DNA of 64,000 nt from an uncultured Acidobacteriota bacterium. GTDB taxonomy: Bacteria > Acidobacteriota > Thermoanaerobaculia > Multivoradales > Multivoraceae. Within the stretch, counting starts at the first letter, position 1. Each line of letters starts with the position of its first letter. Shown in pieces: positions 1 to 64,000 of the stretch. The stretch is taken from assembly GCA_963851415.1 (NCBI GenBank), contig CAWKPF010000002.1:4438239-4502238 (forward strand), written 5' to 3'. The translations under genes were made by a program, and so were the position numbers. The notes beneath the pieces were generated by a model. That model ran no database searches. It was not told the DNA's origin and was given only the letters and a program-made list of their open reading frames with translations.

Positions 1-1757
1 GCGTAGCGCTCTCGCCTGAGCTCGACCAGAGCGAGTGTCTCGAGAGCGACGGGGTGGCGGCTGTCGAGCTCGAGGGCGCGCTCGAGCGCCCGGGTCGCGG
101 CTTCCTGGGCGCCGCTCTCGGAGAGCACCAGCCCGTAGACCTGGTAGGTGTCCGGGTCGTCGTCGAGATGGTCGCGCAGGATGGCGACGGCACGATCGGG
201 CTGGCCGACCTCGGCCAGGGTGAGGGCCAGTTGACGCAGCAGGGTGGCGCCCTGCACACCTCGCTCGTACGCCGCCAACATCCCGTCGAGGGCCTCGGTG
301 ACCCTGCCCTGCTCGAGCAGGGCCTGGGCGAGGTGATACTGAGCGGTCGCCATCTGCGGTTGTGCCGTGGCGACCTCGCGTGCCACTGCGGTCGCTTCCT
401 TCAGGCGGCCGGTGTGGAAGAGCTCGATGTAGCGATGAATCTGGTGGTCGATCTCGACCAGGTTCTTGGGGTCGTCCGCGGCTGTGAACGTCGTGCGGTC
501 GCTGTCCTCGGATGTGGTCAGGTAGCCCAGGGCGGCCAGTTGGCGCTCCTCCTCGGGGGAGATCCGTCCACGTCGCGGCGGCCACTCCGACTCGGCGGGC
601 AGCGCGGCCGCGAGCTCGTCGATCTCGGCGGCGTGGGCGCCCGGTGCGGTCTGTGCCAGGTTGGTCGTCTCGTCAGGGTCCCGCTCGAGGTCGTACAGCT
701 CGCGGATCGGGAGGTCGATGTACTTGCGCTCCGCGCGCACCACTCCGCGCAGCGGGGCCCAGCCTCGGGTCAGGTTGGCGTTCAGGGTCTCGAAGGGATG
801 GATCCGATCGACGGGCAGCGGCCCGAGCAGGGATCTGCCGGGGAGGTCCTGTGGAATGGTCACGCCGGCGGCCGCGAGCAGGGTGGGCAGCACGTCGACA
901 TGGCCGGCCGGCTCCTCGACCCGAGCGGGCGCGAGGCCGCGCTGCCAGAGCAGCAGCGGAACCCGGAGGGTGGACTCGTAGGCGAACAGGCCATGGGTGA
1001 GCTCGCCGTGATCCCCCAGGCTCTCTCCGTGATCAGCGGTGATGACCAGAGCGATCGGCGGGGCGCCGTCGGCGGTGAGCTCGTCGAGGAGCGGCGCCAG
1101 GTAGTGATCGACGGCAGCGACCTCGCCCAGGTAGGGATCGTCTGCGAAGCGCTCGGCAAACGGCGCGGCCGGAGCATAGGGGGCGTGCGGATCGAACAGG
1201 TGCAGCCACAGGAAGCGCCGCTCGCCGGAGTGGGCTCTCCACCACTCGAGTCCGCTCGCCACCACCTCGGAGCCCGGCCGCTCCGCGAGATCGAAGCCGG
1301 TCTGGGAGCCTTCCGGGTAGCGGTCGTCGTAGAGGTCGAAGCCCCGCGCCAGCCCGAAGCGGGCGTCCAGAGGGAAGGCGCCGACCACCGCGGCCGTGGC
1401 GAAACCGGCGGCGCGAAAGAGCGTCGCCGCGGTCGGGATCTCTTCGCCCAGGGTGAAGCCGGCGTTGTCGCGCACTCCGTGCTGCCACGGATAGCTCCCG
1501 GTGAGCAGATTGGCGTGCGACGGCAGCGTCATCACGTTGTGGGCGCGTGCCCGGTCGAAGACGCGAGAGCGCGCCGCCAGCCGGTCCAGGTTGGGGGTCC
1601 GCGCCCGCTCGTTGCCGGCGAAGCCGAGCGCGTCGGCCCGCAGGGTGTCGATGGTGATCAGGACGACGCTGCTGGCCGCCGGCCTCTCCTCCACGCCCGC
1701 CGCCGGAACCGCGACGAGGCAGGTGACCAGAGTCGCCGTGATTCCGACGCGACGCAC
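1..1757 (-). CDS. Sulfatase-fold (alkaline-phosphatase superfamily) enzyme fused to C-terminal TPR repeats. Partial: the C-terminus runs off the window start. Predicted GTG start at 1757 followed by a signal peptide (RRVGITATLVTCLVAVPAAG).
   Basis: Reverse-complement translation gives an open frame from the GTG at 1755-1757 to the window edge with no stop, which is why it is missing from the ORF track. It contains sulfatase-family blocks (VVLITIDTLRADALG, ITADHGESLGDHGELTHGLFAYESTLRVPLL). Its C-terminal half is TPR-like, and it is paralogous to the CDS at 18223..20308. The plus-strand ORF 54..1769 is its antisense artefact. Confidence 0.8.
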   Translation of the reverse strand, partial: MRRVGITATLVTCLVAVPAAGVEERPAASSVVLITIDTLRADALGFAGNERARTPNLDRLAARSRVFDRARAHNVMTLPSHANLLTGSYPWQHGVRDNAGFTLGEEIPTAATLFRAAGFATAAVVGAFPLDARFGLARGFDLYDDRYPEGSQTGFDLAERPGSEVVASGLEWWRAHSGERRFLWLHLFDPHAPYAPAAPFAERFADDPYLGEVAAVDHYLAPLLDELTADGAPPIALVITADHGESLGDHGELTHGLFAYESTLRVPLLLWQRGLAPARVEEPAGHVDVLPTLLAAAGVTIPQDLPGRSLLGPLPVDRIHPFETLNANLTRGWAPLRGVVRAERKYIDLPIRELYDLERDPDETTNLAQTAPGAHAAEIDELAAALPAESEWPPRRGRISPEEERQLAALGYLTTSEDSDRTTFTAADDPKNLVEIDHQIHRYIELFHTGRLKEATAVAREVATAQPQMATAQYHLAQALLEQGRVTEALDGMLAAYERGVQGATLLRQLALTLAEVGQPDRAVAILRDHLDDDPDTYQVYGLVLSESGAQEAATRALERALELDSRHPVALETLALVELRRERY

Positions 1758-1846
1758 CGCGCCCCGTAGGGAAGGAGATCTCCCGAGTGTGTCGCCTCGC
1801 CGAAGGGGGCGCAATGGCTTCTCCTCTCCAGAGCGCCCGGGGCGCC

Positions 1847-2857
1847 CTACTGGGATTGGAGGTACTCGAGAAACTGCTTGGCCTCGGCGGCGTTCGGGTG
1901 ATCGGGAGCGATCTCCAGCATCTTCTGGAAATCCGCGATGGCCTCGGCGTTGCTGGCCTTGCCGAGGTAGACGAGACCGCGATAGTAGTACGGCTCGGGG
2001 AGATCGGGATACTCGGCGACGATGAGATCGAAGTCGGCGAGAGCGCCGTCGAGGTCGTTGGCGTTGTACTTCTGGATCCCCTGGTTGAGCAGCGCGTTGG
2101 GGTCGACCTTCTGTCCTTCGGGAAGGCGCGCCATGTACTGCTCGGCCTCCTCCTGGCGGCCTTCGTTGACCAGGACACTCGAGATCAAGGTGAGCGATTC
2201 GACGTGGTCCGGATCGATCGCCAGACCCTTCTCCAGGGCTGCGAGAGTCGCTTCGGTGTTGCCCTCCTGGAAGTGAGTCTTGGCCAGGGTCAGGTAGAGG
2301 TCGGGGTGCTTCGAGGCGTCCAACTGCCCCATGGCCTCTTCGATCAGCCCCCGTGCCCCGGCGTAGTCCCCCTGCTCGATCAGGGCTCCGGCCTGCGAGA
2401 GGGTTGCCGTCGCGGCGGCTGCCGCTGCGGCCGCGGCTGCCGCCGCCGCGTCGTCGCCGCCGCCGGTGGCTGCGACGGCCGAGAGCGTCAGGAGCTTGGT
2501 GTGGATCGTCTCGTTGTTGCCGAACTCGCTCACCGGGAAGGTCCCGACCGATTCCTCGTAGCCGTCCAGTTGGATGGTGACCTGCCAGGGACCGCCGCCC
2601 AGCCCGAGGTAGCTCCAACGTCCCTTCTTGTTGGTCGTCAGGGGGTCGGGCCCCTTGTCGGTGTCGGGACGGCGCAGGGTGACGGTGGCTCCCTCGACGG
2701 GGTTGCCGTCGCCGTCGACCACCGCACCCTGCACTCTGCCCCGCCCGCTCCAGTCCTGGGCGGAGACGGGAGTGGCCAGGGCGATCAGGAGCGCCAACAT
2801 GCTGAGCCACAGCAGGGAGTTCTCGGGGGCGCGAGCGCGCAACGATTTCCTTGTCAT
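1847..2857 (-). CDS. Secreted protein with N-terminal carboxypeptidase-regulatory-like (CarbopepD_reg) beta-sandwich, poly-Ala/Thr linker and C-terminal TPR repeats.
   Basis: ORF 1847..2896 with three in-frame ATGs at 2896, 2878 and 2857. The ATG at 2857 has a Shine-Dalgarno-like sequence (aaggtagg) and is followed directly by the signal peptide LLWLSMLALLIALATPVSAQ. The CarbopepD_reg-like block is GRVQGAVVDGDGNPVEGATVTL...GGGPWQVTIQLDGYE. A run of 13 Ala follows, then TPR-like helices (AGARGLIEEAM..., YYYRGLVYLGKASNAEAIADFQKMLEIAPDH). Confidence 0.8.
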   Translation of the reverse strand: MTRKSLRARAPENSLLWLSMLALLIALATPVSAQDWSGRGRVQGAVVDGDGNPVEGATVTLRRPDTDKGPDPLTTNKKGRWSYLGLGGGPWQVTIQLDGYEESVGTFPVSEFGNNETIHTKLLTLSAVAATGGGDDAAAAAAAAAAAAATATLSQAGALIEQGDYAGARGLIEEAMGQLDASKHPDLYLTLAKTHFQEGNTEATLAALEKGLAIDPDHVESLTLISSVLVNEGRQEEAEQYMARLPEGQKVDPNALLNQGIQKYNANDLDGALADFDLIVAEYPDLPEPYYYRGLVYLGKASNAEAIADFQKMLEIAPDHPNAAEAKQFLEYLQSQ

Positions 2858-3020
2858 CGAGGGCCTACCTTCGGTCATGTTTGGGGGAGAAGGCATGTCG
2901 CCTCTCCCTCGAGGAGAACGTGTCGGGACTCTATAACAGGATGGCGAGCCGACGCAGTGCCCGAGTCGCCAGGAAAGTGCCGGGGAAGCGCCGGGAGAGC
3001 GCGGGAGACAGGGGCTCCGC

Positions 3021-3059
3021 AGACAAAGAAAAAGCCCCGAGCCGTGAGGCCCGGGGCTT
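3021..3059 (-). terminator. Rho-independent terminator downstream of TBDR paralog 1.
   Basis: On the minus strand there is an 8-bp GC stem (aagccccg/cggggctt, plus coordinates 3032-3059) with a short inner gcc/ggc pair, followed by a T-tract (cTTTTTCTTTGtct, complement of 3021-3031). It lies 50 nt after the stop at 3112. Confidence 0.55.
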
Positions 3060-3111
3060 TCTACCAGAGGCTGGAGGCGCTGGGCGCCTCAGCCTCGATC
3101 GGTCACTCGAC

Positions 3112-6054
3112 CTACTTCCAGCTCAGACGAACGCCGAGGCGGTAGATCCGCGGGCTGACGTTGTCGGCCAGCCAGTAGATGTTCGATGCCGCCAGGTTGC
3201 GGTTGCGCGACATCGCTGCCCCGGTGTTGGTGATGTTGAACGCGTCGATCCCGAAGGTCATGTTGACCGGGCCGGTCAGGTTGAACTCCTTCTCGAGGCG
3301 CAGATCGATGGTCGTCAGGTTCGGCAGGCGGTAGTCAGTGAAGTCGTTGACCACACTGATGCTCCGGTTCTGACCGTCCGAGGTGACCAACTGGTCGAAG
3401 TAGGGCAGCGGGTAGCCCTCGCGGGAGGTGAGCGCACCGGAGACGTTGAAGCCCCAGGGACGATCCGGCATGACCTGGTAGAGACCGGTCAGGTTCGCCG
3501 ACCAGGTCGACTGCAGGAAGCGCTCACCCTTGCCAGAGCCGGTCGAGCGCTCGACGTAGGTCTGGCCGTCGACATCGCCACCATTGCTGGCCGGGTTCGG
3601 ATTGCTGTTCCGCTCGTAGTCGAGCGGCACGTCCCACTCGGCCTTGCCGTAGTTGAAGTAGCCGCGCATCATCCAGCGGTTGGCGAGGCGCTTGGTGAAG
3701 TTGAACGCTCCACCGAAGTAGTCCCGCTTGCGCGAGCCGTTCAAGAGCAGCGAGCCGCCCGTGAAGTCGAAGTCGTCGCGCAGTGCGTACACCGGGATGC
3801 TGAAGTTCCGCGCAGCGCCGCCCGCGTTGCGGTCGTCGATGCTGCCATTCAGGGTCCCGTCCTGGACGTAGTCGTCGGCATTGATGGTGCGGATCCCGCC
3901 ACCGCCGTCGCGCAGGTAGTCCCGCTCCTCTTCGATGTCCTTCACCTGGCGAGCCGTGAGCGTCAGGCCGATCACGAACTCGGGCAGGAGGGCGTGCTCG
4001 ACGCTTGCCACCAGCTCGGTGGTGAGCGGTGCTTCGAGTCCGCCATCGGTCACGTTCGCACCCACGAGCGAGGTCGGATTCTGCGGATCGAAGTTGTCCG
4101 CGGCATCGACCCGGTTCGGATCGTTGAGCTCGCTACCGTCACCGGTGTAGGGACCGTCGACATAGGGGTCGAGCGCGAAGTACGCGTAGGCCGTACCCGC
4201 CGGGTTGGTCCGGTTGACCGTGCCCGCGGACAGCTGGTCAGCGAACTGCGCCAGGCTGGCACGAATCAGGGTGTCGCGCTCGCTGCCGAGGGCATAGGTC
4301 ACACCCAGACGCGGGGCGAGGTTCGTCCAGGCGAACTCGGAGCCCTTGCCGGGGTAGTTGATGTCCGGCAGCACGTTGGGAACCATCGCGTTGCCCGGAA
4401 CCGTCGCGGCCAGCTGCTTGCCCTTCTGGTCGTCCCAGCGGAGACCGGCGTTGAAGGTGAAGCGACCCATGCTGATGGTGTCCTGGGCCCACAGCGAGAA
4501 GTAGTCCAACTTCGTCGGAGTGGCGACGCCGCGCTGGGCGACCACGAAGTGGGTGCTGGTCGTGTTGTAGGTGAAGATGTTCCTACCCGGCCAGAGGAAC
4601 GCACTCTGGGTCTCGTAGCTGCGGAAGCGGCCACCGACCTTGAGCTCGTGGTTGGTGTTGCCCGTGTTGAAGAAGTACGAGGCGTCGGCCTTGAACTCCT
4701 CGGTCGGGGCAGACGCGCTGCCGGACTGGTAGTTGTCCTGCCACACGCCATCACTGCGGCGCCAGGACTCGGGGTTTCCGGGGCCGACACCGGCCTTGGC
4801 GGCCAGCGCGAAGCCGGTGTCGCCGAGCGCGTAGGTGCCGGTCAGGAAGAAGTTCGACGAGAACACGTGGGTGTCCTCGAAGCGGTAGAACGCGGTCGGA
4901 CCACGCTGGTTCCAGGTCGTGGCGTCGGGACGGGTCGTGCCCGCGCCGCGGCCGAACTTCTGCTTGTCGCCGTTGTTCCACGAAGCGACGAAGCTGTTCG
5001 CCTGGGTGAACTGGGCGTTGGCCTTGAGCGACGTGTTCTCGAGGATGGTGTCGTCGGCAGTACCGGAGGAAGCGTTCTGCTGGATGTCGTTCTGACCCCA
5101 GGAGCCCCACATCCAGAAGCGGTCACGCACCACGGCGCCACCGGCCTCGAAACCCATCTCCTCGATCTCACGAATCTGGGCGCCGACGTAGCTCTCGGGA
5201 GACTGGTTCGGGCCCAGGTCACTCTCGCTGACGTTGACGTCGGCCTGCTTGAGGGCGCCGCCGAAGTAGCCGTTGGCCTTGGTGTTGAAGAACCGCGCGG
5301 AGCCGCGGAACTCGTTGGAGCCGCGCTTGGTCACCAGGTTCACGCCCACGCCGGAGGTGGTCTTGGTGACGTCCGTGCCGCCGGTGGTGAACTGCATCTC
5401 GGCGAACTGATCGAAGTCGAAGTACGACGTCGAAGCGCCAATGGCGCGCATGTCGGTGATCTGGACACCGTCCATCGCGAAGTCGTTCTCCGAGCCGCTC
5501 ACGCCCTGGGCGCGGAACGCGGACTGCTGACCGGACTCGCTGCCCCCGACGTTGACGCGGTCGACGAGCACGCCGGGCGTCTGTCCGACGATGGCCCAGG
5601 GGTCACGAGCCGACGGAATGCGCTCGAGCTCGACCTGGGTCACGGTAGTGCCCTGGGAGAGCTGGCGCTCGTCCAGGAGCGGGCTCTCGGAGGTCACGGT
5701 GATGGTCTCTTCCACTGCGGCCTGGAGGACCAGCGGAATCGTGGTGTTGCGGCCGATGCGGACCTCGACACCGGGATACTCGACCTTGCCGAAGCCCTCG
5801 AGCTCTGCCTTCAGCGTGAAGACGCCCGGGTCGAGCGCCAGGAAGCGGAACTGCCCCTGGGCGTCGGTGATCTGCATCTTGTCGGCGCCGATGCCCTCGA
5901 TGCTCACGGTGACGCCCGGAAGGGCCTCGCCGTCGGCGTCGGTGACGGTGCCGTAGACGTTGCCGGTCGGGGACTGCGCGAGCGCGAGACCGGCGACCAG
6001 CGACAGGATAGCGCCGAGGATCAGGATCCGGCGCCAGCTGTTGAGATTACTCAT
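3112..6054 (-). CDS. TonB-dependent receptor-like outer-membrane beta-barrel protein with N-terminal carboxypeptidase-regulatory-like domain (paralog 1).
   Basis: Start ATG at 6054 preceded by aggaga. Signal peptide MSNLNSWRRILILGAILSLVAGLALAQ. CarbopepD_reg block NVYGTVTDADGEALPGVTVSIEG...FRF. TBDR plug-like block ETITVTSESPLLDERQLSQGTTVTQVELERIPSARDPWAIVGQTPGVLVDRVNVGGSESGQQ, then about 800 aa of barrel-like sequence. The ORF track extends to 6096, but the ATG at 6054 with SD and signal peptide is preferred. Confidence 0.88.
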   Translation of the reverse strand: MSNLNSWRRILILGAILSLVAGLALAQSPTGNVYGTVTDADGEALPGVTVSIEGIGADKMQITDAQGQFRFLALDPGVFTLKAELEGFGKVEYPGVEVRIGRNTTIPLVLQAAVEETITVTSESPLLDERQLSQGTTVTQVELERIPSARDPWAIVGQTPGVLVDRVNVGGSESGQQSAFRAQGVSGSENDFAMDGVQITDMRAIGASTSYFDFDQFAEMQFTTGGTDVTKTTSGVGVNLVTKRGSNEFRGSARFFNTKANGYFGGALKQADVNVSESDLGPNQSPESYVGAQIREIEEMGFEAGGAVVRDRFWMWGSWGQNDIQQNASSGTADDTILENTSLKANAQFTQANSFVASWNNGDKQKFGRGAGTTRPDATTWNQRGPTAFYRFEDTHVFSSNFFLTGTYALGDTGFALAAKAGVGPGNPESWRRSDGVWQDNYQSGSASAPTEEFKADASYFFNTGNTNHELKVGGRFRSYETQSAFLWPGRNIFTYNTTSTHFVVAQRGVATPTKLDYFSLWAQDTISMGRFTFNAGLRWDDQKGKQLAATVPGNAMVPNVLPDINYPGKGSEFAWTNLAPRLGVTYALGSERDTLIRASLAQFADQLSAGTVNRTNPAGTAYAYFALDPYVDGPYTGDGSELNDPNRVDAADNFDPQNPTSLVGANVTDGGLEAPLTTELVASVEHALLPEFVIGLTLTARQVKDIEEERDYLRDGGGGIRTINADDYVQDGTLNGSIDDRNAGGAARNFSIPVYALRDDFDFTGGSLLLNGSRKRDYFGGAFNFTKRLANRWMMRGYFNYGKAEWDVPLDYERNSNPNPASNGGDVDGQTYVERSTGSGKGERFLQSTWSANLTGLYQVMPDRPWGFNVSGALTSREGYPLPYFDQLVTSDGQNRSISVVNDFTDYRLPNLTTIDLRLEKEFNLTGPVNMTFGIDAFNITNTGAAMSRNRNLAASNIYWLADNVSPRIYRLGVRLSWK

Positions 6055-6544
6055 TCCCTTTTTCTCTCCTAATTCGGATGAGGGAGCCGGCCACACGCTG
6101 GCCCCACGGTTACTTCGGTGGTTCGGAACTTTTATTCCTCCGAAACCTTGCCTGGGGGGTTCATCCCCTGATGGTTGGCTTTGGTCCCGGTGGCTTGGAG
6201 ATCCATCCCACCTGTTTCGAGTTGCTCGATACTAAGGCAAGGTCGATGCCAGATCGGCCACTTCACGACACGATCTCGCAAGTCGAGGCAGGGACGGGAG
6301 TTGGGACGATCTGCGGTAGCCCTCGGCGTCAAACTGACGCGGGGAGAGGCGGCGAACAATTCAGAAAAATGGAGGGAGTCTTCATCCGGCCGGATTTCGA
6401 TCCCGGAATCCAGGCGTTTGATCCCGGCTCCGTAGCGAGAGGTCCCCGTGGAGCGAAAATCGAGCGGAATGTCGGTGGGGGGCCCGATCGCCGTCCTGCG
6501 TCGCGGGGTCGCACACCGGTGAGACGACCACCTCCGCCACGGCA

Positions 6545-6588
6545 AGGGAACAAAAGAAAGAGCCCCGGGGCCTTGCGGCACCGGGGCT
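6545..6588 (-). terminator. Rho-independent terminator downstream of TBDR paralog 2.
   Basis: 9-bp stem gagccccgg/ccggggctc (6559-6588) with a 12-nt loop, followed on the minus strand by tcTTTcTTTTgTTccc. Same architecture as the terminator at 3021-3059. Confidence 0.55.
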
Positions 6589-6644
6589 CGTGAGCCGGAG
6601 CGGCGAGATCGGGTCTCGCTCGCTCCGAAAGGGTCTCGCGACCT

Positions 6645-9605
6645 CTACTTCCAGGCCAGACGCACGCCCAGGCGGTAGATGCGCGGGCTGACGTTGTCCT
6701 GCAGCCAGTCGGCGGAGCTGATGTCGAGCTGCCGCTGACGCGACATCTCGGTGCCCACGTTGGTGACGTTGAACACATCGATGCCGAAGGTCATGTTGAT
6801 GGGACCGGTGAGGTTGAACTCCTTCTCGAGCCGGAGGTCCAGCGTCGTGAGGTCGTCCAGGCGGTTGCTGTCGACGTCCGCCACCGAGATGCGCCGGCGC
6901 AGGCCGTCCGACATCAAGGGGCGCACGAAGTACATCATGGGGTATCCCTCGCGGGCCGTGAGGGCACCGGAGACGTTGAAGCCCCAGGGCCGGTCCGGAG
7001 CGATCTGGTAGAGGCCGGTCACATTGGCGGACCAGGTCGACTGCAGAAACCGCTCGCCCTTGCCGGAGCCGGTCGCCCGGGTGACATAGGTCTCCCCGTC
7101 GACGTCGTTGCGCCCGGCGCGATCGATGTCGTTGACCACGAAGCCCTCGAGGTTGGGATCGCTGTTCTGGGTGAAGCTCGCGGGAACGTCCCACTCGGCC
7201 TTGCCGTAGTTGAAGTAGCCCCGCAGCATCCACCGGTTGGCCAGCCGCTTGGTGAAGTTGACGGCCGCTCCGAGGTAGTCACGCTGACGATCGCCATTGG
7301 TGAGGTACTTGCCCCCGGTGCGCTCGAAGCCGTCCCGCAGGGCGAAGATCGGCACGTCGTAGCTCCCTCCGCTCGGCAGTGTGCCCGTGACCGAACCGTC
7401 CGGCACGTAGTCCGAAGAGGTCTCGGTTCGCACGATGCCCTCGGGAGTCTCGATGTACCACCGCTCGTCGAGGATGTTGTCGACCTGGCGAGCGGTCACC
7501 GTGGCCCCGATCACGAACTCGGGCAGCAGCGCGTGCTCGATGCTGGCCACCAGCTCGGTGGTCATCGGGGCGTCGAGGCTCGAGTCCGTCACGTTGGCGC
7601 TCGAGAGCGCCGTCGGGTTGTCGGGATCGACACCGTTGGCACCCGCGAAGGCACCCAGCGGCTCGTTGGTGTACTTGCCACTGGCGAGGGTCGGCTCGAA
7701 CTCGTAGTAGAGGTACACGTAGCTCGCGGGGTTGGTGCGGTTGATGTCGGCGGTGGACAACTGATCCGCGAACTGCGAGAGGCTGGCCCGGATCAGAGTG
7801 TCCCGCTCGGCCCCCAGGGCGTAGGTGAAGCCCAGGCGCGGAGTGATCGTCTGCCAGCTGTACTCCGGTCCGAAGCCCGGGAAGTCGATCGCCGGTAGCA
7901 GATTCGGGAAACCGAGGTTGGCCGGGACCTGAGCGGCCTCGTTGGTGCCCTTCTGGTCGTCGTAGCGCAGACCCGCGTTGATGGTGAAGCGGCCGAGGCT
8001 GATCGTGTCCTGGGCCCACACCGAGAAGTACTCCTGGGTCACCGGCGTCGCGATCCCGCGCAGCATGGCCACCTGGGGCAGTCCGCCGTCGGCCATCGGA
8101 GTGGCGTCGGTGTAGATGTTGCGGCCCGGCCAGATGAACGTGCTCGAGGTCTCGTAGTTGCGGTAGCGACCACCGACCTTGAGCTCGTGGTTGGTGTTGC
8201 CGGTGTTGAAGAAGTACGAGCTGTCGGCCTTGAACTCCTGGTTGGGGCTGGCAGCACTACCGGACTGGTAGTTGTCCTGCCACACGCCGTCGACGTCGTA
8301 CAGGGTCTCGGGCGCGTTCACGCCGACACCACCCTTGGTGGCCAGGGCGAAGCCGAAGTCGCCGAGCGAGTAGGTGCCGGTCAAGAAGAAGTTCGAGGAG
8401 AACACGTGGGTGTCCTCGAAGCGGTAGGACGCCGAAGGACCGCGCTGGTTCCAGGTCGTGATGTCGGGACGGGTCACGCCCGCGCCACGACCGAACTTCT
8501 GCTTGTCGCCGTTGTTCCACGAAGCAACGAAGCTGTTGGCCTGGGTGAACTGGGCGTTGGCCTTGAGCGCGGTGTTCTCGAGGATGGTGTCGTCGGCGGT
8601 GCCGGAGGCGGCGTTCTGCTGGATGTCGTTCTGCCCCCAGGAGCCCCACATCCAGAAGCGGTCACGAAGAACCGCACCACCGGCCTCGAAACCCATCTCC
8701 TCGATCTCACGGATCTGGGCACCGGCATAGTCGGCGAGGTCCTGGCCCGGGCCCATGTCACTCTGGTCGACGTTGACGTCGGCCTGTTCGAGGGCGCCAC
8801 CGAAGTAGCCGTTGGCCTTGGTGTTGAAGAACCGGGCAGAGCCGCGGAACTCGTTGCTGCCGCGCTTGGTCACCAGGTTGATGGAGACGCCGGCCGTGGT
8901 CTTGGACACGTCGGTGCCGCCGGTGGTGAACTGCATCTCGGCGAACTGGTCGAAGTCGAAGTAGGTCGACGACGCGCCGATCGCGCGCATGTCGGTCACG
9001 GTGACCCCGTCCATGAGGAAGTCGTTCTGGTCGTCCCCCACGCCCTGGGCGCGGAACGAAGACTGCTGGCCGGATTCGCTGCCACCGACGTTGACGCGGT
9101 CGACGAGCACGCCGGGCGTCTGTCCGACGATCGCCCACGGGTCGCGCGCCGACGGAATGCGCTCGAGCTCGACCTGGGTGACGGTGGTGCCCTGGGAGAG
9201 CTGACGCTCATCCAGCAGCGGGCTCTCGGAGGTCACGGTGATGGTCTCCTCGAGGGCGCTCTGGAGAACCAGCGGCACCGTCGTGTTGCGACCGATGCGC
9301 ACCTCGACGCCCGGGTACTCGACCGAGCCGAAGCCGTCGAGCTCGGCCTTGAGAGTCACGAGACCGGGGTCGATGGCCAGGAAGCGGAACTGCCCCTGCT
9401 GATCGGTCATCTGGGTTTTTTCGGCTCCGAGGCCGCTGATGGTCACGGTGACGCCCGGAAGGGCGGCTCCGTCGGCGTCGGTAACGGTGCCATAGACGTT
9501 TCCGGTCGGGGCCTGAGCCGCGGCCGGAGAAGCGAAGACACCTGCGATGAGGGCTGCGACCGCGGCGAGAACCAGAAGGCCTCGCAAAGTCTCAGTCGTC
9601 CGCAT
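6645..9605 (-). CDS. TonB-dependent receptor-like outer-membrane protein with N-terminal carboxypeptidase-regulatory-like domain (paralog 2, tandem duplicate of 3112..6054).
   Basis: ATG at 9605 preceded by aaggaga. Signal peptide MRTTETLRGLLVLAAVAALIAGVFASPAAAQA. Long stretches identical to paralog 1 (NVYGTVTDADG, ETITVTSESPLLDERQLSQGTTVTQVELERIPSARDPWAIVGQTPGVLVDRVNVGGSESGQQS, RFWMWGSWGQNDIQQNA). The ORF-track N-terminal extension to 9851 is rejected for lack of a signal peptide there. Confidence 0.88.
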   Translation of the reverse strand: MRTTETLRGLLVLAAVAALIAGVFASPAAAQAPTGNVYGTVTDADGAALPGVTVTISGLGAEKTQMTDQQGQFRFLAIDPGLVTLKAELDGFGSVEYPGVEVRIGRNTTVPLVLQSALEETITVTSESPLLDERQLSQGTTVTQVELERIPSARDPWAIVGQTPGVLVDRVNVGGSESGQQSSFRAQGVGDDQNDFLMDGVTVTDMRAIGASSTYFDFDQFAEMQFTTGGTDVSKTTAGVSINLVTKRGSNEFRGSARFFNTKANGYFGGALEQADVNVDQSDMGPGQDLADYAGAQIREIEEMGFEAGGAVLRDRFWMWGSWGQNDIQQNAASGTADDTILENTALKANAQFTQANSFVASWNNGDKQKFGRGAGVTRPDITTWNQRGPSASYRFEDTHVFSSNFFLTGTYSLGDFGFALATKGGVGVNAPETLYDVDGVWQDNYQSGSAASPNQEFKADSSYFFNTGNTNHELKVGGRYRNYETSSTFIWPGRNIYTDATPMADGGLPQVAMLRGIATPVTQEYFSVWAQDTISLGRFTINAGLRYDDQKGTNEAAQVPANLGFPNLLPAIDFPGFGPEYSWQTITPRLGFTYALGAERDTLIRASLSQFADQLSTADINRTNPASYVYLYYEFEPTLASGKYTNEPLGAFAGANGVDPDNPTALSSANVTDSSLDAPMTTELVASIEHALLPEFVIGATVTARQVDNILDERWYIETPEGIVRTETSSDYVPDGSVTGTLPSGGSYDVPIFALRDGFERTGGKYLTNGDRQRDYLGAAVNFTKRLANRWMLRGYFNYGKAEWDVPASFTQNSDPNLEGFVVNDIDRAGRNDVDGETYVTRATGSGKGERFLQSTWSANVTGLYQIAPDRPWGFNVSGALTAREGYPMMYFVRPLMSDGLRRRISVADVDSNRLDDLTTLDLRLEKEFNLTGPINMTFGIDVFNVTNVGTEMSRQRQLDISSADWLQDNVSPRIYRLGVRLAWK

Positions 9606-10240
9606 GATGATCGTCTCCTTTGACGAAATGGGCGGACCTGAGGGGGTCCGCGAGTGTGCCGAACCGCACCGCTGTCGATGGAGGTCGGCGGTTCGATGTG
9701 CTTGCCAGGGGTAAGAGCAAGGCTGATGCCATTCGCCAGGCTGCCGGGAAAAGCCTTTGTTTTCAGTAGCTTGGGAGGCGACGATCGAGGCCTCCAGCGC
9801 TGGGACGAACGAGGGACGGGAAAGGGACGGTCCTGGGACCGGACGATTCAATGGGACGAATGGAATCGAGATTTATGAACTGCCGCCGAGGCGCCGCCAA
9901 CGGCCCGGGAGCGGGGCCGAGGGAGGAACGCTGGTCGCAAGCGCCCGGATCCAGGGATGCTCGGGGAGGTCGCCTGGCCCGGTCGGGAGTGGTGCGAGTG
10001 GGCTCCGGTTCGGGCTCCAGACGGCGGGAAGCCGGGATCGGGCTCCGGTATCTTCGGTGCCCTGTCTCGGCCCCGGGACGACCGGGGGCTCTCGACCCGA
10101 GCCGCTCGGGGGCGGCGAGCGAAGAGAACCCGCGGAGCGCGAGATCCGTACAAGGAGGACTGCTCTCTCCTTCGGGGATCCGCGACCTCGGTCACGGGAC
10201 TGTTGTCCGGGACTGTTAGGGTGCGCTTCCTGTCTGGGAG

Positions 10241-11377
10241 ATGACGATGACTCGAATGACGACCCTTGCCAAGAGACTGATTCTGGCCGCCGCGGTCTCG
10301 ACCCTGGCGGCCTGCTCGACCTATCAACCCCTCGACACCGAGAAGATGCTCTCGGAGGACCTCGACACCCTGGTCGATCCGGAGCTGCAGGCGTTGCTGA
10401 TCGTTCCCTATGAGCTGGACGACAGCGTTCGGGAGTCGATTCGGGGACGGGTCAACCCGGCTGCGAGCGAGCGTCGCCGCAGCGAGGCGATCCAGGACTT
10501 CATCTTCGGCAACCTCGACCTGCAGTATGCGTTGACACCGACTCGCGATGCGGTGGCGACGTACCACATGGCGCAGGGCAACTGCCTCTCCTTCGTCAAC
10601 CTCTTCGTCGGGATCGGTCGCGAGATGCGCTTGAATCCGTTCTACGTCGAGGTCGAAGATTATCAGCGATGGAACTACCAGGATGGCGTCGTGGTCAGCC
10701 GTGGGCACATCGTGGCCGGCATGTACATCGACGGCGAGCTCTCGACCTTCGACTTCCTTCCGTACCGTCCCAAGTCGTACAAGGAGTTCAAGCCGATCAG
10801 CGATGTGTGGGCCACGGCGCACTACTACAACAACCTGGGTGCGGAGGCGCTGATGGACGAGCGCCTGGAAGAGGCCGGCCGGTTCCTCGAGATCGCGCAC
10901 CAGCTCTCCCCGACCTTCGACAAGGCGATCAACAACCTGGGGATCGTGCGCATGCGCAACGGGGACGTCGAGGGGGCGATCGAGCTCTACGAGCGAGGGC
11001 GCGAGATTCATCCGGAGGACGTGCCGATCCTGAGCAACCTGACCCGCGCCTATCAGCAGAACGGACAGGTGGAGGAGGCCGACGAGCTGCTCGACTATCT
11101 CGAAAAGGTCAACCAGACGAATCCGTTCTTCTTCGTCTATCGCGGCGACGTCGCGCTGGCCAACGGAGACACGGTCACGGCTCTGGAATACATGCGCAAG
11201 GCCTACACCACGGACACGGAGCTTCCCGAGGTGCACGTGGGACTGGCGCGGGTGTACCTCGCGATCGGGAAGACCAAGGAGGCGCAGCATCACATCGAGC
11301 GCGCGCTCAAGTTGGACGCCACGCACGAGGAGGCGCGCAAGTACGCCGCGATGTTGATTCCGAGCACCCGCAACTGA
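10241..11377 (+). CDS. Lipoprotein with transglutaminase-like cysteine-protease core (Cys-His-Asp) and C-terminal TPR repeats.
   Basis: ATG start. Lipobox LAAC (VSTLAAC). Transglutaminase-core-like blocks GNCLSFVNLFVGIGREMRLNPFYV (Cys) and RGHIVAGMYIDGELSTFDF (His, Asp). TPR-like repeats from about aa 200 (AHYYNNLGAEAL, AINNLGIVRMRNGDVEGAIELYERG, NLTRAYQQNGQVEEADELLDY, YRGDVALANGDTVTALEYMRKA, LARVYLAIGKTKEAQHHIERALKLD). Confidence 0.85.
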   Translation: MTMTRMTTLAKRLILAAAVSTLAACSTYQPLDTEKMLSEDLDTLVDPELQALLIVPYELDDSVRESIRGRVNPAASERRRSEAIQDFIFGNLDLQYALTPTRDAVATYHMAQGNCLSFVNLFVGIGREMRLNPFYVEVEDYQRWNYQDGVVVSRGHIVAGMYIDGELSTFDFLPYRPKSYKEFKPISDVWATAHYYNNLGAEALMDERLEEAGRFLEIAHQLSPTFDKAINNLGIVRMRNGDVEGAIELYERGREIHPEDVPILSNLTRAYQQNGQVEEADELLDYLEKVNQTNPFFFVYRGDVALANGDTVTALEYMRKAYTTDTELPEVHVGLARVYLAIGKTKEAQHHIERALKLDATHEEARKYAAMLIPSTRN

Positions 11378-11471
11378 GTGCGCCCACGATCGAGTGCGCT
11401 ATGATGAAGAGTCACGGAGCGGATTCAAGGAGCAGATGCAGAGCAGGCAGGACACAACCAGGGAGAAGGCC

Positions 11472-13757
11472 ATGAACAGAGCCGATCGAGACGACGCTCC
11501 GAATCGGATTCCGAGTCCATCGAACATCGACACGGGAACCGGAACAGCGGCTCGTCGACGGGTTCTTTGTCGAGGGAAGGGTCTCCTCGCGTTCTGCCTC
11601 TGCGGTGTCCTGCTCGGTGCTCCGGCTGCCTGGGCTCAGGAGGAGGGCTCGACTCCGTCGCCCGACGACCTCGAGCAGTTCGAAGACCGTGCCGGGGTCT
11701 TCGAAGTCCAGGTTCCCGTCAACGTCGTGGATCGGGACGGGGCTCCGGTCCGCGACCTCACGATGGCCGACTTCGAGGTCTTCGACAAGGGGGAGCGCCA
11801 GGAGCTGACCGGCTTTCACGTGATCGATCTCGACACCATCGAGCCCGATCCGTTGCGGCCGAACGAGGCCGAGCAGCTCATTCCGTCGGCGGCGCGGCGT
11901 TACTTTCTCTTCTTGTTCGATCTCTCTTTCTCGGCCCCGAGCTCGGTGGTGCGTGCCCGCCAGGCCGCGCGCGACTTCGTGCTCAACGACATGCATCCCA
12001 CCGATCTGGCGGCCGTGGCCACGCATGCGGTCGAGGGCGGGGCGAAACTGATCATGACCTTCAGCCCCGATCGGGCACAGCTGGCGCGCGCCATCGACAC
12101 CCTGGGGGCTCCCAGGCTGCTCGCTCTGCAAAACCGCGACCCCTTGCGCTTCCTGGTCGATCTTCCCGAGGTCGCCTCCCTGCAGGCCGTCCAGGACGCC
12201 TCGACAGTCGACTCGAGCATTGCCCGAACGCAGGGGGCCGAGGTGAGCGCTTACCTGAACGTGATCGGTCGACAGATGATCAAGCAGGAGAAGAGCTACG
12301 CCATGGGGCGGGTTTCGACGTGGAGTGTCAGCATGGGGTCGATGGCCGAACTGCTGGGCGGCATCGAGGGTCGCAAGCACGTCGTGCTGTTCTCCGAGGG
12401 CTTCGACGGTCGCCTCATGCTCGGTCGGCAGCCCGACGAGATGGATCCCACCGAGCGGGCCGACATCGTCAACATCCAGAACGGCCAGTACCACATGGTC
12501 GACAACGACGACCGGTTCGGCAACACCCAGATCCAGGGCGCCATGAACGTCATGGTGCAGAAGTTCCGGGAGGCTGGGGCGGTGATCCAGGCGGTGGATA
12601 TCTCGGGTCTGCGGGCGGACCTGCCGGCCGAGCATCGGAGCCGTCGCGTCGGACAGGACGCGCTCTACACGTTGGCGAACGACACGGGCGGCACGCTCTA
12701 CGAGGACGCCAACGACTTCGGCGCGGAGCTGGCCGAGGTGCTGCGCCGCTCGACCGTGACCTACCTGCTCTCCTACACCCCTTCGGAGATGGGGGAGGCC
12801 GGTGAATATCGCCGGCTCGATGTGAAGGTCGAAGGGCACCGGGGCTCCAACGTCTCCCATCGCCAGGGCTACAAGGTGCCGCGGCCGTTCCAGGATCTCC
12901 ATCCGATGGAGAAGAGCCTGCTGGCGGCCGACCTGATCGCGACCGCCACCCTGCGCGACGATTTCGACATGCACGTGCTGGCCGCACCCTTTCGGGCGAC
13001 CGAGCAGGAGGCATATCTGCCCGTGATCATCGAGATCGCGGGCGCCGGTCTGCTGGCGGATCACGAGGCAGAGCAGTTGCCGGTCGAGTTCTATACGTAC
13101 GTCACCGACCAGAACGGCGAGATGCGCGACTTCTTCACCCAGAAGGTCACGCTCAACCTCACCGACCGCGATGCGTTCGTCTCCAGCGGCCTGAAGTACT
13201 ACGGGCACATCGACCTCGAGCCCGGCGAGTACATGTTGAGGGTACTGGCCCGGAACTCGAGCACGGGGCGCACGTCGGTGCGGACCGTTCAGGTCGACGT
13301 GCCGGAGTATGCCGAGCAGGCGCTCAGCCTGTTGCCTCCCTTCTTCCTCGAAGAGCCCGGGAGCTGGTTCCTGGTGCGTGAGCAGAGGCCGGGAGACGAC
13401 TACCGAAAGAGCACGGTCTATCCGTTTACGGTGAACGGCGAGCCGTACATTCCCTCGGCGAAGGCACGCTTCGAGGCCGGCGACAGTGCCGAGCTGTGTC
13501 TGGTGGCCTACAACTTCGGTGCCGGCCAGTTGCAGGTCGACACCCAGGTCATCGGGGTCGACGGGGCCACGGTCGATGGAGGCCGCCTGGCGGTGAAGGA
13601 GCGGACGGTGACCGGCATCGAAGGGCTCGACAAGGTGACCGCGACCTTCGAGACCGACGGACTGGCCGCAGGTGACTACACGCTGCAAGTGGCGTTGATC
13701 GATCCCTCCACCCAGACCCGGCAGGTCAACCAGATTCCCTTTCGCGTCGACGGTTGA
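11472..13757 (+). CDS. Secreted von Willebrand factor A (VWA) domain protein, TIGR03436-like (VWFA-related Acidobacterial domain) family, paralog 1.
   Basis: ATG at 11472 preceded by gggagaagg. Signal peptide LLAFCLCGVLLGAPAAWAQ. VWA-like blocks RYFLFLFDLSFS and VVLFSEGFDG. N-terminal beta-sandwich (VQVPVNVVDRDGAPVRDLTMADFEVFD). It is paralogous to 13900..16047 and 16067..17830. The ORF-track start at 11394 is possible but has no signal peptide. Confidence 0.8.
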   Translation: MNRADRDDAPNRIPSPSNIDTGTGTAARRRVLCRGKGLLAFCLCGVLLGAPAAWAQEEGSTPSPDDLEQFEDRAGVFEVQVPVNVVDRDGAPVRDLTMADFEVFDKGERQELTGFHVIDLDTIEPDPLRPNEAEQLIPSAARRYFLFLFDLSFSAPSSVVRARQAARDFVLNDMHPTDLAAVATHAVEGGAKLIMTFSPDRAQLARAIDTLGAPRLLALQNRDPLRFLVDLPEVASLQAVQDASTVDSSIARTQGAEVSAYLNVIGRQMIKQEKSYAMGRVSTWSVSMGSMAELLGGIEGRKHVVLFSEGFDGRLMLGRQPDEMDPTERADIVNIQNGQYHMVDNDDRFGNTQIQGAMNVMVQKFREAGAVIQAVDISGLRADLPAEHRSRRVGQDALYTLANDTGGTLYEDANDFGAELAEVLRRSTVTYLLSYTPSEMGEAGEYRRLDVKVEGHRGSNVSHRQGYKVPRPFQDLHPMEKSLLAADLIATATLRDDFDMHVLAAPFRATEQEAYLPVIIEIAGAGLLADHEAEQLPVEFYTYVTDQNGEMRDFFTQKVTLNLTDRDAFVSSGLKYYGHIDLEPGEYMLRVLARNSSTGRTSVRTVQVDVPEYAEQALSLLPPFFLEEPGSWFLVREQRPGDDYRKSTVYPFTVNGEPYIPSAKARFEAGDSAELCLVAYNFGAGQLQVDTQVIGVDGATVDGGRLAVKERTVTGIEGLDKVTATFETDGLAAGDYTLQVALIDPSTQTRQVNQIPFRVDG

Positions 13758-13899
13758 TGCGGTCGGCGGCGGAGGGGGTAGACTGAGCGAACCGTGAGAA
13801 GCCGTTCGCGCGGCCGGAGTCGAGACCGCCAGCGTCTTCGTTGATGCGGCTTCGATGTGGCCCCTGCTCTCACAGAAACCTCTTCGGAAGGACTGCCCC

Positions 13900-16047
13900 A
13901 TGAGTAGCCAGAATCGACTCCGCCGACCGATGGGCGCTTGTGCCGTGGTCACGCTGATCTGTGTCGCGCTGCTGGCCGGCCCCGCGATCGGCCAGCGCAA
14001 GAAGAAGGACAAGAAGAACGAGCAGTTCTCCGACGTGACCTCGGTGACCGTGATCGAGGTGCCGGTGAATGTGTCGGTGAAGGACGAGCCCGTGCGGGGA
14101 TTGACGGCGGATGACTTCACGGTGCTCGATGGGCGCAAGGAAGTGGAGATCGTCGGCTTCGACGTGATCGATCTCTCCGAGACCGAAGAGGGTGCGCCCG
14201 AGGTCGAGGTCACGGTGGCCGCTCGCCGGCACTTCCTCGCCTTCTTCGACCTGTCGTACTCCGATCCCTCCTCGGTCGATCGGGCACGGGAGTCGGCGGC
14301 CTCGCTGGTGATGGAGAGCCTGCACCCGAGCGACCTGGTGGCGGTGGCGACCTACAGCCGGTCGAAGGGACCTCGCATGGTGCTCGGCTTCACCACCGAC
14401 CGCAACCAGATCCGGCAGGCGATCGAGACCCTCGGATTCACCAACAGGGAGCGACCCTCCGAGGATCCTCTCGGCCTGGTCATCGGGGATCTCGATCGGG
14501 CCATCGACGGCGGTGGTGGCCTCGGGGGCGGCGGTGCCGATTCCGAGCTCCAGGCGAACATGCGCGAGCTCCAGAACCTCCAGTCCCAGGCACGCCAGGG
14601 CGAGGAGAGCTCACGGCTGGCGGAGCGCATGGACGGCCTCGCGGCGGTCGCGCAGATGATGGACGCCATCCAGGGGCGCAAGCACGTGCTCTACCTCTCC
14701 GAGGGCTTCGATTCGGAGTCCATCTTCGGGCGGGATACCAACAGCCTCGAAGACATCCAGGACGCGATCCGCGAGCAGCAAGCGGCCGAGTCGGGGCAAT
14801 ATCAGAACGTCAACTCCGACCGACGCTATGGCAACTCCCAGACGCGTGCGGTCGTCGATCGTGCCCTGCGAGCCTTCCGGCAGTCCAACTGCTCGATTCA
14901 GGCGGTCGACATCGGTGGCCTCCAGGCGGGGACCAAGAACAAGAACCTCGACTCACTCCGCTACATGGCCCGCGAGACGGGGGGCGACGCTTTCGCCAAC
15001 ACCAACAACCTGGGCGAGGCGATGGGGGAGATGCTGGCTCGCACCAGTGTGACCTACGTGCTGGCGATTCAGCCCAGCGACCTGCCCGAGCCGGGCGAGT
15101 TCAGAGAGCTCACCGTCAAGCTCGAGAACGGTCCCCGTGGCGCCGACGTCTCTCATCGTCCCGGCTACTACGCTCCGCGCGGCTACGCTCAGCAGTCGGC
15201 CTTCGAGCGCCAGCTCAGCACCGCGCAGAAGGTGGTCGGAGGGCAGGAGGGAAGCGGCTCGGTAGACCTGAGCGTGCTGGCTGGCGCCTTCGAAGCCTCG
15301 GGCAAAGCCTACGTGCCGGTGCTGGTGGAAGTCGACGGCAGCAGCTTGAGCGAAGGGCTCGCGGGTGAGGCGCTGCCGCTCGAGATCTACGCCTATGCGT
15401 TGGACTCCACCGGAGCGGTCCGCAGCTTCTTCAATCGGGGCGTGGGCCTGGACATGAAGGCGGTGGGGCCGGCGATCAACCAGAGTGGCGTCAAGTACTG
15501 GGGCCATTTCGATCTCGCCCCCGGCGAGTACACCGTGCGCGTGCTGGTGCGCAACAGCGAGACCGGCGCTGACGGGATCGACGTCAGTCACGTCACGGTG
15601 CCGGGCGGGGCGGACACCCCCTCGGCACTCCTTCCTCCCCTGTTCCCGGAGCCCGTGGGTTACTGGCTGATGTTGCGGGAGGAGGAGAGTGAGCAGCGGG
15701 CCGGAATCGATTTCCCGTTCATGGCTCATGGAGAGCCCTTCATTCCCGCGGCGCGGCCGAAGCTCTCGGGAGGGAGTGCGGCGAAGCTGCAGCTGGTGGC
15801 CTACAACCTCGGAGCGGGGGCGCTCAGCGCAACGGCTCAGCTTCTTTCGGAATCGGGCGAGACGGTGACCGGTAGCGAGCTGACGTTGGCTGACGACGCC
15901 GCCGGCAACGATGGGATGGCTCGTCTGGACGGTACCCTGGTGCCGGCCAAGGCTCCCGCGGGCGACTACACGCTGGTCGTCAATGTGAAGAACCTTGCCA
16001 GCGGGAGCCAGATGGTGTCTTCCCTACCGGTGACGATCGGCGGCTAG
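13900..16047 (+). CDS. Secreted VWA domain protein, TIGR03436-like, paralog 2.
   Basis: ATG at 13900 preceded by ggaagga. Signal peptide MGACAVVTLICVALLAGPAIG. Blocks VIEVPVNVSVKDEPVRGLTADDFTVLD, RHFLAFFDLSYS and HVLYLSEGFDS align with paralog 1. Confidence 0.82.
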   Translation: MSSQNRLRRPMGACAVVTLICVALLAGPAIGQRKKKDKKNEQFSDVTSVTVIEVPVNVSVKDEPVRGLTADDFTVLDGRKEVEIVGFDVIDLSETEEGAPEVEVTVAARRHFLAFFDLSYSDPSSVDRARESAASLVMESLHPSDLVAVATYSRSKGPRMVLGFTTDRNQIRQAIETLGFTNRERPSEDPLGLVIGDLDRAIDGGGGLGGGGADSELQANMRELQNLQSQARQGEESSRLAERMDGLAAVAQMMDAIQGRKHVLYLSEGFDSESIFGRDTNSLEDIQDAIREQQAAESGQYQNVNSDRRYGNSQTRAVVDRALRAFRQSNCSIQAVDIGGLQAGTKNKNLDSLRYMARETGGDAFANTNNLGEAMGEMLARTSVTYVLAIQPSDLPEPGEFRELTVKLENGPRGADVSHRPGYYAPRGYAQQSAFERQLSTAQKVVGGQEGSGSVDLSVLAGAFEASGKAYVPVLVEVDGSSLSEGLAGEALPLEIYAYALDSTGAVRSFFNRGVGLDMKAVGPAINQSGVKYWGHFDLAPGEYTVRVLVRNSETGADGIDVSHVTVPGGADTPSALLPPLFPEPVGYWLMLREEESEQRAGIDFPFMAHGEPFIPAARPKLSGGSAAKLQLVAYNLGAGALSATAQLLSESGETVTGSELTLADDAAGNDGMARLDGTLVPAKAPAGDYTLVVNVKNLASGSQMVSSLPVTIGG

Positions 16048-16066
16048 TCGGTGAGGCCTGATCGGC

Positions 16067-17830
16067 TCAACTTCCGACCGTCAAGCCCGTGCGCAAGAAC
16101 GAATGGCGCTGGCCGATCTCGTCGCGGATCCCGACGGCGATGTCCTGATAGCCCTCTTCGAGGGTGAGCGGCAGGTTCTTGACCAGGGGCTTGCCGACCA
16201 TCTGGTCGAGCATCTCGATCGGGATGTTCAGGTCGAGCGGGATCTCCTTGACGTCGGAGATCTCGTCGTTCTCGGCTTTGGCCGCAAACCAGACACGCAG
16301 TCGCGCGATGTGCGCAGTCTCTGCAGGAAGCAGGGTCAGACTGTCGAACGGGATCACGATGCGAAAGGGCACGGAGTACAGACCGTTCGGCTGAGGCTCG
16401 GGCTCGCCGAAGGCCAGCCTGATGTCGAGCGGATTGTCCTGGATGCCCAGGTTGAGCGCAGAGAGCGTTCCGTCGTGCATCCGAGTCTCGACGGAGCGGG
16501 ATCGGTAGCCATCCCGGTGGCGGACGGTCCATCCCTTGCCCTTGTCCTCGAGCTTGATCTCGATGCGATGGTAGCGCCCGTCCCCGACGTCGGCGCTGCT
16601 GTAGCCGAGAGAGTAGTAGTTTCGGAAGTCCGTACCGATCCGCTTGAGGTCCGGGAGGAAGCGATTGGTGTTGATGATGGCGCGGCCGCCGGTGCGCTCC
16701 GCCAGGTACTGCACCGTGCTCTGTAGATTGCTGGTGTTGACTCGATCGATCATCGCCCGCTCGCCGGCCTCGCCCTTGATCTCGTAGTCGACCGTTCCCT
16801 GGGAGATCACGGTCAGGCCACGGGCATCGACCGTGTAGAAGCTGACGCGGTTGGCGTTGGCGAGGTCCGCGAGAGCGTCGAACCGCTTGGAGAGGTCGTA
16901 CTCGAAGATCCGGTTCATGGAGAAGTTCTCCTTGAAGATCATCTGCACCTGCTGGAATAGATCTTCCCCCGGCATCATCGGCAGACCCTCGCTGACGTAG
17001 ATCAGCGCCTTGCGACCCGGAGAGGCGGCTAGGTTCTCGACCACGCTGCGCAGGGCGTCGACGGTGAACGAAGTGTCGTTGCGGATCGAGCCGGCCAGCT
17101 GCTCGGCATACATCTGTCCTTCCTGTGGAGAGTCGGCTTCTTCGATTCTCCTCAGGACGTCGATGCGCTCGCGGTCGAGGTGGATGCGTTGCGCAGAGAT
17201 CTCCTCGATCTCGAGCAGTGCGCGTGAAATGTTCTCCGGCCGCGCGGTGAAGGGGTGGCGCATGTGCAGCGCTCGATCGTAGGTCGCGAGCATGACCTCG
17301 TCCTCGGGACTCAGCTCCTGGCGTAGGAATTGCCGAAGCTCTCTCAGGACCTGGTTGCGCTTGAACGGGGTCAGGTTGTAGTTGTCGATGTAGATGACCA
17401 CATGCAGCCGCTGGCTGGCCGGTGTCGTGGCCTCTCCGAGACCGGGAGAGCGATCCGGCAGATTCGCTGCCGTGTCCGTCTGCGCATTCGGCGCCACATC
17501 GGCATCTTCGGCCGTTTCGCCGATCTCCAGCTTCTGAGACTCCTCCGCGACGGCGTAGAAGTTGCTGATCGCGGCCGGCTTGCCATCGACGAACAGTTTG
17601 AAGTCGTCCGAGGTGAGGCCGGTGACCGGGTTGCCGTCCTTGTCCCGCACGTAGACGTCGACGTTCACCACCTCGACGTTCATCGTGTCGGTGAACACGG
17701 TCGGCGTTCGCGGTGGCGCGGTGTCCTGCGGCTCCTGAGCCTCCTGAGACTGTCGCGCACTGGCTCCGGGCACGAGCACGCAGATGAAGGCGAGCCACGA
17801 CGTGAGTCGAAAGAAGGTTCGGTGATTCAT
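16067..17830 (-). CDS. Secreted VWA domain protein, TIGR03436-like, paralog 3 (convergent with paralog 2).
   Basis: ATG at 17830 followed by the signal peptide MNHRTFFRLTSWLAFICVLVPGASA. Blocks NVEVVNVDVYVRDKDGNPVTGLTSDDFKLFVD, LHVVIYIDNYN and ALIYVSEGLPMMPG match the same family architecture. The ORF-track extension to 18211 lacks a signal peptide and is rejected. Confidence 0.82.
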   Translation of the reverse strand: MNHRTFFRLTSWLAFICVLVPGASARQSQEAQEPQDTAPPRTPTVFTDTMNVEVVNVDVYVRDKDGNPVTGLTSDDFKLFVDGKPAAISNFYAVAEESQKLEIGETAEDADVAPNAQTDTAANLPDRSPGLGEATTPASQRLHVVIYIDNYNLTPFKRNQVLRELRQFLRQELSPEDEVMLATYDRALHMRHPFTARPENISRALLEIEEISAQRIHLDRERIDVLRRIEEADSPQEGQMYAEQLAGSIRNDTSFTVDALRSVVENLAASPGRKALIYVSEGLPMMPGEDLFQQVQMIFKENFSMNRIFEYDLSKRFDALADLANANRVSFYTVDARGLTVISQGTVDYEIKGEAGERAMIDRVNTSNLQSTVQYLAERTGGRAIINTNRFLPDLKRIGTDFRNYYSLGYSSADVGDGRYHRIEIKLEDKGKGWTVRHRDGYRSRSVETRMHDGTLSALNLGIQDNPLDIRLAFGEPEPQPNGLYSVPFRIVIPFDSLTLLPAETAHIARLRVWFAAKAENDEISDVKEIPLDLNIPIEMLDQMVGKPLVKNLPLTLEEGYQDIAVGIRDEIGQRHSFLRTGLTVGS

Positions 17831-17988
17831 GTTCGGTATCCCCGGAGGGGCTGAAGGCGGCGTTGAAACGGCGAGAAAGGACGCAGTCGGAGATGATAAC
17901 AGGGCTTCCCCGGTGCGGTTCCGCGTGGAGCGAGTCGCAGGGTCGGTAACGCGGACGCGGTGGTGCCGAATTCCCTGCGCCGGTCTCG

Positions 17989-18095
17989 GGGAGCCCAAGG
18001 AGCTTCGGGGACAGAGGGCCTCGGGGACAGAGGGCTTCGGGGACACAGGGCTTCCGGGACAGGGCTTCGCTGGACGCAGGACTTCCGGGACGACC
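17989..18095. repeat. Degenerate tandem direct repeats (about six copies of a ~16-bp unit GGGGACAGAGGGCTTC) in a divergent promoter region.
   Basis: Read directly: ggggagcccaaggagcttc / ggggacagagggcctc / ggggacagagggcttc / ggggacacagggcttcc / gggacagggcttcgct / ggacgcaggacttcc / gggacg. The array lies between the divergent starts at 17830 (minus) and 18223 (plus). Confidence 0.75.
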
Positions 18096-18222
18096 CCCCC
18101 CGGAATCGCCGGGCAGTCCGCTGGGGTCGGCTCGCTCGCCCCTGCGAGACGAGCTCCTTCAGTGGACTCGCCCCGATCGGTGGCTCTACACTCGCTGCGA
18201 TGTCCTCGCACCGCGCCACGGC

Positions 18223-20308
18223 TTGTCTTGCCACCCTCGGACTTCTCTGGGCAGGAGCTGCGGTCGGCTCCGAGGCGAGCCCTGGCGAGCCGCCCGAGCG
18301 CCGCAACGTGTTGCTGGTGTCCGTCGACACGCTGCGCCCCGATGCCCTCGGCTGCTATGGCTCACCCCGGGCCTCGACCCCGTATATCGACTCGCTGGCG
18401 GCGCGGGGGGTGCGCTTCGAGTGGGCGCTCGCCCCGACTCCGCTGACTCTTCCTTCCCACGCTTCGCTGCTCACCGGGCGGGAGCCTCCCGGTCACGGCC
18501 TGAGGGACAACAGCGGCTTTCTGCTGGCCGACGGGGTGGAGACCCTGGCCGGGGCGCTCCAGAAAGGTGGCTATGCGACCGGAGCGTTCGTGGCGGCTCT
18601 CCCCCTCGACTCTCAGTTCGGGCTCGACCGCGGCTTCGATCACTACGACGATCGGCTCACGGGATCCACGCGGCTGCGTGCCGCCACCGCGATGGCGGAG
18701 CGCGGAGCCGAAGAGGTGGCCGATGCCACGATCGGTTGGCTCGAGCTCCAGCAGGACTCCCGTTGGTTCGCCTGGGTGCACTTCTACGATCCCCATGCGC
18801 CCTACGATCCTCCCGAGCGTTTCGCCGCGAGCGGGGACCGCACGGCCTACGCGGGGGAGGTGAGCTACGTCGACGAGCAGATCGGCCGGTTGCTCGCATG
18901 GCTCACGAAGCGCCAGTGGCTGAACGAGACCCTGGTGGTCTTGACCGCCGATCACGGTGAGAGTCTGGGTGAGCATGGCGAGCTCACCCACGGCATCTTC
19001 GCCTACGAGAGCACCCTGCGGGTGCCGCTGATCTTCGCGCCCTTCGACACCAGGGTCGAGGAGCGGCGGGTGCGCCTGATCGATCTGGCGCCGACCATTC
19101 TCGATCTGCAGGGGCTGTCGTTCGACGAGGGAGTCGACGGCGAGTCGCTCGCCCCCTTGCTGCGGGGTGAGTCGGCCGAGGGCCCGCCCTCGCCCAGCTA
19201 CTTCGAGGCCCTCACCATGCACCTGAACATGGGATGGGCACCGCTGCGCGGAATCTACGCCGAGCGTTTCAAGTACATCGAGCTGCCGATTGCAGAGCTC
19301 TACGATCTCGATGTCGATCGAGGAGAATCGAAGAACCTCTGTGTCGAGCCGGCCGCCTGCGAGGCCTGGGGCGAACGACTCGTCGAGCTCGCCGGAGTGC
19401 TCGTGTCCCCTCGGCCCGAAGTCGGTGTCGATCCTCAGATGCAGGCACAGCTCGAGGCTCTGGGCTATGTAGCAGGGGGATCTTCCGGAGAGCATCGACG
19501 CTACGGCCCCGGAGACGATCCCAAGCGGCTGGTCGGACTGTGGAACCGCGTGAACGCGGCGGTGGCGGCGCACCAACAAGGGCGACACGAATCGGCGCTC
19601 GCCGAGCTCGCCGCGGTGGCCGCCGAACGGCCGTCGATGCCGTTGGCCTACCTCAAGAGAGCGGCCATCCAGGACGAGCTCGGTCAGCTGGACGCGGCGA
19701 TCGCCACGCTCGAGCAGGCGGTGAGCGAGGGTGCGGGAGGCGTTTTCGTCGAGCGGGAGCTCGGCCTGCTGTTGGTGCGCAAGGGACGCGTCGACGAGGC
19801 GGTTCGGCATCTGCAGCGTGCCGAGCAGGAGGGGCCGGATCGGCTCGACGTCCTCGATGCCCTCGCCTCGGCCTATCTGGCCGCGGGCCAGTCCGAGCTG
19901 GCCGAGCGAACCTATCGCCGGGCCCTCTCGATCGACGACTCGTCCGTGCGGCTCCATCTTCAGCTGGGTACGTTGCTGATGCTCATCGATCGGGTCGAGG
20001 AGGCGGTCGATGCCTTTCGAAGCGCCGTGAACCACGGTCCGGACGTGGCGCAGGCACATACCGGACTCGGACTGGCTCTGGCGAGCTCGGGTCGTAGGGA
20101 CGAGGCGATGTCCAGTTGGCAGCGTGCGCTCGAGCTGGATCGCTCCGAACTGAGCGCGATGCTGCAGCTCGGCTTCGCCTATCTGGAGCGAGGAGACCGT
20201 GCGAGAGCGACTCCGCTCCTCGAGGAGTTTCTCGAGAGCGCCCCCCCGGAGCGCTATGCGCGCGAGATCGAGCTGGTGCGCTCGACGCTCGGACGCGCCG
20301 GCGGCTGA
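18223..20308 (+). CDS. Secreted sulfatase-fold (alkaline-phosphatase superfamily) enzyme fused to C-terminal TPR repeats (paralog of 1..1757).
   Basis: ATG at 18223. Signal peptide MSSHRATACLATLGLLWAGAAVG. Sulfatase-family blocks NVLLVSVDTLRPDALGCYG, LTADHGESLGEHGELTHGIFAYESTLRVPLIF and RFKYIELPIAELYDLDVDRGESKN. The C-terminal ~230 aa are TPR-like (LAYLKRAAIQDELGQLDAAIATLEQA..., AHTGLGLALASSGRRDEAMSSWQRALELD). The longer ORF-track start at 17960 gives an R-rich extension without a signal peptide and is rejected. Confidence 0.88.
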
Positions 20309-20415
20309 GCCCTCGTGACGGGAGCCGACCGCCCGCGTGCGAGTAGCGTAGAGTTGCTGCCTGGCTGCCACCGAGCGCTCGAGCTCCCCGCCGTCCTCTC
20401 TTCGGGGTCATTCCT

Positions 20416-21732
20416 GTGGAACAGACACTTGCTTTCGTCACCTTGTTTCTGGGGCTGGTCACCGGCTCTCAAGAGATCGAGCTGTTGGTCGGGGAGGGCG
20501 TCGTGGCCGTCGAGCTCCGGTTGGACGGCGAGCTCTGCGATCGGCTCGAGGCTCCGCCGTGGGTCGCAGAGTGTGACTTCGGTGCCACCCTCGAGCCCCA
20601 TCACCTCGAGGCGGTCGCCTGGGACGCGTCGAGTCTGGAAGTGGCCCGCACCGATCAGTGGCTGAACCTCCCGCGGCCCTCGGCCGAGGCGAAGCTGATC
20701 GTGGAGCCGGGCCGCGCCGGGGTGCCGGGGCTGGTGCGCCTGACCTGGCAGAGTCTCACCAGTGTCAGCCCGCAGCGGATCTCGGTCGAGCTCGACGGAA
20801 GCGAGTTGGATGTCCGAGACCCGAGCGCGATTCCCCTGCCGCCTCTCGACATGGATCAACTGCACTTCCTGCGAGCCGAGCTGGACTTCGCGGAGAACGT
20901 CAGCGCCGTGGCCGAGGCGACCTTCGGTGGCTTCTATGCCGAAGATGTGGCCACGGAGTTGACTGCTGTGCCCGTCGTGCTCGAGCGCGGCCGCCTGGGC
21001 GACCCGGTCGAGATGCAGGGCTGGTTTCGTCATCTCGGCATCGAGTCTCGTGTCGCGGCGACCGAGAAGGGGGTCGCCGACGTGGTGGTCGTGCGGTCGG
21101 CGAGCGCGGCGTCCGCACTGGCCCAGATGCTGAGCCGCGAGGCGGAGTCGAGGTCCTACCGGAGGAGCGCGAGCTCGCGGAGCACTCGTTTCGTGCACGC
21201 TCTTTCGGGGGACATGCGAATCCAATTCATCTGGCCCCATCCCGAGCGGCGGCAACAGCGGGATCAGGTCTACGAGCTCTTTCCGCGCTCTCAGGAGCTC
21301 GGCCCGGACGATGGCGGTTGGCTGTGGCTGCTCGGCCGCACCCGTCAGCCCTCCTATGCGCCCGAAAGGGAGCGCCTCTGCGATGCGGTGGCGGTGGCGG
21401 GGCTCAATGCCGGGCGACGCGATCGGCGTCGAGTGGTCGTGGCCATTCTCGGTGAAGGCACCGAGGACGCCAGCCAGATGCCGCCCGAAATGGTGCGGGG
21501 GTACCTGTCTTCGATCCGGGTTCCTCTGTTTGTCTGGACCTTCGGCGAGTCGGCCGACGCGAACGAGTGGGGAGAGGTCGAGCAGATCCGCAACCGGGCC
21601 GATCTCGGCCGGGCGATCCGACGTGTCTCGAAGGCAGTGGGCCAGCAGCGGATCGTCTGGCTCGACGGACGGCTGCTGCCCCAGCACGTCCAGTTGACCG
21701 AGCAGGCCAGCGGGGTCCGGCTTGTCCCTTGA
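20416..21732 (+). CDS. Hypothetical secreted protein (no recognisable catalytic motif).
   Basis: GTG start followed by a hydrophobic N-terminus (EQTLAFVTLFLGLVTGSQE). Codon and amino-acid usage are coherent over 438 aa. It ends 14 nt before the next gene. Confidence 0.6.
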   Translation: MEQTLAFVTLFLGLVTGSQEIELLVGEGVVAVELRLDGELCDRLEAPPWVAECDFGATLEPHHLEAVAWDASSLEVARTDQWLNLPRPSAEAKLIVEPGRAGVPGLVRLTWQSLTSVSPQRISVELDGSELDVRDPSAIPLPPLDMDQLHFLRAELDFAENVSAVAEATFGGFYAEDVATELTAVPVVLERGRLGDPVEMQGWFRHLGIESRVAATEKGVADVVVVRSASAASALAQMLSREAESRSYRRSASSRSTRFVHALSGDMRIQFIWPHPERRQQRDQVYELFPRSQELGPDDGGWLWLLGRTRQPSYAPERERLCDAVAVAGLNAGRRDRRRVVVAILGEGTEDASQMPPEMVRGYLSSIRVPLFVWTFGESADANEWGEVEQIRNRADLGRAIRRVSKAVGQQRIVWLDGRLLPQHVQLTEQASGVRLVP

Positions 21733-21745
21733 GGGCGGGCCTCGG

Positions 21746-23041
21746 ATGGTGGCCCTCCTCGTGTCGGGAGCTCTCGGTGCCGTCGCTGCACAGGGCACGC
21801 TCGCGCAGGCGGTCGTGCCTCGGGCCGGCGAGCCGCAAGAGTCGCCCACCGACCGACCCGTGCTCGGAGCCCGCTCGACGCTGAAGATCGAGGACGAGAG
21901 CAGGGTAGCGCTCGCCGCGGGAACCTCCCTGCACGACTCGCCCAGCGAGTGGTCCACGATCCTGGCTCGCCTGGAGGTCGGACGCGAGCTCTCCGTTCTC
22001 GAGCGGAGACCGGGTTGGCTGCTGGTGCGCTACGAGGACCTCCGGGCCTGGGTTCGAGACCCGGAGACCTCGGCTGTGAGGCAACAGCCGGAGACCGAGA
22101 TTCCGGCGGAGCTCTGGCGGCAGCTGGCACCGAGCCCCGAACGACTGTCGCGGGCCGCCGAGCTCCTCGGCTCCCCGGCCGAGCGGGAGCTCGGTGCCTA
22201 CCGATTGCTCACCGATCTCGACCCGGGCCGCGGACGCGACGATCGGTTGCTGGCACGGCTGGGTCGCCTCGCCGAGGAGGTGGAGAGAGTGTTTCGAGAG
22301 CGCTACGCAGTGCCCCTTGCCGAGCCGCCGGAGCCGCAGTTGATCGTGCTCCTGCGACGCAAGCGGACCTACCGCGAGTTCGTGGCCCAGGAGGGTTCGA
22401 TCGCAGGGGCGCCCAGCGTCGGCCACGCGAGTCCCGGAATGATGGTACTGGCCACCGAGGGTCTCGACGAAGAGGAGCTCGCTGCCACCTTCGTCCACGA
22501 GCTCGTTCACCTGCTCAATCAACGAGCCTTCCTGCGCGAGCTCGCGCCCTGGCTCGAGGAGGGTCTGGCGGAGGATCTCGGTCTGGCACGAGTCTCGGAG
22601 AGTGGGAGCGTCGACGTGGCTTCCTTGCGCGGCTCCGCGACGCTGCACAGCGGCCGCACACGTGACGACCGTGGCGAGGAGGTGTACTTCCAGGAGCTGG
22701 TGGTGCGCGGGCCTCGACTGGTGCTCGGGCGAGTGATCGAGCGCTGGCACCGGAGTGGGGGACCCGATCTGGTGGCCCTGCTCGAGCTGCCGTGGAGCGA
22801 GTTCGCTCTCGGATCGGAGTGGGACCTGAACTACATCGAGAGTGCATTCCTGGTGCGCTATCTCCTCGATGCGCAGGAGGAGCGATTCAGAGACGGGGCG
22901 CGGGCGTTCTTGCGTGCCGTGCGCCTGGGCGGACCGAGTGATGCACCGGCCCTGACCCGGTACCTCAGGGTCTCGGTGGAGGAGCTCGAGGAGGGATTCG
23001 CGGCGTGGTGCGCGTTTCAGGGCGTCGAGCCCAACGGATAG
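21746..23041 (+). CDS. Secreted protein with SH3b-like N-terminal domain and HExxH...E (gluzincin-like) putative zinc metallopeptidase motif.
   Basis: ATG at 21746 followed by a signal peptide (MVALLVSGALGAVAAQG). SH3b-like block ELSVLERRPGWLLVRYEDLRAWV. HExxH motif FVHELVHLL, with EEGLAE about 15 residues downstream as a candidate third zinc ligand. Confidence 0.7.
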   Translation: MVALLVSGALGAVAAQGTLAQAVVPRAGEPQESPTDRPVLGARSTLKIEDESRVALAAGTSLHDSPSEWSTILARLEVGRELSVLERRPGWLLVRYEDLRAWVRDPETSAVRQQPETEIPAELWRQLAPSPERLSRAAELLGSPAERELGAYRLLTDLDPGRGRDDRLLARLGRLAEEVERVFRERYAVPLAEPPEPQLIVLLRRKRTYREFVAQEGSIAGAPSVGHASPGMMVLATEGLDEEELAATFVHELVHLLNQRAFLRELAPWLEEGLAEDLGLARVSESGSVDVASLRGSATLHSGRTRDDRGEEVYFQELVVRGPRLVLGRVIERWHRSGGPDLVALLELPWSEFALGSEWDLNYIESAFLVRYLLDAQEERFRDGARAFLRAVRLGGPSDAPALTRYLRVSVEELEEGFAAWCAFQGVEPNG

Positions 23042-23050
23042 AGTCGCGGT

Positions 23051-24274
23051 GTGAACGACGAGCCCAGTCTGCCCGCTGCTTTGCGCCGTTCGCACGGCAG
23101 CCTCGGATCTCCTGATCTTCTCACCGCCGAGCAGAGGGCGCTGCGCGAGACCGTACGGCGGGTCTGCTCGCAGTTCGACGACCGGTACTGGCTCGAGCTC
23201 GAGGGCGCGGCGCGATTTCCGCACGAGTTTCACGCCGCCATGGCGGAGTCGGGCTGCCTCGGAGTGGCCATGCCCGAGCGCTACGGTGGGGTCGGCCTGG
23301 GTATGACCGAGGCCGCGATCGTGATGCACACGGTGGCTCACTCTGCCGGCGCGATGGCGGCTGCCTCGTCGATCCACATGAATATCTTCGGTCCCAACAC
23401 CCTGGTGCGCTTCGGCACCGACGAGCAGTGCAGCCGCTGGCTTCCCGACCTGATCGAAGGGCGGGTCAAGTCGTGTTTCGGAGTGACCGAAGCCAATGCC
23501 GGCCTCGACACGACGAGCATCGAGACGCGGGCCGAACGCACGGGCAGGAGCTATCTTCTGCACGGGACCAAGATCTGGACCTCGACCGCCCAGGTTGCCG
23601 ACAAGATCCTGATCCTGGTACGCACGACACCGAAGGCCGAAGCGAAGAGCCCCACCGATGGCCTGACACTGTTCTACACCGATCTCGACCGCTCCAAGGT
23701 GCAGGTGCGAGAGATCGCGAAGATGGGCCGCGCCGCTGTGGACTCCAACGAGCTCTTCATCGACGGTCTGGAGGTGCCGGTCGAAGATCGCATCGGAACC
23801 GAGGGGGAGGGCTTTCGCTATCTGCTGCACAGTCTCAATCCGGAGCGGATCCTGATCGGCATGGAGGCGGTGGGAGTCGGCCAGCAGGCGATCGAGCGGG
23901 CCAGCGCGTACGCGCGAGAGCGTGTCGTGTTCGGCCGCCCGATCGGCCAGAACCAGGGGGTCCAGCATCCCCTAGCGGAAAGCTGGATGCAGCTCGAAGC
24001 GGCCTACGGCATGGGCCTGCGAGCTGCGGCACTCTACGACGCCGGCGAGACGTGCGGGCCGTATGCGAACTCGGCGAAGTTCCTCGGCTCGGAGGCAGCT
24101 TTCGAAGCCTGCACCCGGGCGGTGATGACCTTTGGCGGGATGGGCTACGCCAAAGAGCAGCACGTCGAGCGGTTGCTGCGCGAGGTGATGCTGACCAAGC
24201 TGGCTCCGGTGAGTCAGCAGCTGGTGCTCTGCTTCGTGGCCGAGAAGGTGCTCGGGTTGCCCAAGAGCTACTAG
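23051..24274 (+). CDS. Acyl-CoA dehydrogenase family protein.
   Basis: ACAD-family sequence throughout (CFGVTEANAGLDTTSIET, KIWTSTAQVADKILILV, GGMGYAKEQHVERLLREVMLTKL). GTG start. Confidence 0.88.
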   Translation: MNDEPSLPAALRRSHGSLGSPDLLTAEQRALRETVRRVCSQFDDRYWLELEGAARFPHEFHAAMAESGCLGVAMPERYGGVGLGMTEAAIVMHTVAHSAGAMAAASSIHMNIFGPNTLVRFGTDEQCSRWLPDLIEGRVKSCFGVTEANAGLDTTSIETRAERTGRSYLLHGTKIWTSTAQVADKILILVRTTPKAEAKSPTDGLTLFYTDLDRSKVQVREIAKMGRAAVDSNELFIDGLEVPVEDRIGTEGEGFRYLLHSLNPERILIGMEAVGVGQQAIERASAYARERVVFGRPIGQNQGVQHPLAESWMQLEAAYGMGLRAAALYDAGETCGPYANSAKFLGSEAAFEACTRAVMTFGGMGYAKEQHVERLLREVMLTKLAPVSQQLVLCFVAEKVLGLPKSY

Positions 24275-25200
24275 TGTCCCTTCTGCGTCGCTTCTTCGAA
24301 CGTCCCCAGAGCATCGGCCTACGCAGAGCGCTCTTCCAGGTGCATCTGTGGTGCGGCCTGGCGATCGGTCTGTACGTCGTCGTGATCAGTGTGAGCGGCA
24401 GCGTGCTGGTCTATCGCGATGAGCTGCGTCGGGCGTACGACCCGAAACCGCGAGTGGTCGAGATCCGCGGCGAGCGACTGAGTGAGGCGTCGTTGACCGC
24501 GGCGGCGCAACGCGCCTATCCCGGGAGAGAGGTCACGCTCGACTACATTCCCGAAGAGCCGAGCCATGCGGTGACGTTTCTGGTCGGGCGTGGCGACTCG
24601 GAGGACCAGATCCTGTTCGATCCCTACAGCGGCGAGGCGCTCGGTCACGCTCTACCCCTGGGCTGGCGCCTGACCAGTTGGACGCTCGATCTCCATGACA
24701 ATCTGCTCTCGGGCGACACGGGGCGCAGGGTCAACGGTACGGGAGCGGTTCTCCTCGTCGTGATGAGTGGGACGGGGCTGATCCTGTGGTGGCCGGGGGT
24801 GTCGCGCTGGCGGCGCAGTCTTTGGGTCGACTGGAGGGCGGGCTCGCCCTCGTTCAGTTGGAAGAGCTTCCACTGGAGGCTCCACTCGGCGCTCGGGATC
24901 TGGGCGTGGGCGTTCGTTTGTCTCTGGGGAGTGACGGGGATCTATCTCTGCTTCCCCGATCCCTTCAGCGCGCTGGTGGACTCCCTGGAGGGCGTCGATC
25001 CAGAGAGCTTCGAGCCACGGACCGGGGACACGGTGCTGTACTGGCTCGGCTACCTGCACTTCGGGCGCTTCGGCGGCACCCCGACCAAGCTGGCCTGGGC
25101 ACTCTTCGGACTGGCGCCGCCCACGCTCTTCGCGACCGGCGCCTCGATGTGGTGGAACCGCGTTGTGCGTCCGCGTCAGCGCAGCGGTGAGGACCGCTGA
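24274..25200 (+). CDS. PepSY-associated TM helix membrane protein.
   Basis: The GTG at 24274 overlaps the ACAD stop (TAGTG). PepSY_TM-like architecture: LFQVHLWCGLAIGLYVVVISVSGSVLVY near the N-terminus, further helices (GAVLLVVMSGTGLILWW, LGIWAWAFVCLWGVTGIYL), and C-terminal LHFGRFGG. The N-terminal part of ORF 23428..25200 overlaps ACAD in another frame and is rejected. Confidence 0.78.
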   Translation: MSLLRRFFERPQSIGLRRALFQVHLWCGLAIGLYVVVISVSGSVLVYRDELRRAYDPKPRVVEIRGERLSEASLTAAAQRAYPGREVTLDYIPEEPSHAVTFLVGRGDSEDQILFDPYSGEALGHALPLGWRLTSWTLDLHDNLLSGDTGRRVNGTGAVLLVVMSGTGLILWWPGVSRWRRSLWVDWRAGSPSFSWKSFHWRLHSALGIWAWAFVCLWGVTGIYLCFPDPFSALVDSLEGVDPESFEPRTGDTVLYWLGYLHFGRFGGTPTKLAWALFGLAPPTLFATGASMWWNRVVRPRQRSGEDR

Positions 25201-25419
25201 GAGCCCCGCGGTCCGTTCCGGTGGTTGCCTTGCCGAAGAGGAGGTGTCGTGGCTCCGGTCCCATGCGCTGCAGCCGTGGCGCCGGAAGCGCTCTCTTGTC
25301 CGACCGACGTTCGGGGTGCCCGCCCCTCGAGGTGAAATTTAAATATAGCAGATACACGATGAACGGCGCAATCGAAGGGTTCCCGGGCTGCTGTATCGTT
25401 CGCGGCAGCACCCCCTGAG

Positions 25420-25485
25420 AAGAAACTCCCCTGATCACAAACCCCTGACCAGAAACCCCTGACCAGAAACCCCTGAACCAGCAAA
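25420..25485. repeat. Tandem 14-bp direct repeats (AAACCCCTGACCAG x ~3.5, plus one degenerate flanking copy) in the 5-prime leader of the DUF885-like gene.
   Basis: Read directly: gaagaaactcccctgatcac / aaacccctgaccag / aaacccctgaccag / aaacccctgaaccag / caaaccggagg, followed by GTG at 25501. A locally AT-rich stretch (aaatttaaatatagcagatacacgatgaacgg, about 25335-25370) lies 50-100 nt upstream. Confidence 0.8.
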
Positions 25486-25500
25486 CCGGAGGTTCCTTCC

Positions 25501-27315
25501 GTGACAGTGACAGCCCTCCCCTCTCTCCGTCGGTGGACTGCGGCCGGTCTCGGCCTGCTACTCCTGGCGGCCTGCAGCGGCAGGCCTCCCGGTGCGGAGC
25601 AGGACGGTCCCGAGTCCGTGGCGTCTTCAGGCACCTCTGGCCAGCTTCATGCCTTGTTCGATCGGCACTGGCAATCGCGCCTGGAGGAGAATCCCCTGCT
25701 GGCGACCTCGGTCGGCGATCACCGTTTCGACGACAGGTTGCCTTCCGTCGACGCGGCGGACCTCGAGCGGCGCTATGAGCGGGACAAGGCCGCCTTGGAG
25801 GAGCTGTCGAGCTTCGATCTGAGTGACGTCTCCGAGACCGACAGAATCAACGCGGCGATCTTCGAGCGTCAGCTCTGGGATGCCGTTTCGGAGTACGAGT
25901 TCGGAGCCTGGCAGATTCCGATGAACGCCGACTCGGGCTTTCACACCGGTTTCGCCCGGCTCGACCGCCGGATGCCGATGCGCACTGCCCAGGACTACCG
26001 CAACTATCTGTCTCGTCTCGAGGCCTTTCCGCGCTACGTCGACCAGCAGATCGCCAATATGCGCATCGGCCTCGAGCGGGGCTTCAGCCTGCCGGTGGCT
26101 ACCCTCGACGGATACGAGGCGACGATGCGCAGCCACATCGTCTACGACCCTGAAGAGAGTGTCTTGTGGGCACCGATGATGCGCATGCCGACCGCGATCT
26201 CCCAAGAGGATCGTGCGGCCCTGCTCGGGCGTGCTCGCAGCTCGATCATGGACGGAGTGGTCGAGGGCTACCGGCGTCTCGACGAGTTCTGGACCAACGA
26301 GTACCTTCCTGCCACCAGGACCACCCTCGGTGCCTCCGATCTCCCGGACGGGCGTGCCTACTACGAGCAGCGCGTGAAGTTCTTCACCACCCTGGACATC
26401 TCACCGGAGGAGGTGCACGAGATCGGCCTTGCGGAGGTGGCACGGATTCGCGCGGAGATGGCGGAGATCATCGAAGACGTCGGCTTCCGAGGCTCCTTCG
26501 CGGAGTTCCTCGAGTTCCTGCGCACGGACCCGCAGTTCTACCCCGAGACCGGTGAAGAGCTGCTCTGGCGCGCCGCCTGGATCGCCAAGACCATGGACGG
26601 AAAGCTGCCGTCGCTCTTCGGTACCCTGCCGCGTCTGCCCTACACCGTCGAGCCGGTGCCCGATCACATCGCACCGAAGTACACAGCCGGTCGCTACGTC
26701 GGTCCGCCCTATGGCAGCACCGAGCCGGGCATCTACTGGGTCAATACCTACAACCTTCCGAGTCGAACCCTCTACACGCTCGAGGCGCTTTCCCTGCACG
26801 AGGCGGTCCCCGGACACCACCTGCAAAACGCTCTGGCGCAGGAGGCGGAGGAGCAGCCGCCGTTCCGGCGCTTCGACTACATTTCGGCCTACGGCGAAGG
26901 CTGGGGACTCTACTCGGAGTATCTGGGCATCGAAGCGGGCTTCTACCAGGACCCCTACAGTGATTTCGGCCGCCTCACCTACGAGATGTGGCGCGCCTGC
27001 CGTCTGGTGGTCGATACCGGAGTGCACGCGATGGGGTGGACCCGCGAGCAGGTGATGGACTACATGACGGAGAACACAGCGCTTTCGCTGCACGAGATTC
27101 GTACCGAGACCGACCGCTACATCACCTGGCCGGGCCAGGCGCTGGCCTACAAGATGGGCGAACTGAAGATCAAGGAGCTGCGCCAACGCGCCGAATCGGC
27201 TCTCGGTCCGCAGTTCGACGTCCGCGAGTTTCACGATGCAGTGCTCGAGAACGGCTCGGTACCGCTACCGGTGCTCGAGGACCTGATCGATCGTTACATC
27301 GAGGAGGCACGCTAG
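25501..27315 (+). CDS. DUF885-family lipoprotein (putative metallopeptidase-like, HExxxxH motif).
   Basis: GTG start preceded by ggagg. Signal peptide with lipobox LLLAACSG. Family-typical blocks YEFGAWQIPMN, SLHEAVPGHHLQNAL and YGEGWGLYSEYLG. Confidence 0.82.
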   Translation: MTVTALPSLRRWTAAGLGLLLLAACSGRPPGAEQDGPESVASSGTSGQLHALFDRHWQSRLEENPLLATSVGDHRFDDRLPSVDAADLERRYERDKAALEELSSFDLSDVSETDRINAAIFERQLWDAVSEYEFGAWQIPMNADSGFHTGFARLDRRMPMRTAQDYRNYLSRLEAFPRYVDQQIANMRIGLERGFSLPVATLDGYEATMRSHIVYDPEESVLWAPMMRMPTAISQEDRAALLGRARSSIMDGVVEGYRRLDEFWTNEYLPATRTTLGASDLPDGRAYYEQRVKFFTTLDISPEEVHEIGLAEVARIRAEMAEIIEDVGFRGSFAEFLEFLRTDPQFYPETGEELLWRAAWIAKTMDGKLPSLFGTLPRLPYTVEPVPDHIAPKYTAGRYVGPPYGSTEPGIYWVNTYNLPSRTLYTLEALSLHEAVPGHHLQNALAQEAEEQPPFRRFDYISAYGEGWGLYSEYLGIEAGFYQDPYSDFGRLTYEMWRACRLVVDTGVHAMGWTREQVMDYMTENTALSLHEIRTETDRYITWPGQALAYKMGELKIKELRQRAESALGPQFDVREFHDAVLENGSVPLPVLEDLIDRYIEEAR

Positions 27316-27317
27316 CC

Positions 27318-27869
27318 ATGGGCAAGACCTACGACGAGATCGACGACCGTCTGCGCAGCTTCATCGAAGCCCAGCAGATGTTCTTCATCGCCACTGCGCC
27401 GAGCTCGTCACGAGGGCTGATCAACCTCTCTCCGAAGGGTCTCGATGCGTTGCGCGTCACCGGGCCGAAGTCGCTGGCCTACCTCGATCTCGGGGGAAGC
27501 GGTATCGAGACCGTCGCGCATCTGAAAGATGACGGTCGCTTCGTGCTCATGTTCTGCGCGTTCGAAGGCAAGCCGCTCATCCTCAGGCTCTACGGCCGCG
27601 GTCGCGTGCACGAGCGCGGCGACGAGGGATATGAACGACTGGTTGCGCTCTTCCCGGATCTGCCGGGAAAGCGCACCGTCATCGAGCTCGACGTCGAGCG
27701 CATCGCCGACTCGTGCGGCTGGGCAGTGCCACGCTATGACTTCGTCGAGCAGCGCGACACGCTGGTGCGATACCACGAACAGCGCACCGAGGAGAAACTG
27801 CAGGCCAGTCTGCGAAGGAACCAGAAGAGCCTCGATGGACTGCCGGGTCTCCGGGTCTCCCAAGGCTAG
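27318..27869 (+). CDS. Pyridoxamine 5-prime-phosphate oxidase-like (FMN-binding split barrel) family protein.
   Basis: The ATG lies 3 nt after the upstream stop. The sequence MGKTYDEIDDRLRSFIEAQQMFFIATAP...INLSPKG is typical of the PPOX-like superfamily. Confidence 0.7.
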   Translation: MGKTYDEIDDRLRSFIEAQQMFFIATAPSSSRGLINLSPKGLDALRVTGPKSLAYLDLGGSGIETVAHLKDDGRFVLMFCAFEGKPLILRLYGRGRVHERGDEGYERLVALFPDLPGKRTVIELDVERIADSCGWAVPRYDFVEQRDTLVRYHEQRTEEKLQASLRRNQKSLDGLPGLRVSQG

Positions 27870-27910
27870 CGAGCTCGCCGGGAGCGTCGGGCGGGGGTGG
27901 GAGTGCGGGC

Positions 27911-28333
27911 TCAGTCGGAGAGCCCGGGCTTGCGGCGGGCCTGCTTGGTCTGCGAACGCTGGCGCTTGGCTTCGAGCCGGCGTTTCCTGGCGGCTCGCGA
28001 GGGCTTCGTCTTCCGGCGGGGCTTCGGCGGCTCGAGCGCTCGACGGATCAGCTCGCCGAGTCGCTCCCTGGCGTCGGCTCGGTTGCGCTCCTGGGTGCGG
28101 TGGCGTCTGGCTTCGATCAGCAACACACCCTCGTCGGTGGCGCGGCTGCCAGCCAGTTTCAGGAGGCGCTGCTTGACCGGCTCGGGGAGGACCTGGTTGG
28201 CCGCCACGTCGAAACGCAGCTGCACGGCGGTCGCGACCTTGTTGACGTTCTGGCCGCCGGGGCCCGAGGCTCGGACGAAGCGCTCGTCCAGCTCGCCTTC
28301 GTCGATCGCGATTTCGGGGGTGATCTCCAGCAT
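27911..28333 (-). CDS. arfB: Peptidyl-tRNA hydrolase ArfB (alternative ribosome-rescue factor B, YaeJ-like).
   Basis: 140 aa from the ATG at 28333. GGQ motif (RASGPGGQNVNKVATAVQLRF) and a basic C-terminal tail (PPKPRRKTKPSRAARKRRLEAKRQRSQTKQARRK). The ORF-track N-terminal extension to 28645 is S/T/P-rich junk. Confidence 0.85.
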   Translation of the reverse strand: MLEITPEIAIDEGELDERFVRASGPGGQNVNKVATAVQLRFDVAANQVLPEPVKQRLLKLAGSRATDEGVLLIEARRHRTQERNRADARERLGELIRRALEPPKPRRKTKPSRAARKRRLEAKRQRSQTKQARRKPGLSD

Positions 28334-28355
28334 CCGACCCTCTGGGCAGATACCC

Positions 28356-29255
28356 CTAGTCGACGATCCGTTCACCCTCGAGTCGGGTGAGCTCACGGAA
28401 GTGGCGTTGGAGTCGCTGTACGACGGGCCGCTCTCCACTTCCGATCTTGCGCCCGTCGACGATGCCGACCGGCACGAGCTCTCCCATCGTGCCGGTACAG
28501 AAGGCCTCGTCGGCACGATAGAGCTCGGCCTGGGAGCAGTCGCGCTCGACGCAGGGAATGTCGTGGTTGCGGCACAGTTCGAGTACCGTGGCGCGAGTGA
28601 TCCCTTCGGGGCAGGCCACACAATGACTGGTCGTGACGACGCCATCGGCGACGAAGAAGACGTGCGTGGCGTTCGTCTCGGCGATGAATCCGCGTCGATC
28701 GAGCATCAATGCGTCGTCGGCGCCCGCGGCGTTGGCCTCGATTTTCGCGAGGATCGACTGGATCAGGTTGCAGTGATGGATCTTGGGGTCCATGCAGTCG
28801 GGGGGAAAGCGACGCACGGAGCTGGTAGCCAGGGTGACCTCGTCGTTGCCGTAGACCGGAGCCTTGTGCTCGGCCAGGACGATCAGCGTGGGGCCGGACT
28901 GATTCAGGCGGGGATCCATGCCGGAGGTGATCTTGACTCCCCGAGTGAGAGTGAGGCGGATGTGAACGGCATCGCGCATCTCGTTCGCCACGAGAGTCTT
29001 GCGAATCTCCTCGATGATCGATTCGTGGCTCGGAATCTCGCTGAAGGCCAGCGCCAGAGCGGAGTGACGCAGCCGGTCGAGGTGCTCGGCCAGTTTGAAG
29101 ACGCGGCCCTCGTAGACCCGGAGGCCTTCCCAGACCGCGTCCCCGCCCTGGACAGCCGAGTCGAAAGGGCTGATCCCGGCCTCGTCGCGGTGGTGAAGCG
29201 TTCCGTTGATGTTGATCAGCAGGTCACGGTTTCGCTCGTTGAAGGTCTGCAGCAT
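28356..29255 (-). CDS. Aminotransferase class IV (branched-chain amino acid aminotransferase / D-amino-acid aminotransferase-like).
   Basis: 299 aa with class IV fold-type blocks (GDAVWEGLRVYEGRVFKLAEHLDRL, EAFCTGTMGELVPVGIVDGRKIG). It lies 22 nt upstream of arfB on the same strand. Confidence 0.78.
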   Translation of the reverse strand: MLQTFNERNRDLLININGTLHHRDEAGISPFDSAVQGGDAVWEGLRVYEGRVFKLAEHLDRLRHSALALAFSEIPSHESIIEEIRKTLVANEMRDAVHIRLTLTRGVKITSGMDPRLNQSGPTLIVLAEHKAPVYGNDEVTLATSSVRRFPPDCMDPKIHHCNLIQSILAKIEANAAGADDALMLDRRGFIAETNATHVFFVADGVVTTSHCVACPEGITRATVLELCRNHDIPCVERDCSQAELYRADEAFCTGTMGELVPVGIVDGRKIGSGERPVVQRLQRHFRELTRLEGERIVD

Positions 29256-29350
29256 GGCGAGTCTCGGGCTTCCTCGGAGTGGAGGTAAGAGGGTGAAGGG
29301 AGGACGAAGGTGATCATACCGCCCCCCAGGAGTGGCGTGTTCGGCTACGA

Positions 29351-31090
29351 TTGCCTGTCGTGACCACTCCTGGAACAGCGTGGTTGGCCGCCGCCGGCCT
29401 CCTGCTCTCGTTGGGCCTTTCTGGCCGGCCGCCTACACCCGTGACCGCGCCGCCGGCAGACCGGACCGTACCGAGTGACGGCTATCCTCGCCAGACCGCG
29501 ATCGACGTGGTCGGTTATCGATTTCACTTGAGTCTGTTCGACGAGCACGACGGAATCGAGGGCGTCGGGTTGATCGAGCTCATCAGAGGCGGGGAGAGCC
29601 GCCTCGCTCTCGATCTCGTGGGCGTCGGCAGCGTGGCGCAAGGGGAGCCGCCCGCCGGGATGACCGTCGAGGCGGTCGAGCGGCTCGGAGTCGAGTCGCT
29701 CGAAGAGATTGGAGCGGTGCCGACATCGGGTGAGCCGCTGGACTTCCAGCACGAGGGCGATCGACTGCACATCGATCTCGGCCCGCACATCGCTACACCT
29801 GTGCAGGGCGGGAGCCGCGTCGTGCTGGCCGTGCACTACAGCGGTGTTCCGGTGGACGGTCTGGTGATCGGCCAGAACCGCTATGGAGACCGGACCTTCT
29901 TCGGTGACAACTGGCCCGATCGGGCCCGGCACTGGCTGCCGGTGATCGACCATCCCTACGACAAGGCAGTCGTCGGATTCGTGGTGGAGGCGCCAGCGCA
30001 GTACCAGGTGGTCGCCAGTGGGGCCCTGCGCGAGGTGACGGATCTGGAGGGCGGACGTCGTCGCACGTGGTGGCAGAGCGAGGTGCCCCTCGCGACCAAG
30101 GTGATGGTGGTCGGTGTCGCCCGCTTCGCGGTGGAGCACTCCGGGACGATCGAGGGGATCCCGGTGTCGAGCTGGGTCTACCCCCAGGATCGCGAACGGG
30201 GCTTCGACTCGTTTGCTCCCTCGGGCGAGGTTCTTCGCTTCTTCATCGATCGCGTAGGGAAGTTCCCCTACGCCAAGCTCGCCTCGGTGCAGTCGACGAC
30301 CCGCTACGGCGGTATGGAGAACGCGGGCAACATCTTCTACTACGAGCGTTCGGTCGAGCAGCCCGAGATCGAGTCCTTGATCGCTCACGAGATCGCTCAT
30401 CAGTGGTTCGGCGACTCGGTCTCCGAGAGCGACTGGCATCATGTCTGGCTGAGTGAGGGATTCGCGACCTATCTGACCGTGGCCTGGCTCGAATCGCGCT
30501 ACGGCGAGCAGAGGCTTCGGGAGTCGATGGCGGCCGGTCGCACCATGGTGATCCAGGCGGCCGAAGAAGACCCCCAGCGCTCGGTGCTCGATCTCGACGT
30601 CGAGAACCCGCGCGAGCTTCTCGGTCCGGCCGTCTATCAGCGGGGCGCCTGGGTGCTTCACATGTTGCGCCGCGAGGTGGGCGACGAGGCGTTCTGGCAG
30701 GGCGTCGCTGCGCTGTATCGCGACAGTGGTCACGGCAACGCGCTGACGTCGGACTTCAAGGCCTTGATGGAGCAGGCTTCGGGGCGTGACCTGGACCACT
30801 TCTTCGCGCAGTGGTTGGAGCGCCCCGAGTTGCCGACGATCGAGGTCGAGGTCGGGTCGGCGGCTGGGCGAGACGGACGCCTGGAGGTCGTCCTCAGGCA
30901 GATTCAGCCCGAGGCTCCGTTCGATCTTTGGATCGACGTCGAATTGACCGGAGAGCCCGAGAGTCGGCAGCGTGTTCGGCTCGATGGCCGTCGCAAGAAG
31001 GTGGTGTTTCGAGCTGCCGAGCCCGGGGCCCGGGTGCAGGTCGATCCCGAGGTCTGGCTGTTGTACGAGACCCCGACAGGATCGCGTTGA
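29351..31090 (+). CDS. M1-family zinc aminopeptidase (aminopeptidase N-like), secreted.
   Basis: GGMENAG exopeptidase motif and HEIAHQWFGD (HExxH) with the downstream WLSEGFATY glutamate. Signal peptide TAWLAAAGLLLSLGLSG. The start is uncertain (TTG 29351 or GTG 29360). Confidence 0.85.
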   Translation: MPVVTTPGTAWLAAAGLLLSLGLSGRPPTPVTAPPADRTVPSDGYPRQTAIDVVGYRFHLSLFDEHDGIEGVGLIELIRGGESRLALDLVGVGSVAQGEPPAGMTVEAVERLGVESLEEIGAVPTSGEPLDFQHEGDRLHIDLGPHIATPVQGGSRVVLAVHYSGVPVDGLVIGQNRYGDRTFFGDNWPDRARHWLPVIDHPYDKAVVGFVVEAPAQYQVVASGALREVTDLEGGRRRTWWQSEVPLATKVMVVGVARFAVEHSGTIEGIPVSSWVYPQDRERGFDSFAPSGEVLRFFIDRVGKFPYAKLASVQSTTRYGGMENAGNIFYYERSVEQPEIESLIAHEIAHQWFGDSVSESDWHHVWLSEGFATYLTVAWLESRYGEQRLRESMAAGRTMVIQAAEEDPQRSVLDLDVENPRELLGPAVYQRGAWVLHMLRREVGDEAFWQGVAALYRDSGHGNALTSDFKALMEQASGRDLDHFFAQWLERPELPTIEVEVGSAAGRDGRLEVVLRQIQPEAPFDLWIDVELTGEPESRQRVRLDGRRKKVVFRAAEPGARVQVDPEVWLLYETPTGSR

Positions 31091-31097
31091 GCCACGC

Positions 31098-31130
31098 AGG
31101 CCGCTGCCCGAGCGGCCTCGTTTCGGTTCC
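31098..31130 (+). terminator. Candidate intrinsic terminator after the M1 aminopeptidase gene.
   Basis: Perfect 8-bp stem aggccgct/agcggcct with a 5-nt loop (31098-31118), followed by cgTTTcggTT. The T-tract is weak. Confidence 0.4.
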
Positions 31131-31222
31131 CTGGAGTCGAGAGGCCCGAATTCGCCTCGCCCCGGTGATTTCGACATAATCCCGGCTGGAGCCGGTCCCT
31201 GTCCAGACTGCGAAAGAGGAGG

Positions 31223-31717
31223 ATGTCGGTGGCTGAATCGCACCCATTCCCGGTCGACGCGAGTCATATCCTGATGTTTGCCCGCGCGGTGGGCGATCCC
31301 AATCCGATCTACTCCGATGCCGAGTACGCTCGGGGCACGGAGCCCGGGGGGATCATCGCGCCCCCCACCTTCCCGCAGGCGCGTGCGCAGTTCCAACCTG
31401 GCTACCCGCTGCGTCCGACCATCGGTGAGCCCTGGTTCGGCTCGGGCCGCGAGCCGAGCGGGGTGCCTCCAGAGGAGCTCGGGAGCGGCACCGGACTGCA
31501 TGCCGAGCAGCACTTCGAGTACCACCGGCAGGTCGAGGCCGGAGAGGAGCTCATGGTCTCCACGCGCCCCGGAAAGAGCTGGGAGAAGCAGGGCAAGCGC
31601 GGCGGCAAACTCAAGTTCAGCGAACAGATCATCGAGTATCGCGACCGAAGTGGTGAGCTGGTGGTGACCGCGCGCTCGGTCGGCGTACTCACCGAGAAGG
31701 TCGTCGAGGAGGAGTAG
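31223..31717 (+). CDS. Hotdog-fold protein, HadA/HadC-like N-terminal (non-catalytic) partner of a MaoC dehydratase.
   Basis: ATG preceded by aagaggagg. 164 aa with FAS1-like dehydratase N-terminal-type sequence (HILMFARAVGDPNPIYSD). It is followed 3 nt later by a MaoC-type catalytic hotdog gene. Confidence 0.7.
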   Translation: MSVAESHPFPVDASHILMFARAVGDPNPIYSDAEYARGTEPGGIIAPPTFPQARAQFQPGYPLRPTIGEPWFGSGREPSGVPPEELGSGTGLHAEQHFEYHRQVEAGEELMVSTRPGKSWEKQGKRGGKLKFSEQIIEYRDRSGELVVTARSVGVLTEKVVEEE

Positions 31718-31719
31718 CG

Positions 31720-32142
31720 ATGGCCCTCGTTGCGAGCCAGATCGAGGTCGGCCAGACTCACGAAGAGGTGGTCGTCGAGAATCTCACCCGGACGCAGCTG
31801 GTGCAGTATGCGGGAGCCTCGGGTGACTACAATCCACTCCATACCGACGAGGTCTTCGCGACGCAGGTTGCCGGATACCCGACCGTATTCGCCCACGGCA
31901 TGCTGACCATGGGGCTGACCGCCAAGGCCGTGACCAACCTGGTCGGCGACGGCCGACTCGCCAAGTACGGCGTGCGCTTCACGGCTCAAGTGTGGCCCGG
32001 TGACGACCTCACGACGCGGAGCACGGTAAAAGAGCTACGAGAAGAGGGCGGAGTCCGGTTCGTCGACCTCGAGGTCGAGACGGTGAATCAAGACGGTGTG
32101 ACGGTCGTGAAGGGCTACGCGACGGCGCGAATCGACCCGTGA
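31720..32142 (+). CDS. MaoC-family (R)-specific enoyl-CoA hydratase / hydroxyacyl-ACP dehydratase subunit (HadB-like).
   Basis: MaoC signature DYNPLHTDEVFATQVAGYPTVFAHGM. 140 aa. ATG preceded by gaggagg. Confidence 0.8.
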   Translation: MALVASQIEVGQTHEEVVVENLTRTQLVQYAGASGDYNPLHTDEVFATQVAGYPTVFAHGMLTMGLTAKAVTNLVGDGRLAKYGVRFTAQVWPGDDLTTRSTVKELREEGGVRFVDLEVETVNQDGVTVVKGYATARIDP

Positions 32143-33074
32143 CGGAGAACGACGACTCGATCGCTCCTCTGTCGGAACGACGGCGGCCCAGATTGGCCCT
32201 CGCCGTCGGGCTGGCGCTGGCCTTCGGTACCCTGATCTTCGATCTCTCGCGTCCCCTGGGGGTGGCCTCCGCGGTCCCCTACGTGGCGGTCGTGCTGGCG
32301 GGACTGGTCAGTCAGAAGCGTTCGCTGGTGGTGGCGTTCGGAGTCTTGACGACGGTGCTGACGCTGGTCGGATTCTTCGCCGTGCCGATCGGCTCCGGAG
32401 CGACCGTGACACCGAGGGTGGAGTTCCTCAATCGGGGTCTCACGATCTTCGCCATCTGGGCCGTGACCGCGACCGCGGTCGGTTACCTCGGATCTCAGAA
32501 GCGTTGGGAGGAGCGCTTGTCGAACCTGGCGATCGAGGACCCGCTCACCGGCCTGGCCAACCGGCGCTACATTCTCGAGCAACTGGGGCGCCAGATGAAG
32601 CTGGTCGACCGCTACGAGCAGACGTTCTCGGTGGCGCTCTTCGACATCGATCGTTTCAAGGAGTTCAACGACCGCTACGGGCATCAGGTGGGAGACGAGG
32701 TGCTGCGCATGGTGGCACGACTCGGTGAGGGCTGTATTCGCGACAGTGACGAGATCGCCCGCTTCGGGGGCGAGGAGTTCCTCGTCGTCTGCCCCAGCAC
32801 GACGCTCGAACAGGCGGTCAAGGTGGGGGAGCGCGTGCGGCGAGAGATCGAGAACTTCGAGCTGTGGCGAGACGGTCTCCGCCTGAGTGTCACGGTCTCG
32901 GTCGGCGTCGCTCAATGCCCGGAGCAGCCTGTACCGATCGAACAGGTGCTGCACAACGCCGACGAGGCGCTGTACAAAGCCAAGAAAGACGGGCGCAACA
33001 AGGTCGTCGCGTTCGATCCGTTGGTGGTCTCGGGCACCCTGGAGATTCCCGAGGGGGGCGAGGCCGCGGGCTAG
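32139..33074 (+). CDS. Membrane-anchored diguanylate cyclase (GGDEF domain; GGEEF active site with RxxD I-site).
   Basis: The GTG start overlaps the upstream stop (GTGA). An N-terminal hydrophobic region spans about 4 TM helices. GGDEF-domain blocks LTGLANRRY, ALFDIDRFKEFNDRYGHQVGD and RDSDEIARFGGEEF. Confidence 0.85.
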   Translation: MTENDDSIAPLSERRRPRLALAVGLALAFGTLIFDLSRPLGVASAVPYVAVVLAGLVSQKRSLVVAFGVLTTVLTLVGFFAVPIGSGATVTPRVEFLNRGLTIFAIWAVTATAVGYLGSQKRWEERLSNLAIEDPLTGLANRRYILEQLGRQMKLVDRYEQTFSVALFDIDRFKEFNDRYGHQVGDEVLRMVARLGEGCIRDSDEIARFGGEEFLVVCPSTTLEQAVKVGERVRREIENFELWRDGLRLSVTVSVGVAQCPEQPVPIEQVLHNADEALYKAKKDGRNKVVAFDPLVVSGTLEIPEGGEAAG

Positions 33075-33118
33075 GCCCGGGCGGTGCGCCCGGGCTGTCG
33101 GACGACTGGCCCGCTCTC

Positions 33119-34252
33119 TCAGTCAGCGGAGGTCTCGGCTCCCTGTGCAGACTGCTCTGCGGCCTCCGGAAGATCACTCGTCGCGATGACGAAGTCTCGA
33201 TCGGTGGTCGACTCCGCGCTCAGCGGCAGGTTCGTCACGACCAGGCTGGCCCCGGGGTGGAGCAACGAGAAGAGCTGGTTTCCGATCTCCGGGTCGGCGC
33301 GGATTCTCCCGACGATCTCGGTGTGATAGCTCTCATGGGTCGCACCGGTGGGCAAAGCCACCGCCATCCACAACGGCATGGGCACGTCGGGCGCGAAGGG
33401 ATTGGGCTCGTCGGAGGTGCCCGCGAGAACGGTGGACACGCCGGCGGGCAGTGGTCTCTCCGGGTCCTCGATCTGCAGGGGCACCTGGCCGATCAGGACC
33501 CCACCTCGGTAGATGTGAGCTCGCTGATCGGCGCCGCTGACCACGATTCCGACGGGTCCCTCCGGGGCGACCTCCGGATTCCAGACCACTTCGGCTTCTC
33601 TCTCTCCCGCGCTCTCCCCTTGTTCCAGGCCCTGCAGCGTGGCGGTCGGCAACACCAGGCCGGAATGGGCGATCACCGTAGGGGCCGAGATCTCGTCCGC
33701 GATCACGACCGTACCGCCATCGTCGGTCACTTCGAAGAGCAGGGCCGAGAACGGCTCGGGCATCCGCACGCAGCCGTGCGAGGCCGGGAAGCCCGGGAGT
33801 TTGCCGGCGTGCAGTGCGATACCGGTCCAGGTCAGCCGCTGCATGTTGGGCATGGCCGCGCCGGGAAAGAGATTCGAGACGTGAGTGCGATCCTTCTCCA
33901 GGATGTGGAACACCCCGGTCGGAGTCTCGTGCCCGGTCTTGCCGGTCGAGACTGTCGAGATTCCGATCCGAATGCCATTGCGGTAGACCTTGGCCAACTG
34001 GTCGGGAATGCTCACCAGAATGACCACGGGGCCGCTCGGTGAGATCTGCGGATACCAGCGATACTCCCCCGGACTGAGAGGGAGCGCCGTCTCGTCCAGC
34101 TCCCGCATCAGGTTCTGTTCCTCGGATTGGCGCTCGCCGTCGGTGAGCGTGGACTCTGCGCTGCCGAGGCTCGGATCCTCATCCGGACCGGCGCAGGCGG
34201 TCAGGATGAGCCCGAGGCAGACTACGAGAGGGGCGAATTTCGAATGACGCAT
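33119..34252 (-). CDS. L,D-transpeptidase (YkuD) domain lipoprotein.
   Basis: Lipobox LTAC. YkuD catalytic block ALHAGKLPGFPASHGCVRM. 377 aa. Confidence 0.8.
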   Translation of the reverse strand: MRHSKFAPLVVCLGLILTACAGPDEDPSLGSAESTLTDGERQSEEQNLMRELDETALPLSPGEYRWYPQISPSGPVVILVSIPDQLAKVYRNGIRIGISTVSTGKTGHETPTGVFHILEKDRTHVSNLFPGAAMPNMQRLTWTGIALHAGKLPGFPASHGCVRMPEPFSALLFEVTDDGGTVVIADEISAPTVIAHSGLVLPTATLQGLEQGESAGEREAEVVWNPEVAPEGPVGIVVSGADQRAHIYRGGVLIGQVPLQIEDPERPLPAGVSTVLAGTSDEPNPFAPDVPMPLWMAVALPTGATHESYHTEIVGRIRADPEIGNQLFSLLHPGASLVVTNLPLSAESTTDRDFVIATSDLPEAAEQSAQGAETSAD

Positions 34253-34327
34253 GACATGTCTCCATCTGATTCCGCTGCGAGGCTCACCGTCTGGGACGGA
34301 CCTGAGGCGGCTCGAAGATTCTGTGAA

Positions 34328-35545
34328 CTATTCCGCGTAGATCTGAAGGTCGGTGCCGACTCGGTCGGCGATCTGAAGAGTGGTCGCGAGGTCCGGATGA
34401 CGCACGATGACCCAGCCATCGGAGAGCAACGTGGCCCGCCAGTTGCGCCGGGGAGCACCGGGGGGGAGGAGATCCACCGACACGATGTGATCGCCGCACT
34501 GGGCCATCAGTCGTTCGAGACCTTCGATGCGTTGGATTCGCCCGCGCCCGTGAGCGCGTTTGAAGATCACGGCGGCATTGTAGCGTCGGTCCACGCTCTG
34601 GCCGAAGCTGCCGTGACAAACCGCTTCAGCCCAGCCACGAAAGACGTCGATATCGCAGCCGTAGTTCATCAACTCGACCGAGCGGGCTCCTGGCGGCCGG
34701 CCTCCGATCTCCCCGAAGACGGCTTCCCCGTCGGGGGTGAGGAACCACTCCATGTGCGTGAAGCCGGTGTCGAGCCCGAGGACGTCGAGAACCTTGCGTC
34801 CGAGATCGAGTCCCGGAGCCAGCTTCGGGTCGCCGATCCTGCGTAGGGTCACGGTTTGCGGCGAGATCCACTCGACGTGGCGCGCGATGATCGGCTTGGG
34901 GCGGTACCACGCGATGTTGTCGTAGAGCACCCGACCGTTGGCGCAGATGGTGTCGTAGGTGTACTCCTCCCCCTCGACGAACTCCTCGACGGAGACAGTC
35001 GGTACGTGGCGCAGCAGGGGGAGCAACGTTTCGAGCTCTGCCGCGTCGTCGACCCGGTACGTATCGGCCGATCCGGCGCCTGCGATCGGCTTGATCACCA
35101 GGGGGTAGCCGATGCGCTCCGCGGCCTCACGGCAGCCTTTGGCCGTGCTCTCGCGCGAATGACGGGGGGTGCGGAGACCGGCCTCGTCCAGCAGCTGTTT
35201 CATGCGCTCTTTGTCACGAAGCGGCACGGTCTGCTCGACACTCATCCCCGGTAGACCGGTGGCCTCACGAATCCGTGCGGCGAGCAACATGGTGGGCTCC
35301 CAGAGGGATTCCACCCGGTCGAGGGAGACGCGCCGTGCGTACTCGGTGACCTGATGGACCACGGCCCGCTCGTCGAACAGCGAAGGAACCTGGATGTGGT
35401 CGGAGAGTGCGTGGCGCGTCATCTCGGGCAGGGCGCCTGCGGGCTGGTCCGAAAGTCCGACCACCTCTGCACCGACCTCGGTCAGGCCGCGGGCGAAGAA
35501 AGGCATCTCGGCGGGGAACCCGGGGGCGATCATCAGTACACGCAC
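34328..35545 (-). CDS. ATP-grasp fold carboxylate-amine ligase (L-amino-acid-ligase/ATP-grasp_4-like), paralog 1.
   Basis: GTG start 7 nt after the upstream stop, with gaaggag SD. ATP-grasp-like blocks GYPLVIKPIAGAGSADTYRVDD, VSVEEFVEGEEYTYDT and HMEWFLTPDGEAVFGEIGGRPPG. The N-terminus MRVLMIAPGFP is shared with paralogs 2 and 3. Confidence 0.82.
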   Translation of the reverse strand: MRVLMIAPGFPAEMPFFARGLTEVGAEVVGLSDQPAGALPEMTRHALSDHIQVPSLFDERAVVHQVTEYARRVSLDRVESLWEPTMLLAARIREATGLPGMSVEQTVPLRDKERMKQLLDEAGLRTPRHSRESTAKGCREAAERIGYPLVIKPIAGAGSADTYRVDDAAELETLLPLLRHVPTVSVEEFVEGEEYTYDTICANGRVLYDNIAWYRPKPIIARHVEWISPQTVTLRRIGDPKLAPGLDLGRKVLDVLGLDTGFTHMEWFLTPDGEAVFGEIGGRPPGARSVELMNYGCDIDVFRGWAEAVCHGSFGQSVDRRYNAAVIFKRAHGRGRIQRIEGLERLMAQCGDHIVSVDLLPPGAPRRNWRATLLSDGWVIVRHPDLATTLQIADRVGTDLQIYAE

Positions 35546-35552
35546 GGGGTGA

Positions 35553-36776
35553 CTACTCCTTCAGCTCGACGCGTACGGTCGAAACGATCGTTCGCAGGGC
35601 GCTCTCCACTACGGCGGTCTCGGGGTGGCGGACGATCACGTAGCCCTCTCCCTCGTATCCCGAGGCCGCGGGTTGTCCCTCGCGAGGCAGTTGGGCCTGA
35701 ACCACCAGGTCGCCGACCGCTCGTTGGACCTCTTCGAGGCCGTGTACCGCGACCACTCGTCCCTTGCCCTGGCCGCGAAGAAAGGCCGCACCGGCAGAGT
35801 AGCGCCGCTCGGGAGGATCGAAGGTGTGGTGGATCATCAGCTGCGCCCAGGCCCGATAGAAGTCGAGATCGTGGGCGTAGGAGATCAACGTGGTGATCTG
35901 GGCGCCGGGCGGTCGCGCTGCGACCTCCGAGATCGCGAGGCTGCCGTCGGGGCGCCGGAACCACTCGAGGTGGGTCAGTCCGGTTTCGAGGCCGAGAGCC
36001 GATACGGCGGCGAAGGCGGCCTCGCGAATGTCGTCGTAGCGCGGATCGTCGACCTCCCGAGGCAGCAGCACACACCACTGGATCCACGGATTGCGCAGGA
36101 CGTCCAGGGGGGTCGGCTGGTAGTGCGTGATCGAATGCCAGACCGGAGTCCCTCCGATCGAGACCGAGTCGAACGATTGCTCGTCGCCGAGCACGAACTC
36201 TTCGAGCAGAAGCGGCTGCTGCTGGGAGGGGCGAGTGAAGCCGAGGACTTCGCGCAGCGCGCTCTCGTGGTCGACGCGGTAGGTGCCGGTGGCTCCGGCG
36301 CCGGCCGGGGGCTTCAGCACCAGGGGAAAGCCCGTTGCCCGGGCGAATTCGAGCGCCTCCTCGTCGTTCCGGGCAAGGCGATGGCGGGCACAGGGGATTC
36401 CGGCTCCACGCAGGACGTCCTTCATCCTCGATTTGTCGCGAAAGTTGAGCGCCGTCTCGGTGTCCATTCCCGGAATTCGGAGCTCGTCGCGGGCTCGGGC
36501 CAGGGCGACCTGCATGTGCTCCAGGACTCCGAACAGGCGGTCGAGGCCCCCCAACTGCTGGGCTAGCCCCGACGCGCCCTGCACGAGCTGCTGCCAGTCG
36601 AGCGCGTTGTCGACCCGCCAGTGCCCGTCCAGCGTCTCGCGCAGATCTGCGGGCAGCCGCTCGAGTGGCTCCTGGGTGATCAGCCCCAGGCGCACGCCGT
36701 CCAGCCCAGCCGCAGCGCGGACGAAGCGTTGCGTGGTCGGAGGCAGGTAGGGTGCAACGAAGGCGACGTGGATCAA
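35553..36776 (-). CDS. ATP-grasp fold carboxylate-amine ligase, paralog 2.
   Basis: TTG start (MIHVAFVAPYLP). Blocks GFPLVLKPPAGAGATGTYRVDH, LLEEFVLGDEQSFDS and HLEWFRRPDGSLAISEVAARPPG. It is co-directional with, and immediately upstream of, paralog 1. Confidence 0.8.
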   Translation of the reverse strand: MIHVAFVAPYLPPTTQRFVRAAAGLDGVRLGLITQEPLERLPADLRETLDGHWRVDNALDWQQLVQGASGLAQQLGGLDRLFGVLEHMQVALARARDELRIPGMDTETALNFRDKSRMKDVLRGAGIPCARHRLARNDEEALEFARATGFPLVLKPPAGAGATGTYRVDHESALREVLGFTRPSQQQPLLLEEFVLGDEQSFDSVSIGGTPVWHSITHYQPTPLDVLRNPWIQWCVLLPREVDDPRYDDIREAAFAAVSALGLETGLTHLEWFRRPDGSLAISEVAARPPGAQITTLISYAHDLDFYRAWAQLMIHHTFDPPERRYSAGAAFLRGQGKGRVVAVHGLEEVQRAVGDLVVQAQLPREGQPAASGYEGEGYVIVRHPETAVVESALRTIVSTVRVELKE

Positions 36777-36893
36777 GAGTCCAGTCTACCTTGCGGGCTC
36801 GCTGCGTTGCGAGAGGGCATACGCTGTGAGCGGAATCGGTCCGCGCCGGTCGTCGCGCAGGTATGCTCGGGCTGATCGGAGGTTCTCGAGCTC

Positions 36894-38351
36894 ATGAAGA
36901 TCTGTCTGCTCTGCGCCGAGCTCTCACCCTTCGCCAAGACCGGAGGACTGGGGGACGCCGTCGCCGGCCTGGCTCGCTTTCTTCACGAAAAGAGAGAGCT
37001 GGGTGTGGAGCTGCGCGTATTCCTGCCCGACTACGCCTCGGGCAAGGTAGACCGGGATCGCGTCGTCCCGGTCGACTACCTGCAGGGCCTCTCGACGGTG
37101 ATGGGAGGGCGCCGCTTCTCCTACGATGTCCACACGACGAATCTTCCCGACACCGATCTTCCGGTCTATCTGATCGACTGTCCGGAACTCTACGGTCGTG
37201 CCGGAATCTACGACGATCGGGGCGACGAGCATCAGCGCTTCGCGCTGCTCTCGCGGGCGGCCATCGAATCGTGCCAGGGCATGGGATTCGGCCCCGATGT
37301 GTTCCATTGCCACGACTGGCACGCCGGACTGACGCCGCTCTATCTGCGCACCGAGTACGCGTGGGATCGGCTCTTCTCCTCGAGTGCGACCCTGGTGACG
37401 ATTCACAACATCGCCTATCAGGGTACGTTTCCCGCTCGTGCCGTGGCCGAGGTGGGTCTCGCCCGCTCCGCCGGAGCTCTGCACCAGGAGGACCTGGCTC
37501 ACGGGCGGTTCAGCTTCCTGACTACGGCCATCCTCTATGCCGACTGGCTCTCCACGGTGAGCCGTTCCCACGCCTGGGAGATCCAGACCCCCGAGCTCGG
37601 TTTCGGTCTCGACGCCCTGCTTCGCGAGCGCTCCGATCACCTCTCGGGAATCGTCAACGGGGTCGACTATTCGGAGTGGGATCCTCGCACCGACGAAGTG
37701 ATCGAAGCGCGATACTCGCCGGAGGACCTTTCGGGGAAGGAGACCAATCGTCGCCGGCTGCTCGAGAAGCTCAGGCTCGACTGGGATCCTCATGCTCCGG
37801 TGCTCTCGGTGGTCTCGCGCCTGGTGGCGCAGAAGGGCCTCGATGTTCTGGTCTCTCCCCTACAGGATGCGCTCGGTCATCGCAACGTTCGAGTCGTGGT
37901 GCTGGGCAGCGGCGAGCCGGAGCTGGAGCAGGTGTTCCAGGCGCTCGATCAGCGCTTCCCCGGGCGGATGCGCTTCTATCGGGGCTTCGACAACGACCTG
38001 GCACACGAGATCTACGCCGGGTCCGATGTGTTCCTGATGCCTTCCCGTTACGAGCCGTGTGGCCTGAGCCAGCTCTACAGTCTGCGTTATGGAACCCCCC
38101 CCCTCGTGCACCGCACGGGAGGACTGGCAGATACCGTGGAGCTCTACGATTCGGCCCACGGCACCGGCACCGGATTCGTGTTCGATCATCTCGACGATCG
38201 TGCCGTGCGTTGGGCTCTGGGCTACGCCCTCGACAGCTACGCCGATCGCGAGGGCTGGCAGCGGCTGATGCGCAACGGAATGGCGAAGGACTTCTCCTGG
38301 GCGGTGCAAGGGGAGCGCTACCTCGAGCTCTACCGCTCCCTGGCGAGGTAA
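36894..38351 (+). CDS. glgA: Glycogen synthase (ADP-glucose-dependent starch/glycogen synthase).
   Basis: MKICLLCAELSPFAKTGGLGDAVAGLARFL N-terminus (KTGGL motif). C-terminal GT-B blocks GSDVFLMPSRYEPCGLSQLYSLRYGTPPLVHRTGGLADTV. 485 aa. Confidence 0.92.
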   Translation: MKICLLCAELSPFAKTGGLGDAVAGLARFLHEKRELGVELRVFLPDYASGKVDRDRVVPVDYLQGLSTVMGGRRFSYDVHTTNLPDTDLPVYLIDCPELYGRAGIYDDRGDEHQRFALLSRAAIESCQGMGFGPDVFHCHDWHAGLTPLYLRTEYAWDRLFSSSATLVTIHNIAYQGTFPARAVAEVGLARSAGALHQEDLAHGRFSFLTTAILYADWLSTVSRSHAWEIQTPELGFGLDALLRERSDHLSGIVNGVDYSEWDPRTDEVIEARYSPEDLSGKETNRRRLLEKLRLDWDPHAPVLSVVSRLVAQKGLDVLVSPLQDALGHRNVRVVVLGSGEPELEQVFQALDQRFPGRMRFYRGFDNDLAHEIYAGSDVFLMPSRYEPCGLSQLYSLRYGTPPLVHRTGGLADTVELYDSAHGTGTGFVFDHLDDRAVRWALGYALDSYADREGWQRLMRNGMAKDFSWAVQGERYLELYRSLAR

Positions 38352-38372
38352 CCCGGCCTCTGGCTCGCTGGT

Positions 38373-39101
38373 TCAGGCCAGCTCGTCGAGGTACTTCGGG
38401 AGCATCGCGCGCCAGGTCATCCAGTCGTGGTCCCACTCGGGTCCCCACGGATCGACCCGATTGGGGATTCCCTTGGCGCCCAGCACCGAAGCGGCCCGCC
38501 ACGACTGTCCGGGATCTTCCCACCGACCCTCGCCCGTGGGAAACACCACGAAACGCTCGCGGAGCTTCGAGAGTTGCTCGCTCTCCCCGAGGTCGGGAAG
38601 GTAGTGTAGCGGCGAGGAGAAGTAGAAGTCCTGGTTCATTTCTCCGTCGAGCCAGCGGGTGAGATCGTACGTCCCGCTCATGCAGATCGCCGTCTTGAAC
38701 GCGTCGGGATGCCGGCAGATCGCGGCGAGTGCGTTGAAGGCACCGATCGAGGCGCCGGCGGTCACGATCTCGATCGCGTCCGCTTCGCAATCTCGGCGGA
38801 TCGCCGGCACCAGCTCTTCGTAGATGAAGCGATCGAACTGGTTCTGCACCCAGGATCGGTGATGGGCGCTGCCCTCTCCGGAGCTCCAGGCCCGGCCTGC
38901 GACGCTGTCGCAGGAGTAGAGCTTGATGCGACCGGCCTCGATCAGCGGCGTCAGGACCTTCACCATCAGGAAACGCTCGCACTCCTCCGCATCGCCTCCT
39001 GCGGTGGGGAAGAGCAGGACGGGTGTGCCGTACGTGCCCCAGCGTGCAATGGCGATCTGTTGTCGCAAGTGCTGCGAGTACCAGTCGGTCTTGAGTTTCA
39101 T
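38373..39101 (-). CDS. Putative esterase (alpha/beta hydrolase, esterase-D/Fes-like PF00756-type).
   Basis: ATG at 39101 lies 14 nt after the upstream stop. Sequence MKLKTDWYSQ...TPVLLFPTAGGDAEE...VTAGASIGAFNALAAICRHPDAF is typical of this family. The ORF-track extension to 39236 overlaps the upstream gene and is rejected. Confidence 0.72.
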   Translation of the reverse strand: MKLKTDWYSQHLRQQIAIARWGTYGTPVLLFPTAGGDAEECERFLMVKVLTPLIEAGRIKLYSCDSVAGRAWSSGEGSAHHRSWVQNQFDRFIYEELVPAIRRDCEADAIEIVTAGASIGAFNALAAICRHPDAFKTAICMSGTYDLTRWLDGEMNQDFYFSSPLHYLPDLGESEQLSKLRERFVVFPTGEGRWEDPGQSWRAASVLGAKGIPNRVDPWGPEWDHDWMTWRAMLPKYLDELA

Positions 39102-39114
39102 CTCGTCTTCCTCG

Positions 39115-40359
39115 TCAGGCGCTCGGGTCGCCTTCTTCCTCTCGCCACAGTTGGATCTGGCTCCAGAAGTGGTCGACGAAGTGATCCACCTCGTGCTCCG
39201 GGAAGAGTGACTCGACCTTGAGGCGCACCGCCTCACGAGCGCGGTCGGAGCCGAAGAAATCGTAGGAGACCTCGTCGAGGTTGCCGAGATGGGTCGCGCA
39301 GAATTCGTCGAAGCGATCGACGTCGAAGTGCTTCCTGGCGATCGCGGCGTAGCCGGCGAGTTTCTCGCGGTAGGGCACGTCGCGAGCAGCGATCTCGTAG
39401 TACGGCGCCCAGTCCAGGTTCTGGCGCATCGGTCGATCGGTGACCGCGCAAAACAGGCTCCAGCGAATCAGCGACTTCACGAGCCAGGGGAAGTGGTAGT
39501 GCAGGCTCGTGACCTGGGAATCGGGGCACGCGTTGGCGAAGTCGATGGGGTGGAACTCGCCGTCCTGGCGCAGGGACTCGCACGAGTTGAAGTCCCAGCC
39601 GAAGAAGCTGTTGATGGTCAGCGTCATCTCTGCCAGCAGGGCCTCCTCCTCGGCGCTCAAGAAATCGTGCGCCACCTCGTAGCGTGCGTGCAGGGGAGCG
39701 CTCGGCTCGTAGCGCACCGCTCTTACCTGCGGCCCTACACCGATCGCTCGCACGAAGAGGTCGAAGGGGTCGATGGCCTCCTGGAAGTGAAGGAGTCGAA
39801 TCTCGCTTTCGTCGTAGCGTTGGCGTAGCTGCTCTTCGTTCTCGATGCGCTCGACCCCGACCCAGGCACCACCGTCGTACGGCTTCATGAACAGGGGGTA
39901 GCCGAGCTCCTTGCCGATCACTCCGAGGTCGAAGAGCCGTGCATACTGGCGCAACGTGGACTCGAGGTCGACACTCGGCTCGTAGGATTTGGGAGGCACC
40001 AGCCAGGTATCGGGTACTGGCATGCCGAGCCTCATCATGGCGCAGTAGGTGGTCTGCTTCTCCATGGACTGGATCGACCAGGGATTGTTGAGCACGTAGA
40101 GATCGTCCATCAGGATCGACTTCTTGATCCACTCACGGCTGGTCTTGTACCAGTGGGTGAGCCGGTCCAGGACCACGTCGTAGCGACAGGGCTGTCGAAG
40201 TGAGAAGGGCTCGATCGAGACCCGCTCGACTTCGATCTTCACGGTGTCGCCCGCCATCGGAACGGCGAGGTCGAGGCGGGATACGATCTCTTCGTAGCAG
40301 ATCGGCCAGCACAGGTCGGCACCGAGAGACAATCCGATGCGGCGTTGGATCTCAGCCAT
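39115..40359 (-). CDS. Divergent ATP-grasp-like ligase (RimK/GshB-like core), 414 aa.
   Basis: ATG preceded by ggggtagagg. The central block ELGYPLFMKPYDGGAWVGVERIENEEQLRQRYD resembles the ATP-grasp nucleotide-binding region. The protein is richer in W, F, Y and K than its neighbours. It is unrelated in sequence to the three ~405-aa paralogs. Confidence 0.65.
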   Translation of the reverse strand: MAEIQRRIGLSLGADLCWPICYEEIVSRLDLAVPMAGDTVKIEVERVSIEPFSLRQPCRYDVVLDRLTHWYKTSREWIKKSILMDDLYVLNNPWSIQSMEKQTTYCAMMRLGMPVPDTWLVPPKSYEPSVDLESTLRQYARLFDLGVIGKELGYPLFMKPYDGGAWVGVERIENEEQLRQRYDESEIRLLHFQEAIDPFDLFVRAIGVGPQVRAVRYEPSAPLHARYEVAHDFLSAEEEALLAEMTLTINSFFGWDFNSCESLRQDGEFHPIDFANACPDSQVTSLHYHFPWLVKSLIRWSLFCAVTDRPMRQNLDWAPYYEIAARDVPYREKLAGYAAIARKHFDVDRFDEFCATHLGNLDEVSYDFFGSDRAREAVRLKVESLFPEHEVDHFVDHFWSQIQLWREEEGDPSA

Positions 40360-40402
40360 GACCTCTACCCCTGTTCACGTAGCTCTGGTTTGTTCGTGAC
40401 AT

Positions 40403-41542
40403 CTATTCGTAGACCATCCAGAGCGGCCCCGGGAAGAGCCAGGAGAGTCCCTCGCGCAGTCGATCCCGCCAGTTCTCCCAGTTGTGGCCGTCCCGCGCCT
40501 CGACGTAGCGCACCTCGGCGCCGGTCGATTGCATCAGGGGAAGGAGAGATCGATTCTCGTAGATCAGTGACTCGTAGACACCGCAGCTCATGAAGACCCG
40601 GTCGGCCGGTCGTTGGCCCTCGAGACGGAATCGTCTCATGAATCGCACCACCGGATCGAAGGCCGGGCCTCGGTCATGTCGGAAGCCGACATCGCTGAAG
40701 GCGAAGGAGCCCGACTGCAGGAGCAGCCGAGAGAACGTTCCGGGATGCTCGGAAGCGGCGGCGAGTGCGGCCACCGCGCCGAAGCTCGCCCCCATCAACG
40801 CACGCGCGGAGGCGTTCTGCTTGATCGGTAGCTTCGCTTCGAGCTCCGGCAGGAGCTCCTCTGCCAGGAATCGACCGTGTCGAGGGTCTGCGCCGTACTC
40901 GATCAGCCGATCGGGAGACTGGATCAAGGCCACCACGGGTGGCTCGATCTCGAGTCGTTCGATCAGGTTGTCGAGCACTGTCTGGAGGTTGGCGTAGCGC
41001 AGGTAGTCCTCTCCATCGTGCACGATCAGGAGCGGATGCCGTCGACGCGGACGATGTCGGGCGGGGAGGTAGAGCTGTACTTCGCGGCGATCGCCGAACA
41101 CGTCGCTGTCGATGGCGAGTCGGGCCATCTCGCCCTTTCGGCTCGTCGGGTCGGGCTGGGTCCAGGTCGGGACCTCGTAGCCTTCTCCATGGAGGACCGA
41201 GTTCGCGCCGAAGGGATCGTGAGCCTTCACCGGGTTGAGGGGATCGCGGATCCAGCGGTGGCGTCGCCCCTTGACGACATCGATCTTGTACTCGATGCGG
41301 GACTGGCGCGGAATCTCGAGCTCGAGCACCCAGAGCTCGCTGTCCCCGACCCTCCGGAAGGCCTGTTCCGACGGCAGTCCGTGGATCCAGTGGCGCAGGA
41401 GCACGCGGTCCGCTTCTCCTCGGTAGACCAGGGTGGCCGTGGTTCCCCGCACCGACGGGAACGTCTCGGTCTCGAGGAGTCGGTCGATCGCCTCGGCGGA
41501 GGGCGACTCGTCGGCCTCGAGCTCGCGGAGGATCTCGGTCAT
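40403..41542 (-). CDS. Enterochelin-esterase (Fes)-like esterase with N-terminal Ig/E-set-like domain.
   Basis: The ATG overlaps the upstream stop (ATGA). An N-terminal beta-domain (ATLVYRGEADRVLLRHWIHGL...EYKIDVV) is followed by an esterase core (HPLLIVHDGEDY..., LMGASFGAVAALAAASEHPGTF). Confidence 0.75.
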   Translation of the reverse strand: MTEILRELEADESPSAEAIDRLLETETFPSVRGTTATLVYRGEADRVLLRHWIHGLPSEQAFRRVGDSELWVLELEIPRQSRIEYKIDVVKGRRHRWIRDPLNPVKAHDPFGANSVLHGEGYEVPTWTQPDPTSRKGEMARLAIDSDVFGDRREVQLYLPARHRPRRRHPLLIVHDGEDYLRYANLQTVLDNLIERLEIEPPVVALIQSPDRLIEYGADPRHGRFLAEELLPELEAKLPIKQNASARALMGASFGAVAALAAASEHPGTFSRLLLQSGSFAFSDVGFRHDRGPAFDPVVRFMRRFRLEGQRPADRVFMSCGVYESLIYENRSLLPLMQSTGAEVRYVEARDGHNWENWRDRLREGLSWLFPGPLWMVYE

Positions 41543-42555
41543 CGGCTCGGCCCCTCGTTGCCGGTCCGACTCGCCAGGGTCGGAGCCTCCGGCTCGACGG
41601 ATTCGACTTCGCCGCTCGGCAGCAGCAGATCGACTCCGCCGGCGATCCAGGGACGGGCCGCCCCCGCTTGCGTCTCGATGCGCAACCAGCTCTCCTCGTT
41701 CATTCCGATGCAGCGGCTGGGGGCGAAGCGACGAGAGAGGAGGGACACTCGAGTCCGGTCTTCGAGACGGAGTCGTCGACGGGCGTGGGGAAAGGGTTGG
41801 ATCGCCGGGGCCCGATCCGCGAAGGGAAGTCGGAGGCCGTCGTCGAGCACTTCGGCGTTGCCGGCACCCCAGGGAGGAGAGTCGTGAAACAGCACGATCC
41901 GGGGGGCGAGCACCATCGCGCCGGCCGACACGGCGAGAATCGTCTTCTCGGCCAGGGTTCGCGCGAGCCCGAAGAGTCGCAGTCGGGTCAGCAGCACGGC
42001 GACGTGCCCTCCGGCGATCACCACCGCAGAAGCGTCGGCGAGCCGCGCCTCGATCTCGCGCTGCTCTCGAATCACCGACTCACGCTCCGTGGGCCGGGCC
42101 TGCTCGTCGAACTCCCGTTGCACCGAGCGCACCCGCTCCTGATGGTGACGGTCGAGAGCACGAACGGCCTCGAGCGCATCCTCCAGTTCCCCGGCCAGGA
42201 GATCCGCGCCCTCCGCCTCACCTCGTGGACCGAGCACCTCGAGCTCACGGACCGCGCCGACCGCGTGATCGAGACGGCGTCGGTAGAGCGCCTGCAAACG
42301 TTCGAGGCGTCGTTGGCGCTCCCGGTGGGCCTGGAAGAGATCCGGATCCTCCTCGAAGCAGCGCTCGGCACGGGCGTACAACTCCAGCGGTAGAGTCTGC
42401 GATCCAACGGCAGCGTCGAGCTCGGCCGTTTCGGCCTCGGCCTGGAGCCACCCTGCCGTGATCGCGGCGATCGGGGGGTCGAGCCCCAGCGCCTCGACGT
42501 GGGCGTGTAGTGTCGGCCGCAGCCGCTGGGGTCCCAGCATCACGATGGTGGTCAT
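41539..42555 (-). CDS. Peptidase S51-like (cyanophycinase / dipeptidase E family) protein.
   Basis: Blocks AVVIAGGHVAVLLTRLRLFGL and ILAVSAGAMVLAP resemble the S51 GG(G/N) and nucleophile-Ser regions. 338 aa. The assignment rests on weak motifs only. Confidence 0.55.
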   Translation of the reverse strand: MTTIVMLGPQRLRPTLHAHVEALGLDPPIAAITAGWLQAEAETAELDAAVGSQTLPLELYARAERCFEEDPDLFQAHRERQRRLERLQALYRRRLDHAVGAVRELEVLGPRGEAEGADLLAGELEDALEAVRALDRHHQERVRSVQREFDEQARPTERESVIREQREIEARLADASAVVIAGGHVAVLLTRLRLFGLARTLAEKTILAVSAGAMVLAPRIVLFHDSPPWGAGNAEVLDDGLRLPFADRAPAIQPFPHARRRLRLEDRTRVSLLSRRFAPSRCIGMNEESWLRIETQAGAARPWIAGGVDLLLPSGEVESVEPEAPTLASRTGNEGPSR

Positions 42556-42587
42556 GGCGGCCCTTTATAATGGATTGAGGTCTCACA

Positions 42588-43808
42588 ATGCACGTACTGT
42601 TCGTCGAGCCGGCGTTTCCTGCCAACCAGGGCCGCTTCGTTCACGCCCTGGCCGAGATCGGCGCCACGGTCACCGCGATCGGTGAGGCGCCGGCGGGCGC
42701 TCTTCCCGGTGCCCTGAAGAGTCGGCTGCACGGGTACGAACAGGTCGGATCGGTGTGCGACGAGGGCGCGCTGCTCGATGCCGTTCGCCGAATCCAGGGA
42801 CGGGGGTGGGTCGACCGGCTGGAGGCCACTGTCGAGGCACACGTGCTGCCGACCGCGCGCGTGCGCGAGGCGACGGGTATTCCCGGCACCTCGGTGCACA
42901 CGGCTTATCTGTGTCGTGACAAACCAGCCATGAAGGAGGCGCTGCGTGAAGCCGGGGTCGCGTGTGCCGCCTCGACCGGGGTAGCGAGTCTCGACGAGGC
43001 CCACAGCTTCGCCGAGCGGGTCGGCTTTCCCCTGATCGTCAAGCCCAGGGGCTCGGCGGGAGCGGCCGGAACCGATCGGGTCGACGACCTGGACCAGTTG
43101 GACACCTCCCTGGCTTCTCACGGAGTCGGCCGGGGAGGAGAGGCGGCGCTCGAGGAGTTCGTCGAAGGCCACGAGGCGTTCTTCGACACGTTGACCGTCA
43201 ATGGAGAGATTCGCCATACCTTCATCAGTCACTACTACCCCGGTGTGCTCGAGGCGATGCGCACACGCTGGATCTCTCCCTACCTGATCACCACGAATCG
43301 CGCCGACGCCGACACCTATGCAGAAGTCCACGAGATGGGGCGACTCGTCAACGAAGCGCTGGGGATCCGCACCTCTGCCACCCACATGGAGTGGTTCTTC
43401 GGACCGAAAGGTCTCCGTTTCTCCGAGATCGGCTGTCGTCCCCCCGGTGTCCTGACCTGGGACCTCTACTCGGCCGCCAACGACTTCGACCTCTACCGGG
43501 AGTGGGCGCTGGCGGTCACCCAGGGGCGCTGCGAGGCACGGTTGTCCCGCCGGTACTCCGCGGCGTTGCTGAACTTTCGGCCGGATCGGGACGGTCGAAT
43601 CGTCGGCTACGAAGGGTTGGACTGGCTCGAGCACGAGCTCGGCGAGTGGGTCATCGACAGCCGCTTTCCGTCTCCGGGCACTCCGACCCAGCCGGTCGAG
43701 GCGGGATACATGGCCAACGCCTGGGTGCGGGTGCGCCATCCCGACTACGATCGGCTGCGCGAACTGCTCGACGAAGCCGGTCGACGGGTGCAGGTCAGGG
43801 CTGGCTGA
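42588..43808 (+). CDS. ATP-grasp fold carboxylate-amine ligase, paralog 3.
   Basis: ATG preceded by gagg, with a TATAAT-like box 20 nt upstream. MHVLFVEPAFP N-terminus. Blocks GFPLIVKPRGSAGAAGTDRVDD, LEEFVEGHEAFFDT and HMEWFFGPKGLRFSEIGCRPPG. Confidence 0.82.
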   Translation: MHVLFVEPAFPANQGRFVHALAEIGATVTAIGEAPAGALPGALKSRLHGYEQVGSVCDEGALLDAVRRIQGRGWVDRLEATVEAHVLPTARVREATGIPGTSVHTAYLCRDKPAMKEALREAGVACAASTGVASLDEAHSFAERVGFPLIVKPRGSAGAAGTDRVDDLDQLDTSLASHGVGRGGEAALEEFVEGHEAFFDTLTVNGEIRHTFISHYYPGVLEAMRTRWISPYLITTNRADADTYAEVHEMGRLVNEALGIRTSATHMEWFFGPKGLRFSEIGCRPPGVLTWDLYSAANDFDLYREWALAVTQGRCEARLSRRYSAALLNFRPDRDGRIVGYEGLDWLEHELGEWVIDSRFPSPGTPTQPVEAGYMANAWVRVRHPDYDRLRELLDEAGRRVQVRAG

Positions 43809-43951
43809 GCACCCTCTCGGTTTCTCCTCAGATCCCTCGGGGGAACCGGTGGCGCCGAAGCAGCGGTCGGCGCGGTACACTGCGGCAGTCGGCAAGCCGT
43901 GCAACCGCCAGTACTCGGGGCCTTTGCGGTCCGTTGGCAGAGGGAGTGCCC

Positions 43952-45223
43952 GTGAAAGACGTCGCGACCATCATCATGGGCGGAGGCCAGGGAGCCCGGC
44001 TCTTTCCACTGACTCGAGATCGCGCCAAGCCCGCCGTGCCGGTGGCGGGGCGGGCGAGGCTGATCGACGTTCCGCTCTCGAACTGCATCAACTCGGGTCT
44101 GACCCGGATCGCGGTGCTGACGCAGTTCAATTCGGCATCGTTGAACCGGCACGTGTCGCGCACCTACAACTTCGGGAGCCTTCTTCCCTGGGGCGTGGAG
44201 GTGCTGGCCGCGGAGCTCACCAGCGAGAATCCGAACTGGTTCCAGGGCACGGCCGATGCGGTGCGGCGCAACATGAAGCACGTGATCGACAGCGAGACCC
44301 GGCTGGTCCTGATTCTGGCCGGTGATCATCTCTACCGAATGGACTACCGCCCGTTCCTGGAACGACACCAGAGCAGCGGCGCCGACATCACGATCTCGGT
44401 GTGTCCGGTGAGTGCGGAGCACGCGTCGAGCTTCGGCCTGGTGCACTGTGACGACGAGGGGATCATCACGCGATTCGCCGAGAAGCCGACCGGTGACGAG
44501 TTGGAGGCGATGCGCGTCGACCCGTCGGCTCCGCTGGCCGGGGGAGCACCGATCGGCGCGCCCTATCTGGCTTCGATGGGAATCTATGTCTTCAACCCCG
44601 AGGTCCTCGTCGACCTGTTGAACTCCAATCCCGGCCAGCACGACTTCGGCAAGGAGCTGATCCCCGAAGCCCTCCACGCGCATCGGGTCGCCGTACACAC
44701 CTTCAAGGGGTACTGGGAAGACATCGGCACGATCGGCGCCTTCTATCGTGCCAACCTGGCGATCGGATTCGACGGCTACTCGCTCTACGATCCGGACTTC
44801 CCGCTCTACACCCGGCCGCGCTACCTCTCGCCCACCACGATGAACGACGCCCGGGTCGACGCCTCGTTGATCGCGGAAGGCAGCCGCATCGGCTCGGCGC
44901 GGATTCACGCTTCGGTCGTCGGAATTCGCTCACTCATCGGCGACGGGGTCGTTCTCGACGGCGCGCTGGTGATGGGCAACGACTCCTACGAGACGGCGGC
45001 CGAAGCGACTCGCCACCGGATGCAGAGGCTGCCGCCGATGGGAATCGGAGACGGCACGATGGTGCGCCGTGCGATTCTCGACAAAGGGGTTCGGATCGGA
45101 CGCAACGTCCGCATCGTCAACGTGGACGGTGTCGAAGAGCGGGATGCGTCGAACTACTACATCCGCAACGGCATCGTCATCGTTCCCAAGCTCGCAGTGA
45201 TCCCCGACGATACGGTGATCTGA
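43952..45223 (+). CDS. glgC: Glucose-1-phosphate adenylyltransferase.
   Basis: GTG at 43952 preceded by gggag. IIMGGGQGARLFPLTRDRAKPAVPVAGRARLIDVPLSNCINSG is a classic GlgC N-terminus, and the C-terminus has a left-handed beta-helix. The ORF-track start at 42962 is a spurious extension that overlaps ATP-grasp paralog 3. Confidence 0.88.
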   Translation: MKDVATIIMGGGQGARLFPLTRDRAKPAVPVAGRARLIDVPLSNCINSGLTRIAVLTQFNSASLNRHVSRTYNFGSLLPWGVEVLAAELTSENPNWFQGTADAVRRNMKHVIDSETRLVLILAGDHLYRMDYRPFLERHQSSGADITISVCPVSAEHASSFGLVHCDDEGIITRFAEKPTGDELEAMRVDPSAPLAGGAPIGAPYLASMGIYVFNPEVLVDLLNSNPGQHDFGKELIPEALHAHRVAVHTFKGYWEDIGTIGAFYRANLAIGFDGYSLYDPDFPLYTRPRYLSPTTMNDARVDASLIAEGSRIGSARIHASVVGIRSLIGDGVVLDGALVMGNDSYETAAEATRHRMQRLPPMGIGDGTMVRRAILDKGVRIGRNVRIVNVDGVEERDASNYYIRNGIVIVPKLAVIPDDTVI

Positions 45224-45245
45224 GAGCCGGGGCAGCCCGCTCGAT

Positions 45246-47630
45246 TCAGCGTTCGATTCGCTCGAATCCCGTCAAGACCATCGACTGCCACGGACCGACC
45301 TTCAACTCGATGCGCTCGGCCGAAGCCAGGTGCCGCCGGCGATCGACTCGATCGGTGAAGCGAATCGTGTCGCCCGGCTTCCAGCGCTCGGCGATTCGTC
45401 CGCGCAGGGCACGCATCGCCGAGGGAGCGAAGCGCATCTCGATCGGGGCAGTTGCGTTGTTGAACAGCACGACGGTGAGCTCTTCGCGGTCGCCGTTCAG
45501 AAACGCGATCACGTCGAACGGATTGTGACCCGCGGAGTCCTCGAGATCGAGAGGTAGGAAACGTGCCGCGTCGCAAAAGACATCCCGTCGTGCGAGCAGC
45601 GGCTGGATCTGATCGAGGTGGCGCTGGATCAACTCGGGGACCGGCTGCTCGGCCAGACGCGGCCGGGAGAACTCCATTCCGTACTGCTCGTAGAGGCCCT
45701 CGATCTGACCGTGGCCGAACAGGGGCAAGCCGGGCAGGGTCGCCATCAGGGTCGCGACCCCGAAATAGCGATCGCCGCGGCCGAACTGATCTGCCGCGCT
45801 GCGCTCATCCGGGTTGCTCATGAAGTTCACGTAACGCCTCAGGATCTCGGGATCGACCTTCCAGGTGTCGCGCAGCAGGGTTTGCATCTTGTGGTTGTCC
45901 TGCTCGCGCATCAGGTGCATGAAGGCGCTGTTGTAGACCCGGTGCATTCGGAGATCGCGAACGAAGAAGGCCTCGAGCAACCAGAACGCCTCGGCCAGCA
46001 GAAGACAGTCTGGCGCCTCGCTCGCGGCCCGGTCCACGACATCGCTCCAGAACTCCGCGGGCATCGCCCGGTCGAAGGCCTGGTCGTCGAGCCCGTGCTC
46101 GCTGCGAGAGGGGATGTCGCCACCGGTTCCCGGCGCCGGGAACCAGAGTCTCCGGTAGTGCTGTCGTGTCAGAGTCATCGCCGCGTCGAAGCGGAGGATG
46201 GGAAAGCGCCGCGCGACCTCGAGGATCTTCGAAGTCATGGCTTCGCGCACCGCGGGCTGGAGGTAGTCGAGTTGGGCGGTGTCGTTCCAGGGCGTACTGG
46301 TGCCGTCGTTGCCGTGGTAGACGAAGCGCTCCTCGCCGGTGCGCCGATCGACCCGTTTGAACACCACGGCGGCGTCGCTGCGATCGTAGTAGTGATCCTC
46401 GAGAAAGATGCCGACGTCGGGATCGCCGGAGAGATCGGGTCCGTCGAATGTATAGCCCGGAAAGGGAGAGCGGTCGATGCTGAGGAATCGCTCGGGATGG
46501 TCGCGCAGCCACTGCGAGTCGACGCCCATGTGGTTCGGGACGACGTCGACACCGAGCCGGATCCCCCGCGCGAGAGCTCGTTCCTGGAGGTCCTCGATGG
46601 CCTCGTCGCCGCCGAGCCCCTGGTCGATTCGGTAGTCGAAGACCGAGTAGGCGGAGGCTTCGGGCGTGCGGCTCCCGGAGAGCTCCTTGATGCGCGCCGA
46701 AGCGGGGCTCCGCTGCCACACTCCGATCAGCCACAGGCCGGTGAGGCCGAGGGCGGCGAGTCGATCGAGCTCCTGGTCTGGAACCTCCGACAGGCGCTCG
46801 AGGGGGCGTCCCGCCTGTTCGGAGAGCTGGTAGAGCCAAACCCGGGTGTGCTTGGCTCCGAGGACGAGGTGCCGCATCCATTCGGCCTCGGAGCTCGGTT
46901 GAGGTGGGGGAGGGGCGAGGCCTTCGAGACTGGGCAGCTCCAGCGGTCCGGGGCCGGGTGCCGGTCGGGGTCGCTCCTCGGCCAGCAGGTCGAGTGCCTT
47001 CAGCGTGGCCAGTTGCTCGCTCTCGTCGAGCTCTGGCCACTGCGTGAGGATGAAGGTCAGCTGGCGGTTGAGAGCACTCTCCGGCGTCACCGCCTCGGGT
47101 TGCCGGGCCCACTGAGCCCAGGGCTCGGGTGCGGTCTGCGCGGAGTCCTCGGTCTTTGCACCGATCGCTTCGATGAGCTGCAGGTAGTGGCTCGAGCTCT
47201 CGAGCTGACGGTCGTCGAAGAGCTCACGCAGGGAGTCGAGTGCCGGGTTGCGATTGAGCACGTAGAGCACCAGCAACGGGCTCAGTGCCAGGGGGCCGAG
47301 CTCGTCGGGCCGGTGGTCGAACTCGCGCTCCAGTTCGCCGAGCACCTCCTGCACGGTCTCCTCCCCGAGGCGGTCTCGAAGCTGCTCGCCGAGTGACCGT
47401 TCCGCGTCGGGCGCGGTCTCCAGGCTGCGCGTGAGCTTCGCGCTGAGCAGCTCCTGCAGCAGGAGGAGCGCATTGAGCTCTCCCGCCCGAACCGGCTCGG
47501 CTCCGCCTTCGCGACTCCTCGACTCGTTCAGCTGGTGAGCCAGGGAGCGCAGTTGGGCCGCATCGAGCTCACTCTCCGGGAGGTCGATCCCGTAGTGCTC
47601 GAGGGCCGCGCGGCGGAGCAGGCGAATCAC
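45246..47630 (-). CDS. GH13 (alpha-amylase family) alpha-glucan-active enzyme with ~300-aa N-terminal extension.
   Basis: The GTG start overlaps the glgP stop (GTGA). GH13 conserved regions DVVPNHMG (I), ILRFDAAMTL (II), LLAEAFW (III) and VNFMSNPDE (IV). 794 aa. Confidence 0.82.
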   Translation of the reverse strand: MIRLLRRAALEHYGIDLPESELDAAQLRSLAHQLNESRSREGGAEPVRAGELNALLLLQELLSAKLTRSLETAPDAERSLGEQLRDRLGEETVQEVLGELEREFDHRPDELGPLALSPLLVLYVLNRNPALDSLRELFDDRQLESSSHYLQLIEAIGAKTEDSAQTAPEPWAQWARQPEAVTPESALNRQLTFILTQWPELDESEQLATLKALDLLAEERPRPAPGPGPLELPSLEGLAPPPPQPSSEAEWMRHLVLGAKHTRVWLYQLSEQAGRPLERLSEVPDQELDRLAALGLTGLWLIGVWQRSPASARIKELSGSRTPEASAYSVFDYRIDQGLGGDEAIEDLQERALARGIRLGVDVVPNHMGVDSQWLRDHPERFLSIDRSPFPGYTFDGPDLSGDPDVGIFLEDHYYDRSDAAVVFKRVDRRTGEERFVYHGNDGTSTPWNDTAQLDYLQPAVREAMTSKILEVARRFPILRFDAAMTLTRQHYRRLWFPAPGTGGDIPSRSEHGLDDQAFDRAMPAEFWSDVVDRAASEAPDCLLLAEAFWLLEAFFVRDLRMHRVYNSAFMHLMREQDNHKMQTLLRDTWKVDPEILRRYVNFMSNPDERSAADQFGRGDRYFGVATLMATLPGLPLFGHGQIEGLYEQYGMEFSRPRLAEQPVPELIQRHLDQIQPLLARRDVFCDAARFLPLDLEDSAGHNPFDVIAFLNGDREELTVVLFNNATAPIEMRFAPSAMRALRGRIAERWKPGDTIRFTDRVDRRRHLASAERIELKVGPWQSMVLTGFERIER

Positions 47631-49825
47631 CCGGCCGTGCTTTCCGCCGGTTCTGGACGACGAGCGTGGGGCTCGTAGGCGCGCTCCACATAGTCACGCA
47701 CCATCCGATTGGAAGAGAACTGCGGTGTGACCGTCGCGATGGATCGCTTCATCCTCTGGATCCACTGGCCGGGAAGTCCGCTCTCGTCTCTCTGGTAGTA
47801 CGTCGGTACGATCTCGTTCTCCAGCGTCTGGTAGAGCGCCAGCGCGTCTTCTCGGTCCTGGGTCGATTCATCGTGATGGCGGCCGCCGTCGATGGCCCAA
47901 CCGTTCAGACCGTCAAAGCCCTCGGGCCACCAGCCATCGAGGATACTGAAGTTGAGCACCCCGTTCATGGCGGCCTTCATCCCGCTGGTGCCGCTTGCCT
48001 CGAGGGGACGGCGAGGAGTGTTCAGCCACACGTCGCATCCCTGCACCAGCATCTTCGCCACTGCGATGTCGTAGTTCTCGAGAAAGAAGACCCGGCCCTG
48101 GAGCTGATCCTCGAGAGAGAGGTGGAACAGGTGCTGGATGAGCTCCTGGCCCAGGCGGTCGGCCGGATGGGCCTTGCCGGCGAACACGACCTGAATCGGG
48201 CAATCGTGGTGGCAGAGCATGGCTCGCACGCGATGGAGATCGCTGAACAACAGACTGGCTCGCTTGTAGGTGGCGAAGCGGCGGGCGAAACCGATCGTCA
48301 GGGTGTCTTCGTCGAACATGCCTTCGACCTGACGCAACTCGTCGGGGGAGCGCCCGTGACGGGCGTACTGACGGAGCACGTGGCTGCGAACGAATCGCTG
48401 CAGTCGACGTTTCTGCTGCTGATGGGCCTGCCACACGGTTGCACCGGGGAGCTCATCCAGCGGTAACCAACGATCCGGCGATGTGACGTCTTCGAGCCAC
48501 TCGGGGCCGAGCGCGCGAGTGAGCATCTCGCGCATGTCGATTCCGATCCAGGTCGGCACGTGCACGCCGTTGGTGATGGCGTGGACCGCGGGTTGACCCG
48601 CTGGGAGGTCCGGGAACAGGTGGCGCCAGGGGGGCTCGATCACTTCGGCATTGAGTTGGCTGACCCCGTTCACCCAGCAACTGGTGCGCATGGCGAGGGC
48701 GGTCAGGTTGAGGGGCTGGCCGGGCTCCCCGTGGTCCGAGTTGCCGAGGGAGAGCACGGTCTCGACGTCGACGTCGAGCGCATCGGCCCACGGTGCCAGG
48801 TAATGCCGCGCCAGGTCGGCATCGAAGGTCTCGTGGCCGGCCGGTACGGGTGTATGGGTGGTGAACACGGTGTCCTCTCGGATCTCGCGAACCGCGTCCG
48901 TGAGCGATCTGCCGTGGAGACGGTGCTGGCGAGACAGTCGCTCGAGCTGGAGCAGCGAGCTGTGGCCCTCATTGAGATGCCAGAGGGCGGGATCGATGTC
49001 GAGGGCCTCGAGGGCGCGCACGCCGCCCGCGCCGAGTAACAGCTCCTGCGCCAGGCGCATCTCTCGTCCACGCACGTAGAGAGCGTGAGTGATGGGACGA
49101 TCGGCGGGCTCGTTCTGCCGGATGTCGGTGTCGAGCAGGAGTAGGGGAACCCGACCGATCTGCAGGGTCCATACCTTGGCCGCCACCTTCCTGCCGGGGA
49201 ACGGTACCTCGACGATGAGGTCGCTCCCGGTCGCCGTGGCCACTGGACGGACCCCGAGTCGAACGAAGTCGTTCTCGGGATAGAAGTGCTGCTGCATGCC
49301 GTCCGCGTCGATCGTCTGGCGGAAGTAGCCCGAGCGATACAGCAGCCCGACCGCGACGAAGGGTACACCCAGGTCGCTGGCGCTCTTGCAGTGATCCCCA
49401 CTGAGGATGCCGAGGCCTCCGGAATACAGTGCGAGAGTCTGGTGAAATCCGTACTCCATCGAGAAGTAGGCGACCACGCCGCCCGGCCAGTCGGGGTAGC
49501 GCTGGGCAAACCAGCTCTGAGCAGCGCCCTCGAGGTAGGCGTCGAGCTGGGCGCTGACCTGTTGGAGGTCTCCCACGAAGACCTCGTTCTCGGCCAGGGT
49601 CTCCCAGTGCGCGCGATCCATGCTGAGCATCAGCTCGACGGGGTTTCGATAGCGCGACCAGCTCTCGCTGCGGATGGCCGAAAACACTCGCCGGGCCTCC
49701 GGGTTCCAGCTCCACCAGAGATTGTGAGCGAGGTCGTAGAGCGACGCGAGCTCCTTCGGCAGGTGGACTTCCACCGGGTGGAGAACCGGGATTCTGGGTG
49801 ATTGGATAGAACTGGTTTCGGACAC
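47627..49825 (-). CDS. glgP: Alpha-glucan (glycogen/maltodextrin) phosphorylase, GT35 family.
   Basis: GTG preceded by gggagag. AYFSMEYGFHQTLALYSGGLGILSGDHCKSASDLGVPFVAVGLLYRSGYFRQ is a signature of the short alpha-glucan phosphorylase subfamily. 732 aa. Confidence 0.9.
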   Translation of the reverse strand: MSETSSIQSPRIPVLHPVEVHLPKELASLYDLAHNLWWSWNPEARRVFSAIRSESWSRYRNPVELMLSMDRAHWETLAENEVFVGDLQQVSAQLDAYLEGAAQSWFAQRYPDWPGGVVAYFSMEYGFHQTLALYSGGLGILSGDHCKSASDLGVPFVAVGLLYRSGYFRQTIDADGMQQHFYPENDFVRLGVRPVATATGSDLIVEVPFPGRKVAAKVWTLQIGRVPLLLLDTDIRQNEPADRPITHALYVRGREMRLAQELLLGAGGVRALEALDIDPALWHLNEGHSSLLQLERLSRQHRLHGRSLTDAVREIREDTVFTTHTPVPAGHETFDADLARHYLAPWADALDVDVETVLSLGNSDHGEPGQPLNLTALAMRTSCWVNGVSQLNAEVIEPPWRHLFPDLPAGQPAVHAITNGVHVPTWIGIDMREMLTRALGPEWLEDVTSPDRWLPLDELPGATVWQAHQQQKRRLQRFVRSHVLRQYARHGRSPDELRQVEGMFDEDTLTIGFARRFATYKRASLLFSDLHRVRAMLCHHDCPIQVVFAGKAHPADRLGQELIQHLFHLSLEDQLQGRVFFLENYDIAVAKMLVQGCDVWLNTPRRPLEASGTSGMKAAMNGVLNFSILDGWWPEGFDGLNGWAIDGGRHHDESTQDREDALALYQTLENEIVPTYYQRDESGLPGQWIQRMKRSIATVTPQFSSNRMVRDYVERAYEPHARRPEPAESTAG

Positions 49826-49923
49826 GGATCTCTCCCGGACGCGTACCTGGAGGAAGGGATGGGCGTCGGATGTTTCTGGAGGGGGCCCCCGCGGAGGTCA
49901 CACTGGCCTATCATCCCCCGGTG

Positions 49924-51485
<1,562 letters not shown>

Positions 51486-51489
<4 letters not shown>

Positions 51490-53474
51490 GGCCGCCCGTG
51501 ATCGAAGAGGGCGGCGCCACCTTCTGTGTACACAGCGCGCGTGCTGCTGCGGTCGAGCTTTGTCTCTTCTCCGAATCGGGGGAGGAAACGCGGCGACCCC
51601 TCGAGCGGCACGGGGACCTCTGGCGGGTGCGGGTGGAGGGCGTCGTCCCGGGCCAGCTCTACGGCTATCGGGTCGAGGGCCCCTATGCGCCGAGCGAGGG
51701 GCACCGGTTCAATCCGTCCAAACTGTTGCTCGATCCCGCCGCCGCGGCGGTGCACGGAGACTTGCGTTGGCATCCCTCGATTTTCGGCTACGGCGCGGCG
51801 GGACCCTACGGCCGCGAGCGCAGCCCCGCCGACAGTGCCCCTGTGGTGCCCCGCTCGGTGGTCGTCGACGGCTCGCCGGTGCCGCAAGAGGGTCGTCGGC
51901 CGTCGACTCCGTGGTCGCGGAGCGTGGTCTACGAAGCCCACGTACGAGGCATGACCCGGCGGCTCTCGCGGGTTCCGGAGCCGCTGCGCGGCACCTACCT
52001 CGGCCTGGTCGAGCCCCCGGTCCTCGAGCATCTGCTCTCGCTCGGTGTGACGGCCATCCAACTGCTACCGGTGCAGCACTCCGCCAGTGAAGTGCACCTC
52101 GCCCGTTCCGGTGCAACCAACTACTGGGGATACAGCCCTCTCGCCTGGTTCGCACCCCATGCCGGCTACGCGACGGGGTCCCGCGGGGAGCAGGTCGGCG
52201 AGTTCAGATCGATGGTGGCGGCACTGCACGAAGCGGGGATCGAGGTCCTGCTCGACGTCGTCTTCAACCACACCGTGGAGGGCGGTGAGCACGGGCCGAC
52301 CCTCAGTCTCCGAGGGCTCGACAACGAGTGCTACTACCGTCACCACGATGGGGATCCTTCACGTGCCCTGGATTTCACGGGCTGCGGCAACACCCTCGAC
52401 TTCTCCCGGGAGGCGGTGGTGGAGTTGGTGGTGGCCTGTTTACGCTATTGGGTCGAGGAGATGCAGGTCGACGGGTTCCGCTTCGATCTCGGCGTCGTGC
52501 TGGGGCGCGACCCCGAGGCCTTTCGCCCGGACGCCCTCTTCTTCGAACGAGTCGCTTCGGAGCCGGCGCTGCGCTCGGTCAAGCTGATCGCTGAACCGTG
52601 GGACCTCGGGCCCGGCGGATACGCTCTGGGCGAGTTCCCGTCGGGGTGGGCGCAGTGGAACGACCGTTTCCGGGACGCCGCGCGAGGTAGCTGGTGCCAG
52701 GGAGGTGTCGACTCCGCTGAGCTCTCTCGCCGCGTCAGCGGCAGCGCCGACCTCTTCGCTGCGGGCGAGGGGCCCAGCCTCGACTTCGTGACCTGCCACG
52801 ACGGATTCACCCTGGCCGACCTGGTGAGCTATCGGCACAAGATCAACTGGGCCAACGGAGAAGACAACCGGGACGGTTCGACGCACGATCTCGGCACCGA
52901 CTGCGGAGTCGAGGGCCCGAGCACCGACGAAGCCGTGCTGGCCTGCCGGTCCCGGACCCGGCGCAACCTCCTGGCGACCCTCGCGATCACGCGCGGCGTG
53001 CCCATGTTGTCTCACGGCGACGAGCTGGGTCGCACCCAGGGGGGGAACAACAACGCCTACTGCCAGGACAACCTCACCAGCTGGCTGCACTGGAGTCTCG
53101 ACGACGCGGGGGAAGCGCTCCTCGCGTACGTCCAGCGACTCTTTCGTGTGCGTCGCCAGTTCGTGGCAGAGGTCGCCGACGCCGCGCCCGAGGCGCTTTC
53201 GCCGTTCCGGGAGGATGGCCCGTGCGACGAGGCCGTTGCCCTGCTCTATCCCGGGTGCGAGCCCGGATCACCGACCTGGCTGGTCGTCTTGAACCCCTCC
53301 GAGGGGAACTGTGGCGTGGTGCTACCGGTCCTGCCGGGTGCGCTCGGGTGGCGCTGCCTGATCGACACCGAGTCCGCGGAATGGCCCGAGGCGAGCCTGA
53401 TCGAGCCGGAGGGTGGCTCGGCACTCCGGGTCGCGGCCCGCTCGGTGGCCGTGTTGCGCTCCGAGAGCGGTTGA
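51486..53474 (+). CDS. glgX: Glycogen debranching enzyme GlgX (isoamylase-type, GH13 with CBM48).
   Basis: The GTG overlaps the malQ stop (GTGA). Blocks GATFCVHSARAAAVELCLF and YWGYSPLAWFAPHAGYAT, with GH13 regions VVFNHT and GFRFDLGVVLGR. The start could instead be the second GTG at 51498. Confidence 0.88.
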
Positions 53475-53578
53475 CCGGATCAGAAGCAGAAGCCCGGTCC
53501 CCGAGGAGCAGGGGTCCGAGGCCGTGAGCGACGGCGGCGATAGACTGGGCGGAGTTTCCCTTCTGGAGGTTCCTGGAT

Positions 53579-56500
53579 ATGCGTCGTTTCGCTGCGCTCT
53601 TCTGGACGCTGGTCGTCCTCACACTGCTCACGCCGATGGGGCAAGCGCAGGCCGGCCCGGAGGATCTGGACTTCGACCCCGATCGCTTTCCGGGTCTCGC
53701 GTGGCGCAACATCGGACCCCAGCGCGGGGGTCGTTCGCTCTCCTGCATGGGGAGTCCCGGTCGGCGCTACGAATACTGGTTCGGTGCGACCGGCGGAGGG
53801 GCGTGGAAGACCACGGACGGTGGCCTGACCTGGAACGCGATGACCGACGGTCAGGTGACGTCGAGCTCGGTGGGCGCAGTCGCCGTCGCGGAGACCAATC
53901 CCGATGTGGTCTACATCGGCATGGGGGAGACCCAGCTGCGCGGCTCGATCACCCAGGGAGACGGGGTCTACAAGACCGTCGACGGGGGGGAGACGTGGCG
54001 TCATCTCGGACTGGAAGAGACGCAAGCCATATCCCGAATCCGGGTTCATCCCACCGACCCCGACGTGGTCTACGTGGCGGCTCTGGGCCACCCCTACGGC
54101 GACAACGAAGAGCGGGGGGTGTTTCGCTCGACGGACGGTGGCAACACCTGGGAGAAGGTGCTGTTCGTGTCTCCGAAGGCTGGCGCCGCAGACCTGTGGA
54201 TCGATCGACGCGATCCTGCCGTGATCTACGCCTCGATCTGGCAGGTCTACCGCAAGGCGTGGAAGATGTGGGGCGGGGGGCCCGATTCCGGCTTGTGGAA
54301 GTCGGACAACGGGGGCGAGACCTGGTACGAGCTGACCGCCAACCCCGGGATGCCCGAAGGCCCGATCGGCAAGATCGGCATAGCCGTGTCGCCGGCCGAC
54401 TCGAAGCGCGTGTGGGCGATCGTCGAGGCCCCGGAGGGCGGAGTGTTTCGCTCGGACGACGCCGGCGCCACCTGGAAGAAGACCAACGACGAGCGCAAAC
54501 TGCGCCAGCGCGCCTTCTACTACTCCCGACTGCTGGCCGACCCCCAGGATCGAGAGACCGTCTACGCGCTCAATACAGGTCTCTACAAGTCGACCGACGG
54601 CGGGGAGACCTTCGACGTCCAGATCCGGCCTCCCCACGGCGATCAGCACGATCTGTGGATCGATCCCAACGATCCGCGACGCATGTGCAACTCCAACGAC
54701 GGCGGCGGCAACGTCTCGGTCAACGGAGGGGAGAGCTGGACCGAGCAGGACTTCGTCACCACGCAGCTCTACCACGTGAACACCACCAGCGACGTTCCCT
54801 ACCACGTGTGTGGCGCCCAGCAGGACAACAGCACCGTGTGTCTCCCCTCGGACGGGTGGGATCACATGCAGGCGCGGGGACCGGGGCATGGCTGGTACTA
54901 CGACGTCGGGGGCGGTGAGAGTGGCTACATCACCCAGCACCCGACCCGTGCCGATCTCTTCTACGCGGGCTCCCAGGGTGCCCTGCTCACTCGATACGAC
55001 CGCTCCACCGGTCAGGTCAGGGACATCCAGGTCTACCCGCGCTTCTTCTCGGGGGAGCCCGCCAGCGCGCTGCCCGAGCGCTGGCAGTGGACCTTTCCGA
55101 TCGTCTTCTCACCGCTCGATCCAGAGGTGCTCTACACCTGCTCGCAGCACGTGTGGAGGAGCACCGACGACGGGCAGAGCTGGGAGCGCATCAGCCCCGA
55201 TCTGACCTACGCCGACCCGGAGACGCTGGGCGAAACCGGGGGCCTGGTCACCATGGACATGAACGGCCCCGAGATCTATGCCACGGTGTTTGCCCTGGTG
55301 CCCTCCAGTCACGACGAGGGCACGATCTGGGCGGGCTCGGACGACGGCAAGGTGCACCTCACACGCAACGGAGGCGACGACTGGACGGACATCACGCCCC
55401 CCGGCCTTCCCAAGTTCAGTCGCGTCTCCATTCTCGACGAGTCGGATCACACGGCCGGCACCGTCTATCTGGCAGCCAACCGCTACCAGGTCGACGACCG
55501 CGAGCCCTACGTCTTCCGCACGCGGGACTACGGGCGTAGCTGGGAGAAGATCACCTCGGGCATCGCGCCTGGCCACTTCGCCCGCGCGGTGCGCGAGGAC
55601 CCGGTGCGCGAGGGGTTGCTCTTCCTCGGCACCGAGCACGGGGTCTACACCTCTTTCGACGCCGGCGACCGATGGCAGTCGATCCAGCTCGAGCTGCCCG
55701 ACACACCGATCCGGGATCTGGTGATCCACGGTTCCGACGTCGTGCTCGGTACTCACGGCCGAGGCTTCTGGATTCTCGACGACATCGAGCCTCTGCGCCA
55801 GCTCACTGCGGCGACCTACGATGCACCACTCACCGTGTTCGAGATGGCCGATGCGATCCGGGGACTGACGCTGGCGACCGTGCAGTACTTCCTCGCCGAG
55901 GCCGCCGAAGAAGTGACCGTCGAGATCGTCGATGCACAGGGCAACGTGGTCGACACTTTCACCGGAACTCCGGAGGACGAGAAAACCGAGCCGCCCGAGG
56001 GCAACTCGTTTCGTCGCCCGCCCCCTCCGCCGCCCACCACCCGTGCAGGACTGAATCGCTTCCAGTGGAACCTGCGCTATCCCGGAGCCACCGTGTTCGA
56101 AGGCATGATCCTGTGGAGTGCCAGAGCCGAGAGCGGGCCGAAGGCGCCTCCCGGCCGCTACGAGGCTCGAGTGACCGCCGGCGGGGAGACGCTTGCCGCT
56201 CCTTTCGAGATCGTGATGGATCCGAATCTGGAAGGGGTGACCGAGGAGGATCTGCGCGAGCAGTTCGAGCTGGCTTCCAGGATCCGCGACCAGACCAGTC
56301 GAGCCAACGAGGCGGTGATCCGCATTCGCGCGCTACGCCAGCAGTTGGACGAGCGGGTGAAGGGCAGCTCCGACTCCGAGCTGGCCGCGACCACCGAATC
56401 ACTGCGCGAAGCGCTCGGCACGGTAGAGGAGGCTCTCTACCAGGTCAAGAACCGAAGCAACCAGGATCCACTCAACTTCCCGATCCGTCTCAACAACCGC

Positions 56501-56707
56501 CTCTCCTCGCTGCGTCGCAGCGTCGAGACCGGGGATGCTCCTCCCACAGCAGGGGCCTACCTGGTCTACGACGAGCTGAGCGCCGAGCTGGAGGCGCACC
56601 TCGCGGAGCTGGACGCAGCCATCGCGAGTGGCCTCCCGGCACTCAACCGGGATCTCGAGGCACAGGGACTGGAACCGGTGGTGGAAGAGGAGACGCAAGA
56701 TGAGTAG
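53579..56707 (+). CDS. Secreted sortilin/VPS10-like BNR (Asp-box) repeat protein (glycosyl-hydrolase-like beta-propeller).
   Basis: ATG preceded by ggagg. Signal peptide FAALFWTLVVLTLLTPMGQAQA. Repeated Asp-box-like S/TxDGGxTW motifs (KTTDGGLTWN, KTVDGGETWR, RSTDGGNTWE, KSDNGGETWY, RSDDAGATWK, KSTDGGETF). 1042 aa. Confidence 0.82.
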   Translation: MRRFAALFWTLVVLTLLTPMGQAQAGPEDLDFDPDRFPGLAWRNIGPQRGGRSLSCMGSPGRRYEYWFGATGGGAWKTTDGGLTWNAMTDGQVTSSSVGAVAVAETNPDVVYIGMGETQLRGSITQGDGVYKTVDGGETWRHLGLEETQAISRIRVHPTDPDVVYVAALGHPYGDNEERGVFRSTDGGNTWEKVLFVSPKAGAADLWIDRRDPAVIYASIWQVYRKAWKMWGGGPDSGLWKSDNGGETWYELTANPGMPEGPIGKIGIAVSPADSKRVWAIVEAPEGGVFRSDDAGATWKKTNDERKLRQRAFYYSRLLADPQDRETVYALNTGLYKSTDGGETFDVQIRPPHGDQHDLWIDPNDPRRMCNSNDGGGNVSVNGGESWTEQDFVTTQLYHVNTTSDVPYHVCGAQQDNSTVCLPSDGWDHMQARGPGHGWYYDVGGGESGYITQHPTRADLFYAGSQGALLTRYDRSTGQVRDIQVYPRFFSGEPASALPERWQWTFPIVFSPLDPEVLYTCSQHVWRSTDDGQSWERISPDLTYADPETLGETGGLVTMDMNGPEIYATVFALVPSSHDEGTIWAGSDDGKVHLTRNGGDDWTDITPPGLPKFSRVSILDESDHTAGTVYLAANRYQVDDREPYVFRTRDYGRSWEKITSGIAPGHFARAVREDPVREGLLFLGTEHGVYTSFDAGDRWQSIQLELPDTPIRDLVIHGSDVVLGTHGRGFWILDDIEPLRQLTAATYDAPLTVFEMADAIRGLTLATVQYFLAEAAEEVTVEIVDAQGNVVDTFTGTPEDEKTEPPEGNSFRRPPPPPPTTRAGLNRFQWNLRYPGATVFEGMILWSARAESGPKAPPGRYEARVTAGGETLAAPFEIVMDPNLEGVTEEDLREQFELASRIRDQTSRANEAVIRIRALRQQLDERVKGSSDSELAATTESLREALGTVEEALYQVKNRSNQDPLNFPIRLNNRLSSLRRSVETGDAPPTAGAYLVYDELSAELEAHLAELDAAIASGLPALNRDLEAQGLEPVVEEETQDE

Positions 56708-56714
56708 GCGCAAG

Positions 56715-58031
56715 ATGACTAGGCGCAGCCCCGGGATCCCCCTTGTCCTCGCCTGCCTGCTCGGCTTCTCGGCCGCTGCCAGCGGGCAGTCACCGCGTCA
56801 GACCAGCGCCGACGCCTACACTCGCTACGAGCTGCAGGCGCCGGAGACCCGGACCTTTCGTATCGTCTATGACGTCACCGCGGCCAGCCCCGGAGCCCGG
56901 CTCTACTTCAATCCGATCCGTAAGGGAAGCGAGCCGACCGTGCATGCCGTGATCGATCTGTCGACCGGCAAGCCGTTGCGATGGCAGCTCGTGCCGGGAA
57001 GCCGGGCCGAGGCCGACGGTCTGACCGGAGCCGACACAGAGATGCAGTACCTGCGCATCGAGTTGGCCTCGCCGGTGCCCGCGCTCACCACGGGCGCGAG
57101 CTCGGTGAGTCCGGTCGCGGGGGAAGCGCGCCTGCGCATCGACAAGAGCTACGAGGATCCTGCGAGCTACCGTCACGAAGGCGACCGACTGGTGTTCGAG
57201 CGCTCGCTCGGGGTGCGGCGCAACGCCGTCGTGCTGCCCGCCGGCTATGAACTGCTGGCCGCCAACTACCCCGTGCAGGTCGCGCTCGAGGTCGATGGGC
57301 GACTCCGGCTCTCGTTCATGAATCGGGGCTTCGCCGCCGTGCCACTGCGAGTGGAGGCGCGGCGGCTGCCCGAGCGCTCTGGGACGGTCCCGGCGAATGC
57401 CGGTGGGGGAAGCCTCGCGCCGAGCCCACCGGTCGAGGCGCGACGGCCTTCGGGAGCGCGGATCGACTTCTCCTTCGACGAGCGGGCCTTTCAAGACCGG
57501 GAGATCGTCTACTATCTGCGTCAGCCCGAGACGCACTCGTTCCGCCTCTACCACGACTACACCGAGACCCGGGAGGGGATGGATCGCTACCTCAACGTGG
57601 TGCGGTCCGGCTCGAAGGCTTCAAACCCCGAAGCGTGGAACGTCGATACCGGTGAGCGCTTGAAGGTCGAGACCTTGAGGGGAAAGTCGATCACCGAGCG
57701 CGGCCTCGACCTCGGCGGAGCTCCGGTCGAGGCGGACACCGAGGTGGTCGTCATCTGGTTCGAAGCGGTGAAACCGGGGGCCTCCACCCGGCTGCGCATC
57801 GAGGAGACCTACACCGATGCCACTCGCTACGGGCTGGATGGAGACGAGCTGCTCTGGGATCGGAGTTTCGGCCGCCCGCGCAACGAGGTCGTGCTGCCCG
57901 AAGGCTGGTCTCTCACCGAGAGTGCGGAGCCAGCCGTGATCGATCAGCTCGACGATGGCCGGACTCGGCTGTCGTTCACCAACGATCGGCCCAATCAGCT
58001 CGAAGTGTTCCTGCGGGCGCGGCGCCGCTGA
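56715..58031 (+). CDS. Hypothetical secreted protein with two internally repeated ~200-aa modules.
   Basis: The ATG lies 8 nt after the upstream stop. Signal peptide GIPLVLACLLGFSAAASGQ. The two halves share similar blocks (RTFRIVYDVTAAS...DRLVFERSLGVRRNAVVLPAGYEL versus HSFRLYHDYTETR...DELLWDRSFGRPRNEVVLPEGWSL). Confidence 0.65.
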   Translation: MTRRSPGIPLVLACLLGFSAAASGQSPRQTSADAYTRYELQAPETRTFRIVYDVTAASPGARLYFNPIRKGSEPTVHAVIDLSTGKPLRWQLVPGSRAEADGLTGADTEMQYLRIELASPVPALTTGASSVSPVAGEARLRIDKSYEDPASYRHEGDRLVFERSLGVRRNAVVLPAGYELLAANYPVQVALEVDGRLRLSFMNRGFAAVPLRVEARRLPERSGTVPANAGGGSLAPSPPVEARRPSGARIDFSFDERAFQDREIVYYLRQPETHSFRLYHDYTETREGMDRYLNVVRSGSKASNPEAWNVDTGERLKVETLRGKSITERGLDLGGAPVEADTEVVVIWFEAVKPGASTRLRIEETYTDATRYGLDGDELLWDRSFGRPRNEVVLPEGWSLTESAEPAVIDQLDDGRTRLSFTNDRPNQLEVFLRARRR

Positions 58032-58072
58032 GCCGCTCGAACTTCCGTCGCTCGGGATAGCATTCGCGCACC

Positions 58073-58390
58073 ATGTTGCACCTTCTCGATAATCTCAGCG
58101 CCCGCGAATTGATGCCCGGCTTCAGTGGGCGCTTCGTCCACGGCGAAGGCTGTACGATGGCCTTCTGGACCGTTCGCAAGGGCGCCGAGCTGCCCGAGCA
58201 TGCCCACCACCACGAGCAGTTGGCGCACGTCGTCGAGGGGACGTTCGAGCTCACCGTCGACGGCGAGAGCCACGTGCTGGAGCCCGGATCGGTGCTGGTG
58301 ATTCCCGGCAACCTCCCCCACTCGGGTCGGGCGCTCACCGACTGCCGCCTCATCGACGTGTTCCAGCCGGCCCGCGACGAGTACCGGTAG
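58073..58390 (+). CDS. Cupin domain protein.
   Basis: 105 aa. His-rich cupin motif 1 (LPEHAHHHEQLAHVVEG) and motif 2 (GSVLVIPGNLPHSG). Confidence 0.75.
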   Translation: MLHLLDNLSARELMPGFSGRFVHGEGCTMAFWTVRKGAELPEHAHHHEQLAHVVEGTFELTVDGESHVLEPGSVLVIPGNLPHSGRALTDCRLIDVFQPARDEYR

Positions 58391-58403
58391 GTCGCGCGCC
58401 CAG

Positions 58404-58787
58404 TCAGGTGCGACCGGTCGCCAGGCCAGACGCGTCGCTCGCCCTCAGTGCGTTGTGGCTGCGCAACGCCGCGACGGTGAGCAGAAGAGTGACGACGAGG
58501 GCGAAAGCCAGACTGAGCACGAGGCCGTTGAGAGCCTCGCGGAGGCCGACCTGGACGATCCAGCGCCTGTCGGGTGCCAGCTCCGGGAGGAGCCGCAGGG
58601 CCTTCTGGAAACCGGTCACCGTTCCGAATACTCCCATCAGCAGCGCCGTCACGGTCGAGCCGATGGCGAGCGCCCGCAGGCGGAGGCTCGGTGCGGCGAC
58701 GTGGATGAGCGCCGCGACGAGCGCAGTCGTTCCGAGGAGGAGGATGGGAAGGGCGACGGGGCCTGCCTCGCGGAGGAAGTCTGCCAT
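58404..58787 (-). CDS. Small hypothetical integral membrane protein (~127 aa, 3-4 predicted TM helices).
   Basis: ATG at 58787. Hydrophobic segments VALPILLLGTTALVAALI, AIGSTVTALLMGVFGTV and LVLSLAFALVVTLLLTVAAL. The ORF-track N-terminal extension is S/T/P/R-rich junk. Confidence 0.55.
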   Translation of the reverse strand: MADFLREAGPVALPILLLGTTALVAALIHVAAPSLRLRALAIGSTVTALLMGVFGTVTGFQKALRLLPELAPDRRWIVQVGLREALNGLVLSLAFALVVTLLLTVAALRSHNALRASDASGLATGRT

Positions 58788-58902
58788 CAGGGATCTCCTT
58801 GTCTTGTCAGTTTCAGTCTCTTGGACCCCCAAACGGTCCGAGGAGTTCCAGGAAGGAGCGGGGCTGAGCCCATCGAGGCCTCGGGCGTTGGCAGCGCGGG
58901 GG

Positions 58903-61900
58903 TCAGGGCTCTGGCTGGAGTTTTCGGCGAAAGGCCGAGTCGTCGAGCTCCCGGGTCTGGTAGCGCTCGAGCCAGTCGCGGTGGGCCTCGGTATCGGGAA
59001 ACGGCCTGGCCGGGTCGGGGTAGGACTCGAGGCCGTGGTGCGGTAGCGGCTCGACCGTCTGTGAGGTCTCGGTGGCGAGATCGGCATCCTTCACCCAACC
59101 GTCCGTGTAGAGCAGCCAGTCGCGCTTCCACCCTTCGGGGAGGGGTGGCAACTGCGCCGTCGCGTAGCGCAGCAGCAGCGTGTCCCCTTGAGACATCACG
59201 ACCATCCGGTCGTCCTCCGCGAGGGCGAGCTCGAGCACGTCTCCGTAGCGGGTGTAGCGGCCCTTCATGTCGCGGAAGGGGCGCTCGAAGCTGGGCTCAC
59301 TGGCGTCGAACAGATGGGGGCCGCTCGGGCTCTCTCTGTAGAGGCGGGAGAAACCGCGGTAGTGCAGGTCGGCGAAGTCGGGATCGAGCGCCGTACGCCG
59401 CGGCATGGATCCCGAATCGCCCCACTGCGGCTCCGTTGGGAGGAGGGCTGCGGCGTCCCAGTAGATCTGCATCGAGGTGACGAGGCGCAGCGTCAGATGA
59501 TCGGAGTCGAGGATGCCTTTCGGCAGCACCCCGAGGTCGATCACCAGCTCCTTCCGTTTGCCGTTGGGGATACCGATCGAAGGATAGAGCTCGGTGAAGC
59601 TGCCATCGGGGCGTTGGACCTCGAGGCGAGGCGGAGCCGCATCCATGTCGGGATTCTGTTCCAGGGCGCGATTGATCGTGGTGTCGGTAGGGAAGATCCA
59701 GCCCGCGAGGAGGAGCTTCGGTGCGGTGAGAGAGGCTGCAGCGCTCGGCTCGAGGGCGAACTCGAGCTCGAGGGCATGCTCCTCGGTCACTCCCTGGTAG
59801 CGCGTCAGGGGGAGCGCGTCGACGTGAACGCCGTCGCGCAGGCGTACGGCATCGAGCACGTCCCTGGGCCCATCGGTGCGCAGAAGCGTCGCACGCTGCG
59901 GGGGCCGCGGTCGAATCGCCCAGGCCAGGGGCGGCTCGCGAGAATGGGGAGGCGGAGTGAAGCGCTCGTCGACATGGAGGTGGACCTCCTCTCCACGTGC
60001 GTCCCGCGCAGGGTAGTCGACAGCGACCAGGGACTGGCGATCGACATAGACCGCTTCCCACAGTTCCGCAGTGACCTGGAGCCAGGCTTCCTCTCCGGCC
60101 AGGAGAGCGTCCCCCGGAATCTTCACCCAGTCGCGGGCGGACTGGTGTGGCATCGGCGAGCCGTCGGGGAAGTGCATCCCGAGGGTGGAGCGCCACATCA
60201 GGTCGGTGACGAAGGTGAACTCGGAGCCGTTCCACGTGTACAGAAAAGGGCACGAGCCCTTGAGAACCTGCCTCTCGACCAGGGTCCGCTCGCTCGAGAC
60301 CTGCTGCCAGGTCTGGGCGAGACCGTTGGTCCAGATGACGCGGATGACGTCGGCCTGCCGGCGGGCTCCCAGTCCGATGTGGTTGACACCGCCGTTGCCC
60401 AGGCGGACCTGGAAGACGTCTCCCACGCGGGTCTCGATTCGCGCGAAGAGTCCCTGAGTGTTGTTCTTGGCGTTGTCGGTGTTGAGCCCCTGCAGACTGA
60501 GTCGGACCCAGGCGTTGCGGTCGCCTCCCTCGTTGCGATGGACCCGGAGCGGGGCAGCATTCCCGAGGGCGACCACGTCGAGGTCACCGTCGAGATCGGG
60601 GTCGAAGTGGATCAGCCGCACGGAGTCGGAGTCGGAGTCGCTGTCGGGAGCCGCCGTCTCCTGCACTTCGGGAGAGAGCTCGCCTCCCCGGTTGCGCAGC
60701 AGGACCACGCTGCTTGCGATGCGTGCGACGGCGTCTCGATCTCCGTCGTTGTCGAAATCGGCCGCCACCGCTGCGAGCCAGGGACCTTCGATGCCGGCGA
60801 CACCGGAGAGGGAGTCGAGCGCGGAGAAGCTGCCCGCTCGGTTGGCCAGGAGAAGCGCGCCCTCGGTGCCCCAGAGCAGCAGATCGAAATGACCGTCTCG
60901 ATCGAAGTCTTCGGCCAGCGCACCGATGAAGGGAGCCCCCTCGGAGAGGGAACCGAGTCGCTCGGACCTGTCCACCAACGGCCCGCTACGCTCGTTGCCC
61001 CACAGATTCACCCCGGAGCCGGCGACGGTCAGTAGATCGAGGTCGCCATCGTCGTCGAAGTCGAAGGCCACGACGTCACGCAGGTGCCGAACGCCGGACA
61101 CGCCCATCTCCGCGGTCCGATCGCTGAAGCCGGCGCCGTCGTTACGCAGGAACCGGACCGGGCCGGAGGTGGTGGCGAGGAGGAGATCGAGGTCGCCGTC
61201 CTGGTCGGGGTCGAGGGGAAAGGCACGCTCGAGATCGGTTGACTCGAGCAGGGTCCGGGGTTCGCCGAAGCCGAGGCTCGCGCCCTCCAGGCCGCGATGG
61301 AGTGCCAGGCCCGTGGGCGCGAGCGTCAGGAGATCCGTCCTCTCGTCCTGGTCGAGGTCGAGCGCCAACAGGGCTCGCGCAGAGGTCGCGAGACCGGGAA
61401 TGTCGATCGGGGCGGGCGCCTCCTGCGGCTTCCAGCTGTAGGTCTGTCCGTCGGTGGCGACCAGGAGGAGCTCCAGTGATCCGGGGCGAGCGACCCAGAT
61501 CGCATGGCTGAGAGGGCGGTCGAGGGGAGCCGGTTGCTCCTGGAAGGAGATCTCCGGATCCTGGCCGCCCTGGATACTCGCCGGCAGGGCAGGCTCGAAG
61601 TCGATCTGCGGGAAGAGCTCGAGGCCTCCCTGTCGTCCGATCAGGGGATCGAGACCGATCTGGTAGAGCTCGGTCGGTCGGAGAACGTTGCGTAGGGCCA
61701 TCGCCCGGGGCCGTACCGCGCTCGCTTCGCCGTCGAGCAGTGCGTCTTCGATCTCCCGTGCCAGGCGCTCGGCACTGCCGTCGAAGCCGTTGAGACGGTC
61801 CTCGATGCCGTAGAGCGCGTCTTCCGTCGCATCCAGGTCAGCGTTCTGGGCGGCCGCTGCGAAGAGCTCGACCAGCGGCACCAGGTTCTCTGGTGCTCGT

Positions 61901-62376
61901 CTGGAGGCCTCGGTGAGGGCTGCCTGGGCGGCTGCCCAGTCGCCGTCGTCCTCGGCCCGCCGGCCGAGCAGGAAATGAGGCCGAGGGTCGCCAGGATGCG
62001 ATTCGATGAACTCGTCGAGGATCTCCTGCCAGAGCGCGCGGTCCCCCTCGGGACCTCCGAGCAGGGTGGCGAAGCTGAAGAGAAGCTGCGGATTGTCGGG
62101 AGAGAGTCGCCGAGCGCGCAGGATCTGTCGGAGAGCCTCTTCCCGGCGATCGAGTCGTAGGTAGCAGATCGAGAGGTTGACCGCGGGGAGCACGTTGTCG
62201 GGCAGTAGCTCGCCGAGTCGTTCGAGCTTCTCGGCAGCGCGAGCGTAGTTGCCTTCCTCCATGTCGGCGAGGGCCGTACTGCGCAGGCCGGCGGCTTCGC
62301 GAAGCCGGTCCTCGTCCGGAGTCGACTGTGCCGACAGGAGCACGGGAACGAAGCAGAACGTCAGACAAAGGCGCAA
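58903..62376 (-). CDS. Secreted TPR + FG-GAP/VCBS repeat + ASPIC/UnbV (CRTAC1-like) giant protein.
   Basis: N-terminal TPR-like helices. Repeated FG-GAP/VCBS-like Asp-rich motifs (LDLDQDERTDLL, LDPDQDGDLDLL, FDFDDDGDLDLL, EDFDRDGHFDLL, ADFDNDGDRDAV, FDPDLDGDLDVV). C-terminal ASPIC/UnbV-like region. The start is uncertain: the TTG at 62376 gives the signal peptide MRLCLTFCFVPVLLSAQS, while the ORF-track GTG at 62478 would overlap the upstream gene by 29 nt. Confidence 0.78.
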   Translation of the reverse strand: MRLCLTFCFVPVLLSAQSTPDEDRLREAAGLRSTALADMEEGNYARAAEKLERLGELLPDNVLPAVNLSICYLRLDRREEALRQILRARRLSPDNPQLLFSFATLLGGPEGDRALWQEILDEFIESHPGDPRPHFLLGRRAEDDGDWAAAQAALTEASRRAPENLVPLVELFAAAAQNADLDATEDALYGIEDRLNGFDGSAERLAREIEDALLDGEASAVRPRAMALRNVLRPTELYQIGLDPLIGRQGGLELFPQIDFEPALPASIQGGQDPEISFQEQPAPLDRPLSHAIWVARPGSLELLLVATDGQTYSWKPQEAPAPIDIPGLATSARALLALDLDQDERTDLLTLAPTGLALHRGLEGASLGFGEPRTLLESTDLERAFPLDPDQDGDLDLLLATTSGPVRFLRNDGAGFSDRTAEMGVSGVRHLRDVVAFDFDDDGDLDLLTVAGSGVNLWGNERSGPLVDRSERLGSLSEGAPFIGALAEDFDRDGHFDLLLWGTEGALLLANRAGSFSALDSLSGVAGIEGPWLAAVAADFDNDGDRDAVARIASSVVLLRNRGGELSPEVQETAAPDSDSDSDSVRLIHFDPDLDGDLDVVALGNAAPLRVHRNEGGDRNAWVRLSLQGLNTDNAKNNTQGLFARIETRVGDVFQVRLGNGGVNHIGLGARRQADVIRVIWTNGLAQTWQQVSSERTLVERQVLKGSCPFLYTWNGSEFTFVTDLMWRSTLGMHFPDGSPMPHQSARDWVKIPGDALLAGEEAWLQVTAELWEAVYVDRQSLVAVDYPARDARGEEVHLHVDERFTPPPHSREPPLAWAIRPRPPQRATLLRTDGPRDVLDAVRLRDGVHVDALPLTRYQGVTEEHALELEFALEPSAAASLTAPKLLLAGWIFPTDTTINRALEQNPDMDAAPPRLEVQRPDGSFTELYPSIGIPNGKRKELVIDLGVLPKGILDSDHLTLRLVTSMQIYWDAAALLPTEPQWGDSGSMPRRTALDPDFADLHYRGFSRLYRESPSGPHLFDASEPSFERPFRDMKGRYTRYGDVLELALAEDDRMVVMSQGDTLLLRYATAQLPPLPEGWKRDWLLYTDGWVKDADLATETSQTVEPLPHHGLESYPDPARPFPDTEAHRDWLERYQTRELDDSAFRRKLQPEP

Positions 62377-62449
62377 GAGCGACCGCGCGCACCGGGTGCC
62401 CGGTCGGCGACGGTGTCGCTGCTCTCGGAGAGAGTCGGCGAGTGCGGGG

Positions 62450-64000
62450 TCAGCGTGGCAGCTCGACAATCTCGTCACTTCCTTCGGTGATCCGGATCTC
62501 TCGATCGACGGCGACGCTCGAGACCTCCTGAATCTCTCCCGAGGGCCAGCGGATCTCTAGATCGACCGTGGTGAGATCACCGGTCCCGAGCTCGATGGGC
62601 AGAGAGCTCATGGCCAGGTAGCCTTCGCCCCCGTTGACCATGCGCCAGGCATAGAAGTCACCCGCGCCGCGGGCGATCACGACGGCTCCGATCGCGTCTC
62701 GATTGGAGCCCTTCTCCGGATCGCCGAGGAGGCTGACCGTGAGCCAGTGTCCCTTCCCGGAGCTGTCGTTGCGGAAGAGACGGGCGTTGGAGTGAAAGGT
62801 GGTCACGACGGCATCGAGGTCGCCGTCGCGATCGTAGTCGAGCAGCGCGAGGCTTCGAGAGTTCTCCTCGGGGAGTTCGGCGCCGCTTCGCATCAGCGCG
62901 GAGGGAAAGCTCGTTCCCTGGTTCTCGAAGTAGAGGTTTGCGTCGCGTCCGTTGTTGATCGCGTACAGCCGAGCCGAATCGACGGGATGCTTGCGGTACT
63001 GGGCGAAGGTGAAGTAGTCGGTGAAACCGTTGAGCACCAGCAGATCGGAGTCGCCGTCGTTGTCACGATCGAAGAACAGTGCGCCCCAGGACCAGCCGCT
63101 GTCGTGCTCGAGCAGGGGCGGCTCCTCCCCGCGGACGTAGGCGGGGCCGTTCTCGGTGAGGGTCGACAGCAACACCGAGTTGGTCTCGTTGACGCTGTCG
63201 GAGCTGCTGGCATAGAACCAGATGTTGGTCACGAAGATGTCGGGATAGGTGTCCCGATTGAGGTCGGCGAACGAGACGTTCATGCCGTGATGAGGATCGT
63301 CGCTGCCGGTGGTCGCCCCCGCTGCGGTGAACGTTCCGTCGCGGTTGTTGACCATCAGACTGTTGCGGCCGAAGTCGTTGGCCACGTAGAGATCCTGATC
63401 GCCGTCGTTGTCGTAGTCGAAGTGGGAGAGCGCCTGCGCCCATCCCGTGTCCTCCACTCCCGAATCGACCGAGACGTCTTCGAACCGCAGGCCGCCGGCT
63501 CCGTCCCGGCTGGAGACGTTTCGGTAGAGGCGGTTCTTCATGGCGTTCTTCGAGTCGGTCGCGACCCAGGCCGAGGCGCCTTCCAGATAGTTGCCGAAGT
63601 TTCCGACATAGAGGTCCAGCAGGGCGTCACCGTCGTAGTCGAAGGCCACTGCGGGTCCACTGACGTCTCCCTCCTGGAAGAGGCCGCTCGACTCGGTCAC
63701 GTCCTCGAAACGCAGGGCCGTCCCCTCGCTCACGTTGCGAAACAGGCGGTTGCTGTCCCGGGCGTAGGTGACGAACAGGTCCCGCCGACCGTCGTTGTCG
63801 AAATCTGCCACGACGGGCATGCGAGCCTCCGCGTCGTGAGAGATCCCGCTCGCCTCGGTCACGTCTTCGAGAGTGCCGTCCCCGCGGTTGCGGAACAGGT
63901 GACAGCCGTCGCCTCCACACACCACGAGGTCGGGCCAGTGATCGTTGTCGATGTCGACCGCCGCGACTCCGCCCCCACTGAAGGTAGGCGCGACGATTCC
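62450..64000 (-). CDS. Second FG-GAP/VCBS + ASPIC/UnbV (CRTAC1-like) protein. Partial: the N-terminus lies beyond the window end.
   Basis: The open frame continues upstream of the annotated GTG to the window edge (…IDNDHWPDLVVCGGDG). FG-GAP-like motifs (ADFDNDGRRDLFV, FDYDGDALLDLYV, FDYDNDGDQDLYV, FDRDNDGDSDLLV, LDYDRDGDLDAVV). UnbV/ASPIC-like C-terminus (RDAIGAVV...GGEGYLAMSSLPIELG). Confidence 0.8.
   Translation of the reverse strand, partial: GIVAPTFSGGGVAAVDIDNDHWPDLVVCGGDGCHLFRNRGDGTLEDVTEASGISHDAEARMPVVADFDNDGRRDLFVTYARDSNRLFRNVSEGTALRFEDVTESSGLFQEGDVSGPAVAFDYDGDALLDLYVGNFGNYLEGASAWVATDSKNAMKNRLYRNVSSRDGAGGLRFEDVSVDSGVEDTGWAQALSHFDYDNDGDQDLYVANDFGRNSLMVNNRDGTFTAAGATTGSDDPHHGMNVSFADLNRDTYPDIFVTNIWFYASSSDSVNETNSVLLSTLTENGPAYVRGEEPPLLEHDSGWSWGALFFDRDNDGDSDLLVLNGFTDYFTFAQYRKHPVDSARLYAINNGRDANLYFENQGTSFPSALMRSGAELPEENSRSLALLDYDRDGDLDAVVTTFHSNARLFRNDSSGKGHWLTVSLLGDPEKGSNRDAIGAVVIARGAGDFYAWRMVNGGEGYLAMSSLPIELGTGDLTTVDLEIRWPSGEIQEVSSVAVDREIRITEGSDEIVELPR

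Follow-up and report, generated by a model that had tools for sequence, protein, structure and literature searches.

A large unnamed family of ATP-grasp ligases encoded in a conserved module with two esterases and an S51-like hydrolase

LysX and ArgX attach an amino acid to LysW, a partner whose gene lies nearby, at its C-terminal Glu; the amino acid is subsequently set free by a hydrolase. Like RimK, they are compact enzymes of about 280-300 aa. RimK is linked to c-di-GMP, and in Pseudomonas it is encoded beside hydrolases in the RimA-RimB-RimK operon. The arginine of the RimK/LysX clade is typical of GshB too. Some ATP-grasp enzymes form esters, for example VanA. RimK extends a protein from its C-terminal Glu, and its R189-type arginine is assigned to the substrate carboxylate (PMC10375531). 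In cyanophycin clusters an ATP-grasp synthetase is found together with an S51 cyanophycinase and the AstE/AspA-type dipeptidase CphZ; alpha/beta hydrolases of the S9-peptidase or cocaine-esterase-like kind are present in some of them (PMC9974463, PMC10206079). Here we compare with these systems a ligase locus of an uncultured Acidobacteriota bacterium (assembly GCA_963851415.1, contig CAWKPF010000002.1), which lies in an analysed stretch of 64,000 nucleotides, hereafter the window (Table 1).

Table 1. Position, strand and supporting evidence of features at the ligase locus (window coordinates)
Feature	Coordinates	Strand	Evidence or remark
AG_c, L-amino-acid-ligase-type ATP-grasp, 405 aa	34328..35545	-	profile matches
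AG_b, L-amino-acid-ligase-type ATP-grasp, 407 aa	35553..36776	-	best PDB sequence matches are L-amino-acid ligases 4wd3, 3vot
Glycogen synthase GlgA	36894..38351	+	TIGR02095, 507.6 bits vs cut-off 328
Small esterase, 242 aa, esterase D/FrmB/CE1-like alpha/beta hydrolase, nucleophile G-A-S118-I-G	38373..39101	-	Pfam Esterase E 2e-11; AlphaFold2 pLDDT 94.8
Spacer, 13 nt, cgaggaagacgag, between ligase TGA stop and small-esterase ATG (39101)	39102..39114	-	Shine-Dalgarno-like GAGGA inside
ATP-grasp ligase, 414 aa	39115..40359	-	ATG-start ORF; AlphaFold2 pLDDT 84.9; Foldseek
C-terminal all-helical extension of ligase, residues 290-414	39118..39492	-	model helices 290 to 409; absent from RimK and LysX
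Predicted Mg/catalytic strands of ligase, residues 258-280, N258-S-x-E261...I-D273-F-A-N276-A-C-P279-D280	39520..39588	-	conservation and model
Nucleotide-binding block of ligase, residues 150-178, GYPLFMK159P and Gly-rich loop DGGAWVGV	39826..39912	-	K159 invariant in distant relatives
Fes-like esterase, 379 aa, Enterochelin_N-type N-domain and alpha/beta hydrolase (G-A-S253-F-G)	40403..41542	-	Pfam Esterase E 8e-25
Fes-like tail FPGPLWMVYE-COOH, candidate substrate or docking peptide of ligase	40406..40435	-	near-invariant in orthologues
S51-like serine hydrolase, 338 aa, class-I glutamine-amidotransferase fold with inserted helical hairpin	41539..42555	-	Pfam Peptidase_S51 E 5e-6
AG_div, L-amino-acid-ligase-type ATP-grasp, 406 aa	42588..43808	+	divergent from operon

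The initial annotation had described a 414-aa ATP-grasp-like protein with a RimK/glutathione-synthetase-like nucleotide-binding block. The ORF runs from an ATG, and the quoted block, ELGYPLFMKPYDGGAWVGVERIENEEQL, was found at residues 151-178 of its translation. The AlphaFold2 model (pLDDT 84.9, pTM 0.87) together with Foldseek revealed a three-domain ATP-grasp fold comprising pre-ATP-grasp, central and C-terminal catalytic domains. Comparison of the model with solved structures by Foldseek gave 417 matches at E<=0.001, and the best 50 of the 417 were all ATP-grasp proteins. ArgX, RimK, Ddl and LysX were the top matches (E about 1e-10), the best being ArgX 3vpc (E 3.9e-10, target TM-score 0.65). 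D-Ala-D-Ala ligase scores were nearly equal to those of RimK and LysX, and VanA was also among the matches. The alignments spanned about 290 residues, with a query TM-score of 0.45-0.48 against a target TM-score of about 0.65. The longest sequence-profile alignments to solved structures were with LysX 3vpd (ligase residues 58-219) and RimK 5zct/4iwx (residues 54-210). The ATP-grasp-like assignment was thus borne out by the predicted structure, its fold matches and its RimK/LysX-like features.

Conservation pointed to an intact active site. K101, K159, Q193, R204, E261, D273 and N276 were fully or almost fully invariant in relatives with as little as 29% identity, as were G163-G164 and Q193-E194. 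By alignment, the RimK equivalents are K100 for K101, K141 for K159, Q179-E180 for Q193-E194 and R189 for R204, and R204 was invariant in every ligase subfamily compared. N258, E261, D273, N276, P279 and D280 were likewise invariant or almost so when subfamilies at 29-59% identity were compared, and these residues fell on model strands 257-265 and 268-275. As read from sequence alone, the ligase has D-x-x-N where E-x-N is usual in ATP-grasp enzymes, so that the acid D273 lies one residue farther from the Asn. The helical extension was kept in distant subfamilies. No N-terminus resembled a signal peptide on direct reading. The conservation and the model show an ATP-grasp enzyme of the RimK/LysX/GshB branch that is predicted to be cytoplasmic and catalytically intact. 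Because the ligase belongs to this branch, it is predicted to be a carboxylate-amine ligase working via an acyl-phosphate intermediate.

The ligase reached no Pfam or NCBIfam model cut-off. Dala_Dala_lig_C (PF07478) scored 20.6 bits against a cut-off of 24 and covered residues 149-182 only, and this model and PDB sequences matched the ligase only in the nucleotide-binding block. The D-Ala-D-Ala ligase model TIGR01205 gave 21.2 bits against 245.65, and LysX_arch (TIGR02144) gave 18.7 bits against 275.6. Neither rimK_fam (TIGR00768) nor the GshB models of Pfam and NCBIfam matched at E<=0.01. Ten distant relatives likewise carried no Pfam domain. Glutathionylspermidine synthase, circularly permuted ATP-grasp and tubulin-tyrosine ligase, which had been suggested earlier as candidate families, were not supported; they gave no Pfam/NCBIfam match at E<=0.01 and were absent from the best 50 of the 417 Foldseek matches.

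At 90% identity the homologues of the ligase fall into more than 7,400 clusters, nearly all labelled hypothetical, and scans of one genome per species confirmed at least 474 loci. Between Acidobacteriota, Myxococcota, Planctomycetota and other phyla the ligase retains 63-75% identity. It founds a very large unnamed family. Keyword literature searches yielded no mention of the family or the cluster; the 2009 Iyer/Aravind amidoligase survey, where an earlier description would be likeliest, lay outside them. The family is separate from the three paralogs AG_div, AG_b and AG_c, in agreement with the initial annotation. These are mutually 33-38% identical over their full length, and the ligase has in common with them only a 29-36-aa ATP-binding block (BLASTP E 0.001-0.04; hhalign 36 columns, probability 60%). 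Cyanophycin-synthetase models matched only about 90 residues of the paralogs.

The ligase gene had a GC content of 0.621, the lowest among 33 window genes (mean 0.661, z -2.2). Its product had the highest W+F+Y share in the window (12.6%, rank 33/33) and the minimum A+G+P+R share. An earlier claim of atypical composition therefore held for Trp, Phe, Tyr and GC; it held mildly for Lys, which was slightly elevated (rank 27/33), and failed for Asn (rank 16/33). GC3 was normal to high (0.846, rank 26/33), and the low GC therefore sits in codon positions 1 and 2. The aromatic-rich composition is common to the whole family, in which many Trp residues are invariant. The low GC stems from amino-acid composition, and with GC3 normal there is no indication of foreign origin. 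The gap from the Fes-like gene to the ligase start was 43 nt, as first described; that between ligase and small esterase was 13 nt and not 14. A promoter/terminator scan found no promoter-like site and one terminator-like site, within AG_b, fewer than expected by chance.

The operon order S51-like peptidase, Fes-like esterase, ligase, small esterase is a conserved module, and most of the 80 species loci compared, which come from many phyla, keep the neighbourhood. The Fes-like esterase lay directly upstream of the ligase in 45/67 assessable species loci and the small esterase directly downstream in 50/74, which confirms the ligase-esterase pairing pointed out in the initial annotation. The S51 gene was present in 49/67 loci. 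S51 peptidase, GlgA and the three paralogs are conserved partners that had not been counted in the earlier set. At the ligase/small-esterase junction of relatives a 4-nt ATGA overlap was commonest (27/55 loci), and the S51-like gene overlaps the start of the Fes-like gene by 4 nt. The small-esterase family, with about 7,500 clusters, is of the same scale as the ligase family. Structural matches of the small esterase included feruloyl esterase, several S-formylglutathione hydrolases and antigen 85. The best match of the Fes-like family profile was enterochelin esterase 2b20 (E 1.8e-25). A CBM48 glycogen-binding N-domain on this protein was rejected; Enterochelin_N was matched in 26/31 orthologues and CBM48 never. 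In the S51-like hydrolase, W-S210-A-G-A-M and P-H257 are invariant; its profile matched PdxT and peptidase E weakly, and cyanophycinase was not matched at E<=1.

Further genes accompanied the module in part of the loci. GlgA lay less than 8 kb from the ligase in 17/42 fully flanked species loci of several phyla, and was co-directional and in the same operon with the module in Myxococcota, Eisenbacteria and Binatia. GlgC was likewise linked to the cluster. The L-amino-acid-ligase-type paralogs were present in 26/42 fully flanked loci. A GCS2+CBS carboxylate-amine ligase followed the small esterase in 12/80 loci; an AstE/AspA-family gene came after it in three loci, and in a fourth about 2.5 kb further downstream. 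No small conserved ORF of the type of a LysW-like carrier or precursor peptide was found between the Fes-like gene and the ligase in the loci compared, and no Mur-ligase domain was found in the cluster by Pfam or NCBIfam. PADLOC defence-system models assigned no family to any of the seven cluster proteins. A YkuD L,D-transpeptidase gene lies 5 kb from the ligase in the window; YkuD was nearby in 0/80 loci. HEAT-HD-GGDEF, penicillin amidase, asparagine-synthase-like, GH3 and other neighbourhoods of ligase relatives were sporadic. Paraliomyxa miuraensis, the one cultured organism found, had the small esterase alone and was uninformative.

In a sister subfamily (44-48% identity) both esterases are retained, but their order is permuted. 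Here the small esterase immediately precedes the ligase and bears a conserved tail, ...AHHLPRF[C/V/T/S]. At one locus a fused double esterase lies directly upstream of the ligase and retains this tail at its free end. No paralogs were found near the sister subfamily, and a glgA-like match (26% identity) was present at one locus only (L121). A more distant relative, at 35% identity, directly follows an S51 peptidase.

The C-terminal tail of the Fes-like esterase was near-invariant; the C-termini of all other cluster proteins were variable. The ...VYE end with its terminal Glu was present in 51/56 full-length Fes-like ORFs, and five truncated ORFs carried the same tail. The last 10 codons of the gene vary synonymously (for example GAG/GAA 32/19); because synonymous codons vary freely, the tail is under selection at the protein level. 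S51 was directly upstream of 47/47 assessable YE-tailed Fes-like genes and of 0/2 tail-less ones, a negative class of two. Five Fes-like orthologues lack the tail (L024, L037, L050, L052, L065). No ligase changes covarying with tail loss were found among the four exceptions available, a very small sample. A conserved tail upstream of the ligase was seen neither in loci without a Fes-like gene nor in the P0213-type subfamily.

The locus resembles each of the described systems in part. It shares with RimK, which is among the best Foldseek matches, the ATP-grasp fold, a profile alignment with four equivalent sites, and hydrolases encoded alongside. RimK acts on a C-terminal Glu, and the product of the gene upstream of the ligase ends in a near-invariant Glu. 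HD-domain and GGDEF genes precede the ligase at three related loci, which recalls the c-di-GMP link of RimK. However, the ligase has 414 aa against about 300 in RimK, the difference including a 120-aa helical domain. Identity in structural alignments is about 15%, and D-x-x-N replaces E-x-N. The candidate substrate is an esterase and not S6, and the partner hydrolases are alpha/beta and S51-like. The LysX/ArgX-LysW logic would fit a ligase, a ...VYE tail and an S51-like hydrolase. The kinase, reductase and aminotransferase genes of the LysX/ArgX carrier pathway are absent, as is a small LysW-like ORF, and the putative carrier is a 379-aa enzyme. Cyanophycin clusters (CphA, CphB/E, CphZ) are matched in having ATP-grasp ligases, an S51-family hydrolase and alpha/beta hydrolases, with an AstE/AspA-family gene in some loci. 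The CphA architecture of N domain, ATP-grasp and Mur-ligase-like domain is absent, and for the S51-like protein cyanophycinase is not a detectably nearer match than PdxT or PepE. No partners here are more constant than the two esterases, a trait foreign to cyanophycin clusters. Ddl and VanA share the fold, and Ddl models gave sub-threshold Pfam/NCBIfam matches within residues 97-184 at most; these amounted to about 20 bits, where Pfam requires 24 and NCBIfam 243-495, with similarity limited to the ATP-binding block and a gene context unrelated to cell-wall synthesis.

We tentatively favour, with less than even confidence, a RimK/LysX-like ligation onto the terminal Glu of the Fes-like esterase, reversed by the S51-like hydrolase. 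The fold and active-site matches, the fixed gene module and the conserved tail with its coupling to S51 speak for this reading. The ligase would activate the C-terminal Glu carboxylate of the esterase (...PLWMVYE-COOH) and add an amine or amino acid there, as LysX/ArgX do on LysW and RimK on ribosomal protein S6. The S51-like hydrolase, with its glutamine-amidotransferase fold, would take the adduct off. The outcome may be a C-terminal tag that can be taken off again, or a tether on a carrier protein for other ligases to extend. The tail of the sister subfamily ends in Cys, Val, Thr or Ser and not in Glu; therefore, if the tails are substrates, the alpha-carboxylate is the sole possible common feature. 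Several observations count against the model. Tail-less orthologues showed no compensating ligase changes, D-Ala-D-Ala ligases, which use free amino acid substrates, scored nearly as well, no RimK or LysX cut-off was reached, and the 120-aa helical domain is foreign to those enzymes. The small esterase, the three paralogous ligases and GlgA are left unexplained. The conserved tail could instead serve the esterase in docking or folding and not be a substrate.

The initial annotation proposed a ligate-then-hydrolyse cycle on a small molecule; a protein C-terminus is at least as likely a substrate. An action on free substrates is an alternative that we regard as less likely than the favoured model. 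Together with the three paralogs, and in some lineages with the GCS2-CBS enzyme, the ligase would build a non-ribosomal oligo- or poly-amino-acid, such as a cyanophycin-like cytoplasmic reserve or a small peptide, and the S51 and alpha/beta hydrolases would degrade it. Co-location with glgA would then mean that carbon and nitrogen reserves are regulated jointly. In support, four ATP-grasp ligases are conserved alongside three hydrolases, the gene mix resembles known cyanophycin clusters (PMC9974463, PMC10206079), and GlgA and GlgC are linked to the cluster. The paralogs resemble the L-amino-acid ligases RizA and BL00235, and the GCS2+CBS ligase occurs in 12 loci, with the AstE/AspA-family gene nearby in four. 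However, a CphA-like Mur-ligase domain is absent, the S51-like profile reaches PdxT and peptidase E, weakly, and misses cyanophycinase, and the paralogs occur at just 26 of the 42 fully flanked loci and nowhere near the sister-subfamily ligases. The invariant Fes-like tail and its coupling to S51 are left unexplained, and such a polymer is unreported in the searched literature.

Modification of glycogen or another alpha-glucan appears improbable. The aromatic-rich ligase would form acyl or aminoacyl esters on the hydroxyls of the glucan, and both esterases would cleave them. The adjacency of a true GlgA in several phyla, the aromatic content with its many invariant Trp, the CE1 carbohydrate esterase relatives of both esterases and the existence of ester-forming ATP-grasp enzymes, with VanA among the fold matches, fit this proposal. 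Against it stand the Enterochelin_N domain of the Fes-like esterase, the lack of GlgA at most loci and at all sister-subfamily loci except the one weak match, and the conserved arginine and closest relatives, which point to a peptide carboxylate substrate; the S51 peptidase would have no role. The manufacture and recycling of a glutathione-like low-molecular-weight thiol peptide is quite improbable. In such a pathway the GshB-like ligase would act with the GCS2 gamma-Glu-Cys-type ligase, and the esterase-D/S-formylglutathione-hydrolase-like proteins would be thioesterases. The structural neighbours of the small esterase, the GCS2-family gene after it in 12 loci, the GshB-typical arginine and the Cys at the end of the sister partner tail all accord with it. 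GCS2 was present in only 12/80 loci, though, GshB models gave no match to the ligase at E<=0.01, and the Fes-like tail, S51 and GlgA would be unexplained. A recent foreign gene, or a variant of the housekeeping cell-wall D-Ala-D-Ala ligase with accidental esterase adjacency, is very improbable. The lowest GC in the window, the D-Ala-D-Ala ligase models as the Pfam/NCBIfam matches named in its favour and the YkuD gene could be read in this way. It is contradicted by native codon usage, by Ddl matches that cover 34-88 residues at about 20 bits where 243-495 are required, by a neighbourhood kept across many phyla and by the lack of YkuD at other loci.

Ligation onto the Fes-like tail could also be part of a wider scheme, which we consider possible but doubtful. 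The module would be an unrecognised, widespread tail-modification or carrier system, in which the Glu is charged by the ligase, perhaps extended by the three L-amino-acid-ligase-type enzymes and cleared by the S51-like hydrolase, the whole being tied to glycogen synthase. Since the family is huge, reaches no model cut-off and went unmentioned in the searched literature, it counts among the larger gaps in the coverage of ATP-grasp enzymes. The module, its ...VYE-COOH tail and the glycogen-synthase link could point to a new kind of reversible C-terminal modification of a protein, to carrier-tethered peptide synthesis or to a new reserve compound. If the tail-modification or carrier system is real, it would represent a new post-translational switch or a tethered route of peptide assembly in the carbon-reserve metabolism of Acidobacteriota, Myxococcota, Planctomycetota and other phyla.

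The 414-aa protein contained the nucleotide-binding block proposed in the initial annotation (ELGYPLFMKPYDGGAWVGVERIENEEQL, residues 151-178). Profile searches gave only matches below threshold: Pfam matched Dala_Dala_lig_C (residues 149-182; 20.6 bits, cut-off 24), and the NCBIfam models for D-Ala-D-Ala ligase and LysX, with cut-offs of 243-495 bits, scored ~20 bits. An AlphaFold2 model computed from an alignment of 33 family members was confident (pLDDT 84.9, pTM 0.87), and its top matches among solved structures were ArgX, RimK, D-Ala-D-Ala ligases and LysX (E ~1e-10, target TM-score ~0.65), bearing out the suggested ATP-grasp nature. The family profile gave its longest alignments with LysX (residues 58-219) and RimK (residues 54-210). 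K101, K159, Q193, R204, E261, D273, N276 and D280 were kept in relatives down to 29% identity, and R204 paired with RimK R189. The predicted catalytic strand (residues 258-280) contains I-D273-F-A-N276-A-C-P-D in all subfamilies; its acid would thus lie three residues before Asn, whereas in the usual E-x-N motif it lies two before. The model also predicted an extra all-helical domain at residues 290-414. The ligase has only one 29-36-residue ATP-binding block in common with the window's three ~405-aa ATP-grasp proteins, which are 33-38% identical to one another; it is distinct from them, as claimed. Glutathionylspermidine synthase, circularly permuted ATP-grasp and tubulin-tyrosine ligase, proposed as candidates, gave no signal in Pfam, NCBIfam or the best solved-structure matches. 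The ligase is new at the family level, and the kind of enzyme is already known.

Among the 33 window genes, the ligase gene had the lowest GC content (0.621; mean 0.661), and its product had the most Trp+Phe+Tyr (12.6%) and the smallest share of Ala+Gly+Pro+Arg. Of the other enrichments claimed, Lys was mildly increased and Asn was not. GC3 was normal (0.846, rank 26 of 33), and the family consensus was as rich in aromatic residues as the window ligase. Thus, the low GC content stems from amino-acid composition and is no mark of foreign DNA. The ligase starts 43 nt downstream of the Fes-like esterase gene and the small esterase starts at 39101, both as described; the spacer between the ligase TGA and the esterase ATG (cgaggaagacgag, with a Shine-Dalgarno-like GAGGA) is 13 nt, not 14 nt. 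In relatives, this junction is most commonly a 4-nt ATGA overlap. A GTG-started 287-aa ORF (38373-39236) overlapping the ligase 3′ end was rejected because orthologue alignment placed the real esterase start at the ATG at 39101. The many other long overlapping ORFs are expected at 66% GC.

A search of 5.8 billion proteins revealed more than 7,400 ligase-family clusters (90% identity). The 120 best of them were 66-76% identical and nearly all annotated as hypothetical. In a 50%-identity library, the core family was reduced to one representative, and 1,578 representatives matched at E<=0.001. A one-genome-per-species scan confirmed at least 474 loci (63-75% identity) in Acidobacteriota (Thermoanaerobaculia, Holophagae), Myxococcota, Planctomycetota, Eisenbacteria, Binatia, several Proteobacteria and Actinomycetota.

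A survey of the neighbourhood by tblastn of window proteins against 80 species loci revealed a conserved operon that runs from the S51-like hydrolase through the Fes-like esterase and the ligase to the small esterase. Where at least 2.5 kb of upstream DNA was available, the Fes-like gene lay immediately upstream of the ligase in 45/67 loci and an S51-like gene lay nearby in 49/67; the small esterase was immediately downstream in 50 of the 74 loci for which 0.9 kb or more was available on that side. The 42 loci flanked by at least 7 kb on each side contained the S51-like gene (30), Fes-like esterase (31), small esterase (29), at least one L-amino-acid-ligase-type paralog (26) and glycogen synthase (17, other phyla included). 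This synthase is a true GlgA (TIGR02095, 508-549 bits; cut-off 328), and the window cluster sits inside a glycogen island. In Myxococcota, Eisenbacteria and Binatia, glgA, an L-amino-acid-ligase-type paralog and the four operon genes follow one another in this order and run in one direction. In 12 loci of these phyla, the small esterase was followed by a ~650-aa GCS2 carboxylate-amine ligase with two CBS domains, in some cases with an AstE/AspA-family gene behind it. Defence-system models did not match any cluster protein.

Features of the ligase module and its surroundings (L numbers denote homologous loci compared with the window)
Feature	Location	Strand	Detail
Ligase ORF	39115-40359	-	ATG start, 414 aa
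Predicted catalytic strand	39520-39588	-	residues 258-280
Fes-like esterase tail	40406-40435	-	FPGPLWMVYE-COOH, near-invariant; window and L001-L084
GlgA	36894-38351	+	
GlgC	43952-45223	+	
GH13-like protein	45246-47630	-	794 aa, without NCBIfam match
Alpha-glucan phosphorylase	47627-49825	-	with DUF3417
MalQ	49870-51489	+	
GGDEF gene	32139-33074	+	6 kb from ligase
YkuD L,D-transpeptidase-domain protein	33119-34252	-	377 aa, lipoprotein-like
Long antisense/other-frame ORFs	36863-38662	+	
	37771-38982	-	
	39233-40132	-	
	42552-43904	-	and others
Sister tail loci	L095-L167		e.g. L140:6126-6869, L104 up to 6877
Double-esterase fusion	L086:6348-7988		546 aa
GCS2-CBS genes	L013:10131-12044, L016:10018-11979		10 further loci
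AstE/AspA-family (CphZ-like) gene	L013:12048-13001		directly after GCS2-CBS gene; also L041, L066
AstE/AspA-family gene	L075		~2.5 kb further downstream
Ligase without esterases	L027:3694-7973, L029:3417-7689, L030:251-4523		Acidobacteriota

The S51-like gene (start 42555, -) and an L-amino-acid-ligase-type paralog (start 42588, +) diverge with 32 nt between them (42556-42587), so their promoters must overlap coding sequence; a sigma-70 consensus scan of 34000-44200 found no promoter. In the three loci without esterases, the ligase stands behind a HEAT-repeat/HD-domain/GGDEF trio. GGDEF genes near the ligase recall RimK, which is under c-di-GMP control. The YkuD gene lies immediately downstream of the third ATP-grasp paralog, and none of the 80 loci had one near the ligase cluster. 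In one Acidobacteriota lineage (loci L020, L045, L058, L071 and L079), the operon is immediately preceded, at its S51 end, by an Rrf2-family regulator and sufB/sufD, which is probably lineage-specific synteny.

A sister subfamily from soil metagenomes (44-48% identity) had the order Fes-like esterase, small esterase, ligase. Among 38 sister loci with enough upstream DNA, the Fes-like gene was present in 26, the small esterase in 27 and both in 22; another locus encoded a fusion of both esterase types followed by a ligase relative. An S51 peptidase of 486 aa directly preceded a relative at 35% identity, which also had a convergent GDSL esterase. Thus, the association of the ligase family with serine hydrolases is old and robust, which supports the original idea of a ligase partnered with esterases. 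The Fes-like N-domain was of Enterochelin_N type in 26 of 31 orthologues and matched CBM48 in none of them; the nearest solved relative was enterochelin esterase (E 1.8e-25). The small esterase, whose family matches the ligase family in size and conservation, gave a model (pLDDT 94.8) resembling CE1 feruloyl esterases, S-formylglutathione hydrolases and antigen 85. The S51-like protein retained the nucleophile elbow W-S-A-G-A-M and a P-H motif; its matches to PdxT glutaminase and peptidase E were only weak. None of the cluster proteins had a signal-peptide-like N-terminus, so the system is cytoplasmic.

The C-terminus of the Fes-like esterase reads ...LSWLFPGPLWMVYE-COOH. Its terminal Glu was found in 51 of 56 complete orthologues plus five truncated ones; one orthologue had Asp, and five lacked the tail motif. 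The last ten codons varied synonymously (GAG/GAA 32/19, TAC/TAT 38/13, four Gly codons), so selection acts on the peptide and its exact end. The C-termini of all other cluster proteins were variable. In the sister subfamily, the small esterase, which there directly precedes the ligase, had a conserved tail ...AHHLPRF[C/V/T/S] (Cys in 29/41), and the double-esterase fusion retained this tail at its free end. Among genes for which 1 kb or more of upstream sequence was available, all 47 that encode the YE tail had the S51 gene immediately upstream; neither of the two assessable tail-less genes did.

RimK acts on the C-terminal residue of S6, and LysX and ArgX on that of LysW. Because the closest ligase relatives all act on a protein C-terminal residue, our preferred model is that the ligase would activate the carboxylate at the end of its partner's tail and join an amine or amino acid to it, and the S51-like hydrolase, whose fold is as in glutaminases and gamma-glutamyl hydrolases, would take the addition off. 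Two observations count against it: the sister tail ends in a residue other than Glu, and no compensating change was found in ligases of tail-less loci. Alternatively, the ligase may act on a free substrate, making a cyanophycin-like polyamide or small peptide. The gene mix parallels that of cyanophycin clusters, which contain S51 cyanophycinase, AstE/AspA-type CphZ and occasional alpha/beta hydrolases (PMC9974463, PMC10206079); however, the cluster has no CphA-type enzyme, and the Fes-like esterase tail would be left unexplained.

Modification of glucan would suit the linked GlgA and the abundance of aromatic residues in the ligase, but gives the peptidase no role. The module could instead serve a thiol peptide that it produces and recycles, given the S-formylglutathione-hydrolase-like fold of the small esterase and the GCS2 gene in some loci. 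Scores, GC3 and conserved context contradicted both a cell-wall D-Ala-D-Ala ligase and a foreign origin. We therefore confirm what the initial annotation observed, with minor corrections, and partly support its interpretation, a ligate-then-hydrolyse cycle. No paper on the family or cluster turned up in keyword searches of 8 million full texts; the module is conserved and apparently undescribed so far, and the most interesting of its features is that the upstream esterase has an invariant C-terminal tail.
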